In this document: one piece after another, positions 1 to 64,000 of the stretch
How the letters are laid out: the number at the start of each line of letters is the position of its first letter
Numbering within the stretch: position 1 is the stretch's first letter
DNA from: Raja brachyura
Lineage: Eukaryota
Reading direction: 5' to 3'
Assembly: GCA_963514005.1 (NCBI GenBank)
Contig: OY740804.1
Location: forward strand, 4,774,001 to 4,838,000
DNA: 64,000 bases
Program-made: the position numbers and the translations under genes
The notes under the pieces: model-generated
Databases searched by the model: none
Seen by the model: only the letters and a program-made list of their open reading frames with translations
Told to the model about the DNA's origin: nothing

Positions 1-749
1 GACTAAAATTGTTTGTGGTTCATTAATACCGTGTTGGCAGCTAGATACAGAGTTTTGTCTGAAGCCCTAAGGGGCTTTTTTTCTGGGGGGTTTTTTTCTC
101 CCCACACAACAAAGAATGTCAGTCTTATATGGTTCAGAGGGAAGTTCATGTATTTTTAACAGACTCACTTCTTCAGAAAAGTTGGTTTTAATTTCAACTT
201 TCGCATCTGATACCAGAAAGTCATTTCATTTTACTGAAATCTTTCAGTAGAAAATAGATGTCAGATCAATCACAGCAGTCGTCACTGTCCAACAAAAATG
301 TCTGCATTCATCAAGAGTAGAACTGTAGATGTTTAATACACAAAGAGAAACTCAGCAGGTCAGGCACTGTCTCCAGAGAACATTTCGGGTCGAGACTGAA
401 GAAAGGTCTCGACCCGAAATGTCATCTATTCAGGTTCTTCAGAAATGCTGCCTGACCTGCCGAGTTACTCCTGCACTTTGTGTCCTTTTGTACATTCATA
501 ATCGTGCAGTTTTTCAGGTTTCAAGCAAAGTGACATTGAGCTTTGCTGAGGTAGAAATAAGTAAAATTGTTATCATTGTGAGCTTGATGATGTCTGACAG
601 ATTAGCTGATCAGATAGCCCTTGTTCAGCATTTTGTCCAGTGAAAGTATGGGGCGAGGTCAAGATTGAAGAATTTTAAGTTATTTTCCTTCAAAGTGCAA
701 AATATTCAATGGTTCCAACGGTGCTTTGTTTCTTGCATTTGGAATAATG

Positions 750-1230
750 CAAGCAATTTTGGGCACCATATCTAAGGAAGGATGTGCTGGCTCTGGAGAG
801 GGTTCAGAGGTTTACAAGAACTCGCTGGAGTTTAGAAGAATGAGGGGGACCTCATTGAAACATACAGTATAATGAAAGGATTGGATAGAGTGGATGTGGA
901 GAGGATGTTTCCACTAGTGGGAGAGTCTAGGACTAGAGGTCATAGCCTCAGAATTAAAGGATGTTCCTTTAGGAAGGAGATGAGGAGAAATGTCTTTAGT
1001 CAGAGAGTGGTGAATCTGTGGAATTCTTTGCCACAGAAGGCTGTGGAGGCCAAGTCAGTGGATATTTTTAAGGCAAAGATAGATAGATTCTTGATTAGTA
1101 CGGATGTCAGAGGTTATGGGGAGAAGGCAGGAGAATGGGGTTAGGAGGGAGAGATAGATCAACCATGATCGGATGGCGGAGTGGGCCCACTTGATGGGCC
1201 GAATGGTCTAATTCTACTCCTATTCCTTAT
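750..1230 (+). mobile_element. CR1-clade LINE 3' fragment
   Basis: ORF 872-1144 TRGHSLRI...RVVNLWNSLPQKAVEA plus 3'UTR. Confidence 0.85.
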
Positions 1231-2617
1231 GACCCTATATGCAACTGCGCAGTGAAAATCTTTTTGCACATATTATACATGCAACCACCATTTTTGGCAC
1301 CATTATTCAAAGTCCAGTCGATGTGGTTTCGGAGCGGTTTCCGCGGCCCGTACCTCCTCCCCTCGCCGGGCCATCTCTGTGTTCCCGGTGCGGCTCCTGC
1401 AGCCAACCGTGAAGGCGCTGGAGGCATTACCCCGGTTCACCCTCCTACCGGCTCTTGCTCCTCATTGGCGTCTCCAGCTCCCTCCCGGTTACTCCATCTG
1501 GCGAACCTTTGGGCGGGTTATAGGCCCCGCCGACTGACAAGCCATCCGGGCAGGCACCTCGTGAAGGCCTCTGCAATACGACACGTCACACGGCATTTTG
1601 CAGTGGAACAAAGAATTTTTCACATGGTTGCGATGACTCGCCCATGGTTCTCCATTCATTTTATTTTGGCTCCAGGGGACTTGTCCAAAGATCATAGAGA
1701 TTCTGTGTACTGAGGTACAGTGCACAGCTTTTTTGTCGCTAGCTATCCAGTCAGCAAAAAGACAATACAAGTCATCCACAGTGTACAGATACAGGATGAA
1801 GGGAATAATTTTTGGTGCATGATAAAGTCCACTTAATGATCGTCCAAGGGTCTCCAATGAGGTATATGGGAGGTCAGGACCGCTCTCTAGTTGGTGAGAG
1901 GACAGTTCAGTTGACTGATAACAGCTGGGAAGAAACTGTCCCTGAATCTGGAGATGTGCGTGTTCACACTTCTGTACCTCTCGTCTGATGAGAGATGTGA
2001 GGGGGGGGGGGGGGGGGGGGAGAGGGAGGGAGTAACCAGGGTGTGAATTGGCTTTGGCAATCGTTCCTCAAAAAGTAAATTCTAATCGGCTTCTTTTAAT
2101 CTCAAGCATTGCATTAGACAAGTAATTTTGTTTTGTTGTTATTCGCTTGTTTTGCAATTCTGAATTTTATTTTAGCACCACTTGGTACAAACTTAATTTA
2201 GATCACAGACGAAAGTCTGTGTTTTGCTTCTGTGGTTTGCTATATCTGGACATGTGAGCTAATTCAATGAACAAGCAGCGTTGAATTGATAGAAATACAT
2301 AGAGTTAATGACTATATTTACTCATAACAAAGCTCCCTGAGGTGCACGATATTTCTGTATCCATTATCTCTTCCGGGCGCCATCACCCTTCAAAGTCGTG
2401 CTCACACGTCACTTTGAAAGTAGGTAAAATTTAGCACAATGTTTTGTGCGGTTAGTCGTTTCTTTTAGAAATGTATGACCACAGGACGAGATTTTCATTG
2501 CAGTTGATTGAAGTGGTATTTGTTTAACCACAATTAACATGAGGATATATTTTAAGACTAGTTCAAGCTGGAAAGGGTACAGAGAAGATTTACACTGATG
2601 TAGCCGGGTCTGAGCAG

Positions 2618-3262
2618 TAGACAATAGACAATCGGTGCAGGAGTAGGCCATTCGGCCCATCGAGCCAGCACTGCCATTCAATGTGATCATGGCTGATCGT
2701 CCCCAATCAGTACCCCGTTCCTGCCTTCTCCCCATATCCCCTGTCTCCGCTATCTTTAAGAGCCCTATCTAGCTCTCTTGAAAGTATCCAGAGAACCAGC
2801 CTCCACCGCCCTCTGAGGCAGAGAATTCCACAGACTAGGGAGAGGTTGAGTAGGCTAGGACTCTATTCCTTGGAGCGCAGGTGGATGAGGGGTGATCTTA
2901 TAGAGGTGTATAAAATCATGAGAGGAATAGATTGGGTAGATGAACAGAATCTCTTGCCCAGAGTAGGTAAATTGATGGCCTGAAGACATAGGTTTAAGGT
3001 GAAGGGGAAAAGATTTAATAGGAATCTGAGGGGTAACTTTTTCACTCAAAGGTATTTGGAACCAACTGCCAGAGGAGGTAGTTGAGGCAGGGACTATCCA
3101 AACATTTAAGAAAATGTACATTGGACAGGTACATGGAGAGGACAAGGTTGGAGATATATGGACCAAACGCAGGCAGGTGGGACGAGTGTAGCTGAGACAT
3201 GTTAGCCGGTGTGGGCAAGTTGGGTCGAGGGGCCTGTTTCCACACGGTATCACTCTATGACG
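2618..3262. mobile_element. Two adjacent CR1 3' fragments (minus 2618-2835, plus 2836-3262)
   Basis: Match the 3' ends seen at 39700-40112 and elsewhere in the window. Confidence 0.8.
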
Positions 3263-6200
3263 ATATTTTTACTGATATTCCCTCCTCTCCCCTGCACCTC
3301 AGCTCAACCGAGGTGATCAATCAACAGAGGTAATTGATTGATTGAAAGATGCAGCTTCGAAACAGGCCCAGTGAGTCCCCGCCGACCAATGATTACTGAT
3401 TCGCACTAATCCTGTGTCATTATTCTTTTGCACCCGCTCCTCGACCACTAAGGCAATTTACGGCGGCCAATTAACCTACCAACTTGCACGCATTTGGTAC
3501 GTGAGAGGAAACCTGAGCACCTGGAGAGAAAACGTACAAATTCCACACAAACAGCACCCGAGGTCGGGATCGAACCTGGTCTCTGGCCCTGTGAAGCAAC
3601 AGCTCCATCAGTTGTGCCAACGTGTTGCCAGTAACAATCAGCATTTTGCATGGATTCAGGAATATTGTCTCCGTCCCAGGTTTTTTTTTTCAGCAATGGT
3701 TACCACCTGTTCCAAAGGTTTTGCCTGTAGTGTCAATGTCTGCTTTTAACACCCCAAGCTGGAGTACTAATCTTTCCCACTTGGACTTTCAAAGTGAGCC
3801 CCTACACAGGTGGAACTCTTGGATACCTGCTGCAGATCCCTTACTTCGTTGGTGCTGAAAATTACCGCTGCTTTTGAATCTTTATAAAGTTACATAGCAC
3901 AGAAACAGGCCCTTTGGCCCAACCCATCCATGCTGACCAAGATGCCCCATCTCAGCTGCCCATTTATCCGCGTTTGGCCTAAACGCATTTAGTCTAGCCC
4001 TTCTAATGGTCATTCATGAATGAGGCAATTTTAAAACAATAGTCACCAAAGGTGTGCAAGACTTATGCCAACCCAAGACTGTGGCACCTGCTAAGGTCAT
4101 TGTAAAAGCAGCTTTGTACATTCTGAAACCATACCGGTTCCTTTCCTACCCAATTTTCTAAAAACCCTCAGCAAACCTCTGTCCTCAAATTCCTATGGGT
4201 GTTAAAGAAATGTAGCCAGGCATCTCTATGAAATTAGACAAATGTGGTATTCCAAGTATTGCATGTCTTGGCGAACAAGAGTTTGAAGTGTCCTACACTC
4301 CACGTGAAGGTTGCCTCATTTATTTTTACAGCTGCACAGAGCATTAATGCAATGGTAAAAGTTCTTACTGTGATTTACATCTACAATACATTTGTTAACA
4401 AGTCAAAACATACTTGGCTAATAAAGTATGATTATGATGGATATGATTATAATGATGTAGCTTCCTAGGTCTTTGGTTGGGCCCCATTAGGAGTATTATG
4501 TGCAGTTCTGGTCACCACGTTACAGGAAGGATGTGGAGGCTTTGGAGAGGATTCAACGGGAGGTTTACCACAATGATAGACACAAAAAGCTGGAGTAACT
4601 CAGCAGGACAGGCAGTCTCTCTGCAGAGAAGGAATAGGTGATCTTTCGGGTCGAGGCCCTTATTCAGACCAGAAACGTCACCCATTCCTTCTCTCCTGTC
4701 CCACTGAGTTACTCCGGCTTTTTGTGTCCATCTTCGGTTTAAACCACCATTTGCAATTCCTTCCTACACATTTCGTCTTTACTGCAATTATGCCTGGATT
4801 AGGGGAGATTAGCTACAATGAAAGGTTGAACAGACGGGGATTGTTTTCTCTGGAATGCCGGAGGTTGAGTGGTGACTTGATAGAATTATCAAATAGTAGA
4901 GGGCATAGCTTTAAGGTGAGGGGAGTAAAGCTTGCAGGAGATGTGCAGGGCAAGTTTTCTTTTACAGGGGGTGGTAAATGCCTGGAACGCACTGCTGGGG
5001 GTGGTGGTTGAGGCAGATATAAGAGTGGCATTTAAGACTGAACTTCTAGAAAGGCACAAGGATATGGAGGAATATGGAGTATGTGCAGGCAGTTAAAAGT
5101 TGGTCTTGACATCATGCATATTATGCTCCGAAGAGTCTATTCGTGTGTTGTGCTGTTCTTCAGTAAATAGCAGTTTCATAATGAACCTAGTTGGTGGTCA
5201 GTGTGGATATGGGAGTCTGTAAATCTCACAGCCTTACGAGGCCAATGTGCAATGCGCAACATTGAGACATAGGATTGGCATTCTTTTGCCAGAAAGTGAT
5301 TCACCCTACCTTCAGGGAAGGAGAAGGATCAAGTAACCTATGGTCTCACTTCCAGAAGGAAACTGTGTTTCTGGGTATCAACACTTGTAGCTTTCCTAGA
5401 ATCCGGGCTATGTTGCTACTTGTGGGAGACGAGAACGGAGGGAAATAAAGTAGTTTGGGCCTTTTCAGGCCTTTACCTTCAACCTGAAATGTGAATGAAA
5501 ATGGTGCAAGTAAACAAATGTCACCATATGATAAAAGTTTATTTATCCCAGGAGGGAATTTGGGGTTATTGGAAAAGTAGGAGTGCTCTGCTTATGCATT
5601 CACTTTAAATTTATTGCATCTTTTACGTAATGCTTTGCCTACGGGTAGTTTCTTTAATAATGTTATGAATGATATAAAGTTATTCTGCAATTTTAAATGG
5701 ATGTCAGAAATGGCCAAAATGCCAGAAGATGGGACTGCAGATGCAGGTTTGCACCAAAGATGGTCACGAAAAGCTGGAGTAACCCCTTGGGTCAGGCAGC
5801 AACCCTGGGGGGAAAAGGAATAGGTGACGGTTTGGCTTGAGACCCGATTCAAAACATCGCATATTCCTTTTCTCCAGCGACGCTGCCTGACCCGCTGAGT
5901 TACTCCAGCTATTCTGGTATATCTACCATAAATTAGCTATGTGTTTCAAATAGACAAATCATTATTGTGAATAACAGTTTAACTGGGCTAAGATTCTAAA
6001 AAGAAATGGATTACTTTTATATCTCGTGACATTTGAGCTTCTAATTGTGTTTAGTGCTCCGTGCAATGTTTTAAAAAGGTTATTTCAAAATCCCTTCTGG
6101 TTTATGAGGGCTGTTTAAAGTGATTGGGTGTTCAGCCAACTGATATGGTTAATGGGTACCAGGAATGTCTTTGAACTGTAGCTCGATTGCAGCCAGCATC

Positions 6201-6405
6201 AAAAGAGGGTGTCCTTGCCACACAGATTATTCATTCGTTCTTAGCAACTATCTTCAAGGTCGTCAGCATATTAACAAAGTCATACTGCACAGAAACAGGC
6301 CCTTTGGCCCAACACCCATGCTGATCAAGATGCTCCATCTATACAAGTCCCCCCCTGCTGTGTTTCGTACCTATCCCTCATAACCCTTTCCAACCCACAT
6401 CTACA

Positions 6406-6699
6406 TTTAGTTTAGAGATACAGCGCAAAAACAGGGTCTTCGGCCCACCGTTTCCTGCAATTCCTGCACACTAACCCTATCCTACACACACTAAGGAGAA
6501 TTTACATTTATACCAAGCCAATTAACCCACAAACCTATACATCTTTGGAGTGTGGGAGAAAACCAGAGACCCCCGGTAAAAACTACGCAGGTCACAGGGA
6601 GAACGTGCAAACTCCATACAGACAGCACCTGTAGTCAGAATCGAACCCAGGCCTCGGGCATTGTGCGGCAGCAATTCTCCCACTGCACAACCGTGCCGT
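6406..6699 (-). mobile_element. HE1-like V-SINE
   Basis: Reverse complement of the family. Other copies at ~3338-3628, 15697-15981, 16644-16943, 18817-19107, 19275-19557, 43817-44111, 48318-48617, 58028-58290 (all -) and 51015-51510, 55134-55399 (+). Confidence 0.82.
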
Positions 6700-6955
6700 C
6701 TATTATTGCCAGTGTATGTATTTTGTGTTTCTAAAATGTCACCGGCGAAGTCCAAAAGGAAGCAATATTCTAAATGGTTTTCAAACCCAAAATGCTGTCA
6801 TTCCAAACCTCACTGGATGTTTGGGGTCGCAGTCATCGATGTTTCCTTTCTCATTTCAATGAAGGTTTTCTTTAAATTGTGCTTGGTAAATGGTTACCTG
6901 GTAAATGGGGCAATCTGTCTTGTACTTTGTACCTGTCTTTGAGTACTTTTCTTAA

Positions 6956-7195
<240 letters not shown>

Positions 7196-9789
7196 TGAAC
7201 ATGGTTAATCTATTGTGTAGGAAGTTACTGCAGATGCTGGTTTACACCAAAGATGGACACAAAATGCTGGAGTAACTCAACGGGACACGCAGCATCTATG
7301 GAGAGAAGGATCGGGTGACGTTTTTGGATCTGAAGAAATGTCTGGACCCGAAACGTCACCCATTCCTTCTCTCCAGAAATGCTGCCTGTCCCGCTGAGTC
7401 ACTCCAGCTTTTTGCGTCTCCACTGTGACACCTTGCATAACTAATTTTGGAGACACCTTCTCCATCTTCGTTGCCCATTCTTCCCACTTATTCATCCTTT
7501 CCTGTATCCTGGAACAGATTGTGTTGTGGAACAGATCCCCAGCCCCAAGGCTGCTGATACTTATTCAGACTTTGTCGCTCCCTGTTGTTAGAGGGGCTTC
7601 ACTAAGGTGTGTTATAATCCGCTGGGCACGTTGCTGCCTCCCTGTGGCCTTGTAATGAAAATGCACACAAACTCTTGCTGGGAGATTGGTCCATGCACAC
7701 CAACTCTTCCTATGTTCTTGTGCGTAATCAAAGCTGTGCAGTATTCAGTTAGTAAACATGAAACTGCATGTGAAAAGGTGAATAGTGATAGTTTGACATT
7801 TGCATTTATTATTTAATCCATATAGAGTCATACAGCATGGAAACAGGCCCTTGTTCCCAGAGTCAACTTGCCTTCGCTGACCAAGCTTCCCCATCTACAG
7901 TCAGTCGTACCACCTGACTGATTTTGATCCATATCCCTTTAAAACTTTCCTATCCATGTTCCTGTCCAAATGTCTTTTAAATGGTGTTGTCGTCTCTGTG
8001 TCAAATACACCTTGTGGCAGCTCTTTCCAGATACCCACCACCCTCTGTATGAAAAAAAATGCCCCTCAAGTTCCTGTTGAGTCTTTCTCCTCTTATTTTA
8101 AACCCATGTCCTTAGAATGAATTCTAATTGCTGAAATTGATGTGCTCTAAATTAAAACAAATAAAAAGATGATACTTTAAGATATTTTTGAATTGTCCTA
8201 TCATAAATAAAACCAAAATAGCTTTCTGCTGGGGAGTTATGTATTCAAAAGATAGGATTTGCATTAACCGAGCGCTTGCTATGGAACTGTGCCCTAAGTT
8301 ATGCAAGGGATTATGAGAATCCCATCATGAGAACAATGTTACTCTATAACTTGTTCTAGCTCGTATAACCATTAAGATTTCTAAATTTGTGAATGGGAAG
8401 GAGGCTAAGTAAAGGCAAGAGTGACCTTTAAGATAACGCCAGTTTATGGGATCGAAATAGAATTCTGTTAATGTTCACCTTCAATAACAAGGCATGGAAA
8501 TTTTAATTTTCCCTTTTCCGCTTTATTGCTTCACCTTAATTGAGATAATTGTGCTCAATAAACAAACTCCAAATGATGCCCAAAGTCTAGCAATGTCGGA
8601 AGTTAAGTAAGTTTATTTTATTACGAGCTGATCTAATAAAATAATTCTGGACGAAGAGAAAAAAAAAATCTGGCCTCGTCTTTTACACAAAGGGTGGTGG
8701 GAGATATGATAGTGGTGTTTAAGAGGCTTTTAAATAGGCTCGATAGGTACATAGAAGAGCAAGGTATAGATTATGTACAGGCAGGTGGAATCAGTTTAAC
8801 AGCATCATGTTTGGCACAAACCTAGCTGGCTGAAAGACCCGGTCCTACAGCTGTGGAGTAAAGATCACTGTACAAATGCAGGCCATTCACCCCTTCAGTT
8901 TCCTTCTTTATTATTCAATAAAGTCACGGAGTATTGCGTGCAGTTCTGATTGCCCCCTAACCGGAAGGATGTGGAGGGTGCAGAGGAAGTCTACCAGACT
9001 GTTGCCTAGATTAGAGGGTGTCGGCTGCAAAGAGAGGTTGGAAGGACGTATTGTTTTCTCTGGAATGTCTGCGGTTGAGGGGAGACTTGCGAGCAGTATA
9101 TACAATTATGAGAGGCATAGATAGGGTCGATAATCAGAACCTTTTTCTCAGGGTGGAAATGTCCAACAGTAGAGGGGCAGATGGTTTAATGGAGATGTAC
9201 GGGGCAAGTAATTTTACACAGGGTGATGTGGGGCCCTGATCGCATTTCCAGGGTGGAGGCAGACACAATAGTGGTGTTTAAGAGTCTTTTAAGCAGGCAC
9301 ACGGAAGTGCAAGAAATAGGGGGATATGGATTATGTACAGGCAGGTGAAATCAGTTTAACTTGGCACCACGTTCAGCACAAACATAGTGGGCCGAAAGGC
9401 CTGTTCCTGTTCTATTATGACCATATGGAGTTAGGAGTAAACCTCATAGTTTCCATTACTATGTAAAATTGATGTATATATTTGTCCTTAACTAGAGTGC
9501 ATAACTTTATTAGAAGGATGGTCTGCTATTGTGCAATGCTACTCATATAGAGCCCGCTAATTACATTGGATGACGGTATCTGTCTACCAATGGAGAGCCT
9601 CCCACAGAATTATTACATAAGATGTATTTATTAAACTGCGGTGGATGTAATAAAACATTAATCTGTGGATTATTGGTTTATTTCCCTCTGTGTGATGCGC
9701 TCAATTTCCGTTTCTACGCGCAAAAGTTCAACTTTTTGTCCGTTTATCAGATTAATGACGGCTTTTATTCTGCTTTTGCTTCCTTGTAG

Positions 9790-9906
<117 letters not shown>

Positions 9907-10405
9907 TGAGATAAAAGCTTTCGGTTGAAGAAGAGGATTAGTGGTGAAAATCTTCAGTAAAATAACAAGGGGATAAAGTGGCAGAGAAAAGGATTTTTGA
10001 GCCGAAGGGCCTGTTTCCGTGCTGTACTACTCTATGACTTGCTGTTGTCTGTATGACTCTCAAAACACTCTATACTGACATGGAGTTTCATCTGTTTTGC
10101 AACATCAGCCGATCCTCCTCAGAATAGTTACCTCTTTCTGTTTTAGAGCTTGATAAAAGAATGGGAAAAGATTCCCCGATCACTACTGCACAGAATTCCA
10201 TGACAGTTTTTTTTTTTTAAATCGCCCTAAATGGAATGAAAAAGTGCTGTTGAGAAGCATCCCAAAATCAAAATACTGCAGATGCTGGAAATCTGAAACA
10301 TAAACAGATGGTGCTGGTTGGTTTGATCTTGTAAAGACCAGGTTATTGACTTGATGGGCTGAATGGCTCCCTGAGGTGTAGCCATTCTATGATACTGGAG
10401 GCGCA

Positions 10406-10703
10406 GGGGTAGTGGTGCAGGGGTAGTGTTGCTGCCTTACAGTGCCAGAGACACAGGTTTGACCCTGACTACGGGTGCTGTAAATATGGCGTTTGTACGT
10501 TCTCCCTGTGACCACGTGGATTTTCCCCAGGTACTCCGGTTTCCTCCCACACTAGAAAGACATAGAGGTTTGTAAGCTAATTGACTTCGATAAGTAGTAA
10601 AATTGTCCCTAGTGTGTAGGTTAGCGCCAGTGTATGGGTGATCACTGGTCGGAGTGGGCTGAAGGGCCTGTTCCCGCGCCGTACCCCTAAAGTCTAAAGT
10701 CTA
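10406..10703 (+). mobile_element. HE1-like V-SINE
   Basis: Same structure as 52174-52498. Confidence 0.82.
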
Positions 10704-10761
10704 TTCTGGAGTACCAGAAAGCAACGGGGAGGAGTCCGGATAATGCAAGTATATAGGTGTG

Positions 10762-10895
10762 TTCTTGCGTATGGCGTGCACAGCCTAAAGTTGTAGGTCA
10801 ACTTGTTCTGTTTGATCTATTGGTTTGTGCATGTCAGGTTGATTGCATTAGTCTAAAACAGGGTGGACCACGTAAAGGTTGCAATCTCGGACCCC
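10762..10895 (-). mobile_element. HDV-like-ribozyme-headed short retroposon, copy 1 (degenerate P1)
   Basis: Same head and tail; imperfect TSD atataggtgtg / atataagttgtg. Confidence 0.82.
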
Positions 10896-10996
10896 GATAT
10901 AAGTTGTGTACCACTGTTTATTTAGGTGCCTGTCTGGAGTGTTGTCATTATACTTTTAAACATTCATTGCAAGTTAGTAATATGGTCTGACATTAA

Positions 10997-11140
<144 letters not shown>

Positions 11141-11589
11141 TAAGGATGCAGAGATTCTGTCTCATGATTCTGCATGACTTGGTTCTCTAACCATGTAGTT
11201 GCAATTGCAGTTGGAACCCACCCATACGCACTTTTGTTGCAACAGGTCACAATGTCGAAGAAACATTTAGACGTTTAGAATGGAGATGAGGAAACACTTT
11301 TTCACACAGAGAGTTGTGAGTCTGTGGGATTCTCTGCCTCGGAGGGCGGTGGAGGCTGGTTCTCTGAATACTTTCAAGAAAGAGCTAGATAAGGCTCTTG
11401 AAGATAGCGGAGTCAGAGGATATGGGGGGAATGGGGTACTGATTGTGGATGATCAGCCATGATCACATTGAATGGCGGTGCTGGCTCGAAGGGCCGAATG
11501 GCCTACTCTTGTACCTATTGTTTATTGTCTACATGGATAGGATAGGTTTAGAGGGATATGGGCCATACACAGGCAGATGGGACTAGTAT

Positions 11590-12092
11590 AGAAACATAGA
11601 AAATAGGTGCAGGAGTAGGTCATTCGACCTTTCGAGCCTGCACCGCCATTCAATATGATCATGGCTGATCATCCAACTCAGTATCCTGTACCTGCCTTCT
11701 CTCCATACCCCCTGATCCCTTTAGCCACAAGCGCCACATCTAAGTCCCTCTTAAATATAGCCAATGAACTGGCCTCAACTACCTTCTGTGGCAGAGAATT
11801 CCAGATATTCACCACTCTCAGTGTGAAAAATTACAAAAAAGTTTTTCTCATCTCGGTCCTAAAAGATTTCCCCCTTATCCTTAAACTGTGACCCCTTGTT
11901 CTGGAGTTCCCCAACATCGGGAACAATCTTCCTGCATCTAGCCTGTCCAACCCCTTAAGAATTTTGTAAGTTTCTATAAGATCTCCCCTCAATCTTCTGA
12001 ATTCTAGCGAGTACAAGCCAAGTTTATCCAGTCTTTCTTCATATGAAAGTCCTGACATCCCAGGAATCAGTCTGGTGAACCTTCTGTGTACT
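11590..12092 (-). mobile_element. CR1-clade LINE 3' fragment
   Basis: Near-identical reverse complement of 39620-40110. Confidence 0.9.
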
Positions 12093-12156
12093 GTATAGAT
12101 GGGACATGTTTGTCAGCGTAGCCATGTTGAGCCAAAGTGCTTACGGCTCGGTACTG

Positions 12157-12293
12157 TCTTCTTCTTGCGTATGGAGTGCACAGCGTAAAGTTGTAAGACA
12201 ACTTATGCTGTTTGACCTACTGTTTGTGCACGCCAGGTTGATAGCATTTGTTGAAACCGGGTGGACCACGTGAAGGTTGCAATCTCCCACCCC
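12157..12293 (-). mobile_element. HDV-like-ribozyme-headed short retroposon, copy 2 (CpG-decayed)
   Basis: Same head and tail; imperfect TSD gctcggtact / actcggtatt. Confidence 0.82.
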
Positions 12294-12594
12294 ACTCGGT
12301 ATTCTATGACTCCATGACTTGCTGTTGATTGCTGACTCTACAAACATTTCAAACTCCAGCTGGTTTGGATTTTAACAAGTTCTGCTGTCTCAGCCAATCC
12401 TTCTCAGGATAGTTACCACTTTCTGTTTCGGAGCGTAAGAATTAATCGGATTCTTATTATTTCAGGGGTGTCAGGTGTTATGGAAGAAGGCAGGAGAATG
12501 AGGTTAAGAGGGAAAGATAGATGAGCCATGATTGAATAGACTTGATGGGCCGAATGGCCTAATTCTGCTCCGATCATTTATTAACTTATTTTGA

Positions 12595-12795
<201 letters not shown>

Positions 12796-14196
12796 TAATT
12801 TGTGCCCTAAACTTTGAATATTATCAGTCATCATTCACTCCACAAAACAACAAAGCTTAAATCTCATGGGGAAACCAGGAACTGCAGATGGTGGTTTACA
12901 AAAAAAAGACAGAAGGTGCTGGAGTAACTCAGTGGGTCAGGCAGATTCTCTTCAGCCTGACTGTAGGGGTGGGGGGAAAAAAGCTGGAAGAGAGGAGGGG
13001 CAGGATAATACTTGGCGGGTAATAGGTTGATGCAGGTGAGGTGTTGGGGCCAGAGATGAAAAGACAGAATGTGTGAGTTAAAAGAGTTGTCAATTGTGAT
13101 ACAAGGTGCTGGAGTAACTCAGTGGGTCAGGTAGCCTCTCTGTGGAGAACACGGATAGGTGAACCTTCAGACTGAAGACTAGTCCCAAACCGAAACGTCA
13201 CAATAGACAATAGGTGCAGGCATAGGCCATTCGGCCCTTCGAGCCAGCACCGCCATTCAATGTGATCATGGCTGATCATCCCCAATCAGTACCCCGTTCC
13301 TGCCTTCTCCCCATATTCCCTGACTCCGCTAGCTAATAGATCACCTATCCACGGTCTCTAGAACTGGTGCATGATCTGCTGAGTTACTCCAGCACCTTGG
13401 GTCTGTGTTTGAGTTTCATAACTTGATGGCTCTCCTACACCCCACACACCTCACCCCCACATCGGAAGTCTGACTCATAGGCAGAGTTCTGAAAGCCTAT
13501 TACTGTGTGAGTGTTTGATTGAGTTTTTGTCGCTGCTGTGTTAAATGAAGAAGTGAAGTGGCTTCTCAACAATGTACTGTGAATCATTGCTCCTCTGACA
13601 GTAAAAGTGAGCAGTTGTCATAGAGACGCAGCAAAATGAATTTGTACATTACAGGGTGTCGTTTCTCTGTATTCTTGCGGCATAATGATGAAATAATCTA
13701 ATTAACAGTTTTGCTGGAAGAGTGCTTGAAGGTTTTGTTCTGCACTCTGCCAATCCCCCTCACCCTTTGACATCCTTGCAGTTGAGGAGGCTTTAACAAT
13801 GCCCCGTGGCATTTATCGTGGGAGAGCCATTTTCCATTTATGCACCCTAATCATCTGGCGAGTACTGGTCTAATGCCTGCTTATCTATTTTCCAGGTGGG
13901 TTACAATGATTAACACGATAGTCACAGTCGTTTGTCATTGTGTGTGATTAACTGCTCAAGCCTCCAGGCATGAAAAATTGCTGACACAGAGAGCATTGAC
14001 AAAGTAGCAAGAGTCTTGCTTAACTGGTTTTACATTTAGACGAAGGTTCAATGGTTTCTTTATTACCCTGTGTACTAAGGTGCAGTGAAATACATATTTT
14101 TGCAGTCAGCTCAGCAAGACAATCAGTATACGATCCCAATCCCCTAGTTAGGACAAAATCTGCTGAATAGCCCACTTTGTCTATACCCGTGGGCGG

Positions 14197-15050
14197 GCGC
14201 GACTCAAGTGGGCGGGCGCGACTCACGTTGCAGCGGCCCCTACAGCCTGTCTGTCTTTTTTTAATTTTTTGTCTAGTTAAATGTAGTTGTTCGTGTTTTT
14301 TTTGTATTGTTTGTAACTGTGTATATGTGGGGGGGGGGGGAGAGGGGGAAACTTTTAAATCTCTTCCCTGCACGGGAGACCCGACTTTTTCCCTGTCGGG
14401 TCTCCGTTGTTGTTGGCGCCTAGCACCGTGGAGCGGCCTCCGACCGAGACGACCTGGGTGCTCCATTCACGGAGCTGCGGACTCACCGTCATGGGGCTGG
14501 CTGGCCTCGGAGCGTGGGGAGCGGTGGTGGCTCGCCGCTGCGGCCCGACTCTGGAGCTTCAGCTCCAGCTCCAGCTGCAGACCAGTGGACTATCGGGAGC
14601 TCGCGGGTCCGGGTGAGAGACCGCTCTCCGGAGCTCCCGCAACACAACATCTCCAGCTCGTGTCGCGGGGTTGGAGCGACCTAGAGCGGGGCCGTACATC
14701 GCCCGGCGCGGCTTTCATGGCCGCAGGACATTCCAGCGCCCGCCGGGGGCTCCAACTGTGACCTTTGGGCCTAGAGCGGGGCCGTACATCGCCCGGCGCT
14801 ACCTCAAAGGCCGTGGAACTTAACACCGCCCGCCTGCAGCTTCGACCTCGGGAGTGAGATGGTGCGGGGGAGAGAGAAGACTTTGCCTTCCATCACAGTG
14901 AGGATGAGATTCACTGTGATGGATGTTTGTGTGAATTGAATTGTCTGTGTATTTTTTTTTTATGATTTATGTATGGCATGTAGAAACGGTGTTTCGTTCG
15001 AGCCTCTCTGAGGTTCGAATGACAAATAATAAAATCAAATCAAATCAAAC
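14197..15050 (+). mobile_element. GC-rich non-autonomous retroposon with (aatca)n tail
   Basis: T-rich then G-run 5' region, CpG-rich core with an internal direct repeat (ctagagcggggccgtacatcgcccggcgc x2), LINE-like 3' end. Similar architecture on the - strand at 22255-23008. Confidence 0.55.
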
Positions 15051-16300
15051 CCTGCCTCACCCGCTGAGTTTCCCCAGCATTTTTTGTCTACTGTCTATAT
15101 GCAAGAGGTGTTATTTTACAGTCCCAGCTGCAGTAGGCCACATCGGGCCCATTGCAGCCATCGCATCCTTCCCAGATAGACCACTCGTAGTGAATCTCCT
15201 GTTTGCAAGTTCCTGGTGTAATTTCTTACCGTTGAGGATGACTTTGCTTGTGCCAAGCTTCTGAAGTGAATAGAATGTCCTACTCGGGATCCATAGACAG
15301 TGCCACAAGTGGAACTTAATGGGGTGGGTGAATCTGGAGTAGTTGGATCTGCATGTTTCTTGCAGGCTAGGAGTTTACCACAGAAATTGTTGCCCAAAGG
15401 ACTTGTTCCTGTGCTATACTGTTCTCTTGTCTCTCATCCATGCTTACCAGTGTTTCTACTTGTGTCTCAACTGCTGGGTTCTGGGGTTGACATGCGGCTT
15501 TGTGTGATGGAGTCAATTATTAATGAGTCTTTTTCCTCTGAATGCGTGGTGTAGGTTCCATCTTCCTTGTTTTGGTAAAGGCATCAATGATTCCTCGGAG
15601 CTTATCTAATAGTGCATACATGCGCAAGCAAAGTTGATGTGACCCTGATTTTGGAGTTGAGGTAGCAAATATTTTAACTCTGCTCAACTAGCATAGATTA
15701 GAGATACAGCGTGGAAACCAGCCCTTCGGCCCACTGAGTTCGCATCAACCAGCCATCACTCGTACACTAGTTCTATCCTACACACTAGGGACAATTTGCA
15801 GAAGCCCATTAACAGAAAAGTTGCAGGTCTTTGGCATGTGGGAGGAAACCGGAGCACCTGGAGAAAGCCCACGCGGTCACAGGGAGAACGCACAAACTCC
15901 ATACAGACAGCACCGGTGGTCAGGATCGAACCCGTGTCTCGAGCGCTGGAAGGCAGCAACTCTACCGCTGCGCCACCATGATCTGTAGATCAATTCCACT
16001 CCAGCACAGAGCTTATTGTAGTTGAAGCTCATGTAGTGTAGTGAGGAAGATGGCAAAAGGGGTTGGTGTAATGGCAGATCCTTCATTGACCGAGGCAATA
16101 TAGACGTGGACTGGTCAATTGCATTATTCCAACATTTTCTGGCTCACTTCAAACTTTTTATTCTTTATAATCTCCTCAAAGGCTCTAAATGATGTTGAAC
16201 TCATTTGGTAGTAAATCACTCGTTTGAAAATTCATTCACCATCGAAGTAAAAGACTACAAAGAGACAGAAGATAATGTAAAGTTTTATATGTGTTTGTAG

Positions 16301-16390
<90 letters not shown>

Positions 16391-17149
16391 TAAGAAAACT
16401 TTTCATTCTAGTTGCATGATCCCAAGTCTCATATCTTAGTATGGGGAGGTGAAGGGTTCGGTTTGTAGAGTCCTTAAGATAAAAAAGTGATTTTTTAATT
16501 TATCATTGTTCCATGCAATTATCATTGTTCCATGCAATTGTTCCATCTTGTAAAATTCTGTCATTCTGGTTTTTAAGTTTATTTTCCCCTCGGCATTTCT
16601 TCAGCATGTTGCAATTTTTTCAACAAAAGGGCGCAATGTTTGTTAGTTTAGTTTTAGTTGAGAAATGCAGTGCGGAAACAGGCCCTTCGGCTCACCGAGT
16701 CCTCGCCGACCAGCGATCCCTGCACACTAACGCTATCCTACACATAATTTGCAATTTTACCAAAGCCAGTAAATGTATAAACCTCCGCCTTTGGAGTTTG
16801 GGAGGAAATCGGGTGAACCGGGTGAAAACCTATGTAGGTCACGGGGAGAACGTCCAAACTCCGTACAGACAGCACCCATGGTCTGGATCGAACCTGGGTC
16901 TCTGGCGCTGTAAGGCAGCAACTCCACTGCTGCACCACCATGCTTTGTTTGACAAACCACTTCGATGTGTGTTACTATGCCCACGATTTACTTTGGTTTA
17001 AAAAAAAAACTGACAGTCTCTTGAATTTATGTAAAGTTAAGTCGAATAATTGTAATCTCCTCAGCTCCCCCCAGATTCTATCTGTCATCCTACAGACTCG
17101 GCCATTCTAATCTCCCATTCCACACATCTTTGGGATATGGGAGGAAAAC

Positions 17150-17648
17150 AGATTCTTGCTATTGAGGGAGTGCAGTGTAGGTTCACGAGGTTAATTCCCG
17201 GGATGGCGGGACTGTCATGTGATGAAAGAATGGAACGACTCGGCTTATATTCACTGGAATTTAGAAGGATGGGAGGATATCTGAAAGAAACATATAAAAT
17301 TATTAAGGGATTGGACAAGCTAGATGCAGGAAACATGTTCTCGATGTTGGGGGAGTCCAGAACCAGGGGTCGCAGTTTAAGAAAAAGGGGTAGGCCATTT
17401 AGAACTGAGATGAGGAAAAGCTTTTTCATCCAGAGAGTTGTGAATTTGTGGAATTCTCTGTCTCAGAAGACAGTGGAGGCCGATTCACTGGATGCATCCA
17501 AAAGAGAGTTAGATATAGCTCTTGGGGCTAGCAGAATCAAAGGAACGGGGTACTGATTGTGAATGATCAGCCATGATCACATTGAATGGCGGTGCAGGCT
17601 CGAAGGGCCGAATGGCCTACTCCTGCACCTATTTTCTATGTTTCTATG
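17150..17648 (+). mobile_element. CR1-clade LINE 3' fragment
   Basis: ORF 17137-17556 with CR1 ORF2 C-terminal motifs and 3' tail. Confidence 0.9.
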
Positions 17649-17922
17649 AAACCCAGAACAAACCCAGGTGGTTGCAGGGAGAACATGCAAACTCCACACA
17701 GACATCAGCAAAGGTCGGGTTTAAACCCAAGTCCCTGGCACTGAGAGTGAGTGCCTCTTCTCACTGTGCCCTGTGGTGCATTTACTATGCAGTAGATCAT
17801 AGGTTAACACAGGAAAGATTTAGAGTTTCTCACATTGTAAGTTCTTCAGCAAGATTTGTTGAACCGGTAGCTGTTCCTTGCATGAAAGGCAAAGAGCTCT
17901 GAGACCAAGACTTTCATCATAA

Positions 17923-18036
<114 letters not shown>

Positions 18037-18670
18037 TAATTAACAGTCTGGTCTATCCATGCCAGTACTGCATTCAGAATGAGTTATGGGATGGGTGAGG
18101 CATGCTGAATAATCGAAAGATTTGAAGTATCTGGTGTTTCAGATATTAGCTTTTATTTTCACTAAACACCATGTTTCCTGGCGTTTATTTGATGGTTAAA
18201 ATAAAATTGTTTTTGTGTCAGTCCATTGAAACATTTCCAGCGAAAACATCTCTTAATCCACGCGCGTAAAGGTCGAATGAGAATTAAAATATTCACGGAA
18301 TAACTATATTTTGATTTTTCCCATTATAATGAAACGTTTTGTTGTGCTTCGAGAACCAAAACATCTAATGCATTTACCATTCGGAAATATCATAGTCACG
18401 CATCATAGAAACAGACCTTTTGGCCCAACTTATCCATGCTGGCCAAGATCCCATTGAAGCTAGTCCTAATCGCCTGCATTAGACCGACATCCCCTTCAAA
18501 TGTCTTTTAAATGTTGCTGTTGTTGTTGCATCTGCCTCAATCACTTCCTCAGGCAGCTTGTTCCATGTATGTACCACCATCTCTATGAAGAAGTTGTCCC
18601 TCAGGTGCCTATAAATCTCTTCCCCTCACCCTAAACCTATGCTCACTAGTTTCACTAGAAGAGTTTCATT

Positions 18671-18808
18671 CTTCTTCTTATGTATGGAGTGCACAGCCTA
18701 AAATTGTAGGACAACTTGCTCTATTTGATCTTATTTGATTCTGCACGCCAGGTTGATTGCATTCGTCGAAACAGGGCAGACCGCGTGAAAGTTGCAATCT
18801 CCCACCCC
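18671..18808 (-). mobile_element. HDV-like-ribozyme-headed short retroposon, copy 3
   Basis: Reverse complement reads GGGGUGG GAG AUUGCA ACU UUCACGC GGU CUGCCCU GU UUCG ACGAA UGCAAUC, ending in an AAGAAGAAG tail. All stems pair, with wobbles. Confidence 0.85.
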
Positions 18809-19593
18809 ACTAGTTTAATTGATTGAAAGACACAGCATTGAAACAGGACCCTAAGGCCCCTAAGTCCATGCCAACTATCGATCACCTGTTCACACTAGTT
18901 CTACACTAACTCAATTTCGCTTCCACTCCCTACACGCTAGGGACAATTTACAGAAGCCTATTAACCCACGCACCTGCACGTCTTTGGGATTTGGGAGAAA
19001 ACCGGAGCATCCGTAGAAAACCCAAGGGAAAACGTCCAAACTCCACGCTGTGAGCACCCGAGTTCAGGATCGAACCCGGGCCTCTGGCACAGTGAGGCAG
19101 CAGCTCTCTGAAGTTCTAGATTTCTCAATCCTGGGAAAAAGACTGTGTACATTCTCCTTATTTATGATACTTAATGTCATGTGATCAAACTGACCTACCA
19201 ACCACACTTGTATACGGCAGATTTAATATTATGATTTCCACCACAATCCTGTCGGTCACAAATGACTCCATAATTTAGAGATAAAGTGTGGAAACAGGCC
19301 CTTCGGCCCATCGAGTCCTTGCCGACCAATGATCACTCGATGTCATCCCAGTTTTACATCCTACACAATAGGAACAACTTACAGAAGCCAATTAACCTTA
19401 AAAACCTGTACGTCTTTGGAGTGTGGAGGAAACCGGAGCACCCGCGGTCACAGGGAGAACGTGCACACGCCGCACAGACAGCACCTGAGGTCAGGATCAA
19501 ACCCGGGTCTCCGGCGCTGTAAGGCAGCAACTCTACCGTTGGGCCACTGCGCCACCCTTGAAAGCTTGATCTTTGCACAACGCAAAACTTTAA

Positions 19594-19776
<183 letters not shown>

Positions 19777-20019
19777 TAGAGTGTGTGGGGGGGGGGGGGA
19801 GGAATATTGTGTGTCTGAGAGAGTGCAGCATCCTGCGATTTAAGTAGATAGTTCTTACATAAGAGCTGGTCCTGCACAATGCCAACGTGCAAACTGCGCA
19901 CAAAGAGAGCGCCCAAGGTTAGGATTGAACCCTGGTCTCTGGCGCTGCGAGGTAGCAGCACTACCTCCCCCTCAATGTTGCGATTAGTCTTCGTGCTCTA
20001 TATGTTCAAGTGTTTCTAA

Positions 20020-20187
<168 letters not shown>

Positions 20188-21341
20188 TAAGACACTTCAC
20201 AGGAGCACATCTGCGGAAGGCACAATGTGCTTATTTACCTTGTTCCTAAAGTGGGAGTGAATCTTCGACTGTAATGTTTATCTGATTTCAATTCGAACCT
20301 AGAACAGTGCAGTAAAGGAACAGGCCCTTCGGCCCACAATGTCCATGCCGGACATGATTCCTGATTAGTACGGGTGTCAGAGGTTAGGGGAAGAAGGCAG
20401 GAGAATGGGGTTAGGAGGGAGAGATGGATCAGCCATGATTGAATGGCGGAGTAGCCTAGATGGGCCTGTTCCTTATGAAAGTTAAACTGATCTTATCTGC
20501 CTGCACGTGATCCGCATCCTTCCATTGTTTGCACTTCCTGTTTTCGTGTCCATCTTGTTCCAAATGTTGACATCGTTGTCATCGTCCGTCCTGAAAGGGA
20601 CGTGAGCTTCAGGCGACGATCGGTGGAAGCCATCACTTGTCTCAATAGATGATGGTGGTAGCAGAATTAGGTCGGGATACTTCCAGTTTCCAGCCCCGCG
20701 ATGTGGACGCTTCTGCTATGGGGCCATTGGTTGCACTACAATGCTGACAACTATATTCTGCTCTATATTTCCCCTTCACCCTACCAATTGTTCTTAAATA
20801 TGGCTTAGTTTATTTATGTTTACCGTTATCGGAGTTGGTTAGAAAGCTTGCAAAACAAAGGTTTCCGCTGTACCTTGATACACATGATAATAATAAATCT
20901 GAACCAGCATATCCATGTGCCTATCTAAAGGCATCTTAAACGCCACTATCGTATCTGCCTCCACCACCATCCCAAGCAGCGAGTTTCACCCACCCACCAC
21001 CCTCTGTGTAAAAAATAAACTTTGATTCAGCAGTTTTCTCTTATTTTTGATGAATGATAATACCATACATAAGTACAAGCTTTCTTTTAGCTTGGTACTG
21101 AAATGAAAGGGAATAAGCAGAAAATACTGCAGGTATAAAATGGTGCCAGCGAATTCTGCAGACTCACTGTGGCCCCAGTTGGCCTATTGATTACCTCTAC
21201 AGAGTTCAACAAAGCATTACAGAGTATTCTTGAGAAACAGTTTGTCTGCCACGGGTAGAATGGGAACACTGGGAACTGAAGGGACAAGTTTAGCTAGGTG
21301 GCTTGCAATGCCAGTTATCGATAGAACTGAGACTGCGTTTA

Positions 21342-21850
21342 CAAGTTCACAAGTTATAGGAGTAGAATTAGGCCATTCGGTCCATCGCCTCCGCCATTCA
21401 ATCATGGCTGATCGCTCCCTCCTAATCCCATTTTCCTGCCTTCTCACCATAACCCTTGGCATCCGTTCTAATCAAGAATTTGTCAATCTCTGCTTTAAAA
21501 ATATCCACTGACTTGGCCTCCACAGCCCTCTGTGGCAATGAGTTCCACAGATTAACCAAAGAAGTTCCTCCACGCCTCCTTTCTAAAAGAGCGCCCTTTA
21601 ATTCTGAGTCTATGACCTCTGGTCCTAGACTCTCCCACCAGTGGAAACATCCTTTCCATATCCACTCTATTTCTGCCTTTCATTATTCTGTAAGTTTCAA
21701 TGAGGTCCCCCCCTCAACCTTGTAAACTCCAGCGAGTAGAGGCCTCAAACGTTCAACGTATTGCTAACTCACTCATTCCTGGAATCATTCTTGTAAACCA
21801 CCTCGGGTCCCTCTCCAGAGCCACCACATCCTTCCTTAGATATGGGGGCT
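21342..21850 (-). mobile_element. CR1-clade LINE 3' fragment
   Basis: Reverse complement of the subfamily at 750-1230. Confidence 0.85.
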
Positions 21851-22254
21851 CAAATAAATGATGCTGCAAGTGCAGTTATCTCATGCAGAGGGGTGTTTCG
21901 CATGGCAGCTTCTTGGCATCAGACTGGCTTGAAAGAAAACTGCCTAGACAGATAGCCTTTCCTACAACCTGTGTGGAGAAATAATGTGCTTGTGCTACAG
22001 AAGATATTCGGGCAGTTGATGGAGTGGTGGGATTAGTTTTGTATTGCCCCAGCAATCCTGTGGTGACCCTTGATTCCAAGAGATTCAGGAGAGATTATTT
22101 ATCATGTGCATCGGCTATGCATGGATGTTTGGTTTATTGTCACGTGTTCCAACATGCAGTGAAAAGCTTTTTGCTTGCATACGATGCAGTCAGCGGAAGG
22201 ACTGTGCGCGATTACAATCAAGCCGCCCACAGTGTGCAGATGCAGCATAACCAT

Positions 22255-23008
22255 AATAGTACTTTATTAGCCAAGTATGTTTTACAGCATTCGATGAATT
22301 TGATTTGCCATACAGGCATACCAATAACGAGCACCAAGACACCTAAATACATTTTTAACACGAACATCCACCACAGCAACTCCCCAACATTCCTCACTAT
22401 GATGGACGGCAACAAAGGTTCAATCTTCTTCCCTTCTTTGTTCTCCCACGGTCGGGGCACTCGAACCGTCTGTTGTCGGGATGATCTTGGCTCCCGCAGC
22501 CGGCAGTTGAGCCCTCCACGTCGGGGCGATCAAGCTCCCGCATCGGGGGGGATCTCAGCTCCCTGTGCCGGGCGATCGGACCCCGGGTCAGGGCTAGTCA
22601 AACCTTCTGCGACTTGGAGCTTCCCGACATCAGTCTCTACCCAAGACTGCGAGCTCCTCGATGGTGAAATCCGCAGGCTGCGGTTGGAGCGTCGATCCCA
22701 GGCAAGGAATCACAGGTTCCGATGGTAAGCCCACGGCCCCGCGGTGGGGCTCAAACTGAATCTCGAGCAAGGCCTCCAGCTCCACGATGTTAGGCCGCCG
22801 AGCGACCGGAGATACGATCCGGAAAACAGTCGCATCTCTGGCAAGGTAAGAGACTGAAAAAGGTTTCCCCCCACCCCCCCTCCCCCACATAAAACAAACC
22901 AGGGAACATTAACGCATACTTTTAAAACACACTAAAAAAATTTTTTAAAAAGACAAAAAGACAGACTGTTGGCGAGGCTGCCATTGCTGACGGCCCCCCG
23001 GTTGATGG
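22255..23008 (-). mobile_element. GC-rich non-autonomous retroposon, nested in a Rex-like fragment
   Basis: LINE-like 3' end (catacttggctaataaagta, also at 4409-28), accataa direct repeats at the flanks, architecture parallel to 14197-15050. Confidence 0.55.
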
Positions 23009-23460
23009 GACCATAAAGGGAATAACATTCACTTCAAGACAAAGTCCAATTAAAGATAGTCCGAGGGTCTCCAATGAGGTAGATGGGAGGTCAGGGCTGC
23101 TCTCCAGCTAGTGATAGGATGGTTCAGGTGCCTGATAACAGCTGGAAAGAAACTGTTCCTGACTCTGGACATGTGCGTTTTCACAAGTGTGCCTCTTGCC
23201 TGATGGGAGAGGGTAGATGTGGGAGTGACCGGTGTGAGACTCATCCTTGATTGTGCCGGTGGCCTTGCCGAGGCAGCGTGAGGTGTAGATGGAGTCTGTG
23301 GACGGGAGGTTGGTTTGTGTGGTGGTCTGGGCCGCGTCCACAATTTCTTGCGGTCTTGGAAGGAGATGCATATTATTTCTGCAGCAAGTAAGAATCTCTT
23401 TATTCCGTTTTTGTACATATGTCAATAAAACACTTTTGACTCGTGCAGTGGCTACGCATG

Positions 23461-23514
23461 GGGGTGGGACGTTGCAACCTTCACGTAGTCCGCCCTGTTT
23501 CGACGAATGCAATC
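23461..23514 (+). ncRNA. Minimal HDV/CPEB3-like self-cleaving ribozyme fold (predicted)
   Basis: P1 GGGGUGG/CCGCCCU with G1.U wobble; P2 GUUGCA/UGCAAU; P3 ACC/AGU (one mismatch); L3 UUCACGU; P1.1 GU; P4 reduced to UUCG; J4/2 ACGAA with catalytic-position C23504. Confidence 0.8.
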
Positions 23515-23589
23515 AACCCGGTATGCACGATCAAATAGAACAAGTTGTCCTACAACTTTCGGCTGTGCACGCCATACGCAAGAAGAAGA
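23461..23589 (+). mobile_element. Short non-autonomous retroposon with 5' HDV-like ribozyme and (AAG)n tail, copy 4 (sense to AHCYL1)
   Basis: 11-bp TSD ggctacgcatg / ggctatgcatg (23450-60, 23590-600). 3' end GCCATACGCAAGAAGAAGA. Three further copies in the window. Confidence 0.85.
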
Positions 23590-23669
23590 GGCTATGCATG
23601 GATGTCACTGACCTGTGGATGTTTGTACTGGGTTTTTGTTTCACCATGTAAACACTGAAAAGCAATTGA

Positions 23670-23924
<255 letters not shown>

Positions 23925-24169
23925 TAACCATCACCATTGTATCTGTTTCCACCAACTCTTGCAGTAGACACCAGACGCTCTTTGTGTAGAGAAATACTTG
24001 CCTCGTACATCTCCTTTCTAATCACTTTAAATCCCCACTCACCCTAAACCTATGCCCTCTCGCATTTGATCTTTGCAACTGGTGAAAAGGACTTTGATTG
24101 ATTGAAAGATACAACTTGGTAACGGGTCCTTCTGCCCAACAACTCCATGCCAACCATCAATCATCCATT

Positions 24170-24595
24170 CGCTGGACCACTGCCCAGTCCATCACTGACT
24201 CTGACCTGCCCACTGTCGAAGGGATCTATCGAAGTCGCTGCCTCAAAAAGGCGACCAACATCATCATAGACCCACACCATCCTGGCCATACACTCATTTC
24301 ACCACTACCATCGGGAGGAAGGTACAGGAGCCTGAAAACTGTAACGTTCAGGAACACAGCCTTCAGGCTATTAAACATGACAAAAAGTAACCTCTGAACT
24401 GCAACAGAATATTACTGTTATTGCACTATATTTGTGTATTTATTGCGTATGCGTGTGTATGTGTATATATACACACTGAACTTTTTTTCTCCTGTTATGT
24501 ATTATGTTTACATGTTCTGTTGTGCTGCAGCAAGTAAGAATTTCATTGTACTATCTGGGACACATGACAATAAAGCACTCTTGACTTGACTCTTG
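24170..24595 (+). mobile_element. Rex1/Babar-like LINE 3' fragment
   Basis: TAQSIT..LPTVEGIYRSRCLKKATNII.DPHHPGHTL..PLPSGGRYRS plus aataaa and (cttga)n tail. Related fragments at 1700-2060(-), 23010-23370(-), 28010-28410(-) and 52603-52800(+). Confidence 0.7.
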
Positions 24596-24788
24596 ATACT
24601 AGATCTTTGTCGTCCCACTTTCTCATCCACATCCGATACTCTAGGAGCAATTTACTGAGGCCGATTAACCTACAAACCCACACGTCATAATTTTCAAGAG
24701 CGGAATTAGGCCATTCAGCCCATCAAATCTTCTCCATTATACAATCTATCTTTCTCTGTCAACCCCATTCTCCTGCCTTCTACCCTAA

Positions 24789-25327
24789 AGGGCCTGAGCG
24801 CGACCTAACGTGGTCGGTTGAGCCGTCCGGCGTCGCGGGGCCGGTCCCACTTCGATCGCCAGAGCCGTGCGGAATTGTGCGGAGTTCGTCCCGACATCGC
24901 GTGGGGCTCCGAACAACTGACCATGTTCAAAAATTCCGCGCGGCAACGGCTCGTCGGCTTGCAGTCGCCTCGACCGCCCCGACATCATGCCTCCGTGACC
25001 CTCTCTGTAGGTGCCTCCATGACCCTCTCTGTGTGTGGCTTCGTGGCCCTCTGTGTGTGTGCCTCTGTGCCCCTCTCTGTGTGTCCCTCTCTGTCCTGGC
25101 GAACTTACCTTTAAGACTTCGCTCCAAGTTCGTCTCACTTTGCGCCGCGTTGCGCCACTCACCCGACCTCCGCGCGGCCCTCGCTGCTGGTTTGGCCGCG
25201 CTTGTCGCATGCAGGCGCATGCTGTTGGGAACGGACCTGTACAGGGATCACCCGACCTCCGCGCGGCCCCCGCTTCTAGTTTCTTCGCGCTCACCGCATG
25301 GAGTCGGATGCTGGTAGGACAGGCCCT
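24789..25327. mobile_element. PIF/Harbinger-like non-autonomous DNA transposon (GC-rich)
   Basis: Termini agggcctg... / ...caggccct with TAA target duplication (24786-88, 25328-30), interrupting a CR1 3' tail. Confidence 0.7.
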
Positions 25328-25997
25328 TAACGCACTTACTAATCAAGAATCTGTCAATCTCCACTTTAAAAATATTCATTGACTTGGCCTCCACCACCGT
25401 CTGTGGCAATGCACTCACCACCTGATGTCTTTGGGATATGGGGGGGGGGGGGGGGGGGGAGGAGAGACACTGAGCCCTGAGGAAAACCACGTGGTCACAG
25501 GGAGAATGTGCAACCTCCTTTCAGATAGCACCTGAGGTCAGGATGGAGCCTGGGTCTCTGACTCTGTGGAAGAGGCTCTGCCAGCTGTACTACATAACCT
25601 TGACTAACCTTGTTTTCGTACGTTTTGTTTCTTATGTTGTTGTTGTGTGCTTTAAGACCAGCCAGTTTCAGTCATGTCATGGACTGCATCTGGTTAGCAA
25701 CGAAGATAAACATCCCTGAAGCGTTACGTGCGGAAATAGACGCACACAGAAACCCATTAATCAACTCCAAGATGGGGCCAAATCTGCCTGAAAGGAGTGT
25801 TGGTTAAAACAGGCAGGTCTCTGTTTCCTTGTCACAAGTCCCAGTGCCCCACTGTGGCAGCTGCCATGCCAGTAAACTTCTTCAAAGGATAATGCTGAAA
25901 TATGAAAAACAACATTTAATCCCCACTTAATAAAAGGTCAAATTCCCAGAAAAGTAAATGGCTTTATGTCAGTCCAGCTTATTGCATACGTTAGTGA

Positions 25998-26105
<108 letters not shown>

Positions 26106-26537
26106 TAATGTCCGTGTTATTGAATAAGGGGAAATGGGAAGTGTGGCATGGTGTAGTGCGGTGGTGGGACATACGATTCTGAAGTTTCAAAGGTTGTTTA
26201 GTTTGGAGATACAGCATGGAAACCGGGCCCGTCGAGCCAGCACCGGTCAGCGATCGCCCATACCCTAGCTTAGTCTAGTTTACAGATACAGCGGGGAAAC
26301 GCGTCCTTCAGCCCATTGAATCCGCATCGACCTGCAATCCATGCACACCAACACTATCCTACACACACCAGGCACAATTTACAATTACACCAAGCCAATT
26401 AACCTACAAACCCGTACGGGTGTGGGGGAAACTGGAGAAAACACACGCACGTCACGGGGAGAACGTTCCCGTAGTCAGGATCGAACCTGGATCTCTGGCG
26501 TTGGTTGTAAGTTTGCCGTTGGTTTTTCGCTTGGTAA

Positions 26538-26765
<228 letters not shown>

Positions 26766-28709
26766 TAAATATCATGGACCTTACAGTTGATGTATGCATT
26801 TAACAGCCGTGTTTAATGTTTCCAAAGTGGCATTGACCTAAGTTGACGGAGCATGAAACTATTGAATATCCTTGAGACCATTAGTTTTCAATTATGGTTA
26901 TTATAGTTATAAAAACAATATAATTAAAATTCATGCCAAGTGCTGGAGCAACTCAATGGGTCAGGCAGCATCTCTGGAGATCGGTGACATTTCAGGTCAG
27001 GACCCTTCTTCAGACACAACCTCATCTACCCATGTTCTCCACAATTTCTGGTGTTTTATAAATTACAATATTGTTCCAGCCTTCGTCACACCAAATGGCT
27101 GAGATTGCAGAGTGTCATGACACCTATTTAACCTTTAGCGCAGATGTTATTGACTCGGTGGTTAGTCTACATGAAACACATTCACTGTAGGACAGGGCAG
27201 GAAATGAATCTGATTCTTGTGGTTAGGATGCATACTGTCATTACTGACTAAGCCATCAGGGGGAGCTGTTTGCACATATTTGACATGCTCCAACGTTAGT
27301 CTGCTTGTACAATGTTTAGCTTCCCACCATGTGAAGCCGTTATAATAATAATCCTGAAATCCCTGTAGGAAAGAATTTTAATGACTTAATAATCCAGTAA
27401 TTTGCAGCGCTACGAGAGTGACTTGTTTGTTCCTTGGGTTCTCATCAAAGTTATCATCTGACATTAATTCTGTCATGAAGGTGAACAGGTCATTCAATGC
27501 ATTATTTTTGTAAACCACCATCTTGCAGGTCCTTGTGTCTCTATTCCTTAAATTAGTTCAGGAAAGCTTCAAGGTGTTGACAATGAATAAGATCATTGCC
27601 TCCGGGCACTCCATCCTGCATTTGCTTGCATTGCATGGCACAAATCCCCCAATAGTCTGCTGTTTAATGTTTCCTTGTGGTACAGAGTTGTACAGCACGG
27701 AAACAGGCCCTTCGGCCCAACTCATACATGCCGATCAAGATGCCCCAGCTCAACCAACCCCACCTGCCTGCATTTGGCCCATGTGCCTCTAATCACACAC
27801 AGTTGGCATAATAAGTGTCGAAACAAGGAACTGCAGGTGCTGGTTAATACACAAAAAGGCACACAGTGCTGGAGTAACTCAGTGGGTCAGGCAGCATCTG
27901 TGGAGAACGTAGATAGGTGACATTTCTGGTTGAGACCCTTCTTCAGACTGATTGTAGGTGGGGGGGGGGGGGGGGGATGAAAAAAGCTGAGAGGGTTTGA
28001 AGAAACTAATTTAGTTTATTGTCACGAGTACCGCGGTACAGTGAAAAGCTTCTTTTGTTGCGTGTTATTCCCGTCAGCGAAGAGATGACATGATTACAAT
28101 CAAACTCTCCACAGTGTACAGATACAGGATAAAGGGAATAACATTTAGTGCAAGATAAAATCCAATTAATGATAGTCCGATGATCTCCTATGAGGCGGAT
28201 GATGGGTCAGGACCGCTCTCTAGTTTTCGTGATAGGACGGTTCAGTTGCCTGCTAACAGCGAGAACGAAACTGAATCTGGAGGTAGACATTTTCAAACTT
28301 CTGTATGTACCGCTTGCCTGGTGGGAGAGGGGAGAAGAGGGAGTGACTGTGGAGAGACTGGTCCTTGATTCTGCTTCTGGCCTTGTCGAGGCAGCGTGAA
28401 GGATGGGGGTAGTGTTTAATTAGAAACATAGAAAATAGGTGCAGGAGGAGGCCATTTGGCCCTTCGAGCCAGCACCGCCATTCATTGTGATCATGGCTGG
28501 TCGTCCCCAATCAATAACCTGTGCCTGCCTTCTCCCCATATCCCTTGATTCCACTAGCCCCTAGAACTCAATCTAACTCTCTTTTAAATCCATCCAGTGA
28601 TTTGGCCTCCATTGCCCTCTGTGGCAGAGAATTCCACAAATTCACAACTCTCTGGGTGAAAAACATTTTTTCTCACCTCAGTCTTAAATGGCCTCCCCTT
28701 TATCCTTAT

Positions 28710-28945
28710 GGGCCTGTCCCACTTTCACGACCTAATTCATGACCTCTGCCGAGGTTGCCCTTGACTCATACTCGCAGCATGGTGGTCACGAGATTGAAGG
28801 AGGTCGTAGGCAGGTCGTAGGTTGGTTGTGATGCTAGTCGTAGGTTCTCGTGGCATCAAGTAGGTCGGGGTATATTTCTAGCCTGATGAAAAATGTCCAC
28901 GAGTAAAAAATGTTGTGAATTAGGTTGTGAACGTGGGACAGGCCC
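28710..28945. mobile_element. PIF/Harbinger-like MITE
   Basis: ~34-bp imperfect TIRs gggcctgtcccac...cctaattca, at a TTA/TAA site inside a CR1 fragment (28422-28709). Confidence 0.75.
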
Positions 28946-28949
28946 TTAA

Positions 28950-29237
28950 GTGGCCCCTATATTCTAAGATTGTGGCCCCCTATATTCTAAGATTGTGGCC
29001 CCTATATTCTAAGACTGTGGCCCCTATATTCTAAGATTGTGGCCCCTATATTCTAAGATTGTGGCCCCTATATTCTAAGATTGTGGCCCCTATATTCTAA
29101 GATTGTGGCCCCTATATTCTAAGATTGTGGCCCCTATATTCTAAGATTGTGGCCCCTATATTCTAAGATTGTGGCCCCTATATTCTAAGACTGTGGCCCC
29201 TATATTCTAAGACTGTGGCCCCTATTCTAAGATTGTG
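28950..29237. repeat. 22-bp minisatellite, 13 copies (gtggcccctatattctaaga[t/c]t)
   Basis: Units counted directly; one 23-nt and one 20-nt variant. Confidence 0.97.
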
Positions 29238-29313
29238 TCTTGGGTTGAAACAAATCAAATCATTCGAACACAAGAGAACCCACTTTAATTCAAAACAATT
29301 TGTTTCTCTCCAG

Positions 29314-29320
29314 GTATTAG
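29314..29320 (+). CDS. AHCYL1: AHCYL1 terminal coding exon (G TAT TAG completes ...YYRY-stop)
   Basis: tgtttctctccag acceptor 29301-29313. Gives the canonical YYRY C-terminus and is followed by ~1.2 kb of repeat-free UTR-like sequence. Confidence 0.9.
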
Positions 29321-30500
29321 CGGGACCAGAATCCAAATGGTTGAAACCAGGACCAAGTTGTCCAAAGCCTCGATAGAAGAATGTATAGTAGGAGCAAGCC
29401 TAGCTGTTTAAATGCTCGCTAAATGTAATTGAAGAGCATTTCTGCGCAGCTAGGCACCTTATTTCTTTAACAGCCTGTCTTTTGCTTGTATTTTCTTTTC
29501 TATTCTAATTACAAATGAGTGTTTTGATTTATAATTTACTGCCGAGAGATATAACTGTCTGACTGCATTGTGACAGTGCTGTCTTTGTGAAATCACTTGA
29601 ACCTGTATGATATGATTGTACTGTAATTTAAAATAATTCTCTTTGTTTGCTTTGTTTTTTTTTCCTGTTAGTTTTAGTCCACAGCCTGAGCTTAAAGCTC
29701 AGTTTGGCCTCAGTTCCAAAAGATGCTCTTGATTTTAACCATGATTTAAAAAAAAAAAAAAAATCCTGTACCTGGTGGTCATTGGATCCTATTTGGCAAT
29801 TGCCACTTTTGTCGCCTGATACTTCTGTCTTTCCCTGAATCAGCGCTGACCGTATTAAATGACGAGTATCAAGTTTTAAACTAACCAGTCAGTACAAAAG
29901 CAGCTGTAAATATCACTGTGTTACCAAGAACAAGATGTGAAATGGTTTTGTTTGAGAATTTCAGTTTTGCGTTCCCCTCTCCCTCTAGTGCTACCCTTGT
30001 ACGCCTTAATATATCGGCACCATAAATGACTACATTTCCGATCGTGAATCGGTATCAATCAGGCAAAGAAAACTAAAGCTTGCATCTGTTAATTCGGTGG
30101 GGAAAAATAAGTTTGACAGGTCAGTCTTCGAATTCTGGTCATTTATTTTTTGACAAAATCAAACTGGGACAAGATTGTGCCACATGGAGTCCGTGGCCTC
30201 TGAATCCTCGTGGCTTCTTATTCCACAGACACTTGTTGCATACAACACGCACACAAAACATTTCCGAGATTATGTACCGTTTGTGATGGAGCTTTTTTTA
30301 AAAAAAAAACCACCAGCAAAATCTTGGTGCATTTTCAGAACCTTATGCGAGCACTAGATGGTGACCTCTCATTGCTGTGGGTTTTATGTCGTTAAGGTTG
30401 GATACCCAATCGTGGGACCAGAAAGTACTTTCACTCCAGTTACATGAAAATATATATTTTAAAAAAAATAATAAAGAATTTAAAAATCATTATATAAACA
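29321..30500 (+). other. AHCYL1: AHCYL1 3'UTR with poly(A) signal AATAAA at 30470-30475
   Basis: Repeat-free AT-rich tract after the stop. AATAAA is followed by T/GT-rich downstream sequence (~30505-30542), after which repeats resume. The cleavage site is approximate. Confidence 0.7.
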
Positions 30501-32274
30501 CAAATTGTTTTTACTCAAAAATGCCTCTGTTGTTTTATGTGGCGTGATGGAGATGAGACAAACTATGTAGAAACAAGAAACTGCAGGTACTGGTTCAGCA
30601 AAAAAGCCACAGAGTGCTGGAGTAACTCAGCGGGTTCATGCAACGTCTGGATAACGTGGACAGGTGACGTTTTGGGTCAGGACTCTTCTTCAGACTACAT
30701 TGGTTAAATCTTCACTTAACCTTCACTTCTGTCACTTTTTGTCCAGGTGCTGTATCTTTACTAGTCCCACCTGCCTGCATTTGGCCCATATCCCTCTAAA
30801 CCTTGTGAGACAAAGGTGGTTAGGAATTATAAATAGGATTGACAGATTAAAAAAAAAAAAAAAAAATCTGTTGCAAATGAGATGTGAAATCAGCAGAATT
30901 GATTAAATGAACTGCAGAACAGTGCAGGAGGCAATGGAGAGAGAGAGTCGTATAGTACAGATAAAGGCCTTTCGGCCCAAGTCGTCCATTCCTAACTTTT
31001 TAAACCTTTTTTTAACTTGTTTCCTTTGCTTCTTGATTTCCCCCCCTCTGGGTGAACGACTCTGCGCATTCACCCTATCTATTCCCTTCATGATTTCATA
31101 CACCTTTATAAACTCACCCCTCAGCCTCCTGCAGTCAAAGGAACCTCTCCCTACAGCCCAGGCCCTCAAGTCCTGGCAACATTCTCGTAAATCTTGTCTG
31201 CGCTCCTTCCAGCTGAGTGACATCCTGTAGCAAAGTTGACCAAAACTGAACACACTCTTCCAAATGTGGCCTCACCAATGTATTGTACAACTGGAACTTA
31301 AAGACTGGAACAAAGAATAAAATGATGGTGTCTGGAGTTGGGGACCACTGAATGGAGGTGTTCTGAAAGCCCAGGCTTGCTTAGATCTGAAGAAGGGTCC
31401 AGAACGGTGCCTGTCCATGCCCTCCACAGATGCTGCCTGAACCGCTGAATTCCCCCAGCATTTGTGGTTTTACTCCAAATTGCAGTTCCTTGTGTCTCAC
31501 TTTCTTCGATCAGTGTTGTGTGACTTGACCTTGGTAAGGAAGAAAAGTGCTGGAGTGGGCCAGGCAGCATCTCTGCGGAACATGGATGGGCGACGATTTG
31601 GGTTGGGACCTTCTGGGGACTTGGAACATCGTGGTGTGGGCACGGGTACAAAGGTAAGGCCTTAGCTGAGGACTGAGGGGAGAAATCGGTGCGAGTTCAG
31701 CTGGGGAACAGGGGAGGGGGATGTGGGGGAGAAAGGGGAGGGGGAAGTACGAGGTGTTAGAGGTTGCGTAAAATTGGAGAATTCAATGTTCATACCACTG
31801 GGTTGGAAGCTCCCCATTCAGAATATGAGCAGCATGGCTGCTGGGAATTACTTTCAAGAGTGCATCATTTGAATTGTTAGCGCTTTAAATGTTTCCTCTA
31901 TTTAATAATTCACTATTATAAAACTATTATCATCATATATAACTATTCTTCCTCAATATGTCACCCATTCCTTCTCTCCTGAGGTGTTGCCTGTGTCGCT
32001 GAGTTCAACATCTTGAGTCGATCTTTGATTTAAACCAGCATCTTCAGTTCTTTCCTGCACACTTCCTCAATCCTATCCCTTTATCATGCACGCTCTTTGT
32101 ATAACTTTAGCTTATAGTTCCCTGCTTCCTAGTTACAGTATTGGGGGACCATCAAGAAGCTCGGTGACTAAACGTACCTGTTGTTTTGATTATTTCTATA
32201 AAATGTTTAACATCACTGCTGTATAAAAACTGATCACAACAAGTGTCGGAAACAAATGTTGTGTGGGAGTGAAG

Positions 32275-32935
32275 ATAGACACAAAAAGCCAAAGTAACTC
32301 AGCGGGTTAGGCGACCTCTCTGGAGAAAAGGAATAGGTGACGTTTTGGGTCGAGACCCTTCTTCAGACTGAGAGTCAGGGAGAGAGGAATTGTTTAGAAT
32401 TTTAGAATAACGTTTATTGTCATTTGAACCTAAGTTCAAACGAAATAACTTTTCTGCAGTCATACAAAGAAGAAAAAAACCCAAGACACATAATTAACAC
32501 AATTTACATAAACACCTCCTCACTGTGATGGAACCTCACTCGCCTCTGTTCTTTATTCTTCTCCCGATGTTAAATGAGCGATATGATAAGGTGCGTAGAA
32601 CAAATGAATGAAATGAAAAGACAAATCAAAGCCAACATTGATGATCAAGGAAACGTGGAGCCCACAATGATCCATTGTTGGCTGTGGAGAAGGTGATAAG
32701 GAGTGAGACAGTGAAATTCTGCAGGATGACAGTTAACCAATATGACGACTAGGGTGGGCGGAGAGGGGATGCGAGGGTTACCTGAAGTTGGAGAAATCAA
32801 TATTCATACCGCTGGGTTGTAAGCTGCTCAAGTGATAGATGTTCCTCTAATTTGTGTGTGGCCTCACTTTGACTGTGAAGGAGGCCCAGGTCAGAATGGG
32901 AAGGGGAGTGAAAGTGTTTAGCAACAGGGAGTTCA
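32275..32935 (-). mobile_element. Penelope-like element 3' fragment with pseudo-LTR and hammerhead motif, interrupted by another repeat tail
   Basis: Minus strand ELPVAKHFHSPSHSDLGLLH..EATHKLEEHL. Hammerhead-like motif at 32336-32370 with a GAAA->AAAA change. Confidence 0.7.
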
Positions 32936-35077
32936 CTTTGTGTGTCGTTGTACATCGTGTGGTTTGCTGCAACCACAGTTCTTGAATCAGTAACTTCCTG
33001 TCTGCTGTAGGTCTGCCCACATGCAAAACCAGCATCAATATAACTGAGCTGAGCACTTGTATTAACCACCGATCTTTGGTTTTAACGAGAATTTAATGTG
33101 TTTCCTTAACCACCACCGCAGTCATATAAGGGCTGCTTTGTTCTGACGATAAGAATCATTGGTCAAAGCTGTTTAACAAAAAGTTAAGTGGCCAATGGAT
33201 GAATTATTTAAAGTCTCAATTATCTTCATCTAATTTGGAAATTAGCTCAGTGATTTCTTCAGACCTCGAGACTTCTGTTATGCATATTTGATAATTTTTT
33301 CCTTTCCTTTAATGGAATGCTGTAGTTAATAATGAAATTAATCTCAAATAGATTTAAGATTGATGTCAAAATCAAATGACACGTCAATTAAAAAAAAAAT
33401 TAATTCATAAGGTCATAGTGCATGGAGTAGAATTAGGCCATTCGGCCCATCAAGTCTACTCTGCCATTCAATCATGGCTGATCTATCTCTCCTTCCTAAC
33501 CCCATTCTCCTGCCTTCTCTCCATAACCTCTGACACCTGCACCTATTCTGCAGAATCAGAGTGAACATTAACAGCAGAAGAGCAGAGAACTCAGATGGTT
33601 AATTGGAAATGACGGATGAAAGGAGGTTGGTTAACTTTCGATCAAAGTCTGGTAAAAAGGTAAGTTGGGGAAAAAAAAAATTAGCGCATTAACCACAACA
33701 GTCTTTTTTCTAAAAGTTCTCGAACAATTTATTTGTTGCTTTGCTGGTACATATGAGAATTAAACACACAGGAGGATAAGGGGTGGTTCTATAGAGGTGT
33801 TTAAAATCATGAGGTGAATAGATGGGATGAATATACGGAGTCTTTTGCTCGGAGTAGAGGAATCAAGAACCAGCGGGCATGGGTTCAAGGCAAGGGTTGC
33901 CAATGCGGATGGACGCACTTCTCCCAAATCATCCAGCTGCCAACCTGGGGTAATTTTGTCTACCCAGGATTTATTTGTACATATTATTTCTCATTGACTG
34001 ACTGCATGGCCGTCCAGATGGGGGGGGGGGGGGCGTTGGGTGCGACCGCACCCCCCCTTTTTTCCCCAGAGTAAGAAAAAATCCCGAGAATTTTAAAACA
34101 AATCTGTTGGAAATCGCCCGAAATTCATATTCCGGCCGCTGGATGATTTGGGAGAAGAGGAAAAAAAATGCGTCCATCCGCGCCGGCGCAGTTGGGGAAG
34201 CGACACAAAATGACGCCGTCTCTCTGCGCGTATGCAGTGGGCCCGGGCGGGATCAGACTGTCATTTGTACTCCACACATTGAGCTCGATGCCTCATGTCT
34301 ACTCCAGGTAGGTAGTGGAATGTTGGTTGTAGGCGTCGGAGCCGGGGCCTCGCCAATGGCCAGCCTGGCGACCAGGAGATGGTTCTCCCGTTGCCGGGCG
34401 GGAGTGGCTGAATCTGAACCCAGCGGCTGTAACCCCAACACCAGACGCAGCTGCGGCGGGGCCTGCTCCCCTCGCCTACCCCTGCCGCCGGGGCCCAAAC
34501 CATCTCCCGCCCATGTCACCCCCGCTGACCCCCGCTGGGCCCGCGCCACCCCCACTGGATCCATGCCACCTTCATCTTCACCCCAAACCCCCTCGGTATT
34601 TTTTCTGTCGTTAGAATCCCGTCTGGGCTCTTTCTGTAGGATGGCTCCTGTTAAGAATTGGAGGAAATTCAGCCTCATGGTCCCTCATGGTCCTGTGAGT
34701 TCGACAAGCGCCCCTTTAATGGCTCGAAATCTCACCATCACTTCCATCTAAGGTCACACGCATGGTGTCAGGGCTTGTATTTTTCCCCAGGCCTCAAGGA
34801 GAGCACTGAACAAAAACCTGATTCAAATAAGCAACAAGGAATCAAGGAGGTCAGAAATATAGTACGTCTAGTTTTATTTAAAAATCTTTACACCTTAAAG
34901 TGTAAAATCATCCCCTTGTTTTGCTTTATATTCCATACATTTGCACTGTTTGAGCCATAAGGTTGTGGGAACAATGTATTTCTGGGACCTGAACACAAAA
35001 TCCAGGCTGACAGTTTACAGGAATAGTGGGAAGTGCTGCTCTATTGGAAGTGGCATATTTTGGATGCTAAACAGTTG

Positions 35078-35470
35078 TAGAAACGTAGAAAATAGGTGCA
35101 GGAGTAGGCCACCCGGCCCTTCGAGCCTGCACTGCCATTCAATATAATCATAGCTGATCATCCAACTCAGTATCCCGGACCTGCCTTCTCTCCATACCCC
35201 CTGATCCCTTTAGCCACAAGGGCCACATCTAACTCCCTCTTAAATGAACTGGCCTCAACTACCTTCTGTGGCAGAGAATTCCAGAGATTCACCACTCTCT
35301 GTGTGAAAAATGTTTTCCTCATCTCGGTCCTAAAGGAATTCCCCCTTATCCTTAGACTGTGACCCCTTGTTCTGGACCTTCCCAATCTTCCTGCATCTAG
35401 CCTGTCCAACCCCTTAAGAATGTTGTAAGTTTCTATAAGACCCCCCTCCCCCCGCCCTCAATCTTCTAAT
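35078..35470 (-). mobile_element. CR1-clade LINE 3' fragment
   Basis: ORF 35167-35409 with CR1 C-terminal motifs. Confidence 0.88.
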
Positions 35471-36523
35471 GTAGAAGATTATGTAGAATAATTCAATGAT
35501 GCAGAATGGGGTAAGTTCTGAATGATCTGCTTCTTATAAGGAGACAAAAACAATGCGCAGATATACAGGGTTATGCTCGCCAATGAAGCACAGATTTATT
35601 GTAAGCCTTCCCTACTTTTATACTCCATCTCTTGCATTAAAGGTGGTATCAGAAAATGTGGATTGTAACCAAGAGCTTGATCGGATCGAATGTCCTTATT
35701 TGATAATCCCTTTGTAGAATGAATTAATCTTCCATGTTGCATTGAGATATTTACAATGTGGTTACTATGACTCATAGGTTACACATTTGAAAGTGTGTTG
35801 CATTGTCTAGGTGTTAGTGTTATTTGTGGGAGCTTGCTGTGTCCACTGTGGTTACCGTAACTCCAATAAATAATGAATGGATTGGTGAGGGCTTTGGACC
35901 ATCCCAGACATTAAATGCATGCAACGAAGAAGTGAAAATGTGACTTAATTTTATTTGACTTCAAGCACGTTGGGATCTGATTTCGAATTCCATATTTACA
36001 CAAAGGGCTTAATTTAGTTTGCCAAGGCTCAGATTTTTTCTACGCAATCCTGACAAGAATTTCACAAATGTTAATTGCCCTGTGTCTCATGAAGTCTGGG
36101 ACCTTGGGAACATCAGCTCCTTAAGTCCAATTTAGTTTTATATCCCTACCAGCTCATGGCTGTTCTCTATCGAGAACATTATTGTGTTTAGTTCTGGGCA
36201 CTGTGTTATAGAAAATATGTTGTTAAGCTGGAAAGGGTGCAGAGAAGATTTACAAGGATGTTGCCAGGACTTGAGGGCCTGAGAGGTTGAGTAGGCACGG
36301 ACTCTATTCCTTGGAGCGCTGGAGGATGAGGGGTGATCTTAGAGCGATGTACAAAATCATGAGGGGATAGACGCACAGAGTCTGTTAACAAGAGTAGGGA
36401 AATCGAGAACCAGATGACATGGGTTTAAGGTGAGGGGGGGAAAGATGTAATGGGAACCTGAGGGGTAAGGTGTATGGAACGAGCTGCCGAAAGAGGTAGT
36501 TGAGGTAGGTACTATCGCAAACC

Positions 36524-37616
36524 CAGGGCCGGATTTACGTATAAGCTTCACAAGCTTAAGCTTAGGACCTCGAGATCTAGGGGGGCCTTGGCAGGGCCGG
36601 ATTTACCAATAGGCTTCATAGGTTGAAGCCTAGGGCCTCAAAATCTAGGGGGCCTCCGGCCAAGGTGTTTTATTCCCAGAGTAAAAAAAATCCCATGGAA
36701 AAAAAAAAATTTGCCACTTTGACGAAATTCTGGTTTCGGGCTCTGGAAGTTTTGGGGGAAAAAATTGCGACCATCCGTGCCTGAATATTGCGTGGCAGGA
36801 GTGCCTGTTTCTCCGGGCTGGGGGGGGGCTGCGTTGTCTGCGGCGCGGAGTCGGAGCCTCGCTGCGTGGGAGGGGGGAGAGAGGGGGGAAATGGGGGGGG
36901 GTTGAGACACAGGGGAGTGAGAAGTGGAGGAGGGGGGGCGAGAGGGAAAGGGGTATTACCTTTAGTGAGATTGCAAAATTAAGGTAGGTTTTAGAGCAAA
37001 TATATATTTTCTCCTCCAGATGAATAATATCAAACAATTGGAACTGCTTTCTTCTCCTTGATAACAATACTGAAAAATATGAATTCCATAGTTTGCGACT
37101 TTCATTTTGCATCATTTCTAATGTGCACACACTAACACAGTCGAACAGTAACTGGCAATCAAATCAACACACAAAACATTTTCTAAAAAAAGGTTTTATT
37201 TACTGCAGAATTGACAGTATTTTACTTGCAGTGTTTGCATGCTCCTTTATTACATTTTACATAACATTTTACAGTACAACTTGATTCTTAAAACAAGGAC
37301 AGTTTCAATTCTTGATTTTAAAAAAAATGTATACAACAATGACGCCAATCATCCCATTTCAACCACTCATTACTCTTGACTCAACCAAAATTATTTCTAA
37401 AATATTGGTCATAGATTTGGTGCAAAAATGCTCCAAAATAAGGCTCAGAATGCACCAGAGAGCATCTAAAACCCCAGAGCTTAGGGCCCTGGAACCCGGC
37501 CGCAAGGGTCTTTCAACTTTGCGCTTGTGATGTGCGCTGCGGGCACATATTTCACATAAAATGTTTATAATCCTGCCTTGCCACCCCCTTTTTTGAAAAG
37601 CTTCGTATGGGCCTGG
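36524..37616. mobile_element. hAT-like non-autonomous DNA transposon remnant(s)
   Basis: Terminus cagggccggattta with subterminal ctagggcc/ctaggggg repeats, a second left end at 38145-38265, and a degenerate right end near 37566-37616. No TSD found. Confidence 0.5.
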
Positions 37617-38970
37617 AAGAGCATATAGAGAGTCATTGTGGGATGCAGTTGGGTTGCGAGAATCAAACTTGGAATGAAGCAAAACCCCTCAGTAACAGTG
37701 GTGCAGCGGCAGAGCTGTCGTCTCACAGCGCCAGAGACCTGGATTTGATCCTGACATCATGCGTTGTCTGTGTGGAGTTTGCATGTTCTCACTGCGACAG
37801 TCGGGTTCTCTCCAGGCAGAAGGCAGAAGGTTCTCCCCTGACATCAGTCTTAAGAAGGGTCTTGACCCGAAACGCCACCACTCCTTCTCTCCAGAGATGC
37901 TGCCTGTCCCGCTGAGTTACTCCAGCATTAGTGTCTACCAGCGGCATGATAATTGATTTCTCCAACTGCAAGGAACCGTTGCATTCCTTCTCTCTCCATC
38001 TCTCCCCCCCCCCCCCCCCCCCCCCCCGTCTTCTTGCTAATTTCACTGTTTTTTATCCCTTCCTTATCACCTCATCCCCAGCAACAATGGACCATTGTGG
38101 ACTCCACCTTTCTTGAGTTATCGATGCAGACTCTGCGTTGTTCTCAGGGCCAGATTTACGTATAATCTTGACATGCTTCAATTTAGGGCCTCGAGATCTA
38201 GGGGGGGCTCGCAGAGCCGGATTTACCACTAGCTGAAGCCTAGGGCCGTGAAATCTTGGGGGCTCCGGTTAAGGCAGGACACCTGCCGTTCAACTCCGGG
38301 CGGGCCGCCCTCTCTATCCCTCTCTCTCTGTCACTCTCCGTCTCTGCCCGCCATCCGTGTCTGGGCCGCTGGGTCTCCGCTCTCCGCTCGCTCCTCATCC
38401 GCCGGCATGGCAATCCTCCTTGCACATCCTCCCCCCCTGCACATGCGCACAACCACAGCCAGCACGTCATCGACCGCCCTGCGCATGCGTACTGCCACGG
38501 CGCTGGCCACTTTCTCTCAACCCAAAACGGCACCTGCCTGGCCCACTGAGTTACTCCAGACATTATATGTCTGTTTTTGAGAAATAGGAAGTTGTGACGT
38601 TGATAAGAAGATTTGAACACCAGTGTAAATATTTTGAAACCAAATCATTGATTCTACGGGTTAGGGTTGTTATGACTGTGCAGGGTGGGTTATCAGATCT
38701 GTGAGGTGTGGAGAACCATGGTCAAGTCCAAATCCACCCACATGTCGCAGTGCCAGGGTGAAGGGTGAGTGGGGCAGAGCAGGGCGGGGCACTGGCACCA
38801 GAGTTAAACTCATAGAGTCATACAGCACAGAAACAGGCCCTTCTTCCCAACTTGACCATGCTGACCAAACTGCTTACCTGCACTAGTTTAGTTTAGAGAT
38901 ACAGCGTGGAAACTGGCCCTTCGGCCCACCGAGTCCGCACCGAACAGCATTCCCCACGCATTAATACTAT

Positions 38971-40112
38971 TCACGGTAAAGCACACGGTATTGGGGGTTC
39001 AGTATTGATGTGGATAGAGAACTGGCTAGCAGACAGGAAGCAAAGGGTAGGAGTAAACAGGTCCTTTTCAGAATGGCAGGCAGTGACTAGTTTGGTACCG
39101 CAAGGCTCAGTGCTGGGACCCCAGCTATTTACAATATATATTAATGATTTGGACGAGGGAATTCAATGCAACATCTCCAAATTTGCAGATGACACCAAGC
39201 TGGGGGGTATAGTTAGGTGTGAGGAGGATGCTTGGAGGCTGCAGGGTGATTTGGATAGGCTGAGTGAATGGGCAGATGCATGGCAGATGCAGTATAATGT
39301 GGATAAATGTGAGGTTATCCACTTTGGTGGCAAAAACATGAGGGTAGACTATTATCTGAATGGTGGCAGATTAGGAAAAGGGGAGATGCAACGAGACCTG
39401 GGTGTCATGGTACACCAGCCATTGAAAGTAGGCATGCAGGTGCAGCAGGCAGTGAAGAAAGCAAATGGTATGTTAGCATTCATAGCAAAAGGATTTGAGT
39501 ATAGGGGCAGGGAGGTTCTACTGCAGTTGTACAGGGTCTTGGTGAGACCACACCTGGAGTATGGCGTACAGTTTTGGTCTCCAAATCTGAGGAAAGACAT
39601 TCTTGCCATGGAGGGGGTACAGAGAAGATTCACCAGACTGATTCCTGGGATGTCAGGACTTTCATATGAGGAAAGACTGGATAGACTCGGCTTGTACTCG
39701 CTGGAATTTAGAAGATTGAGGGGGGATCTTATAGAAACTTACAAAATTCTTAAGGGGTTGGACAAGCTAGATGCTGGAAGATTGTTCCCGATGTTGGGGG
39801 AGTCCAGAACAAGGGGTCACAGTCTAAGGATAAGGAGGAATTCCTTTAGGACCGAGATGAGGAAAACATTCTTTACACAGAGAGTGGTGAGTCTCTGGAA
39901 TTCTCTGCCACAGAAGGTAGTTGAGGCCAGTTCATTGGCTATATTTAAGAGGGCGTTAGATGTGGCACTTGTGGCTAAAGGGATCAGGGGGTATGGAGAG
40001 AAGGCAGGTACGGGATACTGAGTTGGATGATCAGCCATGATCACATTGAATGGCGGTGCAGGCTTGAAGGGCCGAATGGCCTACTCCTGCACCTATTTTT
40101 CTATGTTTCTAT
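38971..40112 (+). mobile_element. 5'-truncated CR1-clade (HER1-like) LINE with open ORF2 C-terminus
   Basis: VPQGSVLGP, KFADDTK, YRVLVRPHLEY, RRLRGDLIETYKI, FFTQRVVSLWNSLP; 3'UTR ending ...cctattttctatgtttctat. Nested in a SINE (38886-38970 + 40113-40329). Confidence 0.95.
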
Positions 40113-40732
40113 CCTACACGCACTATGGACCACTTACACCTGTTCCAAGCCAACTAACCTACTAACCTATACGTTTTTGAATTGTGGGAGAAAACTGATC
40201 TTGGAGAAAACCTAGGCGGTCACGGGGAGAACGTACAAACTCCATACAGACAGCACCCGTAGTCGGGATCAAACCCGACTGTAAGCGCTGTAAGGCAGCA
40301 GCTCTACCACTGCGCCACCGTGCCGCCCTAGACCACTTGTCCCACTTGCCCGCGTTTGACCCATCTCCTCTTTGTTCTGCCATATATTGGTAAACATCCA
40401 GTTTTCAACCTCAGTCAGGAAGTAGTGTCTCGGCCGGAATACAAACATGCACTTTTTGCCTCCACAGATGCTGCTTGACCCGTTGAGTTTTCCAGGTGTT
40501 CTGCCCATTGTTCCAGATTCTAGTAAATGCAATCTCCTTTGTCTTCTCCCTCACACAACCCTAATCCTACCTGAACAATGTTCTCTCACAGAAGCTGATG
40601 GGTACATGGATGGAGCATGTCCAGAGGAGGTAGTGGAGACAGGTACTATTAACAACATTTAAAAGCATTAGGACATGGTACGTGGATGGGAAAGGTTTGT
40701 AGGGACAGGGGTCAAATGCAGGCCTGGTTTTT

Positions 40733-41028
40733 ACGGTGGCTCAGCTGTAGAGTTGCCGCCTTACATTGCATAACAGCGCCAGATACCCGGGTTCAATCCC
40801 GGCTACAGGTGCTTGTCTGTACATAGTCTGTACTTCCTCCCAGTGATCTGCGTGGCTTTTCTCCGAGAACTTCCGTTTCCTCCCACACTCCAAAGACGTA
40901 CAGATTTGTAGGTTAATTGGGTTGGTGTAAATGTAAACATTTGTGTTGATATGCGGGGATCACTGGATGGTGCGGACACGGTGGGCCAGAGGGCCTGTTT
41001 CCGTACTGTATCACTAAACTAAACTAAA
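40733..41028 (+). mobile_element. HE1-like V-SINE
   Basis: Same structure as 52174-52498. Confidence 0.82.
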
Positions 41029-41699
41029 GAGGGACTAGCGTACATGGGACACCTTGATCGGCATTGGCAAGTTGTTTCCGTGCTGTATCACTCCATGATT
41101 TTATGAATCACATCCTAAAACTAAGCTTTACCTGGTCTCCGATGCTCAAGTCTGTGAATTGTCCTTCAAGGAGTTTATCTGGTGACGTGTGGACTTAACT
41201 GATCGCGTTTGGCAATAGACAATAGGTGCAGGAGTAGGCCATTCTGCCGTTCGAGCCAGCATTACCATTCAATATGATCATGGCTGATCATCCCCAATCA
41301 GCACCCCGTTCCTGCCTTCTCCCCATATCCCCTGTCTCCGCTATGTTTAAGAGCCCTATCTAGCCCTCTCTTGAAAGTATCCAGAGAACCGGCCTACACC
41401 ACCCACAGTCTCACAACTCTCTGTGAAAAGGTTCACACATTCCAGGAGTAGAATTTGGCCATTCGGCCCATCGCGTCTACTCCTCCATTCAAACATGGCT
41501 GATCGCTGCCTCTTAATCCCATACAAGTTCAGACACAGTGTGCCCGCATTTGGGGAGGGGCTTCAGGAGGTGGGCAAGGGAATGTTTGCGGTGGTGGACA
41601 GAGCGCCAGTCAAGCGGGCAAACGTCACCAGGATGAAGCAGAGCTTCGAGGAGATGCTCCAATCCAGGCAACAGGAGAGCATTGCAGCCCACTCCTGAT

Positions 41700-41882
41700 A
41701 GGGACATTGTCCGTGGTGAGGAGGCTGGGGGAGGTGGCAAGTGAGTCACCAAGTTAGTCTCGAACCACTGCAAAGTCGTTTCCTGAGTAAACGGAAATTG
41801 ACTGTTTGACTTCAGTTGTGAATGAGGAAGAGGACAACTCAAACGCAGTGCAGGGACCAAACCGATCCAACGCAGCCGAGAC
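41700..41882 (+). promoter_or_regulatory. Putative TATA-less leukocyte-type promoter/5'UTR of the CD300/pIgR-like gene
   Basis: AP-1 TGAGTCA 41742-48 and ETS-type cores (TTTCCT 41779-84, ACGGAAAT 41791-98, GAGGAAG 41824-30) lie directly upstream of a strong-Kozak ATG (gacATGG, 41883). Motif inspection only. Confidence 0.4.
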
Positions 41883-41979
41883 ATGGCAGTGGGACAGGGA
41901 GAATTCACCCACCAGAAACGGCCCAGATCCAGGGGAACAGTCGCTCTGTTGCTTCTTGTTGCTGTTGGTCACACATCAG
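41883..41979 (+). CDS. CD300/pIgR-like receptor exon 1, signal peptide: MAVGQGEFTHQKRPRSRGTVALLLLVAVGHTS(G)
   Basis: Strong Kozak, basic n-region plus hydrophobic h-region, phase-1 donor CAG|gtaaat matching the phase-1 V exons. Not in the ORF track. Confidence 0.8.
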
Positions 41980-42469
41980 GTAAATCGTTGTTTTACAAAA
42001 TGCTCTGTTCATTAGAATTATTTACCAGCGCCTTGAATTATTTGTAACCACAGACCTCTCTGTACTGTGTGGGGAGCTGATGATAAATTGCTCAACACTC
42101 GTTAGTTCCTGTAGAGACTTCCATCAGCGCTTGTTGTAGTGTTGTGTGCAGCCAAATTGCACACAGCTAGCTCCCTGTGGAGAAGGGAAATAACTACCTA
42201 CAGCTTGCCTTGTGGACCTCACTGAAACTTACCGAATAGTGAAAGGCCTGGATAGAGTGGATGGGGTGGGGATGTTTCCACTAGTGGGAGAGTCTAGGAC
42301 CAGAGGTCGCAGCCTCAGAATTAAAGTCCGCAGCTGTCCCTGGTGATCTTGGGTATGGGGGTAACTTTTGGCCCCAGAACAGATAGTTTGCTCCACTATT
42401 CTGGTGCAAACTATCTGCAGGTGAACTTTCTCAGTGACTTGAGAGAGCAGACAGCGGATCAGCTAAATG

Positions 42470-42600
42470 CCTTGGCAAAGTGACATCACCTCCAGCAGTG
42501 GCGAGTTCCCTCAGTACCGCACTCCCTCAGTCCTCGAGCTTCGGGAGTGGGAGTTGAACCAACGACTCTCTGACTCGGTGACCAGAGTGCCACATGCTGA
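42470..42600 (-). mobile_element. Old DeuSINE (SacSINE1/AmnSINE-like) fragment
   Basis: Degenerate ...ccctcagtaccgcact...ggagtgggagttgaacc..ctctgactc.. pattern, recalled from the family rather than aligned. Confidence 0.45.
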
Positions 42601-42835
42601 ACTTTCGCTAGATGTCAATGCGGGCTCTTGGTGTGGCTCAGTTAGCCTGGGACAGAAGTTCTCCTCCTCTCTCCAACGAGAATTCTGCAACACCCTCCCT
42701 CGCTGTTCCCTCTCTGTGATTCCTCCTGCTCTCCGGCTCTGCGATCTACATTTCCTTATCACCATCTGCTTTGATCTATCGTTTTCACGCCTTACCCCTT
42801 GCATATCTCCTGACTTCCTCCGCTCCCCGACACTC

Positions 42836-42870
42836 GGTCTGAAGAAGGGTCTCGACCCGAAACGTCACCC
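42836..42870 (+). ncRNA. Minimal type I hammerhead ribozyme motif in a Penelope-like element terminal repeat
   Basis: GGU-CUGAAGA-A-GGGUC UC GACCC-GAAA-CG-UC^ACC: intact core boxes, stem II, palindromic ACGU stem III, short stem I. Confidence 0.75.
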
Positions 42871-44672
42871 ATTGCTTCTCTCCAGAGATGCCGCCTGACC
42901 CGCTGCGTTACTCCAGCATTTAGTGTCTATCAAAGACACACGGCACTCCCTCCACGCACTGCAATGGGAAATGTTGAACCTAAACCTTAGCACATTCAAA
43001 GAAAAAACCTGTGAAAGCCAGCAAATGGGAACAGGCGGGCATCTCAAATGAGGAAGCACCAGAGTGACTGTCCAATTTAGCATTTGGAGAAGTTGTGGTT
43101 ATCTGTTGTTCCTGAGAAAAACCAGCTGCCTTACAACAGACTCTGGTGCTCGAGCTGTTCTCCACACCGTCCTTTCCCCAGCCTCTGAGTTCCTTCAAGG
43201 CATTTGTCTTGTGGCTTGTGAGCGGACCTGGACTGATCTGATGATGTGTCTCCACCCCAGCTCCTGAATCTGCAGAGTTTCACATGTGTTAGAGTCATAG
43301 AGTGATACAGTGTAGAAACAGGCCCTTCAGCCCAACTTGCCCACACCGGCCAACATGTCTCAGCAACACTAGTCCCACCTGTCCACGTTTGGTCCTCGTC
43401 CATCAAACCTGTCCTATCCATGTACCTGTCTAACTGTTTCTTAAATGATGGGATAGTCCGTGCCTCAACTACCTCCTCTGGCAGCTTCATCCATACACCC
43501 ACCAGCCTTTGTGTGAAAAAGACACCTCATGATTATTCCAGGTGGACGTGGAGTTTGAAACATCAGTGGCAGATCCAGCTTCCACCACAGGCCGGGAAGT
43601 TTAGTTCAATGGGGCACAAAGTGCTGGCGTAACTCAGTAGGTCAGGCAGTATCTCATGGTCTTGACTTGTAACGTCACATATCCATGTTCTCCACAGATG
43701 CTGCCTGACCTGCTGAGTCACCACAGGCAACTGGCTATTCAGCTTTAGTAAAACACAAAGTGCTGGAGTAACACTGCAGGTCAAGCTGCATCTCTTGGTG
43801 ACTTTCCATTAGTGACTTTAGAGGTACAGCATGGAAACAGGCCCTTTGGCCCATCAAGTCCATGCCGTCCAGTGATCACCCGGCACACTAACCCTATCCT
43901 ACACACGAGGAGCAAATTACAATTTTAACAAAAGCCAATTAACCTACAAACCTGCACGTCTTTGGAGTGTGGGAGGAAACTGGAGCACCTGGAGAAAGCC
44001 CACGCTGTCACGGGGAGAACGTACAAACTCCGTACAGACAGCATCCGAGGTCAGCATCAAACATGGGTCTCTGGCGCTGTAAGGCAGCAACTGTACCCCT
44101 GTGCCACCATGTCTCTACCCATAACATGTTCTCCAGCGATGTTGCCTGACCCGCTGAGCCATCACAGGCAGCTGGCTAAGCAGCTTTAGTAAAGCACAAC
44201 GTGCTGGAGTAAATCAGCAGGACAGGCAGCATCTCTGGAGAACATGGATAGGTGACGTTTAGGGTTGAGACCTGAATAAGGGGTAGGCCATTTAGGACTC
44301 AGATGAGGAACAACCTTTTCACCCAGAGAGTTCCACTTTATCCAGAGATAGTTCCTGACCCGTTGAGTTACTCCAGCACTTTGTGTCCTTTTGTGTATTA
44401 ACCAGCATCTGCAGTTCCTTGTTTCTACTAGTTCAATGGGGAAGTGGGTTGTAGTGAGATTGAACACAGGGTGGGCCAGAGTGAGAGACACGTTGGCTTC
44501 CTGTCACATGACCACCACTCAGGTCAAGCCACGCCCACAGGGAAGGAGGATCTGGGTGCCAGGTAGATTCAGGAGCAGTTCTGCTTTCACTGGAACTTGG
44601 GGAACATTCCCGGTGAAATGGGAATTAACACCAGCGGGAAAAGCATTAAAGTGCAACGGGATCTATGCAAAA

Positions 44673-44854
44673 GAAGAGAGACACAAAATGCTGGAGTAAC
44701 TCAGCGGGACGGGCAGCATCTCTGGAGAGAAGGAATGGGTGAGGAAACATCACCCGTCGGTTTCTCCAGAGATGCTGCCTGTCCCGCTGAGTTACTCCAG
44801 CTCTCTGTGTCTATCTTTGGTGTAAACCAGCACCTGCAGTTCCTTGCTACACAT
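44673..44854. mobile_element. Penelope-like fold-back remnant
   Basis: Long inverted repeat flanked by the 13-bp direct repeat gatctatgcaaaa (44660-72, 44855-67). Similar fold-back remnants at ~335-490, 4575-4770, 5730-5925, 7215-7420, 43610-43790 and 44195-44430. Confidence 0.7.
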
Positions 44855-44885
44855 GATCTATGCAAAACCAGGAACCTGTCTGAAG

Positions 44886-44920
44886 AGTCTGAAGAAGGGT
44901 TTTGTCCCGAAACGTTGCCC
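44886..44920 (+). ncRNA. Minimal hammerhead ribozyme motif, second Penelope subfamily
   Basis: CUGAAGA-A-GGG UUUUGU CCC-GAAACGUU^GCC. A related copy lies on the - strand at ~50041-50074. Confidence 0.6.
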
Positions 44921-45106
44921 ATTTCCTCCGCTCCATAGATGCTGCTGCACCCGCTGAGTTTCTCCAGCACTTTTGTCTACCTTCGATTTTCCAGCATCTG
45001 CAGTTCCTTCTTAAACCCATAAGTACAAAGGACATGTTTTTTATTGTTAAACCTCAGCTTGTGTTGCTGCAGTGTGAGTGATCTTTCATCATTAATGTGC
45101 CAACAG

Positions 45107-45430
45107 GGTCAAGGGGAGAAACTGAACCCGAGGAGGTGAGGGGAGAGTTGGGGCAGTCGGTCACTGTGGAATGTCCGTATGATCGGAAATACAGTGACTA
45201 CAGGAAGCGATGGGTTAAAGGTGATGATTACAGGTCACCTGAGACCGTGGTTTCTACTGATCGCCCACAACAGGAGAGAACATCGATGACTGAAGACAAA
45301 GCACAACGGATAGTTTCAGTCACCATCGACAACCTGGTGAAGAGTGATGAAGGACGCTACTGGTGTGTGATAGTAAAGGGAAGAAATTCACCCGTTGAAT
45401 CGACCCCCATCTCATTGAAGGTTTCTGAAG
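45107..45430 (+). CDS. CD300/pIgR-like receptor exon 2, Ig V-type domain D1
   Basis: caacag acceptor, gtacgt donor, phase 1-1. Motifs GQSVTVECPY, KRW, SVTIDNL..SDEGRYWC, typical of the CD300/pIgR/TREM V-set. Confidence 0.9.
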
Positions 45431-45789
45431 GTACGTTGACGATCTCTCCTCACTCTCCCAGATGTGAAAATTCCAGCCTGGGAATTCCGGCCTCAGTCCT
45501 GACGGTGACTCTGTGCCACACAGCCGGGGGTAGGGGTGAGGGTGGTGGGGGGGGGGGGGGGGTGCCTACCTCATTTACTGGGGTCCCGGCCCATGGGGCC
45601 ACACCAACAGCCCACTGTCCCAGGAGCAGTATGGGGGGGATGTCAGACACCAGCCCCACGGAAGGTCCCAGCTACCGGCGACTCATTTACCCAAAGACAA
45701 TCGCTCCGGGACCAGAACCTCTGCCGCCCCCTCACTGGGGCAGGTGGGGGAAAACCGGCCCCTCACCCACCAAGGTGGGGAAAGGGGTC

Positions 45790-46092
45790 AAGGGGGGAGG
45801 GGAGGGGGCAGGTTAGTAGAAGATACTTAAAATTAGAGAATTCAACGTTCAAACCGTTGGGTTGTAAATTACTTAAGCGTAATACGAGGCGTGGTTCCTC
45901 CAATTTGCATGTGGCCTTATTCTGGCAATGGAGGAGGCCCTGGACAGAAAGGTCAGTGTGGGAATGGGAAGGGACGTTGACAGGGTTGGCAACCGGGAGA
46001 TAAAGAAGGGTCCCGACCCGAAAAGGACACCCATCCTTACTCCAGCTCTTTGTGTCTGGAGTAACCAGCACCTGCAGTTCCTTGCTACACAT
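45790..46092 (-). mobile_element. Penelope-like element 3' fragment (end of the GIY-YIG endonuclease ORF)
   Basis: Minus-strand translation ...SHSHTDLSVQGLLHCQNKATCKLEEPRLVLRLSNLQPNGLNVEFSNF, the typical C-terminus of vertebrate Penelope ORFs. Confidence 0.75.
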
Positions 46093-46208
46093 GATCTATG
46101 CAAAACCATGCACCTGTCTGAACAGCACAAATGACATGTTTTTTATTGTTAAACCTCAGCTTGTGTTGCTGCAGTGTGAGTGATCTTTCATCATTAATGT
46201 GCCCACAG

Positions 46209-46529
46209 GGTCAGGGGGAATAACTGGACCCAAGGAGGTGAGGGGAGAGTTGGGGCAGTCAGTCACTGTGGAATGTCCGTATCGTCAGGAATACAGAGAC
46301 AACAGGAAGCTATGGAGTAAAGGTTATTATTACCATTTTTCTGATACCGTGGTTTCCACTGATCAACTACGAGAAGGGAGAACATCGATGACTGATAACA
46401 AAACAGAACGGATACTTTCAGTAACCATCGACAAGCTGGAGAACAGTGATGAAGGAAGCTACTGGTGTGTCATACATGTTCGACAGAAGTTCAATGAAAG
46501 GACCTTCATCTCATTGAAGGTTTCTGAAG
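46209..46529 (+). CDS. CD300/pIgR-like receptor exon 3, Ig V-type domain D2
   Basis: cccacag acceptor, gtacgt donor, phase 1-1. ITGPKEVRGELGQSVTVECPY...SDEGSYWC; ~62% aa identity to D1 by hand alignment. Confidence 0.9.
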
Positions 46530-48107
46530 GTACGTTGACGATCTCTCCTCACTCTCCCAGATGTGAAAATTCCAGCCTGGGAATTCCCGGTCTCGGTCCT
46601 GACGGTGACTCGGTGCCACATCACCGGGGGTCCGTGGGGGGAGTTTGGGGGGAGGTGATGGGAGGTAGGGACGACTCGCTGCATGGGGCCACACCATGAG
46701 CCCACTGTCCCAGGAGCAGTGTGGGGGTGGGGGTGTGGGGGGGGGGCATCAATGGGGACCGGCGGTCCTGCTGCTGGCGGCTCAGTTCCCCAAAGACGAT
46801 CTTTCCTGGACCAGAACCTCTTGTGCCCCCTAACTGGGGCGGGGGGGGGGGGGGGTGAGGGGGAACTGCCCCCTCCCCCTCTCCACCTGCCCGTCACTGT
46901 CACACTCACCACACACACAACATCTTAAGAAGGGTCCCAACACTAAACATTGTCAGTTCATTCCTTCCACAGATGCTGCCTGACCTGCTGAGTTACTCCA
47001 GCACTTTGTGTTTTGCTCAAGATTCCAGCACCTGCAATTCCTTGTCTCTCACAAACTTTGGTGATTCATGAGCTCAGTTTATTTCTGTCATCTGTATTGA
47101 GGTGACAACAATAATAGATACTTTAAAGAGAGGGCTAGATAGGGCTCTTAACGATAGCGGAGTCAGGGGATATGGGGAGAAGGCAGGAACGGGGTACTGA
47201 TTAGGGATGATCAGCCATGATCACATTGAATGACAGTGCTGGCTCGAAGGGTCGAATGGCCTGCTCCTGCACCTATTGTTTATTGTCTCTTGTTATGAAG
47301 GCAACTGAACCAATCTATCACCAACTAGAGAGCGGTCCTGACCTGTCATCTACCTCATTGTCTATTGTCTTTGAGGTGCAGGGAAAAGCTTTTACCATGT
47401 TTCCAATGAGGGCCAAGTCATTGGGTATTTTTAAGGTGGAGATTGACAGGTTCTCCATTAGTATGGGTGTCGAGCGATATGGGGAGAAGGCAGGAGGTTG
47501 GGGTTGAGAGGGAGAGATACTGTAGAACAGCCATGATTGAATGGTGGAGTACACCAAAATGGGCCAAATGTCCTCATTCTGCCCCTATCACATGAACATG
47601 AGCGAAGAATCCTCATGAGATGAGTGATATAGACTTTACACTGAGCCACACAAACTATACAAGATGAGATACTCAACGGGTCGGACAGCATCTGTGGAGA
47701 GAGAACGAGAGTTAATGTTTCAGGTAGAAACCTCCAACCAAATTGCATTATTTCCAATTCAGTCCGCGTAATGAAAATAGGCCATGCATGCCCCTGCTCC
47801 CAAGTTCTTGTCCAACGTAGAAGACATGTGCCTAACTCTAGCAGCGGGCAGATAACACAGCCTGTGGGACTCTGAAGGCCATGAAAGAAGTCTCCGAATG
47901 CTTGCGACCATCCGGTGGCATCTTAATGGGTGAGCCTCCTGTCTAGATCAAGAGGCTTGGTCCATCTATGGTGGCCTCAGAAGGATCTTTGCCCAATTGT
48001 ATGGAGTGGGATTCAAACCAAGAATCTTCCACACTCCACTAAAGTGGCACAGAACGTCCTTTCAGACATTTGATGTTCAAAAACTTCATTTTCTTCATCT
48101 CCACAAG

Positions 48108-48264
48108 GGTCTCAAACAAGCCGCCCAGACATGGTCACCACCACCTCTACAACAATAAGCACAAGGGCTTCCACCACAACCACTCTGACCACCCTGCCTC
48201 AAGATGCACCAACCACCAAGAAAGCAAGTGCCACTGAGGCTTCTGGTTCAACACCTCCAAACAG
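48108..48264 (+). CDS. CD300/pIgR-like receptor exon 4, mucin-like Thr/Ser/Pro stalk
   Basis: Pyrimidine tract plus acaag acceptor, gttagt donor, phase 1->2. SQTSRPDMVTTTSTTISTRASTTTTLTTLPQDAPTTKKASATEASGSTPPN. Confidence 0.85.
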
Positions 48265-48869
48265 GTTAGTAACTCGAAGAACCAACTCAACCTCACCTGA
48301 GAACAAATTAGTTAAGTTCAGTTCAGCTCAGTTTAAAGATACAGCGTGGAAATGGGCCCTTTGGCCCGCTGAGTGCGCTCTGAGCAGCGATCACCCCATA
48401 CACCAGTTCTGTTCTACACACTAGGGACAATTTACAGAAACCAATTAGCCTACAAACCCGCACGTCTTTGGAATGTGGGAGGAAGCCGGAGAACCTGGAA
48501 AAAACTTGCGATCACAGGGAGAACGTACAAACTCTGTACAGACAGCACCGGTTGTCAGGATCGAACCCGGGTCTCCTGCGCTGTGAGGCAGCAACTCTAC
48601 CACTGCGCCACCGTGCCAACCCATAATGGTCAGCATGGTCTCAATGGGCCAAAGGGCCTGTTCCCATGTCATATCTCTAAACTCTAAACTACTTTATAGT
48701 TCCTTAAATACCAATAGAATTATTCACAATGTTCTAGAATTTAACCTGCACTGCATTCAAGTCTAGTTCCATATTTTTACTTACCGGATCGAAACGCATG
48801 GTTTGTTACTGGGGAGGGAATCAGTCCTATTACTATGAGCTCGTCATTGGTTTTTCTTGTATTTTTCAG

Positions 48870-48985
48870 GCAGGCAGTTACATTTCCATGGCAGGTTGTT
48901 CTATCGATTGCCTTGACAATTGTCTTTCTTCTGTTCATCGCTGCCATTATCCTATGTGTAAAAATAAGGCAGAAAAAGAAAACTG
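48870..48985 (+). CDS. CD300/pIgR-like receptor exon 5, transmembrane: QAVTFPWQVVLSIALTIVFLLFIAAIILCVKIRQKKKT
   Basis: tatttttcag acceptor, gtaagt donor, phase 2->1. A 22-aa uncharged hydrophobic helix followed by a basic stop-transfer cluster. Confidence 0.88.
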
Positions 48986-50074
48986 GTAAGTCCCGTTGAA
49001 TGTACGTAAATATCAAGGGACACTCTTGGTGATGAACAAAGTTTGGCACTTCTCTCTGAGGTGCCTTTCACAAACTCAGACCATTCACCTAGCGTATAAC
49101 AGCAGGGAAAGACACCAAGTGCCGGAGTAACTCAGCGGGTCTGGCAGCATCTCTGGAGAACATGGACAGGGGACATTTCAGGGCGGCACAGTGGCAAAGC
49201 GGGAGAGTTGCTGCCTTACAACGGCAGACATCCGGGTTCGATCCTGACTAATGGTGCTGTCTGTGTGGAGTTTGTACGTTCTCCCTGTAAGCGTGTGGGT
49301 TCACACCAGAGAGACAGGCCCTTTGGCCCAACTCGTCCTTACTGACGCCCAAGGTGCTTCCCTACTCTAGTCCCACTTACCTGTGGTTGTCCCACATCAC
49401 TCTTAAAGCTTTCTTCTCCATGTATCTCTCCAAATGTCTTTTAAACGCTGGAATTGGACTTGCCTTTACCACTTCCTCTGTCGGTTTGATCCGTGGGATG
49501 AGAGTGGTCAAATCTGGGGTGAATTGACAGGAAGATGGGGCGAATATAATGGGATTGTGGGGATAAATGGAAATGGATGCTTGATGGGCCAGCATGAGCT
49601 CAAAGGGCCAAAGGGCCTGCTTCCATACTGATGGTTCTGTGAAAACCATCTGGTTGGAAGCTGCAATAATATGCAGAAGTGCATCAGTCTTATCCAGATT
49701 GAACAAGAATGTTTTCATCTGCAAATGGTGCAGAGGAAGTGATGGCCACAGGAAGCCAGGAGACGATTGAGATCTTTCAGAAGCAGAAGGAGACAAACAT
49801 ATTTCCCAACAGGTTCAGACGTCGACGTCCTGTTATTTAGCTAAGTGATGACACGTGAACCCACTGAATCTCCATGCAGTGAAATTATCCGGAAATTGTA
49901 AAGCCGTTTTGAAGTAGAACCCTTGGAAATGTCCAGGAACGGTGGATGTAAGATCTGCAGGAGGAAGGCAGGAGAGATGACTGGTGACAACTTTGCTGAA
50001 TTCATCAAGTCATAGAACTATACAGCACTGGAAGGAAATAGGCAAAGTTTCGGGCCAAAACCCTTCTTCAGACT

Positions 50075-50690
50075 AAATTGGCTGGGATTGACTGGCAAAC
50101 TATACTTGACAGTGGAGATGCAATGGCAAAGATTTAAAGACCGCAAGGAAGAACTCCAGAAATTGTTCATCCCTGTCTGGCGAATAAATAGAACTGGGAA
50201 GGCGGCTCAACCATGGCTGACGAGGGAAGTCAAGGATAGTGTTAAATCTAAGGAAGAGGCATATAAATTGGCCAGAAGTAGTGGCAAACCAGAGGTCTGG
50301 GAGAAATTTAGAACAGAGGAGGACAAAGGGGTTAATTAAGAGGGGGGGAAAGAGCATGAATGAAAGCTTGTGGGGAATATAAAAACTGACTGTAAACGTT
50401 TCTTTAGGTAAGTAAAAAGGAAAAGATTAGTGAAGACAAATGTAGGTCCCTTACATAAGATAGTTGTGAGTCTGTGGAACACTGCCACAGAAGGCAGTGG
50501 AGGCCAATTCACTGGATGTTTCCAAGAGAAAGTTCAATTTAGCCCTTAGGGCTAAGGGAATCAAGGAATATGGGGGAAAAAGGAATGGGATACTGATTTT
50601 GGATGATCAGCCATGATCATATTGAATGGCGGTGCTGGCTCAAAGGGCCAAATGGCCTACTCCTGCACCTATTTTCCATTTTTCCATGGA
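50075..50690 (+). mobile_element. Internally deleted CR1 LINE (post-endonuclease linker joined to 3' end)
   Basis: QWQRFKD...PWLTREVKDSVKSKEEAYK segment followed directly by 3'-end sequence. Confidence 0.75.
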
Positions 50691-51614
50691 AAAATTGTCC
50701 GTAATGCAGGATAACGTTAGTGTGCGGTGATCGCTGGTCGGTGCGGACTCGGTGGGCCGAAGGGCCTGTTTCCACGCTATGTCTCAAAACTATTTACCAT
50801 ATCCAAGAAATGGTAAATATGTTACCTGCCAGGTCATAATGAGGTTTCCCATGAGATTTAACATTGTTCTACAGTGAACTGTGTCATGAAGCAACTATTC
50901 CATAATCCAATGGAACTTCCTGAAGCTTTCATAAAATGCTACATAAATACAATATCCTACTTCGGACATTCTGATGCAGAAAATTTCCATCAAGTCTCTA
51001 TAATTTTAATAAAGGGTAGTGCAGTGGAGCAACTGGTAGAGTTGCAACTCGCAGCACCAGAGTCCAGAGTTCGATCCTGACCTCGGGTATTGCCTGCGTG
51101 GAGTTTGCACGTTCTCCCAATTGACCGCATGGGTTTCCTCCAGGTGCTCCGGTTTCCTTCCACATCCCACTTTGGGACAAGTACACGGATAGGAGAGGTT
51201 TAGAGGGATTTGGGCCAAATGCAGGCAGGTGGGACTCATGTAGATGGGGGCATGTTGGTTGGCGTGGCCAAGTTGGGCCGAAGGGCCTGTTTGCGCACTG
51301 TATGACCCAATCCCAAAGGTGTGTAGGTTAGTAGGTTAATTGACCTCTATAAATTGCCCCACTGCTATCGGTGGCAGCGAATTCCACAGATTCCACAGAT
51401 TCACAACTCTCTGGGTGAAAAGTGTATCTCTGGGAGAACTAATGTGAACGGGTGATCAATGGTTGGTGGGCTGAAGGGCCTGTTTACATATTGTATTTCT
51501 AAACTAAGTTTCATGAAAGGGAATCAAGTATGACATCAATGGATAAAATGCAACATTATCTTTGCGTGTTTGACTTCAAGTCCATATAAGATTTAATTCT
51601 CTTTTTTTTTTCAG

Positions 51615-51661
51615 GCTCAAATGGCCAGATAGGTCAGGAAAATCCAGCAGACAGTTTCACG
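51615..51661 (+). CDS. CD300/pIgR-like receptor exon 6, short cytoplasmic exon: (G)SNGQIGQENPADSFT
   Basis: Very strong poly-T cag acceptor, gtaagg donor, phase 1->0, bridging the TM and terminal exons in frame. Confidence 0.8.
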
Positions 51662-52173
51662 GTAAGGCAATGCCACAGCATGTTGTAGCCCCAGGGAAAT
51701 AAAGCAACCTTACTGGAGGTCACCCTTGAAGGGTCACACATCACATGACATATCGATCACTTGACCGCTCATAACATGGCACCTAAATGATCGAGTGCCC
51801 ATCCTTGGCCTTCTCCACTGCCTTGGTGAGGCCAGGCACAAACTCAAAGCACAACATCTGGGTTCAATCCTGACCACGGGTGCTGTGTGTGTGGAGCTTG
51901 CAGGTTCTTCCTGTGACCACCTGGGTTTCGTCTGGATGCTCCGGTTTCCTCTCACATCCTAAAGACGGGCAGGTTTGTAAGTGAATTGCCCTCCATAAAT
52001 TTCCCCCAGTGGGTAGGGAGTGGATGAGAAAGTGGGATAACATAGATCTAAGGTGGACAGGTGGTCAATGATCGCTGTGCGGCAGTAGGTCTACCAGCTG
52101 CACCACTGTGCCCATCCTTTCACTTCCTTTGTTGCCATTAATGGTCTCTACTGAGTTCACTCCTGTTGTCAGT

Positions 52174-52498
52174 GGGCGGCACAGTGGCACAGCGGTAGAG
52201 TTACTGCCTCACAGCGCCAGAGACCCGAGTTCCATCCTGACCTCGGATGCTGTCTGTGCAGTGTTTGCACGTTCTCCCTGTGACCGCCCGGGTTTTCTCC
52301 GGGTGATCCGGTTTGCTCCCACATTCCAAAGATGTGCAGGTTTGTAGATTAATTGTCTTCTATAAATTGTCCCCAAAGTGTGGGATGCGAATCTGGGATA
52401 ACATGGAACAACTGTTAACGGGTGATTGATGGTCAGCGTGGACTTGGTGGGCCAAGGGGCCTGTTTCCATTCAGCATCTCTAAACTAAACTAAACTAA
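52174..52498 (+). mobile_element. tRNA-derived V-SINE (HE1-like), full length
   Basis: tRNA-like head with A/B boxes, V-domain (gtttgcacgttctccctgtgacc), CR1-shared 3' end, (taaac)n tail. Confidence 0.85.
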
Positions 52499-52830
52499 GT
52501 AATTATGTTTAGGTCTGAAGAAGGTTCTCGACCCAAAATGCCACCAATTCCTTTTCTCCAGAGATGTTGCCTGACCCGCTGGTTACTCCAGCATTTTGTG
52601 TTTGCTGTCCTCAAAAAGGCAGCCAGCATCATCAGAGACCCACACCACCCTGGCCGCACTCTCATTTCACCACTGCCATCGGGAAGAAGGTACAGGAGTC
52701 CAAATCCCCAAGTCTCCATCCCCTCCCCTGAACGTCCAGGTTCAGGAACAGCTTCATCCCTACAGCCATCAGGGTGTTAAACACAGCAACCTCAAATAAG
52801 GTCCAAACTACATAGTCTTGGGGGCATTGG

Positions 52831-53023
52831 NNNNNNNNNNNNNNNNNNNNNNNNNNNNNNNNNNNNNNNNNNNNNNNNNNNNNNNNNNNNNNNNNNNNNN
52901 NNNNNNNNNNNNNNNNNNNNNNNNNNNNNNNNNNNNNNNNNNNNNNNNNNNNNNNNNNNNNNNNNNNNNNNNNNNNNNNNNNNNNNNNNNNNNNNNNNNN
53001 NNNNNNNNNNNNNNNNNNNNNNN
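52831..53023. other. Assembly gap (193 N)
   Basis: Run of n in the sequence. Confidence 1.
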
Positions 53024-53037
53024 CTGACACTATCTTT

Positions 53038-53370
53038 GAGAAAGAACTGCAGATGCTGGAAAAGTCAAAGGTAGACAAAAATGCTGGAGAAACTCAGCGG
53101 GTGAGGCAGCATCTACGGAGCGATGGAATAGGTGACGTTTCCGGTTGGAGATGTCAATGTTCAAGTAACCCTTGCTTTCCCTCTCTCTCCATCCCCTCCC
53201 CTTCCCAGTTCTCCCACCAGTCTTACTGTCTCCGACTACATTTTATCGCTCTACCGCCCACTCTCCTGACATCAGTCTGAAGAAGGGCCTCGACCCGAAA
53301 CGTCACCTATTCCTTCGCTCCATAGATGCTGCCTCACCCGCTGAGTTTCTTCAGCATTTTTGTCTACCTT
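53038..53370. mobile_element. Penelope-like element remnant (inverted pseudo-LTR pair with hammerhead)
   Basis: Inverted arms (aaaaatgctggagaaactcagcgggtgaggcagcatct... / ...agatgctgcctcacccgctgagtttcttcagcatttttgtctac), flanked by the 14-bp direct repeat ctgacactatcttt (53024-37, 53371-84). Confidence 0.75.
53274..53310 (+). ncRNA. Minimal hammerhead ribozyme motif (Penelope-associated)
   Basis: CUGAAGA-A-GGGCCUCGACCC-GAAACGUC^ACC, inside the element 53038-53370. Confidence 0.7.
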
Positions 53371-53415
53371 CTGACACTATCTTTAAGTAATTATGTTTCT
53401 CACTTGACTCCAAAG

Positions 53416-53571
53416 GCAACCCCTGTCATTTATAGCACCGTGACAACCCGTTCCCCAGCTAGCACGGAGAATACTTACATGAACCTTCAGGATCTGAACA
53501 CACAAGGACAAGCCAAGAGGCAAGGTGCCGCAGAAGTTGTGTACGCAACAATTCTCACTGATAATAATTAA
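53416..53571 (+). CDS. CD300/pIgR-like receptor exon 7, signalling tail: ATPVIYSTV...NTYMNL...EVVYATILTDNN*
   Basis: ccaaag acceptor, phase 0. Two ITIM-consensus motifs (VIYSTV, VVYATI) and a TAA stop. Candidate poly(A) signals at 54461 and 54780. The N-gap in the preceding intron could hide another exon. Confidence 0.85.
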   Translation, partial: ATPVIYSTVTTRSPASTENTYMNLQDLNTQGQAKRQGAAEVVYATILTDNN

Positions 53572-55883
53572 TTCAAGCACCGGAGAACACCAAGAATGCA
53601 TTGGAAACGGACAGTCTGGTAAAGTTGTCTTTGCTTACCCACAAATACAGACATTTGCGTTCAGATCTCACCAAGAACAGTGCATGGTCATCAAGATAGC
53701 TGGAGATTTTGGGAATCTGATAAAGATAGGACATAGGAAAGTCCAACAGGCCCTTCGGCCCACAATATTCGTGCCGAAAATGAAAAATGCAAAAACACTC
53801 AGCAGGTCAGGCAGCACCTGTGGAGATAGAAACAGAGATAACATGATAGTTCGATTACCTTAAGGTGAGAGGGGAAAGATTTAGTAGGAAACCAAGGTTC
53901 AACTTTTTCACTCAGAGGGTGGCGGGTGTAAGGAACAAGCTGCTGTAGGAGGTAGCTGAGGCAGGTACTATAACAACATTTCAAAGACTTTTGGACAGGT
54001 ACATGGATAGGAAAGGTTTAGAGGGATATGGGCCAAATGCGGAAAGGTGAGACTATCATAGATGGGTTGGCAAGGACAAATTGGGCCAAATGGCCTGGTT
54101 CGTGCTGTATGTCTCTTAGAGTTTGTATTCAACGTAAGGAAATAAGTGCAGAAATAGGCCATTCAGCCCTTCAAGCCAATTCCGCCATTCAACACAATCA
54201 TGGCTGATCTGCCTCCAACTTCATCTCCTCTCAGTGCCAGTTCCTTAAAGCCCTTGACTCGTTGCCCCTTCAAACTCCTCTTTAAATACCCCTAATGATC
54301 CAGCCTCAATAACCTCCCAGTAGCAGGTTATTCCAGGGATTCATCACTCTGTTCCCCTTTCCACAAATGCCGCCGAACATGTTGAGATTTTCCACCATTT
54401 TTCTTTGGCCTTAATCAGAACAGCTGTGGAATTTGAACTGCTATTAATTTGTGATTTTAAAATAAATATGTATAGGTACTGTTGAACACAAAACTGCCGG
54501 CTTGGTGCTAAAACTCACGGGTTGACTTTCCACCATCCAGTTAACCAAGAAAAACAGTACTGTTACTAAGTCATAGAGCCACACAGTGCGGAAACAGGCC
54601 CACGTGCTTTACAGACAATTGCTTTAATTTCCCCGTATTTGTGAATGTTTACGTGAAGCGCAGTGGCTTGCAAATATGTGTATGAGGAACAGGAACCGCA
54701 AGTGAGAGATTGTGTAAATATCTACAAATGTTTTGTAAAGAAACATCTACAGATGACATGGGAGATGTTGTAAGCATACAATAAAGTACACTTGTCTTCT
54801 GAATACCTGGTGAGCCCAAGATTTTACCGACTTTGTCGAAGGTGGTTTTGCGGATGGATGTAGAACACAGAACAGCACAGGAACAGGCCCTTCAGCCCAC
54901 ATTGTCCATGCCAAACATGAGGCAAAGTTAATCTGATCTCATCTGCCTGCACATAGTCCACTATCCCTCCACCCCCTGCATATCTATGTGCCTATCTTAT
55001 ACTTGTACTGAAATGTATACAAAAATGAATTTCACTGTACCTCGTTACATGACAAATAAAGTACCATACCATACTATCTAAAAGCCTCAGTGGGCCGAAG
55101 GGCCTCTATCTCTAAAGTCTAAACAAAGAGTGCCACAGCGATAGATTTGCTGCCTCATGGCGCAGGAGACCCAGGTACGATCCTGACCACGGGTGCTGTC
55201 TGTGTGGAGTTTGTACGTTTTCCCTGTGATCGTGTGGGTTTTCTCCGGCTTCCTCCTGCAATCCAAAGACGTGCAGGTTAATTGGCTTCTGTAAATTGCC
55301 CCTAGTGTGTAGGATAGAACTAGTGTGTGGGCGATTGCTGGTCGATGTGGACTCAGCGGGCCGAAGGACCCGTTTCCACACTGTATTTCTAAACTAAACC
55401 AAAGCATTACATATTAGATGGGAAATGGGAAAAATCAATAGCTGAAGCAAAGTCAGTTGCATCAGAGGACCATCGGTCTACAATCGAGCTTCACAACGCA
55501 TGTGGAAAGAGAAGTTGTTTCAATTGCAATGTCCTTCAAGCAGCAACTCTACCGCTGCGCCACCGTGCTGCCCCGTGAAAAAGCCTCTGGTTATTAAACT
55601 GGAAGAGACGTGGGGAGTGGGGGGGGCACAAACTGTGCGAGTGAGTGGGGGGTGGGGGGGCAAAACACACATTTCCGCTGGCAATTTTCATTGCTCCTGT
55701 TCGTCTAACAGAAGGAGAACATTTTGTTGCATTTAATAGTTTTTCATGTTTTCATGCATGTATGGGAGCTAACTCTGCACACTGTCTCAGTGTACCAGTA
55801 CTATATATACACTTGCACTGTGTCTGAGATGCTTATCTAAGATATATCCAAGTGCTTATGTATAGTGATCCTTGAACTGATCA

Positions 55884-57495
55884 ATAGAAAGAAACATCGA
55901 AACATAGACAATAGGTGCAGGAGTAGGCCATTCGGCCCTTTGAGCCAGCACCACCATTCAATATGATCAAGGCTGATCATCCACAATCAAGTTCAAGTTC
56001 ACATTTACTGTCACATGCACCAATTAAGGTTCAGTGACATCAGTACCCCGTTCCAGCTTTTTCCCCATATCGCCTGATTCCTTAACCCTAAGAGCTAAAT
56101 CTAACTCTCTCTTGAATACATCCAGTGAATTGGCCTCCGCTGCCTTCGGTGGCAGAGAATTCCACAGATTCACAACTCTCTGGGTGAAAAATGTGTCTCC
56201 GGGAGAACTAACGTGAACTAGTGTAGACTCGGTGGGCCGAAGGGCCTGTTTACATTTTGTATTTCTAAACTAAGTTTCATGAATTGGCCTCCACTGTCTT
56301 CCAGAGATTCACAACACTCTGAGTGAAAAGGTTTTCCCTCATCTCAGTCCAAAATGGCCTACCACTTATTTTTAAACTATGTCCCCTGGTTCTGACTCCC
56401 CCAACATCGAGAACATTTTTCCTGCATCTAACTTGTCCAATCCTCTAAGAATTGTATATGTTTCTATTAGACCCCCTCTCATCCTTCTAAATTCCAGTGA
56501 ATAAAAGCCCAGTCGGCACATTCTATCATCATATGTCAGTCCCGTCATCCTGGGAATTAACCTGATGAATGTACGCTGCACTGCCTCAATAGCAATAATG
56601 TCCTTCCTCAAATTAGGAGACCAAAATTGCACACAATACTCCAGGTGTGGTCTCACCAGGGCCTTGTACAACTGCAGTACGACCTCCTTGCTCCTAAACT
56701 CAAATCCTCTCACAATAAAGGCCACCATGCCATTAGCTTTCTTCTCTGCCTGCTGTACCTGCATTCTTACTTTCAGTGACTGATGTACAAGCACACCCAG
56801 GTCTTGTTGCTCCTCCCCTTCTCATAATCTGACACCATTCAGATAATAATCTGCCTTCCTGTTCTTGCCACAAAAGTGCATAACCTCACATTTATCCACA
56901 TTATACGGCATCTGCCATGCTTCTGCCCACTCACCCAACCGATCCAAGTCACCCTGCAGCCTCTTAGCATGTTCCTTGCATATCACACTGGCACCCAGCT
57001 TTGTGTCATCCGCAAACTTAGTAATGTTACATTTAATTCCCTCGTGTAAATCGATAATATATTGTAAATAACGGGGTCTCAGCAACGAACCTTGTGGCAT
57101 CCCACTAGTCACTGCCTGCCATTCTGAAAAGGACCCGTTTATTCCTACCTTTTGCTTCCTGTCTGCCAATCAGTTCTCTATCCATGTCAATGCCCTACCC
57201 CCAATACCATGTGCTCTCATTTTGCACACTAATCTCCTGTGTGGGACCTTGTCAAAGGCATTTTGAAAGTCCTGAAACTCCACATCCACTGGCTCTCCCT
57301 TATCCATTCTACTTTACATCCTCAAAAAATTCCAAAAGATTAGTCAAGCATGTTTCCCCTTCATAAATCCATGCTGACTTTGACCGATCCTGTCACTGCG
57401 TTCCAAATGCGCTGCTATAACACTCTTAATAATCGATTCCAGCATCTTCCCCACTACCAACGTAAGACTAACTGGTCTATAATTCCTCGTTTTCA
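55884..57495 (-). mobile_element. 5'-truncated, frameshifted CR1-clade LINE
   Basis: Minus ORFs 56372-56794 and 56822-57169 carry RT motifs (KFADDTK, LVRPHLEYCVQFWSP). 3' tail at ~55884-55920. Confidence 0.93.
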
Positions 57496-58824
57496 CATGC
57501 TCGAGTGGTTTCCATAACCTTTGACTCTCTTACCCTGAGTCAATCATGCTTACAATTTCACAATGTAAAGTTCTGCAATTGGAGCTCACGTTCCTGGTCA
57601 CAATATGCGTGACACTTTCCCAGCACCGCTGACATGCAGTAAATGATTGCATTCATTGCACAACCACCATTTTTACTCATACCAATAAAAAATTGCTCAA
57701 AACTGCAAACCAGAACTGTCCCATTGAAATTCAAGGCACAGTACTCTCCTGATTACTGAAAGGCCACAGCTGACACTGGCATTTCTAAGTTTGGTTTAGT
57801 TTAGAGGAACAGTGGCGGTGGAGGCCGATTCTCTGGATACTTTCAAGAGAGAGCGAGATAGGGCTCTTAACGATGGCGGAGTCAGGGGATATGGGGAGAA
57901 GGCAGGAACGGGGTACTGATTGGGGATGGTCAGCCATGATCACATTGAATGGCGGTGCTGGCTCGAAGGGCTGAATGGCCTACTCCTGTATCTATTATCT
58001 ATTGTCCATTGTCTATTGAACCAACCGCTTAGGCCCACCAAGTCTGCGGCGACCAGCGATCCCTGCACACTAACACCATCCTACACATCAGGGACAATTT
58101 ACAATTATACCAAGCCCATCAGTCTACAATCCTGCACGTCTTTGGAGTGTGGGAGGAAACTGGAGATCCTGAAGAAAACCCAACGCAGGTTACGGGGAGG
58201 ACGTACAAACTCCATACAGACAGGCACCTGTAGTTAGGATCGAACCCGGGTCTCTGGTGCTGTGAGGCAGCAACTCTACCGCTGCGCCCCTAGATATTAT
58301 GATACCTTATGATATTCCAAGTCTGTCTATATTGAGATACAAGAAGACCTTCATACCTGGTCTACTCCATCCATGGAGGTCAAGATCACATTGACTCCCA
58401 TCTTCCTAGTTGTAGGATTTGACCATCGAGGCAGCATGTCTCCGCAGCATCAGAGAGGTTATCATGGTAATGAATTAGAATCATAGACTCATAATTATAT
58501 AGCACGGAAATAGACCCTTCACCCATCCATGCTGACCAAAATGCCCCACCTGAGTAGTCCCATTTGGCAGCATTTGATCCATATCCCTCTAAACCATTCT
58601 TATCCATATACCTGTCCAATTGCCTTTTAAATGTTGTTTTACTTCGGAGTCACGTGAGTGACTACGTGAAGAAGACCCCGCCTGGCGCTGGAACGGCATT
58701 ACGTCGACGCTATCGGCAGCGAAAGAGCTGCAGAGCGCAGCTCCACACACAGCGGTAAGGAACCGGCCCGCAGGTAAGGAAGTTTTACAAAATTTAGGGC
58801 GAGGTTTCAGAACTCCGTAGCCTG

Positions 58825-60080
58825 GTGGGAAAACCAGGAGGAGTTAGTAAAAAAAATAAAAATAAAAATAAAAAAAAACAAAAACAAAATGGAGAAGGCC
58901 AAAAAAAACAGCGGGTAATACGTGCGTCCCGGGGTGTTGTAGAGTCGGGACAGCAGATTGCGGAGCCGGTTCCGATACCGGTGGCCGTTGAAACACCCGT
59001 TAGTGAGGCTTTGATTACTCCACAAACAGAAACTGTAGAGGAAATCCCAGTGCCTAAAAAATGTAACAGGAAAGCTGAAAGGCCTGGGGTTTCTGAGGAC
59101 TCTGATTCTGAAGGTCCAGAAAGGAAAGCCTTATGGCTCAGAATGGACCAAATGGAGAAAATTGCTCCAGACTATAATCAACCAAGGGTCTAAGAACCCA
59201 GAATATTCCCAGGCAGCCCCTGAGGGGGTCCATATCGTGAATATGGTGCCAATTCGATTTGGGAATTGAAACCCCAGTGCCTGGGTATGGACTGGAGGTA
59301 ATCTCCTTGAACAAGTTTCAGGAGAACCAGGGCTGTATGAGACAGACCCTGAAAGTGGTGATTGTGGTCCGGAGTACACACCACAATGGATCCAGGTGTG
59401 CCTGATGTGGCACAAGATTTTGCTATACCTGGAGGAAGCGGTGAGGCCATGGAAGATAACCTGGCGGCCAATATTAATTATATGGTCTCTCACCCGCTTC
59501 AAGATGCTGTTATGGTTGAGACAGCAGAAATGTATAAAACATCTATCAATTGTGCCTCTTTGAAGGTACCTACGGTGAATCCAGTTGTTTGGGCGCCAAT
59601 GTCTTCAATTATGCGGGCGCAATGAATTCGATTTCAAAGAGTCCTCAAGCTGTTTTCAGCTGGCATTACTGCACCTGGCAGATTAGTGGAAGGATGTGGA
59701 ATGACCAAAGTGCAGAAACATATGTTGGCCTTATTTTGCAACTCATTTGAGATTAATTGTATGAGTAAGATTGCCATTCGACCTCTATTACATTCAAGAT
59801 TTGCAGGATTGTGTAAACCAAGCAATGTTCAAACTCCTAGAGGGTTTTGTTCGGAGAGGATTTGTCTAAACAAATTAAAGAAATGGATGAAGAGGCAAAG
59901 ACTTTTGGTCGTATGAAACCCTTCACCTTTGGCCAGAAATGGACTGGCTATATAAAAAGGGATTTGACTTGGAGCTGGTACAAGCCGAGGCAGGAGTATG
60001 ATAAGGGACATTTTCCAGCCAACACAGCCAAATGTACGCCCATTTATTGGGAAAGGAAGTCATTTCGTCCAGGTGGAGAG
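58825..60080 (+). pseudogene. DIRS gag-like ORF1 remnant (fragmented)
   Basis: Consecutive ORF pieces (58825, 59362, 59686, 59847) including LKVPTVNPVVW and LFGEDLSKQIKE-like segments at the expected position. Confidence 0.6.
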
Positions 60081-60099
60081 GTACATAAACATTATCCTA

Positions 60100-61999
60100 T
60101 TAAGAGGAATGTTGGGATGAGCCACAGATTGGTGGTAGACTCCAAATGTTTTATGAGGAATGGGACAATATTACAGTTGATCGTGTTGTATTAGACACTG
60201 CTGAGAGGATTTACCATTGATTTTGTGGAAGGTATGGATCCATTGGGACGGAATGAGTCTAGTCATTATTTGATGTTCTCAGAGAGTGAGGAAATTCAAA
60301 TTGTTAAAGAGATTAAAAATTTGAGTAAAAAAGGAGTTATTTAGAATCTGGAGAGGATCCACAACAATTGTATCAAACATTTTTCCCAGAACAAAGAAAG
60401 ATGGGGGTTGTAGGATCATTTTAGATCTCACACTTTTGAATGAAACATTTGTCCAGTGTAAACATTTTAAAATGGACACATTTCACACTGCAATGCAGTT
60501 GGTATCAACAGGCTGTTATATGGCTACACTAGATTTGAAGGAGGCTTATTATTCCGTCCCAATTCATCATAGTTTTCGCAGGTATTTAAAGTTTAAATGG
60601 ATGGGACAGCTGTGGCAATACAAGCTTTGTCTAATGGATTAAGTTCAGCACCTAGATTGTTCACTTAATTGTTAAAGCCAGCACTTGCACTGCTAATGGC
60701 ACCAAAACACATCGTTAGGGTTTATTTAGATGACATTTTAATTGTCAATGCTAATCAGGAATCAGCTGGGAAATCAGTCTCAGCAACCATTAGCTTGTTT
60801 GAGAAGTTGGGTTCCTGATCCATCCAACAAAGTCTAAGTTACAGCCATCCCAAACCATTGAATATCTGGGGTTTGTGATTAACTCAGTCACCATGTTGGT
60901 AACTTTACCAATGGATAAGGAGTTAGATTTGACAAATGTGTGTCAAAACCTGATTAACAAACCTTATCCCTCCATCCGAGAGGTTGCCAAGGGTATTGGT
61001 AAATTGGTAGCAGCATTTCCAGCAATAGAATTTGGTCGTTTACATTACCAAAATCTTCAAAGGGCAAAAACTAAAGCGCTAATTCAGCGAGCAGGCCATT
61101 TTGATAGGCCAATGCAATTGCCTAAGGAAGCTGTATCGGAATTACATTGGTGGATTGAGAATGTTCCACAAGCTGCTAAGAACATTTTGGTTCATCAGCC
61201 AGTCGTGTTTTACAAACTGACGCAAGCTCGCTCGGATGGGGGGCTACGGACAATGAGACCAGCTGTGGGGGCAGATGGGCTGTCCAAGAGGATTTATTGC
61301 TCCAAACATATGGTATTAATTATTTGGAGCTACTGGGAGCATTTTATGGATTTAAAGCTTATTGCTCTTCATTAAAGGATTTGCATGTCCAAGTACAAAT
61401 AGATTACACCACAGCTGTGGCATATATCAATCACATGGTGGTGTCAGATCAAAATTAATGTGATCATCTGGTAACCAGATATGGCAGTGGTGTATTGCAA
61501 AAATACTTGGCTTTCAGCTATTTATCTCTCGGGGAGAGACAATGTTGTGGCAGACAAAGATCACGAATATTTAAAGACAATACAGAATGGATGTTAAATC
61601 CAAAAATTTTCAAAAATATTGTCAGTCGGTATGGAGTACCGGACATTGATCTGTTTGCATCTAGATTGAATCACCAATTGCCGAAATACGTGTCTTGGGA
61701 ACACGATCCAGGGGCAGTAGCGGTGGATGCTTACTCGCTACACTGGGGGAATATGTTCTTTTATGCTTTTCCCCCATTCTGTCTCATTGGGCAATGTCTC
61801 AAGAAAATAGCGCAAGACGCTGCCAAAGGCATTTTGGTGGTGCCAGTTTGGCCCACACAGTCATGGTTCCCATTGATGCTTAAAATGATTATTGAACCAT
61901 GTATGGTAATTCCCAGTGCGACAATCTGTTCACACAACCAGTAACAAAAGAAATTCATCCATTGCATGATCATATGAATTTGTTAATCTGCAGGTTCTG
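60100..61999 (+). pseudogene. DIRS reverse transcriptase / RNase H / DNA adenine-methyltransferase-like ORF remnant
   Basis: KKDGGCRIILDL, LDLKEAYYSVPI, VYLDD (~60720-34), TDASSLGWG, INYLELL, DLFASRLN...YAFPPF...VPVWPTQSWF. Multiple frameshifts and stops (e.g. TAA 60666-68). Confidence 0.9.
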
Positions 62000-62029
62000 A
62001 CCAGACCATTGCAACAGTTTGAACTGTCG

Positions 62030-62960
62030 GACAGGACCATGGATGTTATAGATACAGTTTGGAGGACTAGCACTAGAAAACAATATATGTGCCATATTAG
62101 AAATGGGAAGCCTTTTGTACACAGGCAAAGATATCTTATAATTCTGCAAACATTTCAAATGTATTGGAGTTCCTTGCTGGGTTACACTTTGATGAGCATT
62201 TGAGTTATAGTGCCATTAATTGTGCTCGGAGTGCATTGTCATCCTATTTAGGACAAATTTCGGATCGGGATTCAGTTGGGTCTCACCCATTAATATCTCG
62301 ATTCATGAAGGGTATTTTAATATAAATCCTCCCAAGCCCAGATATACAGGAATTTGGGATGTTAGCATTGTTCTTACTTTACTTAAACAATGGACTCCAA
62401 TTAATTCAATATCTTTGCAGAACTTAACATTGAAGGTGGTTATGTTAATGGCATTGGTATCAGCTCAAAGAGTACAGACTTTGCAATTGTTAAGGTTGGA
62501 TTGCATGCATGTGACTTCAGATAACATTGTGTTTATGTTTATGACCGGTGAAACAAAGCAGACCAGGGAGAACTGGAATGAAGGTAATGTTTAAAGCATA
62601 TCCTATTGATGAAACATTGTGTGTAGTTAAGCATTTAACTCAATACATGGAGGTAACCAAAAATCTCAGAGGTTCTGAGAAAGCGTTATTGATAACACAC
62701 AAAAAACCACATACAAAAGTTTCAGTTCAAACCATTTCTAGATGGTTAAAACAGGTTTTGGGTCTAGCAGGAATAGACACTGATGTGTTAAATCTCACTA
62801 CACTAGGGCAGCTACGTCCGCGGCGAAGGTACAGGACGTACCACTCGATCAAATTTTAGAGGCCGCAGGGTGGTCTAGAGAAGAAACTTTTTCAAAGTCC
62901 TACAATAAACCTGTTGTCACGGTGCCAGGATTTGGACACGCAGGACTGGGTTCTCTTTAA
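62030..62960 (+). pseudogene. DIRS tyrosine recombinase ORF remnant
   Basis: WRTSTRKQY, LMALVSAQRVQTL (catalytic R), SHYTRAATS (HxxR), ILEAAGWSREETFSKSYNKP (W and catalytic Y). Frameshifted. Confidence 0.88.
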
Positions 62961-64000
62961 ATGCTTGCTTTGTTTATATTATCGATTTATTTTATCGATT
63001 TATGTTACCATTGACATAACTTATCAATTATTTTGTAATTTTCCCCTGCAATAGAGGGGTTATTATTTTAAAAAGTTGTTCTTTTTATAATTAAAGGACT
63101 TATTACATAAATTGTAACAATGTGTTAAAATACTTTTTACTCACTACTATTTTGACCAAACAGAGAGTCGTATGAAATGAGTTTACGACATGGAAAACAC
63201 AGGGCTTTAAAATATTCACGTAGTCACTCACGTGACTCCGAAGTAAAATAGTGAGATTAAACGAGAACTTACCTGTTCGAAGTTTGATCTTTATTTTATG
63301 AGGAGTTACGATGAGGGATTACGTGCCCTCCACTCCCAACCCTCATAATATAAATGATCATCAGGTAGTTCTAGTCTATTTTGAGCCTTACTATTTTACT
63401 CCGGCTATTGGTTCTGTGTTTTTCATGCCGCTGCTTTGAAGTATGCCGTTCCAGCGCCAGGCGGGGTCTTCTTCACGTAATCCCTCATCGTAACTCCTCA
63501 TAAAATAAAGATCAAACTTCGAACAGGTAAGTTCTCGTTTAATCTCACTATTATAGTAGGCGCCTTAGCTACCTCCTTTGACAGCTCGTTCCATACACCC
63601 ACCACATTCTGAGTGAAATGCTTGCCCCTCAGGTTCCTATTAAATCCCTCCCCCCTCAATTTAAACTTGTCCTCTGGATTTTGATTCCCCTTTTACTCTG
63701 GGTAAAAGGCTCTGTGAACTCACCCTATCAATTCCTCCTCATGAGTGTATACACCTCTATAAGATCACCCCTCAGCCTCCTGTGCTCCAAGGAATAAAGT
63801 CCTAGATTATCCAAATTTAGTTTAGTTTATCATTTAGTTTATCACATGGTCCAAGGCACAACGGAAAACCATTTTCTTGCATGCTATCCAGTCAGCAAAA
63901 GGACTATACGTGATTACAATCAAGCCATCCACAGTGTACAGATACAGGATAAAGGGAAATACTGTAGGTTCCGTGCAAGATAAAGTCCAGTAAAGTCCAA

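Follow-up and report, generated by a model that had tools for sequence, protein, structure and literature searches.

A two-V-domain, ITIM-bearing gene at the edge of the MDIR cluster of a skate

A seven-exon gene and its product

We analysed a 64,000-nucleotide window of the skate Raja brachyura genome (GenBank assembly GCA_963514005.1, contig OY740804.1, positions 4,774,001 to 4,838,000), in which seven exons join into an open reading frame of 1218 nt that encodes 405 amino acids and a stop codon, without an internal stop (Table 1). All six introns begin with GT and end with AG (phases 1,1,1,2,1,0), and the exons encode, in order, a leader, two V domains, a Ser/Thr stalk, an uncharged transmembrane (TM) helix and a tail with two ITIMs and a YxN motif. 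In tblastn searches, all seven exons were matched in order by the RefSeq models of Leucoraja erinacea and Pristis pectinata, the 47-nt exon 6 only weakly (E 1.2 and 0.33), indicating that the model did not arise by chance. The first 33 residues, encoded by exon 1, are 85–91% identical to those of skate RefSeq models, the tail is 92% identical to that of L. erinacea, and the 405-residue product is 78% identical to Amblyraja radiata XP_032898105 over 357 residues. The gene is intact and the seven-exon model correct: splice sites, reading frame and the skate and sawfish models all bear out the seven in-phase exons, 1218 nt and 405 residues first proposed by a sequence-only reading, which had also recognized a cartilaginous fish as the source.

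An additional exon hidden in the assembly gap of intron 6 was rejected, as the orthologues require none there, and so was the idea that the V exons run on into their introns along long open reading frames, as the donors are kept in 7/7 copies. A candidate second acceptor lies at 53650/53651. Exon 5 has a 98% identical DNA copy at C24:5275901 (C24 being our handle for the contig that carries the gene). Repeats overwhelmed the contigs from four sequencing runs that were placed on the locus, and no exon–exon joint was listed among them. One 210-nt contig aligns over the TM exon alone (48867–48983), with its flanks unaligned; its RNA origin is a guess, and it was not counted.

The stalk is 47% Ser/Thr, and the TM segment (residues ~309–330) reaches a hydropathy peak of 3.15 without a charged residue. 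With this uncharged TM and tail motifs of the form (I/V/L/S)xYxx(L/V/I), the product has the features of an ITIM receptor, in agreement with the inhibitory architecture read earlier from the letters, and it likely acts as an immune brake. The motif around Tyr375 presumably represents a Grb2-type docking consensus.

Table 1 Features of the gene, in window coordinates
Feature	Position	Strand	Remarks
Exon 1: start codon and leader (putative signal peptide)	41883..41979	+	97 nt; phase-1 donor
V-exon cassette with intron flanks, tandem duplication	45022..46849	+	period ~1.1 kb; 80% identity over 743 nt
Exon 2: V domain 1 (V1)	45107..45430	+	324 nt; Cys55–Cys119 only
C–C' loop of V1	45214..45240	+	Val69 and Pro77 at positions of the second Cys pair in stingray relatives
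Exon 3: V domain 2 (V2)	46209..46529	+	321 nt; Cys163–Cys227 only; single N-glycosylation sequon, Asn204
C–C' loop of V2	46316..46342	+	Ser177 and Ser185 in place of the second Cys pair; contains the subfamily's most variable position
Exon 4: Ser/Thr-rich (mucin-like) stalk	48108..48264	+	157 nt
Exon 5: uncharged TM helix (~48895–48960) and basic stop-transfer stretch	48870..48985	+	116 nt
Exon 6: membrane-proximal tail	51615..51661	+	47 nt; two codons shorter than L. erinacea exon 6
Assembly gap in intron 6	52831..53023	.	193 N; content not readable
Exon 7: signalling tail and stop codon	53416..53571	+	156 nt
ITIM 1, VIYSTV, Tyr360	53425..53442	+	Tyr invariant in 10/10 aligned shark and ray tails
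YxN motif, YMNL, Tyr375	53476..53487	+	Tyr and Asn invariant in 10/10 aligned shark and ray tails
ITIM 2, VVYATI, Tyr397	53536..53553	+	Tyr invariant in 10/10 aligned shark and ray tails

A separate V subfamily within the MDIR cluster

The gene is the first member, at the edge, of a ~1.1-Mb cluster with 65 full V exons, in which 5/71 V hits are partial (fragments and broken V exons). Modular-domain receptors (MDIRs) of the clearnose skate were reportedly described by Cannon et al. in 2006. The V domains of clearnose skate MDIR2, MDIR3 and MDIR5 match cluster exons 0.2–1.0 Mb away at 80–92%, whereas this gene is only 30–42% identical to them. The likeness extends to the common cluster, to CD300/pIgR-type V domains in variable number and to the co-occurrence of inhibitory and Arg-TM forms; by contrast, our gene falls in another V clade, is built of V domains only, has no C2 modules and no second disulfide, and uses different leader, stalk and tail exons. 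By sequence, it is none of these three MDIRs, MDIR1 and MDIR4 lying outside the comparison. Skate RefSeq models XP_032898105, XP_055510916/917 and XP_078276598 are orthologues or close paralogues with a shared exon plan and 70–78% identity. The ITIM tail is shared by L. erinacea and R. longicauda; the models differ in having 1–4 V domains versus two here, and that of A. radiata has a different final exon, which lacks ITIMs. Their names, 'pIgR-like' or 'CMRF35-like molecule 3', come from automatic annotation, and our search found no functional study of them. The gene is therefore not the isolated novelty that it first seemed, given its place in a published cluster and its named orthologues.

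Exons 2 and 3 score as Pfam V-set domains (E 1.9e-14 and 1.7e-13), and a structure model of V2 (pLDDT 95.7) matches mouse CD300lf best (Z 20.0, rmsd 1.4 Å, 105 residues aligned), with pIgR D1 (Z 16.5) and TREM2 (Z 16.2) among the other matches, consistent with the CD300/pIgR-type fold that had been called. In phylogenetic analysis the V domains fall in a separate shark-and-ray clade (support 100/99), apart from the likewise supported MDIR2/3/5-type V clade (100/99), and V1 groups with A. radiata V1. They lie outside the pIgR D1 clade (99/92) and the D5 clade and do not group with two rodent CD300-like rows, in a tree of ~110 columns from which six long- or unstable-branch rows were dropped and FCAMR, FCMR and TREM rows are absent. 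With so few columns, the sister group of the clade is not resolvable: none of four AU tests led to rejection, among them those that placed the clade with pIgR D1 (p 0.054), CD300 (p 0.097) and pIgR D5 (p 0.34). These comparisons indicate that the V subfamily is well supported and as old as the shark–ray split. Alignment and tree also uphold the claim that there is no clear mammalian orthologue; 'lineage-specific' stands for sharks and rays taken together and fails as skate-specific, since the clade has shark and ray members. V-domain number ranges from 1 to 5 across species through recent exon duplication, and the tree calls for three or more changes in disulfide state. A literature search, with most subscription journals outside its reach, found no paper on this subfamily.

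Each V domain contains only two Cys, and the C–C' disulfide is thus missing from both V1 and V2. Among the cluster's other full V exons, 59/59 have a second Cys pair, as against 0/7 in this gene's subfamily. The C strand reads RWVK in V1 and LWSK in V2, and the YWCR motif of CD300 is not kept. In CD300lf, the floor of the lipid cleft is formed by the C–C' disulfide, and Ca2+ is held by Asp98 (PMC6166816). The position matching Asp98, set by offset from the F-strand Cys (Cys+8) and not by superposition, is occupied by Ser in V1, by Phe in V2 and by Asp in the rodent CD300-like rows; an equivalent of CD300lf Tyr34 is also missing from both domains. Asp at Cys+8/+9 is missing from 37/59 other V exons of the cluster as well. 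Disulfide loss alone does not prove a change in ligand class, because it also occurs in rabbit pIgR D2 and a sturgeon domain in our alignment and in lemur and loris CD300A/C (PMC12447643).

Activating paralogues, selection and the ligand

Arg-TM paralogues with ectodomains similar to this gene's lie in the same cluster: a complete leader-V-V-stalk-Arg-TM gene with a short tail at C24:5.222–5.232 Mb and a one-V Arg-TM gene at C24:5.260–5.268 Mb, among seven Arg-TM exons of this kind. The subfamily comprises two ITIM genes plus Arg-TM genes, and the genome has two zeta/FcR-gamma-type loci. Among subfamily V exons, dN exceeded dS in 19/21 pairs, and the exons were 86% identical versus 94–95% for the flanking introns. 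The V-exon omega was 2.35 (2dlnL = 13.9 versus omega = 1; p ~2e-4, chi-square), an estimate that rests on seven paralogous exons and on a tree model that gene conversion can distort. The excess was not confined to loops (dN/dS 0.34/0.21 in loops, 0.13/0.08 in the rest). The sequence-only reading had overlooked these Arg-TM partners, the dN excess and the loss of the second disulfide and the Ca2+-binding Asp. Fast-changing and without the disulfide and Ca2+ residue that the CD300 lipid pocket has, the subfamily likely recognizes something other than CD300 lipids, as judged from sequence.

We consider it probable that this gene of the MDIR cluster specifies the inhibitory partner in a set of paired leukocyte receptors, with a likely non-lipid, probably protein, ligand bound via fast-changing loops. 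Ligand would cluster the receptor, Src-family kinases would phosphorylate Tyr360 and Tyr397, and the two ITIMs would recruit SHP-1/SHP-2, with Tyr375 binding a Grb2-type adaptor. The Arg-TM paralogues may pair with a zeta/FcR-gamma-type ITAM adaptor, and their signals would be damped by this brake. The pattern fits a paired-receptor race in which a pathogen would engage the brake and activating copies would evolve as counters. Paired CD300-like receptors have been known in skates since the MDIR report, and the gene alone is ordinary; new are a second cluster subfamily, its apparent shark–ray-split age and a predicted binding site unlike the CD300 pocket. The matched inhibitory/activating pair, under apparent diversifying selection, provides concrete reagents for a ligand search.

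If the product were an inhibitory receptor that had kept CD300a/CD300f-like sensing of lipids or dying cells, it would need a rebuilt pocket in which aromatic C–C' loop residues replace the disulfide floor. The closest fold is that of CD300lf, the Trp preceding the F-strand Cys is retained, the C–C' loop of V2 is rich in Tyr, His and Phe, and the primate CD300A/C proteins noted above offer a precedent for disulfide loss. Mammalian CD300a/CD300f also share the V fold (Z 17–20), a Ser/Thr stalk, an uncharged TM followed by an ITIM-bearing tail, and paired activating relatives. However, the equivalents of the disulfide, Asp98 and Tyr34 are all absent from both domains, and with an invariant lipid head group as ligand one would expect conservation and not the dN>dS observed, making this reading unlikely. 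The skate gene further differs in its two V domains, CD300 members having a single one according to PMC3031540, and its partners carry a TM Arg where those of the CD300A–CD300C pair have Glu/Lys. That the gene is a recent duplicate, silent or decaying, with relaxed constraint behind the amino-acid excess, is highly improbable: the cluster does contain broken V exons, V1 has odd changes relative to its orthologues and a His interrupts the leader's hydrophobic stretch, but exons, splice sites and motifs are all intact, relaxation yields omega up to 1 and not 2.35, and the tail is nearly that of L. erinacea.

Chromosomal setting and immunoglobulin receptors

The gene lies at 4.82 Mb on C24, between an AHCYL-type gene, whose exon fits AHCYL1 or AHCYL2, and a G-alpha-i gene, whose exon fits GNAI1 or GNAI3; from chromosome content, we take them to be AHCYL1 and GNAI3. 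The same contig carries SARG, YOD1, PFKFB, ATP5PB and NFYA, and this setting bears on the origin of the CD300/pIgR/TREM superfamily. The PFKFB2–YOD1–SARG block presumably flanks PIGR/FCAMR in mammals, and sharing a contig with it speaks for a receptor for the Fc of IgM, IgW or IgNAR, be it a transporter like pIgR or an Fc receptor with inhibitory function. Such a role would also suit the top sequence matches in the PDB, which are to pIgR (aided by summing across five domains), and the RefSeq label 'pIgR-like' on orthologues with 3–5 V domains. The V-domain superfamily and tandem V domains are common to this gene and pIgR/FCAMR/FCMR. Ig transport in cartilaginous fish is called unexplained in reviews (PMC13337447). 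SARG, however, lies at 1.05 Mb, 3.8 Mb from the gene, and among the Sushi, PFKFB, YOD1, laminin and SARG genes in the 230 kb around it (0.93–1.16 Mb) no V exon of this type was found; nor was a V exon found in the 50 kb downstream of ATP5PB. RHTRKYWC, a loop motif of pIgR D1 that takes part in Ig binding, is not matched, and the D1 match is weak (V1 11.5 bits, V2 17–19 bits). Moreover, the V domains stand outside both pIgR clades, the ITIM tail is unlike a pIgR-like tail, and a fast-evolving multigene set with recently duplicated V exons, diversifying selection and activating partners is ill-suited to a conserved Ig ligand. We regard this reading as very improbable; the earlier suggestion of a receptor for Ig transport or Fc binding gained no positive support, and the RefSeq name should not be taken as denoting shark pIgR.

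It is a long shot that the subfamily represents the antibody-Fc receptor system so far missing from cartilaginous fish, with an ITIM brake and FcR-gamma-coupled activating partners, in which the CD300 lipid pocket would have been traded for a protein-binding face and an ancient cluster, on a chromosome of PIGR- and TREM-flanking genes, would have been the cradle of those families.

Searches for the markers IL10 and STRIP gave no match, but their controls were silent too, making them uninformative. The mammalian TREM/NKp44 cluster adjoins NFYA; here NFYA lies at C24:7.02 Mb with no V exon of this type at 6.92–7.12 Mb, and TREM/NKp44-type adjacency is therefore not seen. TTYH2 presumably flanks CD300 in mammals, whereas the two Tweety genes found in the skate, the only 17q25-type marker looked at, lie on other contigs (C21 and C23) than this gene.

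Gene model and predicted product

The structural claims of the sequence-only reading were borne out. All seven exons of the receptor gene are present, joined by GT-AG introns in phases 1,1,1,2,1,0 into 1,218 coding nt (405 aa, no internal stops) for two V-set domains (V1 and V2, exons 2 and 3), a mucin stalk (exon 4, 47% Ser/Thr), an uncharged transmembrane (TM) segment in exon 5 and, in exon 7, both proposed ITIMs alongside a YxN motif. RefSeq proteins of other batoids match all exons in order, with a weak match for exon 6, lending the model independent support; the closest relatives are all skates (A. radiata, L. erinacea and R. longicauda; 78%, 75% and 71% identity). Judged from sequence, the gene is real, as a predicted exon structure already auto-annotated in related skates. 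Its intron 6 contains an unreadable run of 193 N.

The A. radiata RefSeq model P0005 splices to a site matching the second acceptor listed in the table, giving a tail that lacks ITIMs; this acceptor possibly marks an ITIM-less isoform or an annotation artefact. At the leader, the shark models P0017, P0021 and P0074 use a start Met lying about 18 codons further on, with the upstream stretch still recognisable; skates lack this Met, which gives them a leader with a long, basic N-region. RefSeq model P0002 takes the stretch ahead of exon 1 as its last coding exon, suggesting that it may be a chimera.

Features of the window and of related loci in Raja brachyura (C12, C24 and C47 are contigs; the window is C24:4,774,001-4,838,000)
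Location	Strand	Feature	Remark
window about 6,950-26,770	+	S-adenosylhomocysteine hydrolase-like gene (AHCYL1/2 type), exons	3' UTR probably reaching about 30.5 kb
window about 29000-29240		tandem repeat, unit ~22 nt	at least 10 copies
window 38897-40021	+	LINE-type reverse transcriptase fragment	class judged by eye
window 41540-41695	+	sequence immediately preceding exon 1	recurs ahead of each subfamily leader exon
window 41883-41979		leader	
window 53651-53863	+	second good splice acceptor	80 nt beyond the stop codon
window 58700-63200		second retroelement	RT/RNase H-like frames at 60803-61944; class judged by eye
C24:1.05-1.10 Mb (L182-L188)		SARG/C1orf116, then laminin gene	ATP5PB 0.26 Mb off
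C24:4.843-4.850, 4.94, 5.16-5.20, 5.30-5.31 Mb		divergent two-V subfamily	five copies
C24:5,275,290-5,275,360 (L042)		stalk exon of second ITIM gene	in-frame 69-nt insertion, common repeat fragment; duplicated flank ~16 nt
C47:7.345-7.352 Mb (L048)		one Arg-TM subfamily member	other contig, outside cluster
C12:63.08 Mb; C24:19.85 Mb		zeta/FcR-gamma-type TM exons	CD247/FCER1G type

A shark and ray subfamily within the MDIR cluster

A profile of 445 related V domains, run over the window, the C24 sequence beyond it to 6.17 Mb and three other stretches, gave 71 matches, 70 on the C24 stretch and one on C47; 66 were full length, with 65 on C24 at 4.82-5.90 Mb. The gene is the first member of this cluster, which lies between an AHCYL-type gene upstream (window 7-27 kb) and a G-alpha-i gene starting at 5.926 Mb. 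The V domains of the clearnose skate modular domain immune-type receptors MDIR2, 3 and 5 have counterparts of 80-92% identity among the cluster exons, which marks this as the MDIR cluster. Compared with the MDIR2/3/5 sequences and their description in the available part of PMC3031540, the gene is none of these three and lacks their C2 modules; it belongs to a sister subfamily within their cluster. The cluster also contains many Tyr-motif tails and six copies of one Arg-containing, activating-type TM exon (Arg-TM), a seventh being on C47, and its TM/tail module is common to unrelated ectodomains.

The subfamily has seven full V exons in Raja brachyura (two in the gene, another four at 5.23-5.27 Mb and a single one on C47), which are 62-72% identical to V2, and relatives in electric ray, stingray, mantas, sawfish, horn shark, sevengill, white shark, smooth-hound and catshark. 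In the V-domain tree it forms one clade of 22 rows (support 100/99), with sharks and batoids separate within it, apart from the MDIR2/3/5 clade (100/99), pIgR D1, pIgR D5 and rodent CD300. The gene has no clear mammalian orthologue, as had been proposed, and 'lineage-specific' holds for sharks and rays together but not for skates alone. AU tests rejected none of four candidate sister groups for the clade: pIgR D1 (p = 0.054), CD300 (0.097), pIgR D5 (0.34) and the MDIR-type clade (0.26).

The V1 and V2 exons are a tandem copy, intron flanks included, and such duplication accounts for the range of one to five V domains across the subfamily. Two ITIM genes of the subfamily occur in Raja brachyura, the gene and a second with a single V domain at 5.270-5.291 Mb, together with short-tailed Arg-TM genes, one an intact leader-V-V-stalk mirror of the gene (V1 against V1, dS 0.04, dN 0.19). 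Uncharged and Arg TM types are both found in sharks and stingrays. In the divergent two-V subfamily, an uncharged TM is combined with an ITIM tail, or else the Arg-TM exon of the gene's subfamily is used.

Binding site, selection and proposed function

We consider it probable that the gene encodes the inhibitory member of a paired set that has lost the CD300 pocket residues and sees a variable protein, a likely type of ligand. The closest structural match of the AlphaFold model of V2 (pLDDT 95.7) was mouse CD300lf (Z 20.0, rmsd 1.4 Å over 105 residues), followed by human CD300f (19.2), teleost pIgR (18.0), CD300a (17.2), pIgR D1 (16.5) and TREM2 (16.2). In CD300lf the C-C' disulfide forms the floor of the lipid cleft, and Asp98 binds the Ca2+ (PMC6166816). 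V1 and V2 both lack the C-C' Cys pair, pocket Tyr and Ca2+ Asp of CD300lf; the gene differs from CD300 in the strict sense by this missing second disulfide and its two V domains. The second Cys pair is present in 59/59 of the cluster's remaining full V exons and in 0/7 of the subfamily. Among the 22 clade rows, both cysteines occur in 7 (stingray, mantas, three sharks), one in 3 and none in 12, the states of own_X_5229 (one of the 12) and its two own-genome neighbours being taken from the cluster V-exon count. The tree requires at least three changes between intact and lost disulfide; the counts give no direction, and outgroups are intact. The bond is also missing in lemur and loris CD300 (PMC12447643, available part), rabbit pIgR D2 and one sturgeon domain, and the Asp in 37/59 other cluster V exons, so the lost residues should not be over-read.

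There is good evidence, from codon comparisons, that the V exons are under diversifying selection: dN is above dS in 19 of the 21 pairs formed by the seven subfamily exons (mean dN 0.182, mean dS 0.110; the difference has a bootstrap 95% range of 0.007-0.125), flanking introns are 94-95% identical among copies and exons 86%, and a codon model gave omega 2.35, with omega fixed at 1 costing 6.9 log units (p about 2e-4). The most variable V2 positions are 42 (C-C' loop, 7 states), 91 and 95 (6 each) and 89 and 92 (5 each), the latter four around the FG loop; these two loops line the CD300 cleft. These data provide no site map, since the dN/dS ratio is alike in and outside loops, only seven exons contribute and gene conversion among them is likely. 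A rebuilt lipid-binding site would fit the CD300lf-like fold and is unlikely given both V domains' missing pocket residues. A silent copy is highly improbable. The tail tyrosines are invariant in 10/10 sharks and rays.

ITIM clustering, phosphorylation and SHP-1/2 recruitment are established biology. For the favoured paired inhibitory receptor, ligand would cluster the molecule, the tail tyrosines would then be phosphorylated, SHP-1/2 would be recruited and ITAM signals of Arg-TM partners would be damped. By analogy, the product may work as CD300a/f do; ITIM-type inhibitory signalling is documented for CD300A (PMC12447643, available part). FcR-gamma was not found in sharks according to the accessible part of a 2014 survey (PMC4016189); the present genome has two zeta/FcR-gamma-type adaptor loci. 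Literature of limited coverage, including accessible parts of PMC7956327 and PMC10663602 as further background, yielded no report of the subfamily's altered site, pairing or selection.

Synteny and the pIgR question

The gene's contig carries a Sushi-PFKFB-YOD1-SARG block, with a laminin gene following SARG, NFYA at 7.02 Mb and ATP5PB at 1.31 Mb; the Tweety genes map to C21 and C23. In mammals, that block flanks PIGR/FCAMR, which come next after SARG/C1orf116, NFYA flanks TREM, ATP5PB flanks TMIGD3 and a Tweety gene flanks CD300. The cluster thus shares a chromosome with neighbours of three of the four mammalian loci and adjoins none. The profile scan detected no V exons of the gene's type near SARG (C24 0.93-1.16 Mb) or within about 100 kb of NFYA. 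An Ig-Fc receptor is very unlikely. The available parts of reviews (PMC4016189, PMC13337447) describe cartilaginous fish as devoid of both pIgR and Fc receptors. A zebrafish NILT study, as far as accessible, met a similar impasse over orthology (bioRxiv 10.1101/2022.04.21.489081). Synteny is broken where the mammalian Ig-receptor genes sit.

Follow-up and report, generated by a model that had tools for sequence, protein, structure and literature searches.

Two tandem V exons in a window of 64,000 nt from the skate Raja brachyura (contig OY740804.1, positions 4,774,001 to 4,838,000; positions below are those of the window unless a contig is named) differ far more from each other than do the intron stretches that border them. 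The question raised by this locus is what such a pattern records. An initial annotation had read it as diversifying selection on a ligand-binding face, or else as gene conversion with paralogues elsewhere.

The duplicated V exons and their receptor gene

Our recount of the intron flanks gave the same numbers as first put forward, 75 of 76 nt upstream (45031-45106 vs 46133-46208) and 58 of 58 nt downstream (45431-45488 vs 46530-46587), and realignment of the domains D1 and D2 yielded 67 identical residues out of 107, close to the ~67 of 108 counted by hand. The loop differences quoted for the two domains are likewise present in the sequence, and at the DNA level the exons differ at 61 of 318 nt. 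Both have AG/GT splice borders in phase 1 and comprise 107 (D1) and 106 (D2) whole codons. On the 3' side the identity between the copies reaches back 23 nt into the exon. A piece farther upstream is 88% alike between the copies, and beyond the quoted flanks homology continues at ~80% (594 of 743 positions, gaps counted, out to ~45750/46850), so that the near-identical flanks are a short island within an older duplicate. A SINE-like insertion of ~140 nt (44888-45020) lies directly upstream of the conserved D1 flank and is found, among 8 copies, before D1 of the window gene only.

Leader, D1, D2, stalk, membrane and two tail exons add up to seven exons, all with canonical splice sites, that together read as a single open frame of 405 aa (Table 1). 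Judged from its sequence, the window gene is an intact CD300/pIgR-like receptor with two ITIM-pattern motifs and tandem V domains, and the ITIM tail together with the names of its relatives suggests that the receptor is likely inhibitory. The name pIgR-like stems from automatic annotation, and the ITIM tail speaks rather for a receptor that signals. Pfam V-set was above cut-off for both domains, the V-set hallmarks C22, W35 and C86 are present, and the predicted model of D2 (pLDDT 93) shows strands A'BCC'DEFG. The closest solved sequences are pIgR and CD300lf; in the fold search with the D2 model CD300lf ranked best, the top three hits having TM-scores of 0.90-0.94. Neither cysteine of the second, C-C' disulfide, a hallmark of V domains of the CD300/pIgR/TREM type, occurs in any of the 7 subfamily exons, whereas all 21 exons aligned from the neighbouring cluster have both. 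Because this disulfide is missing we class the window exons as CD300/pIgR-like rather than CD300. Its loss in the subfamily is derived or recurrent, since several ray and shark relatives retain the cysteines.

Table 1. Features of the receptor gene and of its duplicated V exons in the window
Feature	Position	Strand	Basis or remark
Leader exon (ATG, signal peptide), phase 1	41883..41979	+	Agrees with the N-terminal ends of skate homologues P0003-P0007
Proximal upstream intron flank of D1, homogenised	45031..45106	+	75/76 to D2 flank
V-set exon D1, 107 aa, without C-C' cysteines	45107..45430	+	Pfam V-set E 1.9e-14
81-nt tract identical to 46507-46587, likely conversion tract	45408..45488	+	Last 23 nt of exon + 58 nt of intron
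Distal downstream intron, diverged homologue of 46588-46850 containing indels and G runs	45489..45750	+	
Proximal upstream intron flank of D2	46133..46208	+	Flank alignment
V-set exon D2, 106 aa, fold prediction nearest to CD300lf	46209..46529	+	Pfam and model
Proximal downstream intron flank of D2	46530..46587	+	Flank alignment
Ser/Thr-rich stalk exon	48108..48264	+	Gene model
Transmembrane exon, hydrophobic run without charged residue	48870..48985	+	Gene model
First cytoplasmic exon	51615..51661	+	Gene model
Last coding exon, two ITIM-pattern motifs (VIYSTV, VVYATI) and stop	53416..53571	+	Gene model

Several further patterns were noticed around the gene. An open stretch directly 5' of the leader (41540-41695) is conserved before every subfamily leader; the Rhinoraja model P0002 wrongly ends in it, probably through an annotation fusion. 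The Amblyraja model P0005 ends in a sequence (AFRSHQEQCMVI) for which the window gene has a matching frame in its 3' UTR region (53498-53863), and the model probably leaves out the ITIM exon or represents an isoform. Farther away, 38897-40021 holds a LINE reverse-transcriptase frame of 374 aa (Pfam RVT_1), and 58798-62594 holds broken frames that resemble a DIRS-type retroelement, with only a weak Dam-like Pfam match below cut-off.

Subfamily copies and the likeness of the flanks

A DNA search of the genome yielded 8 subfamily matches with 7 whole V exons: two in the window gene, two in gene B, one each in genes C, D and F (the last broken), and one on contig C47. Genes B, C, D and F lie, like the window gene, on contig C24, ~410-455 kb from the window; the partial copy F was excluded from every codon and flank count. 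Subfamily ectodomains are 63-80% identical (among the 18 of 21 pairs listed), and the V exons of C and D show zero synonymous differences. The window gene and gene D carry an ITIM tail, and B, C, F and the C47 copy a short tail with an arginine-bearing membrane exon. As similar ectodomains are joined to either type of tail, the subfamily probably consists of paired receptors, in which the short-tailed genes, whose membrane arginine is a residue with a role in activating receptors of the paired type, would be the activating partners.

Regarding the remaining copies, the V exon of F (L008, C24:5253143-5253670) stops after ~30 codons and is followed by downstream-intron sequence; a stalk and an arginine-type membrane exon are present, a leader match is absent nearby, and F is likely a pseudogene. 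The stalk exon of gene D (L046, C24:5275154-5275385) carries a short in-frame SINE-like insert with a duplicated target site. Downstream of gene B the minus strand carries one more leader exon, intact and accompanied by its 5' intron (L040, C24:5220151-5220367), after which no subfamily V exon was found. Of 87 candidates in a protein search of the genome, 61 were matches, including 53 distant V exons on C24 with 23-39% identity. At least 53 more CD300/pIgR-like V exons thus occupy ~1.2 Mb adjoining the window (C24:4898072-6097938, loci L016-L038 and others). They keep the C-C' disulfide, are most variable at the N-terminus, in the C-C' region and in the FG loop, and include near-identical blocks (L024/L025, L037/L038).

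Among the six C24 copies the proximal flanks differ at 0.021-0.023 per site and the distal intron segments at 0.088-0.185, with 7 of 134 segregating sites in the former vs 64 of 241 in the latter; the long introns between the C24 genes stand at ~0.04 per site. A run test over 21 pairs, in which the D1/D2 run 45409-45486 was the best of all (global p=0.005), points to conversion of this tract; with the introns taken alone the best run had a global p of 0.15. A PHI-like test detected no clustering (p=0.51). Among 35 informative sites 51% of the pairs are incompatible with a single tree, and trees of the individual regions differ from each other with low support. Taken together, short-tract gene conversion is most likely the source of the flank identity, as far as the alignments of the copies can tell.

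The flanks could also be alike through purifying selection on splice signals, intronic enhancers or RNA pairing, with the selection on the exon being real, and although we regard this as unlikely it deserves some weight. The conserved stretches adjoin both splice sites in six copies, and pairing between upstream and downstream flank is predicted at -28.7 kcal/mol vs -21.5 in mononucleotide shuffles, a marginal difference (p about 0.045). Inside the proximal flanks no family-wide difference was found among the 40 of 307 rows listed for four runs, which fits constraint but also a shared ancestral consensus. Against constraint, however, stands the C47 copy, which has an open V exon, a leader and a membrane exon and whose flanks differ from those of the C24 copies by 0.086-0.111, at the level of the C47 background (0.083-0.087); the flanks are therefore not visibly constrained there. 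Nor is likeness of the flanks general in the neighbouring cluster, where 23 of 53 distant V loci have an exon that is less diverged than its flanks. A coding constraint through read-through into the downstream flank was rejected as well, since that frame is free to change and 4 of 4 changes among the C24 copies alter the residue. Finally, the identity enters the exon by 23 nt with silent positions included.

Homogenisation may also be seen in relatives. In Rhinoraja all 8 domains form one clade (99/94) and are 87% alike on average, a pattern that fits either concerted evolution or a recent burst. The Narcine protein P0009 contains V-domain pairs that are repeated exactly. Domain homogenisation or recent expansion thus appears to recur in the subfamily (P0009, P0001, P0002).

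Selection on codons and the position of variable sites

Codon tests, which leave the flanks aside, support the proposed positive selection on a ligand-binding face, and pairwise as well as site-model estimates of dN/dS, run on paralogues, were above 1. For the D1/D2 pair counting gave a dN of 0.25 and a dS of 0.14 (bootstrap p 0.03, Fisher p 0.14) and likelihood a dN/dS of 2.9 (p=0.011); D2 of the window gene and D2 of gene B gave 1.19, which is not significant. Over the 7 paralogous V exons the whole-exon dN/dS was 2.03 under M0 (greater than 1, p=0.0015), and it was 2.17-2.23 with equal codon frequencies, with a star tree or without the FG loop. M2a was preferred over M1a with a 2dL of 92 and placed 19% of codons near a dN/dS of 13. 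As conversion can mimic such a site-model signal, the fast class was given its own synonymous rate; the 2dL was then 9.2 (p=0.002), which means that synonymous-rate variation strips ~90% of the signal (92 to 9). With multi-hit codons, without the FG loop, or both, the same test gave a 2dL of 10.9-14.4, and the selection model was better in all four synonymous-rate settings (p 0.0002-0.002).

These results bear on the possibility that there was no positive selection and that an old, neutral or weakly constrained exon interior looks fast because conversion wiped out the differences in flanks and framework. A null model with a ten-fold faster neutral class is only 4.6 log units behind the selection model, and the synonymous rate of the face codons is 2.7 times that of the rest when the FG loop is counted. 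Once the FG loop is left out, however, face codons no longer differ from the rest in synonymous rate and give a dN/dS of 5.6, and in neutral simulations on mosaics of random trees 0 of 73 reached a dN/dS of 2.03, the maximum being 1.72. With the selection model ahead in every setting, we consider the absence of selection quite improbable, and positive selection on the V exons appears well supported by the codon comparisons.

All 15 codons with NEB>0.9, a rough measure when obtained from 7 sequences, fall within the 35 of 107 codons assigned to the front face and loops, a partition drawn after the site list was known and with inward or outward orientation taken from strand alternation. Six of the 15 are located on the predicted strands C, C', F and G, so the initial description of the framework as largely identical holds in part only. 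Core codons have a dN/dS of 0.35 and surface codons outside the face one of 3.0, and the fast codons include both positions equivalent to the C-C' cysteines, 36 and 43. The variable sites line the predicted front (GFCC') face, strand residues included. For CD300lf, lipid and norovirus are described in the accessible text of PMC6166816 as binding a cleft between the CC' and CDR3 (FG) loops which is floored by the Cys36-Cys44 disulfide. By analogy a pathogen arms race behind the divergence of D1 and D2 is plausible, and the selective agent would be a ligand that itself varies, for instance a pathogen surface. The ~15 codons and the lost disulfide mark a likely ligand-binding surface of the receptor.

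Age of the duplication and proposed mechanism

Between D1 and D2, 4 of 32 fourfold sites, 30 of 234 distal intron sites and 1 of 134 proximal flank sites differ. The flanks depart from the distal intron (Fisher p=9e-6; the distal segments were chosen by hand for alignability, and part of them is SINE-derived or GC-rich) and from the fourfold sites (p=0.005), but from the long-intron background of ~0.04 between the C24 genes only at p=0.03. CpG decay was rejected as the source of the distal divergence, as it accounts for 5 of the 30 differences and p is still 8e-5 without them. In a tree of 25 domains D1 is closest to domain 1 of the Amblyraja protein P0005 (78%) and D2 to its domain 2 (77%), D1 and D2 being 64% identical to each other; support for the two orthologies is moderate and below the starred level (84/89 and 91/89). 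Because distal intron and fourfold sites have diverged and each domain is nearest to the Amblyraja domain at the same position, the duplication must predate what the flanks by themselves would suggest.

The identity of the flanks, in which the initial annotation saw a signature of selection, is thus no guide to the age of the duplication, silent exon sites and distal intron being ~15 times more diverged than the 134 flank bases; flanks more alike than the exon are not readable as a clock. The annotation had further set selection and flank homogenisation against each other, to be told apart by an exon dS far above flank divergence combined with a dN/dS of 1 or less. The former was found, the latter was not, and both processes appear to hold. 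A recent duplication, dated by flanks 0.7% apart and followed by extremely fast selected change of the exon, would accommodate the flank identity and a dN/dS above 1, but it is very improbable in view of the silent and distal intron differences, the closer Amblyraja domains and the presence of nearly the same D1 and D2 in contigs of another organism. These contigs, from the public run X2, cover 285 nt of D1 with 3 differences and 189 nt over the D2 end and flank with 3 differences, and those of run X1, which may be the assembled sample, agree at every position over 282 nt in D1 and 174 nt in D2. Short reads are easily misplaced among multi-copy flanks, but that assembly or polishing collapsed similar flanks is hardly credible: every copy has flank differences of its own, the X2 contig spans the variable end of D2 together with 35 nt of flank, and with D1 and D2 reproduced in both runs an assembly error is unlikely.

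With fair confidence we favour positive selection on the predicted front face of the V exons, combined with conversion of their flanks long after an old duplication, in a likely inhibitory CD300/pIgR-like receptor. An old tandem duplication gave rise to D1 and D2, and long afterwards short conversion tracts would have homogenised 60-80 intron bases on each side. Conversion would begin where the copies still align without gaps, that is in the flanks and exon ends, and farther out it would be halted by G runs, indels and SINE insertions. Selection would purge tracts that overwrite the binding face, and for this reason silent sites in the exon interior would keep their old divergence. Occasional unequal crossing-over within the shared unit may have occurred in addition: the single-V genes C and D have an upstream intron of D1 type and a downstream intron of D2 type, and these joins together with the 1-4 V domains of skate relatives suggest such exchange, though a single-V ancestral state would look alike. 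A more far-reaching idea, which we hold to be speculative and rather doubtful, is that the flanks serve as standing homology arms for germline cassette shuffling, by which V exons are added, dropped or swapped across positions and between inhibitory and activating genes, and that loss of the C-C' disulfide turned the CD300 lipid cleft into an antibody-like hypervariable surface. The hybrid introns of C and D, the V number of 1-4 in skate genes and the 51% of incompatible site pairs are hints in this direction.

Comparison with known systems

The subfamily offers a compact, testable case in which an innate receptor family of cartilaginous fish combines diversifying selection with homogenised flanks. 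By its leader, V exon, stalk and tail sequences the window gene belongs to an elasmobranch CMRF35-like/pIgR-like subfamily. All 7 protein relatives from the database search are skate proteins named pIgR-like or CMRF35-like, and more distant ones come from rays and sharks. The skate and ray RefSeq models (such as Amblyraja XP_032898105.1 and Leucoraja XP_055510917.1) have the same leader, 1-4 V exons and stalk and either the same two-ITIM tail or a short tail with membrane arginine, and relatives also occur in Rhinoraja, Narcine, Hemitrygon, Mobula, Pristis and sharks. Names of these models are automatic and not functional evidence, and their V-domain number ranges over 1-5. Window D2 is 69-77% identical to skate relatives and D1 50-62% to ray and shark relatives; the C-C' cysteines, missing from the skate copies, are retained in several rays and in the horn shark. 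Our literature search, with subscription journals largely outside its coverage, did not find a study of the molecular evolution of this subfamily. Skate MDIRs are described in the accessible part of PMC3031540 as a multigene family of activating and inhibitory receptors similar to CD300, TREM, FCAR and pIgR, and by this description MDIR is likely the literature name for the window subfamily or for a neighbouring family; no entries named MDIR appeared in the protein-relative searches.

Mammalian CD300lf and CD300a have an ITIM tail like the window gene. The CC'-CDR3 cleft of CD300lf, the best fold match, is, as far as the accessible text of PMC6166816 describes it, the region that varies in the skate exons; in contrast to CD300lf, the window gene has two V domains, only ~31% identity and no Cys36-Cys44 disulfide. 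Gene conversion has been described in primates between CD300A and CD300C (PMC12447643, in its accessible part). The geometry of D1 and D2, a diverged exon with alike flanks, corresponds to that of red/green opsin exon 5 in the Teshima-Innan model: there, in the accessible text of PMC3924837, a divergence peak forms under conversion, with an orthologue-like exon and introns kept alike as selection limits conversion. Grouping of the exons with their orthologues, which characterises such a peak, was also found here with moderate support (84/89, 91/89). In the skate, unlike in the opsins, the copies comprise two tandem domains of a single gene, separated by 1.1 kb, together with paralogues, only 60-80 nt per side are homogenised, and the exon has a dN/dS above 1, which points to ongoing change. 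In the Xenopus and mammalian CEACAM paired receptors, according to the accessible text of PMC5112662, conversion is accompanied by fast nonsynonymous change on the CC'C''FG face. The geometry described there is inverse, with conversion confined to the exon and diverging introns, whereas in the skate it is the exon interior that differs, between flanks that are alike. The pattern itself is thus already in print, in the opsins and, inverted, in the CEACAMs, and to a specialist it is sound rather than surprising.
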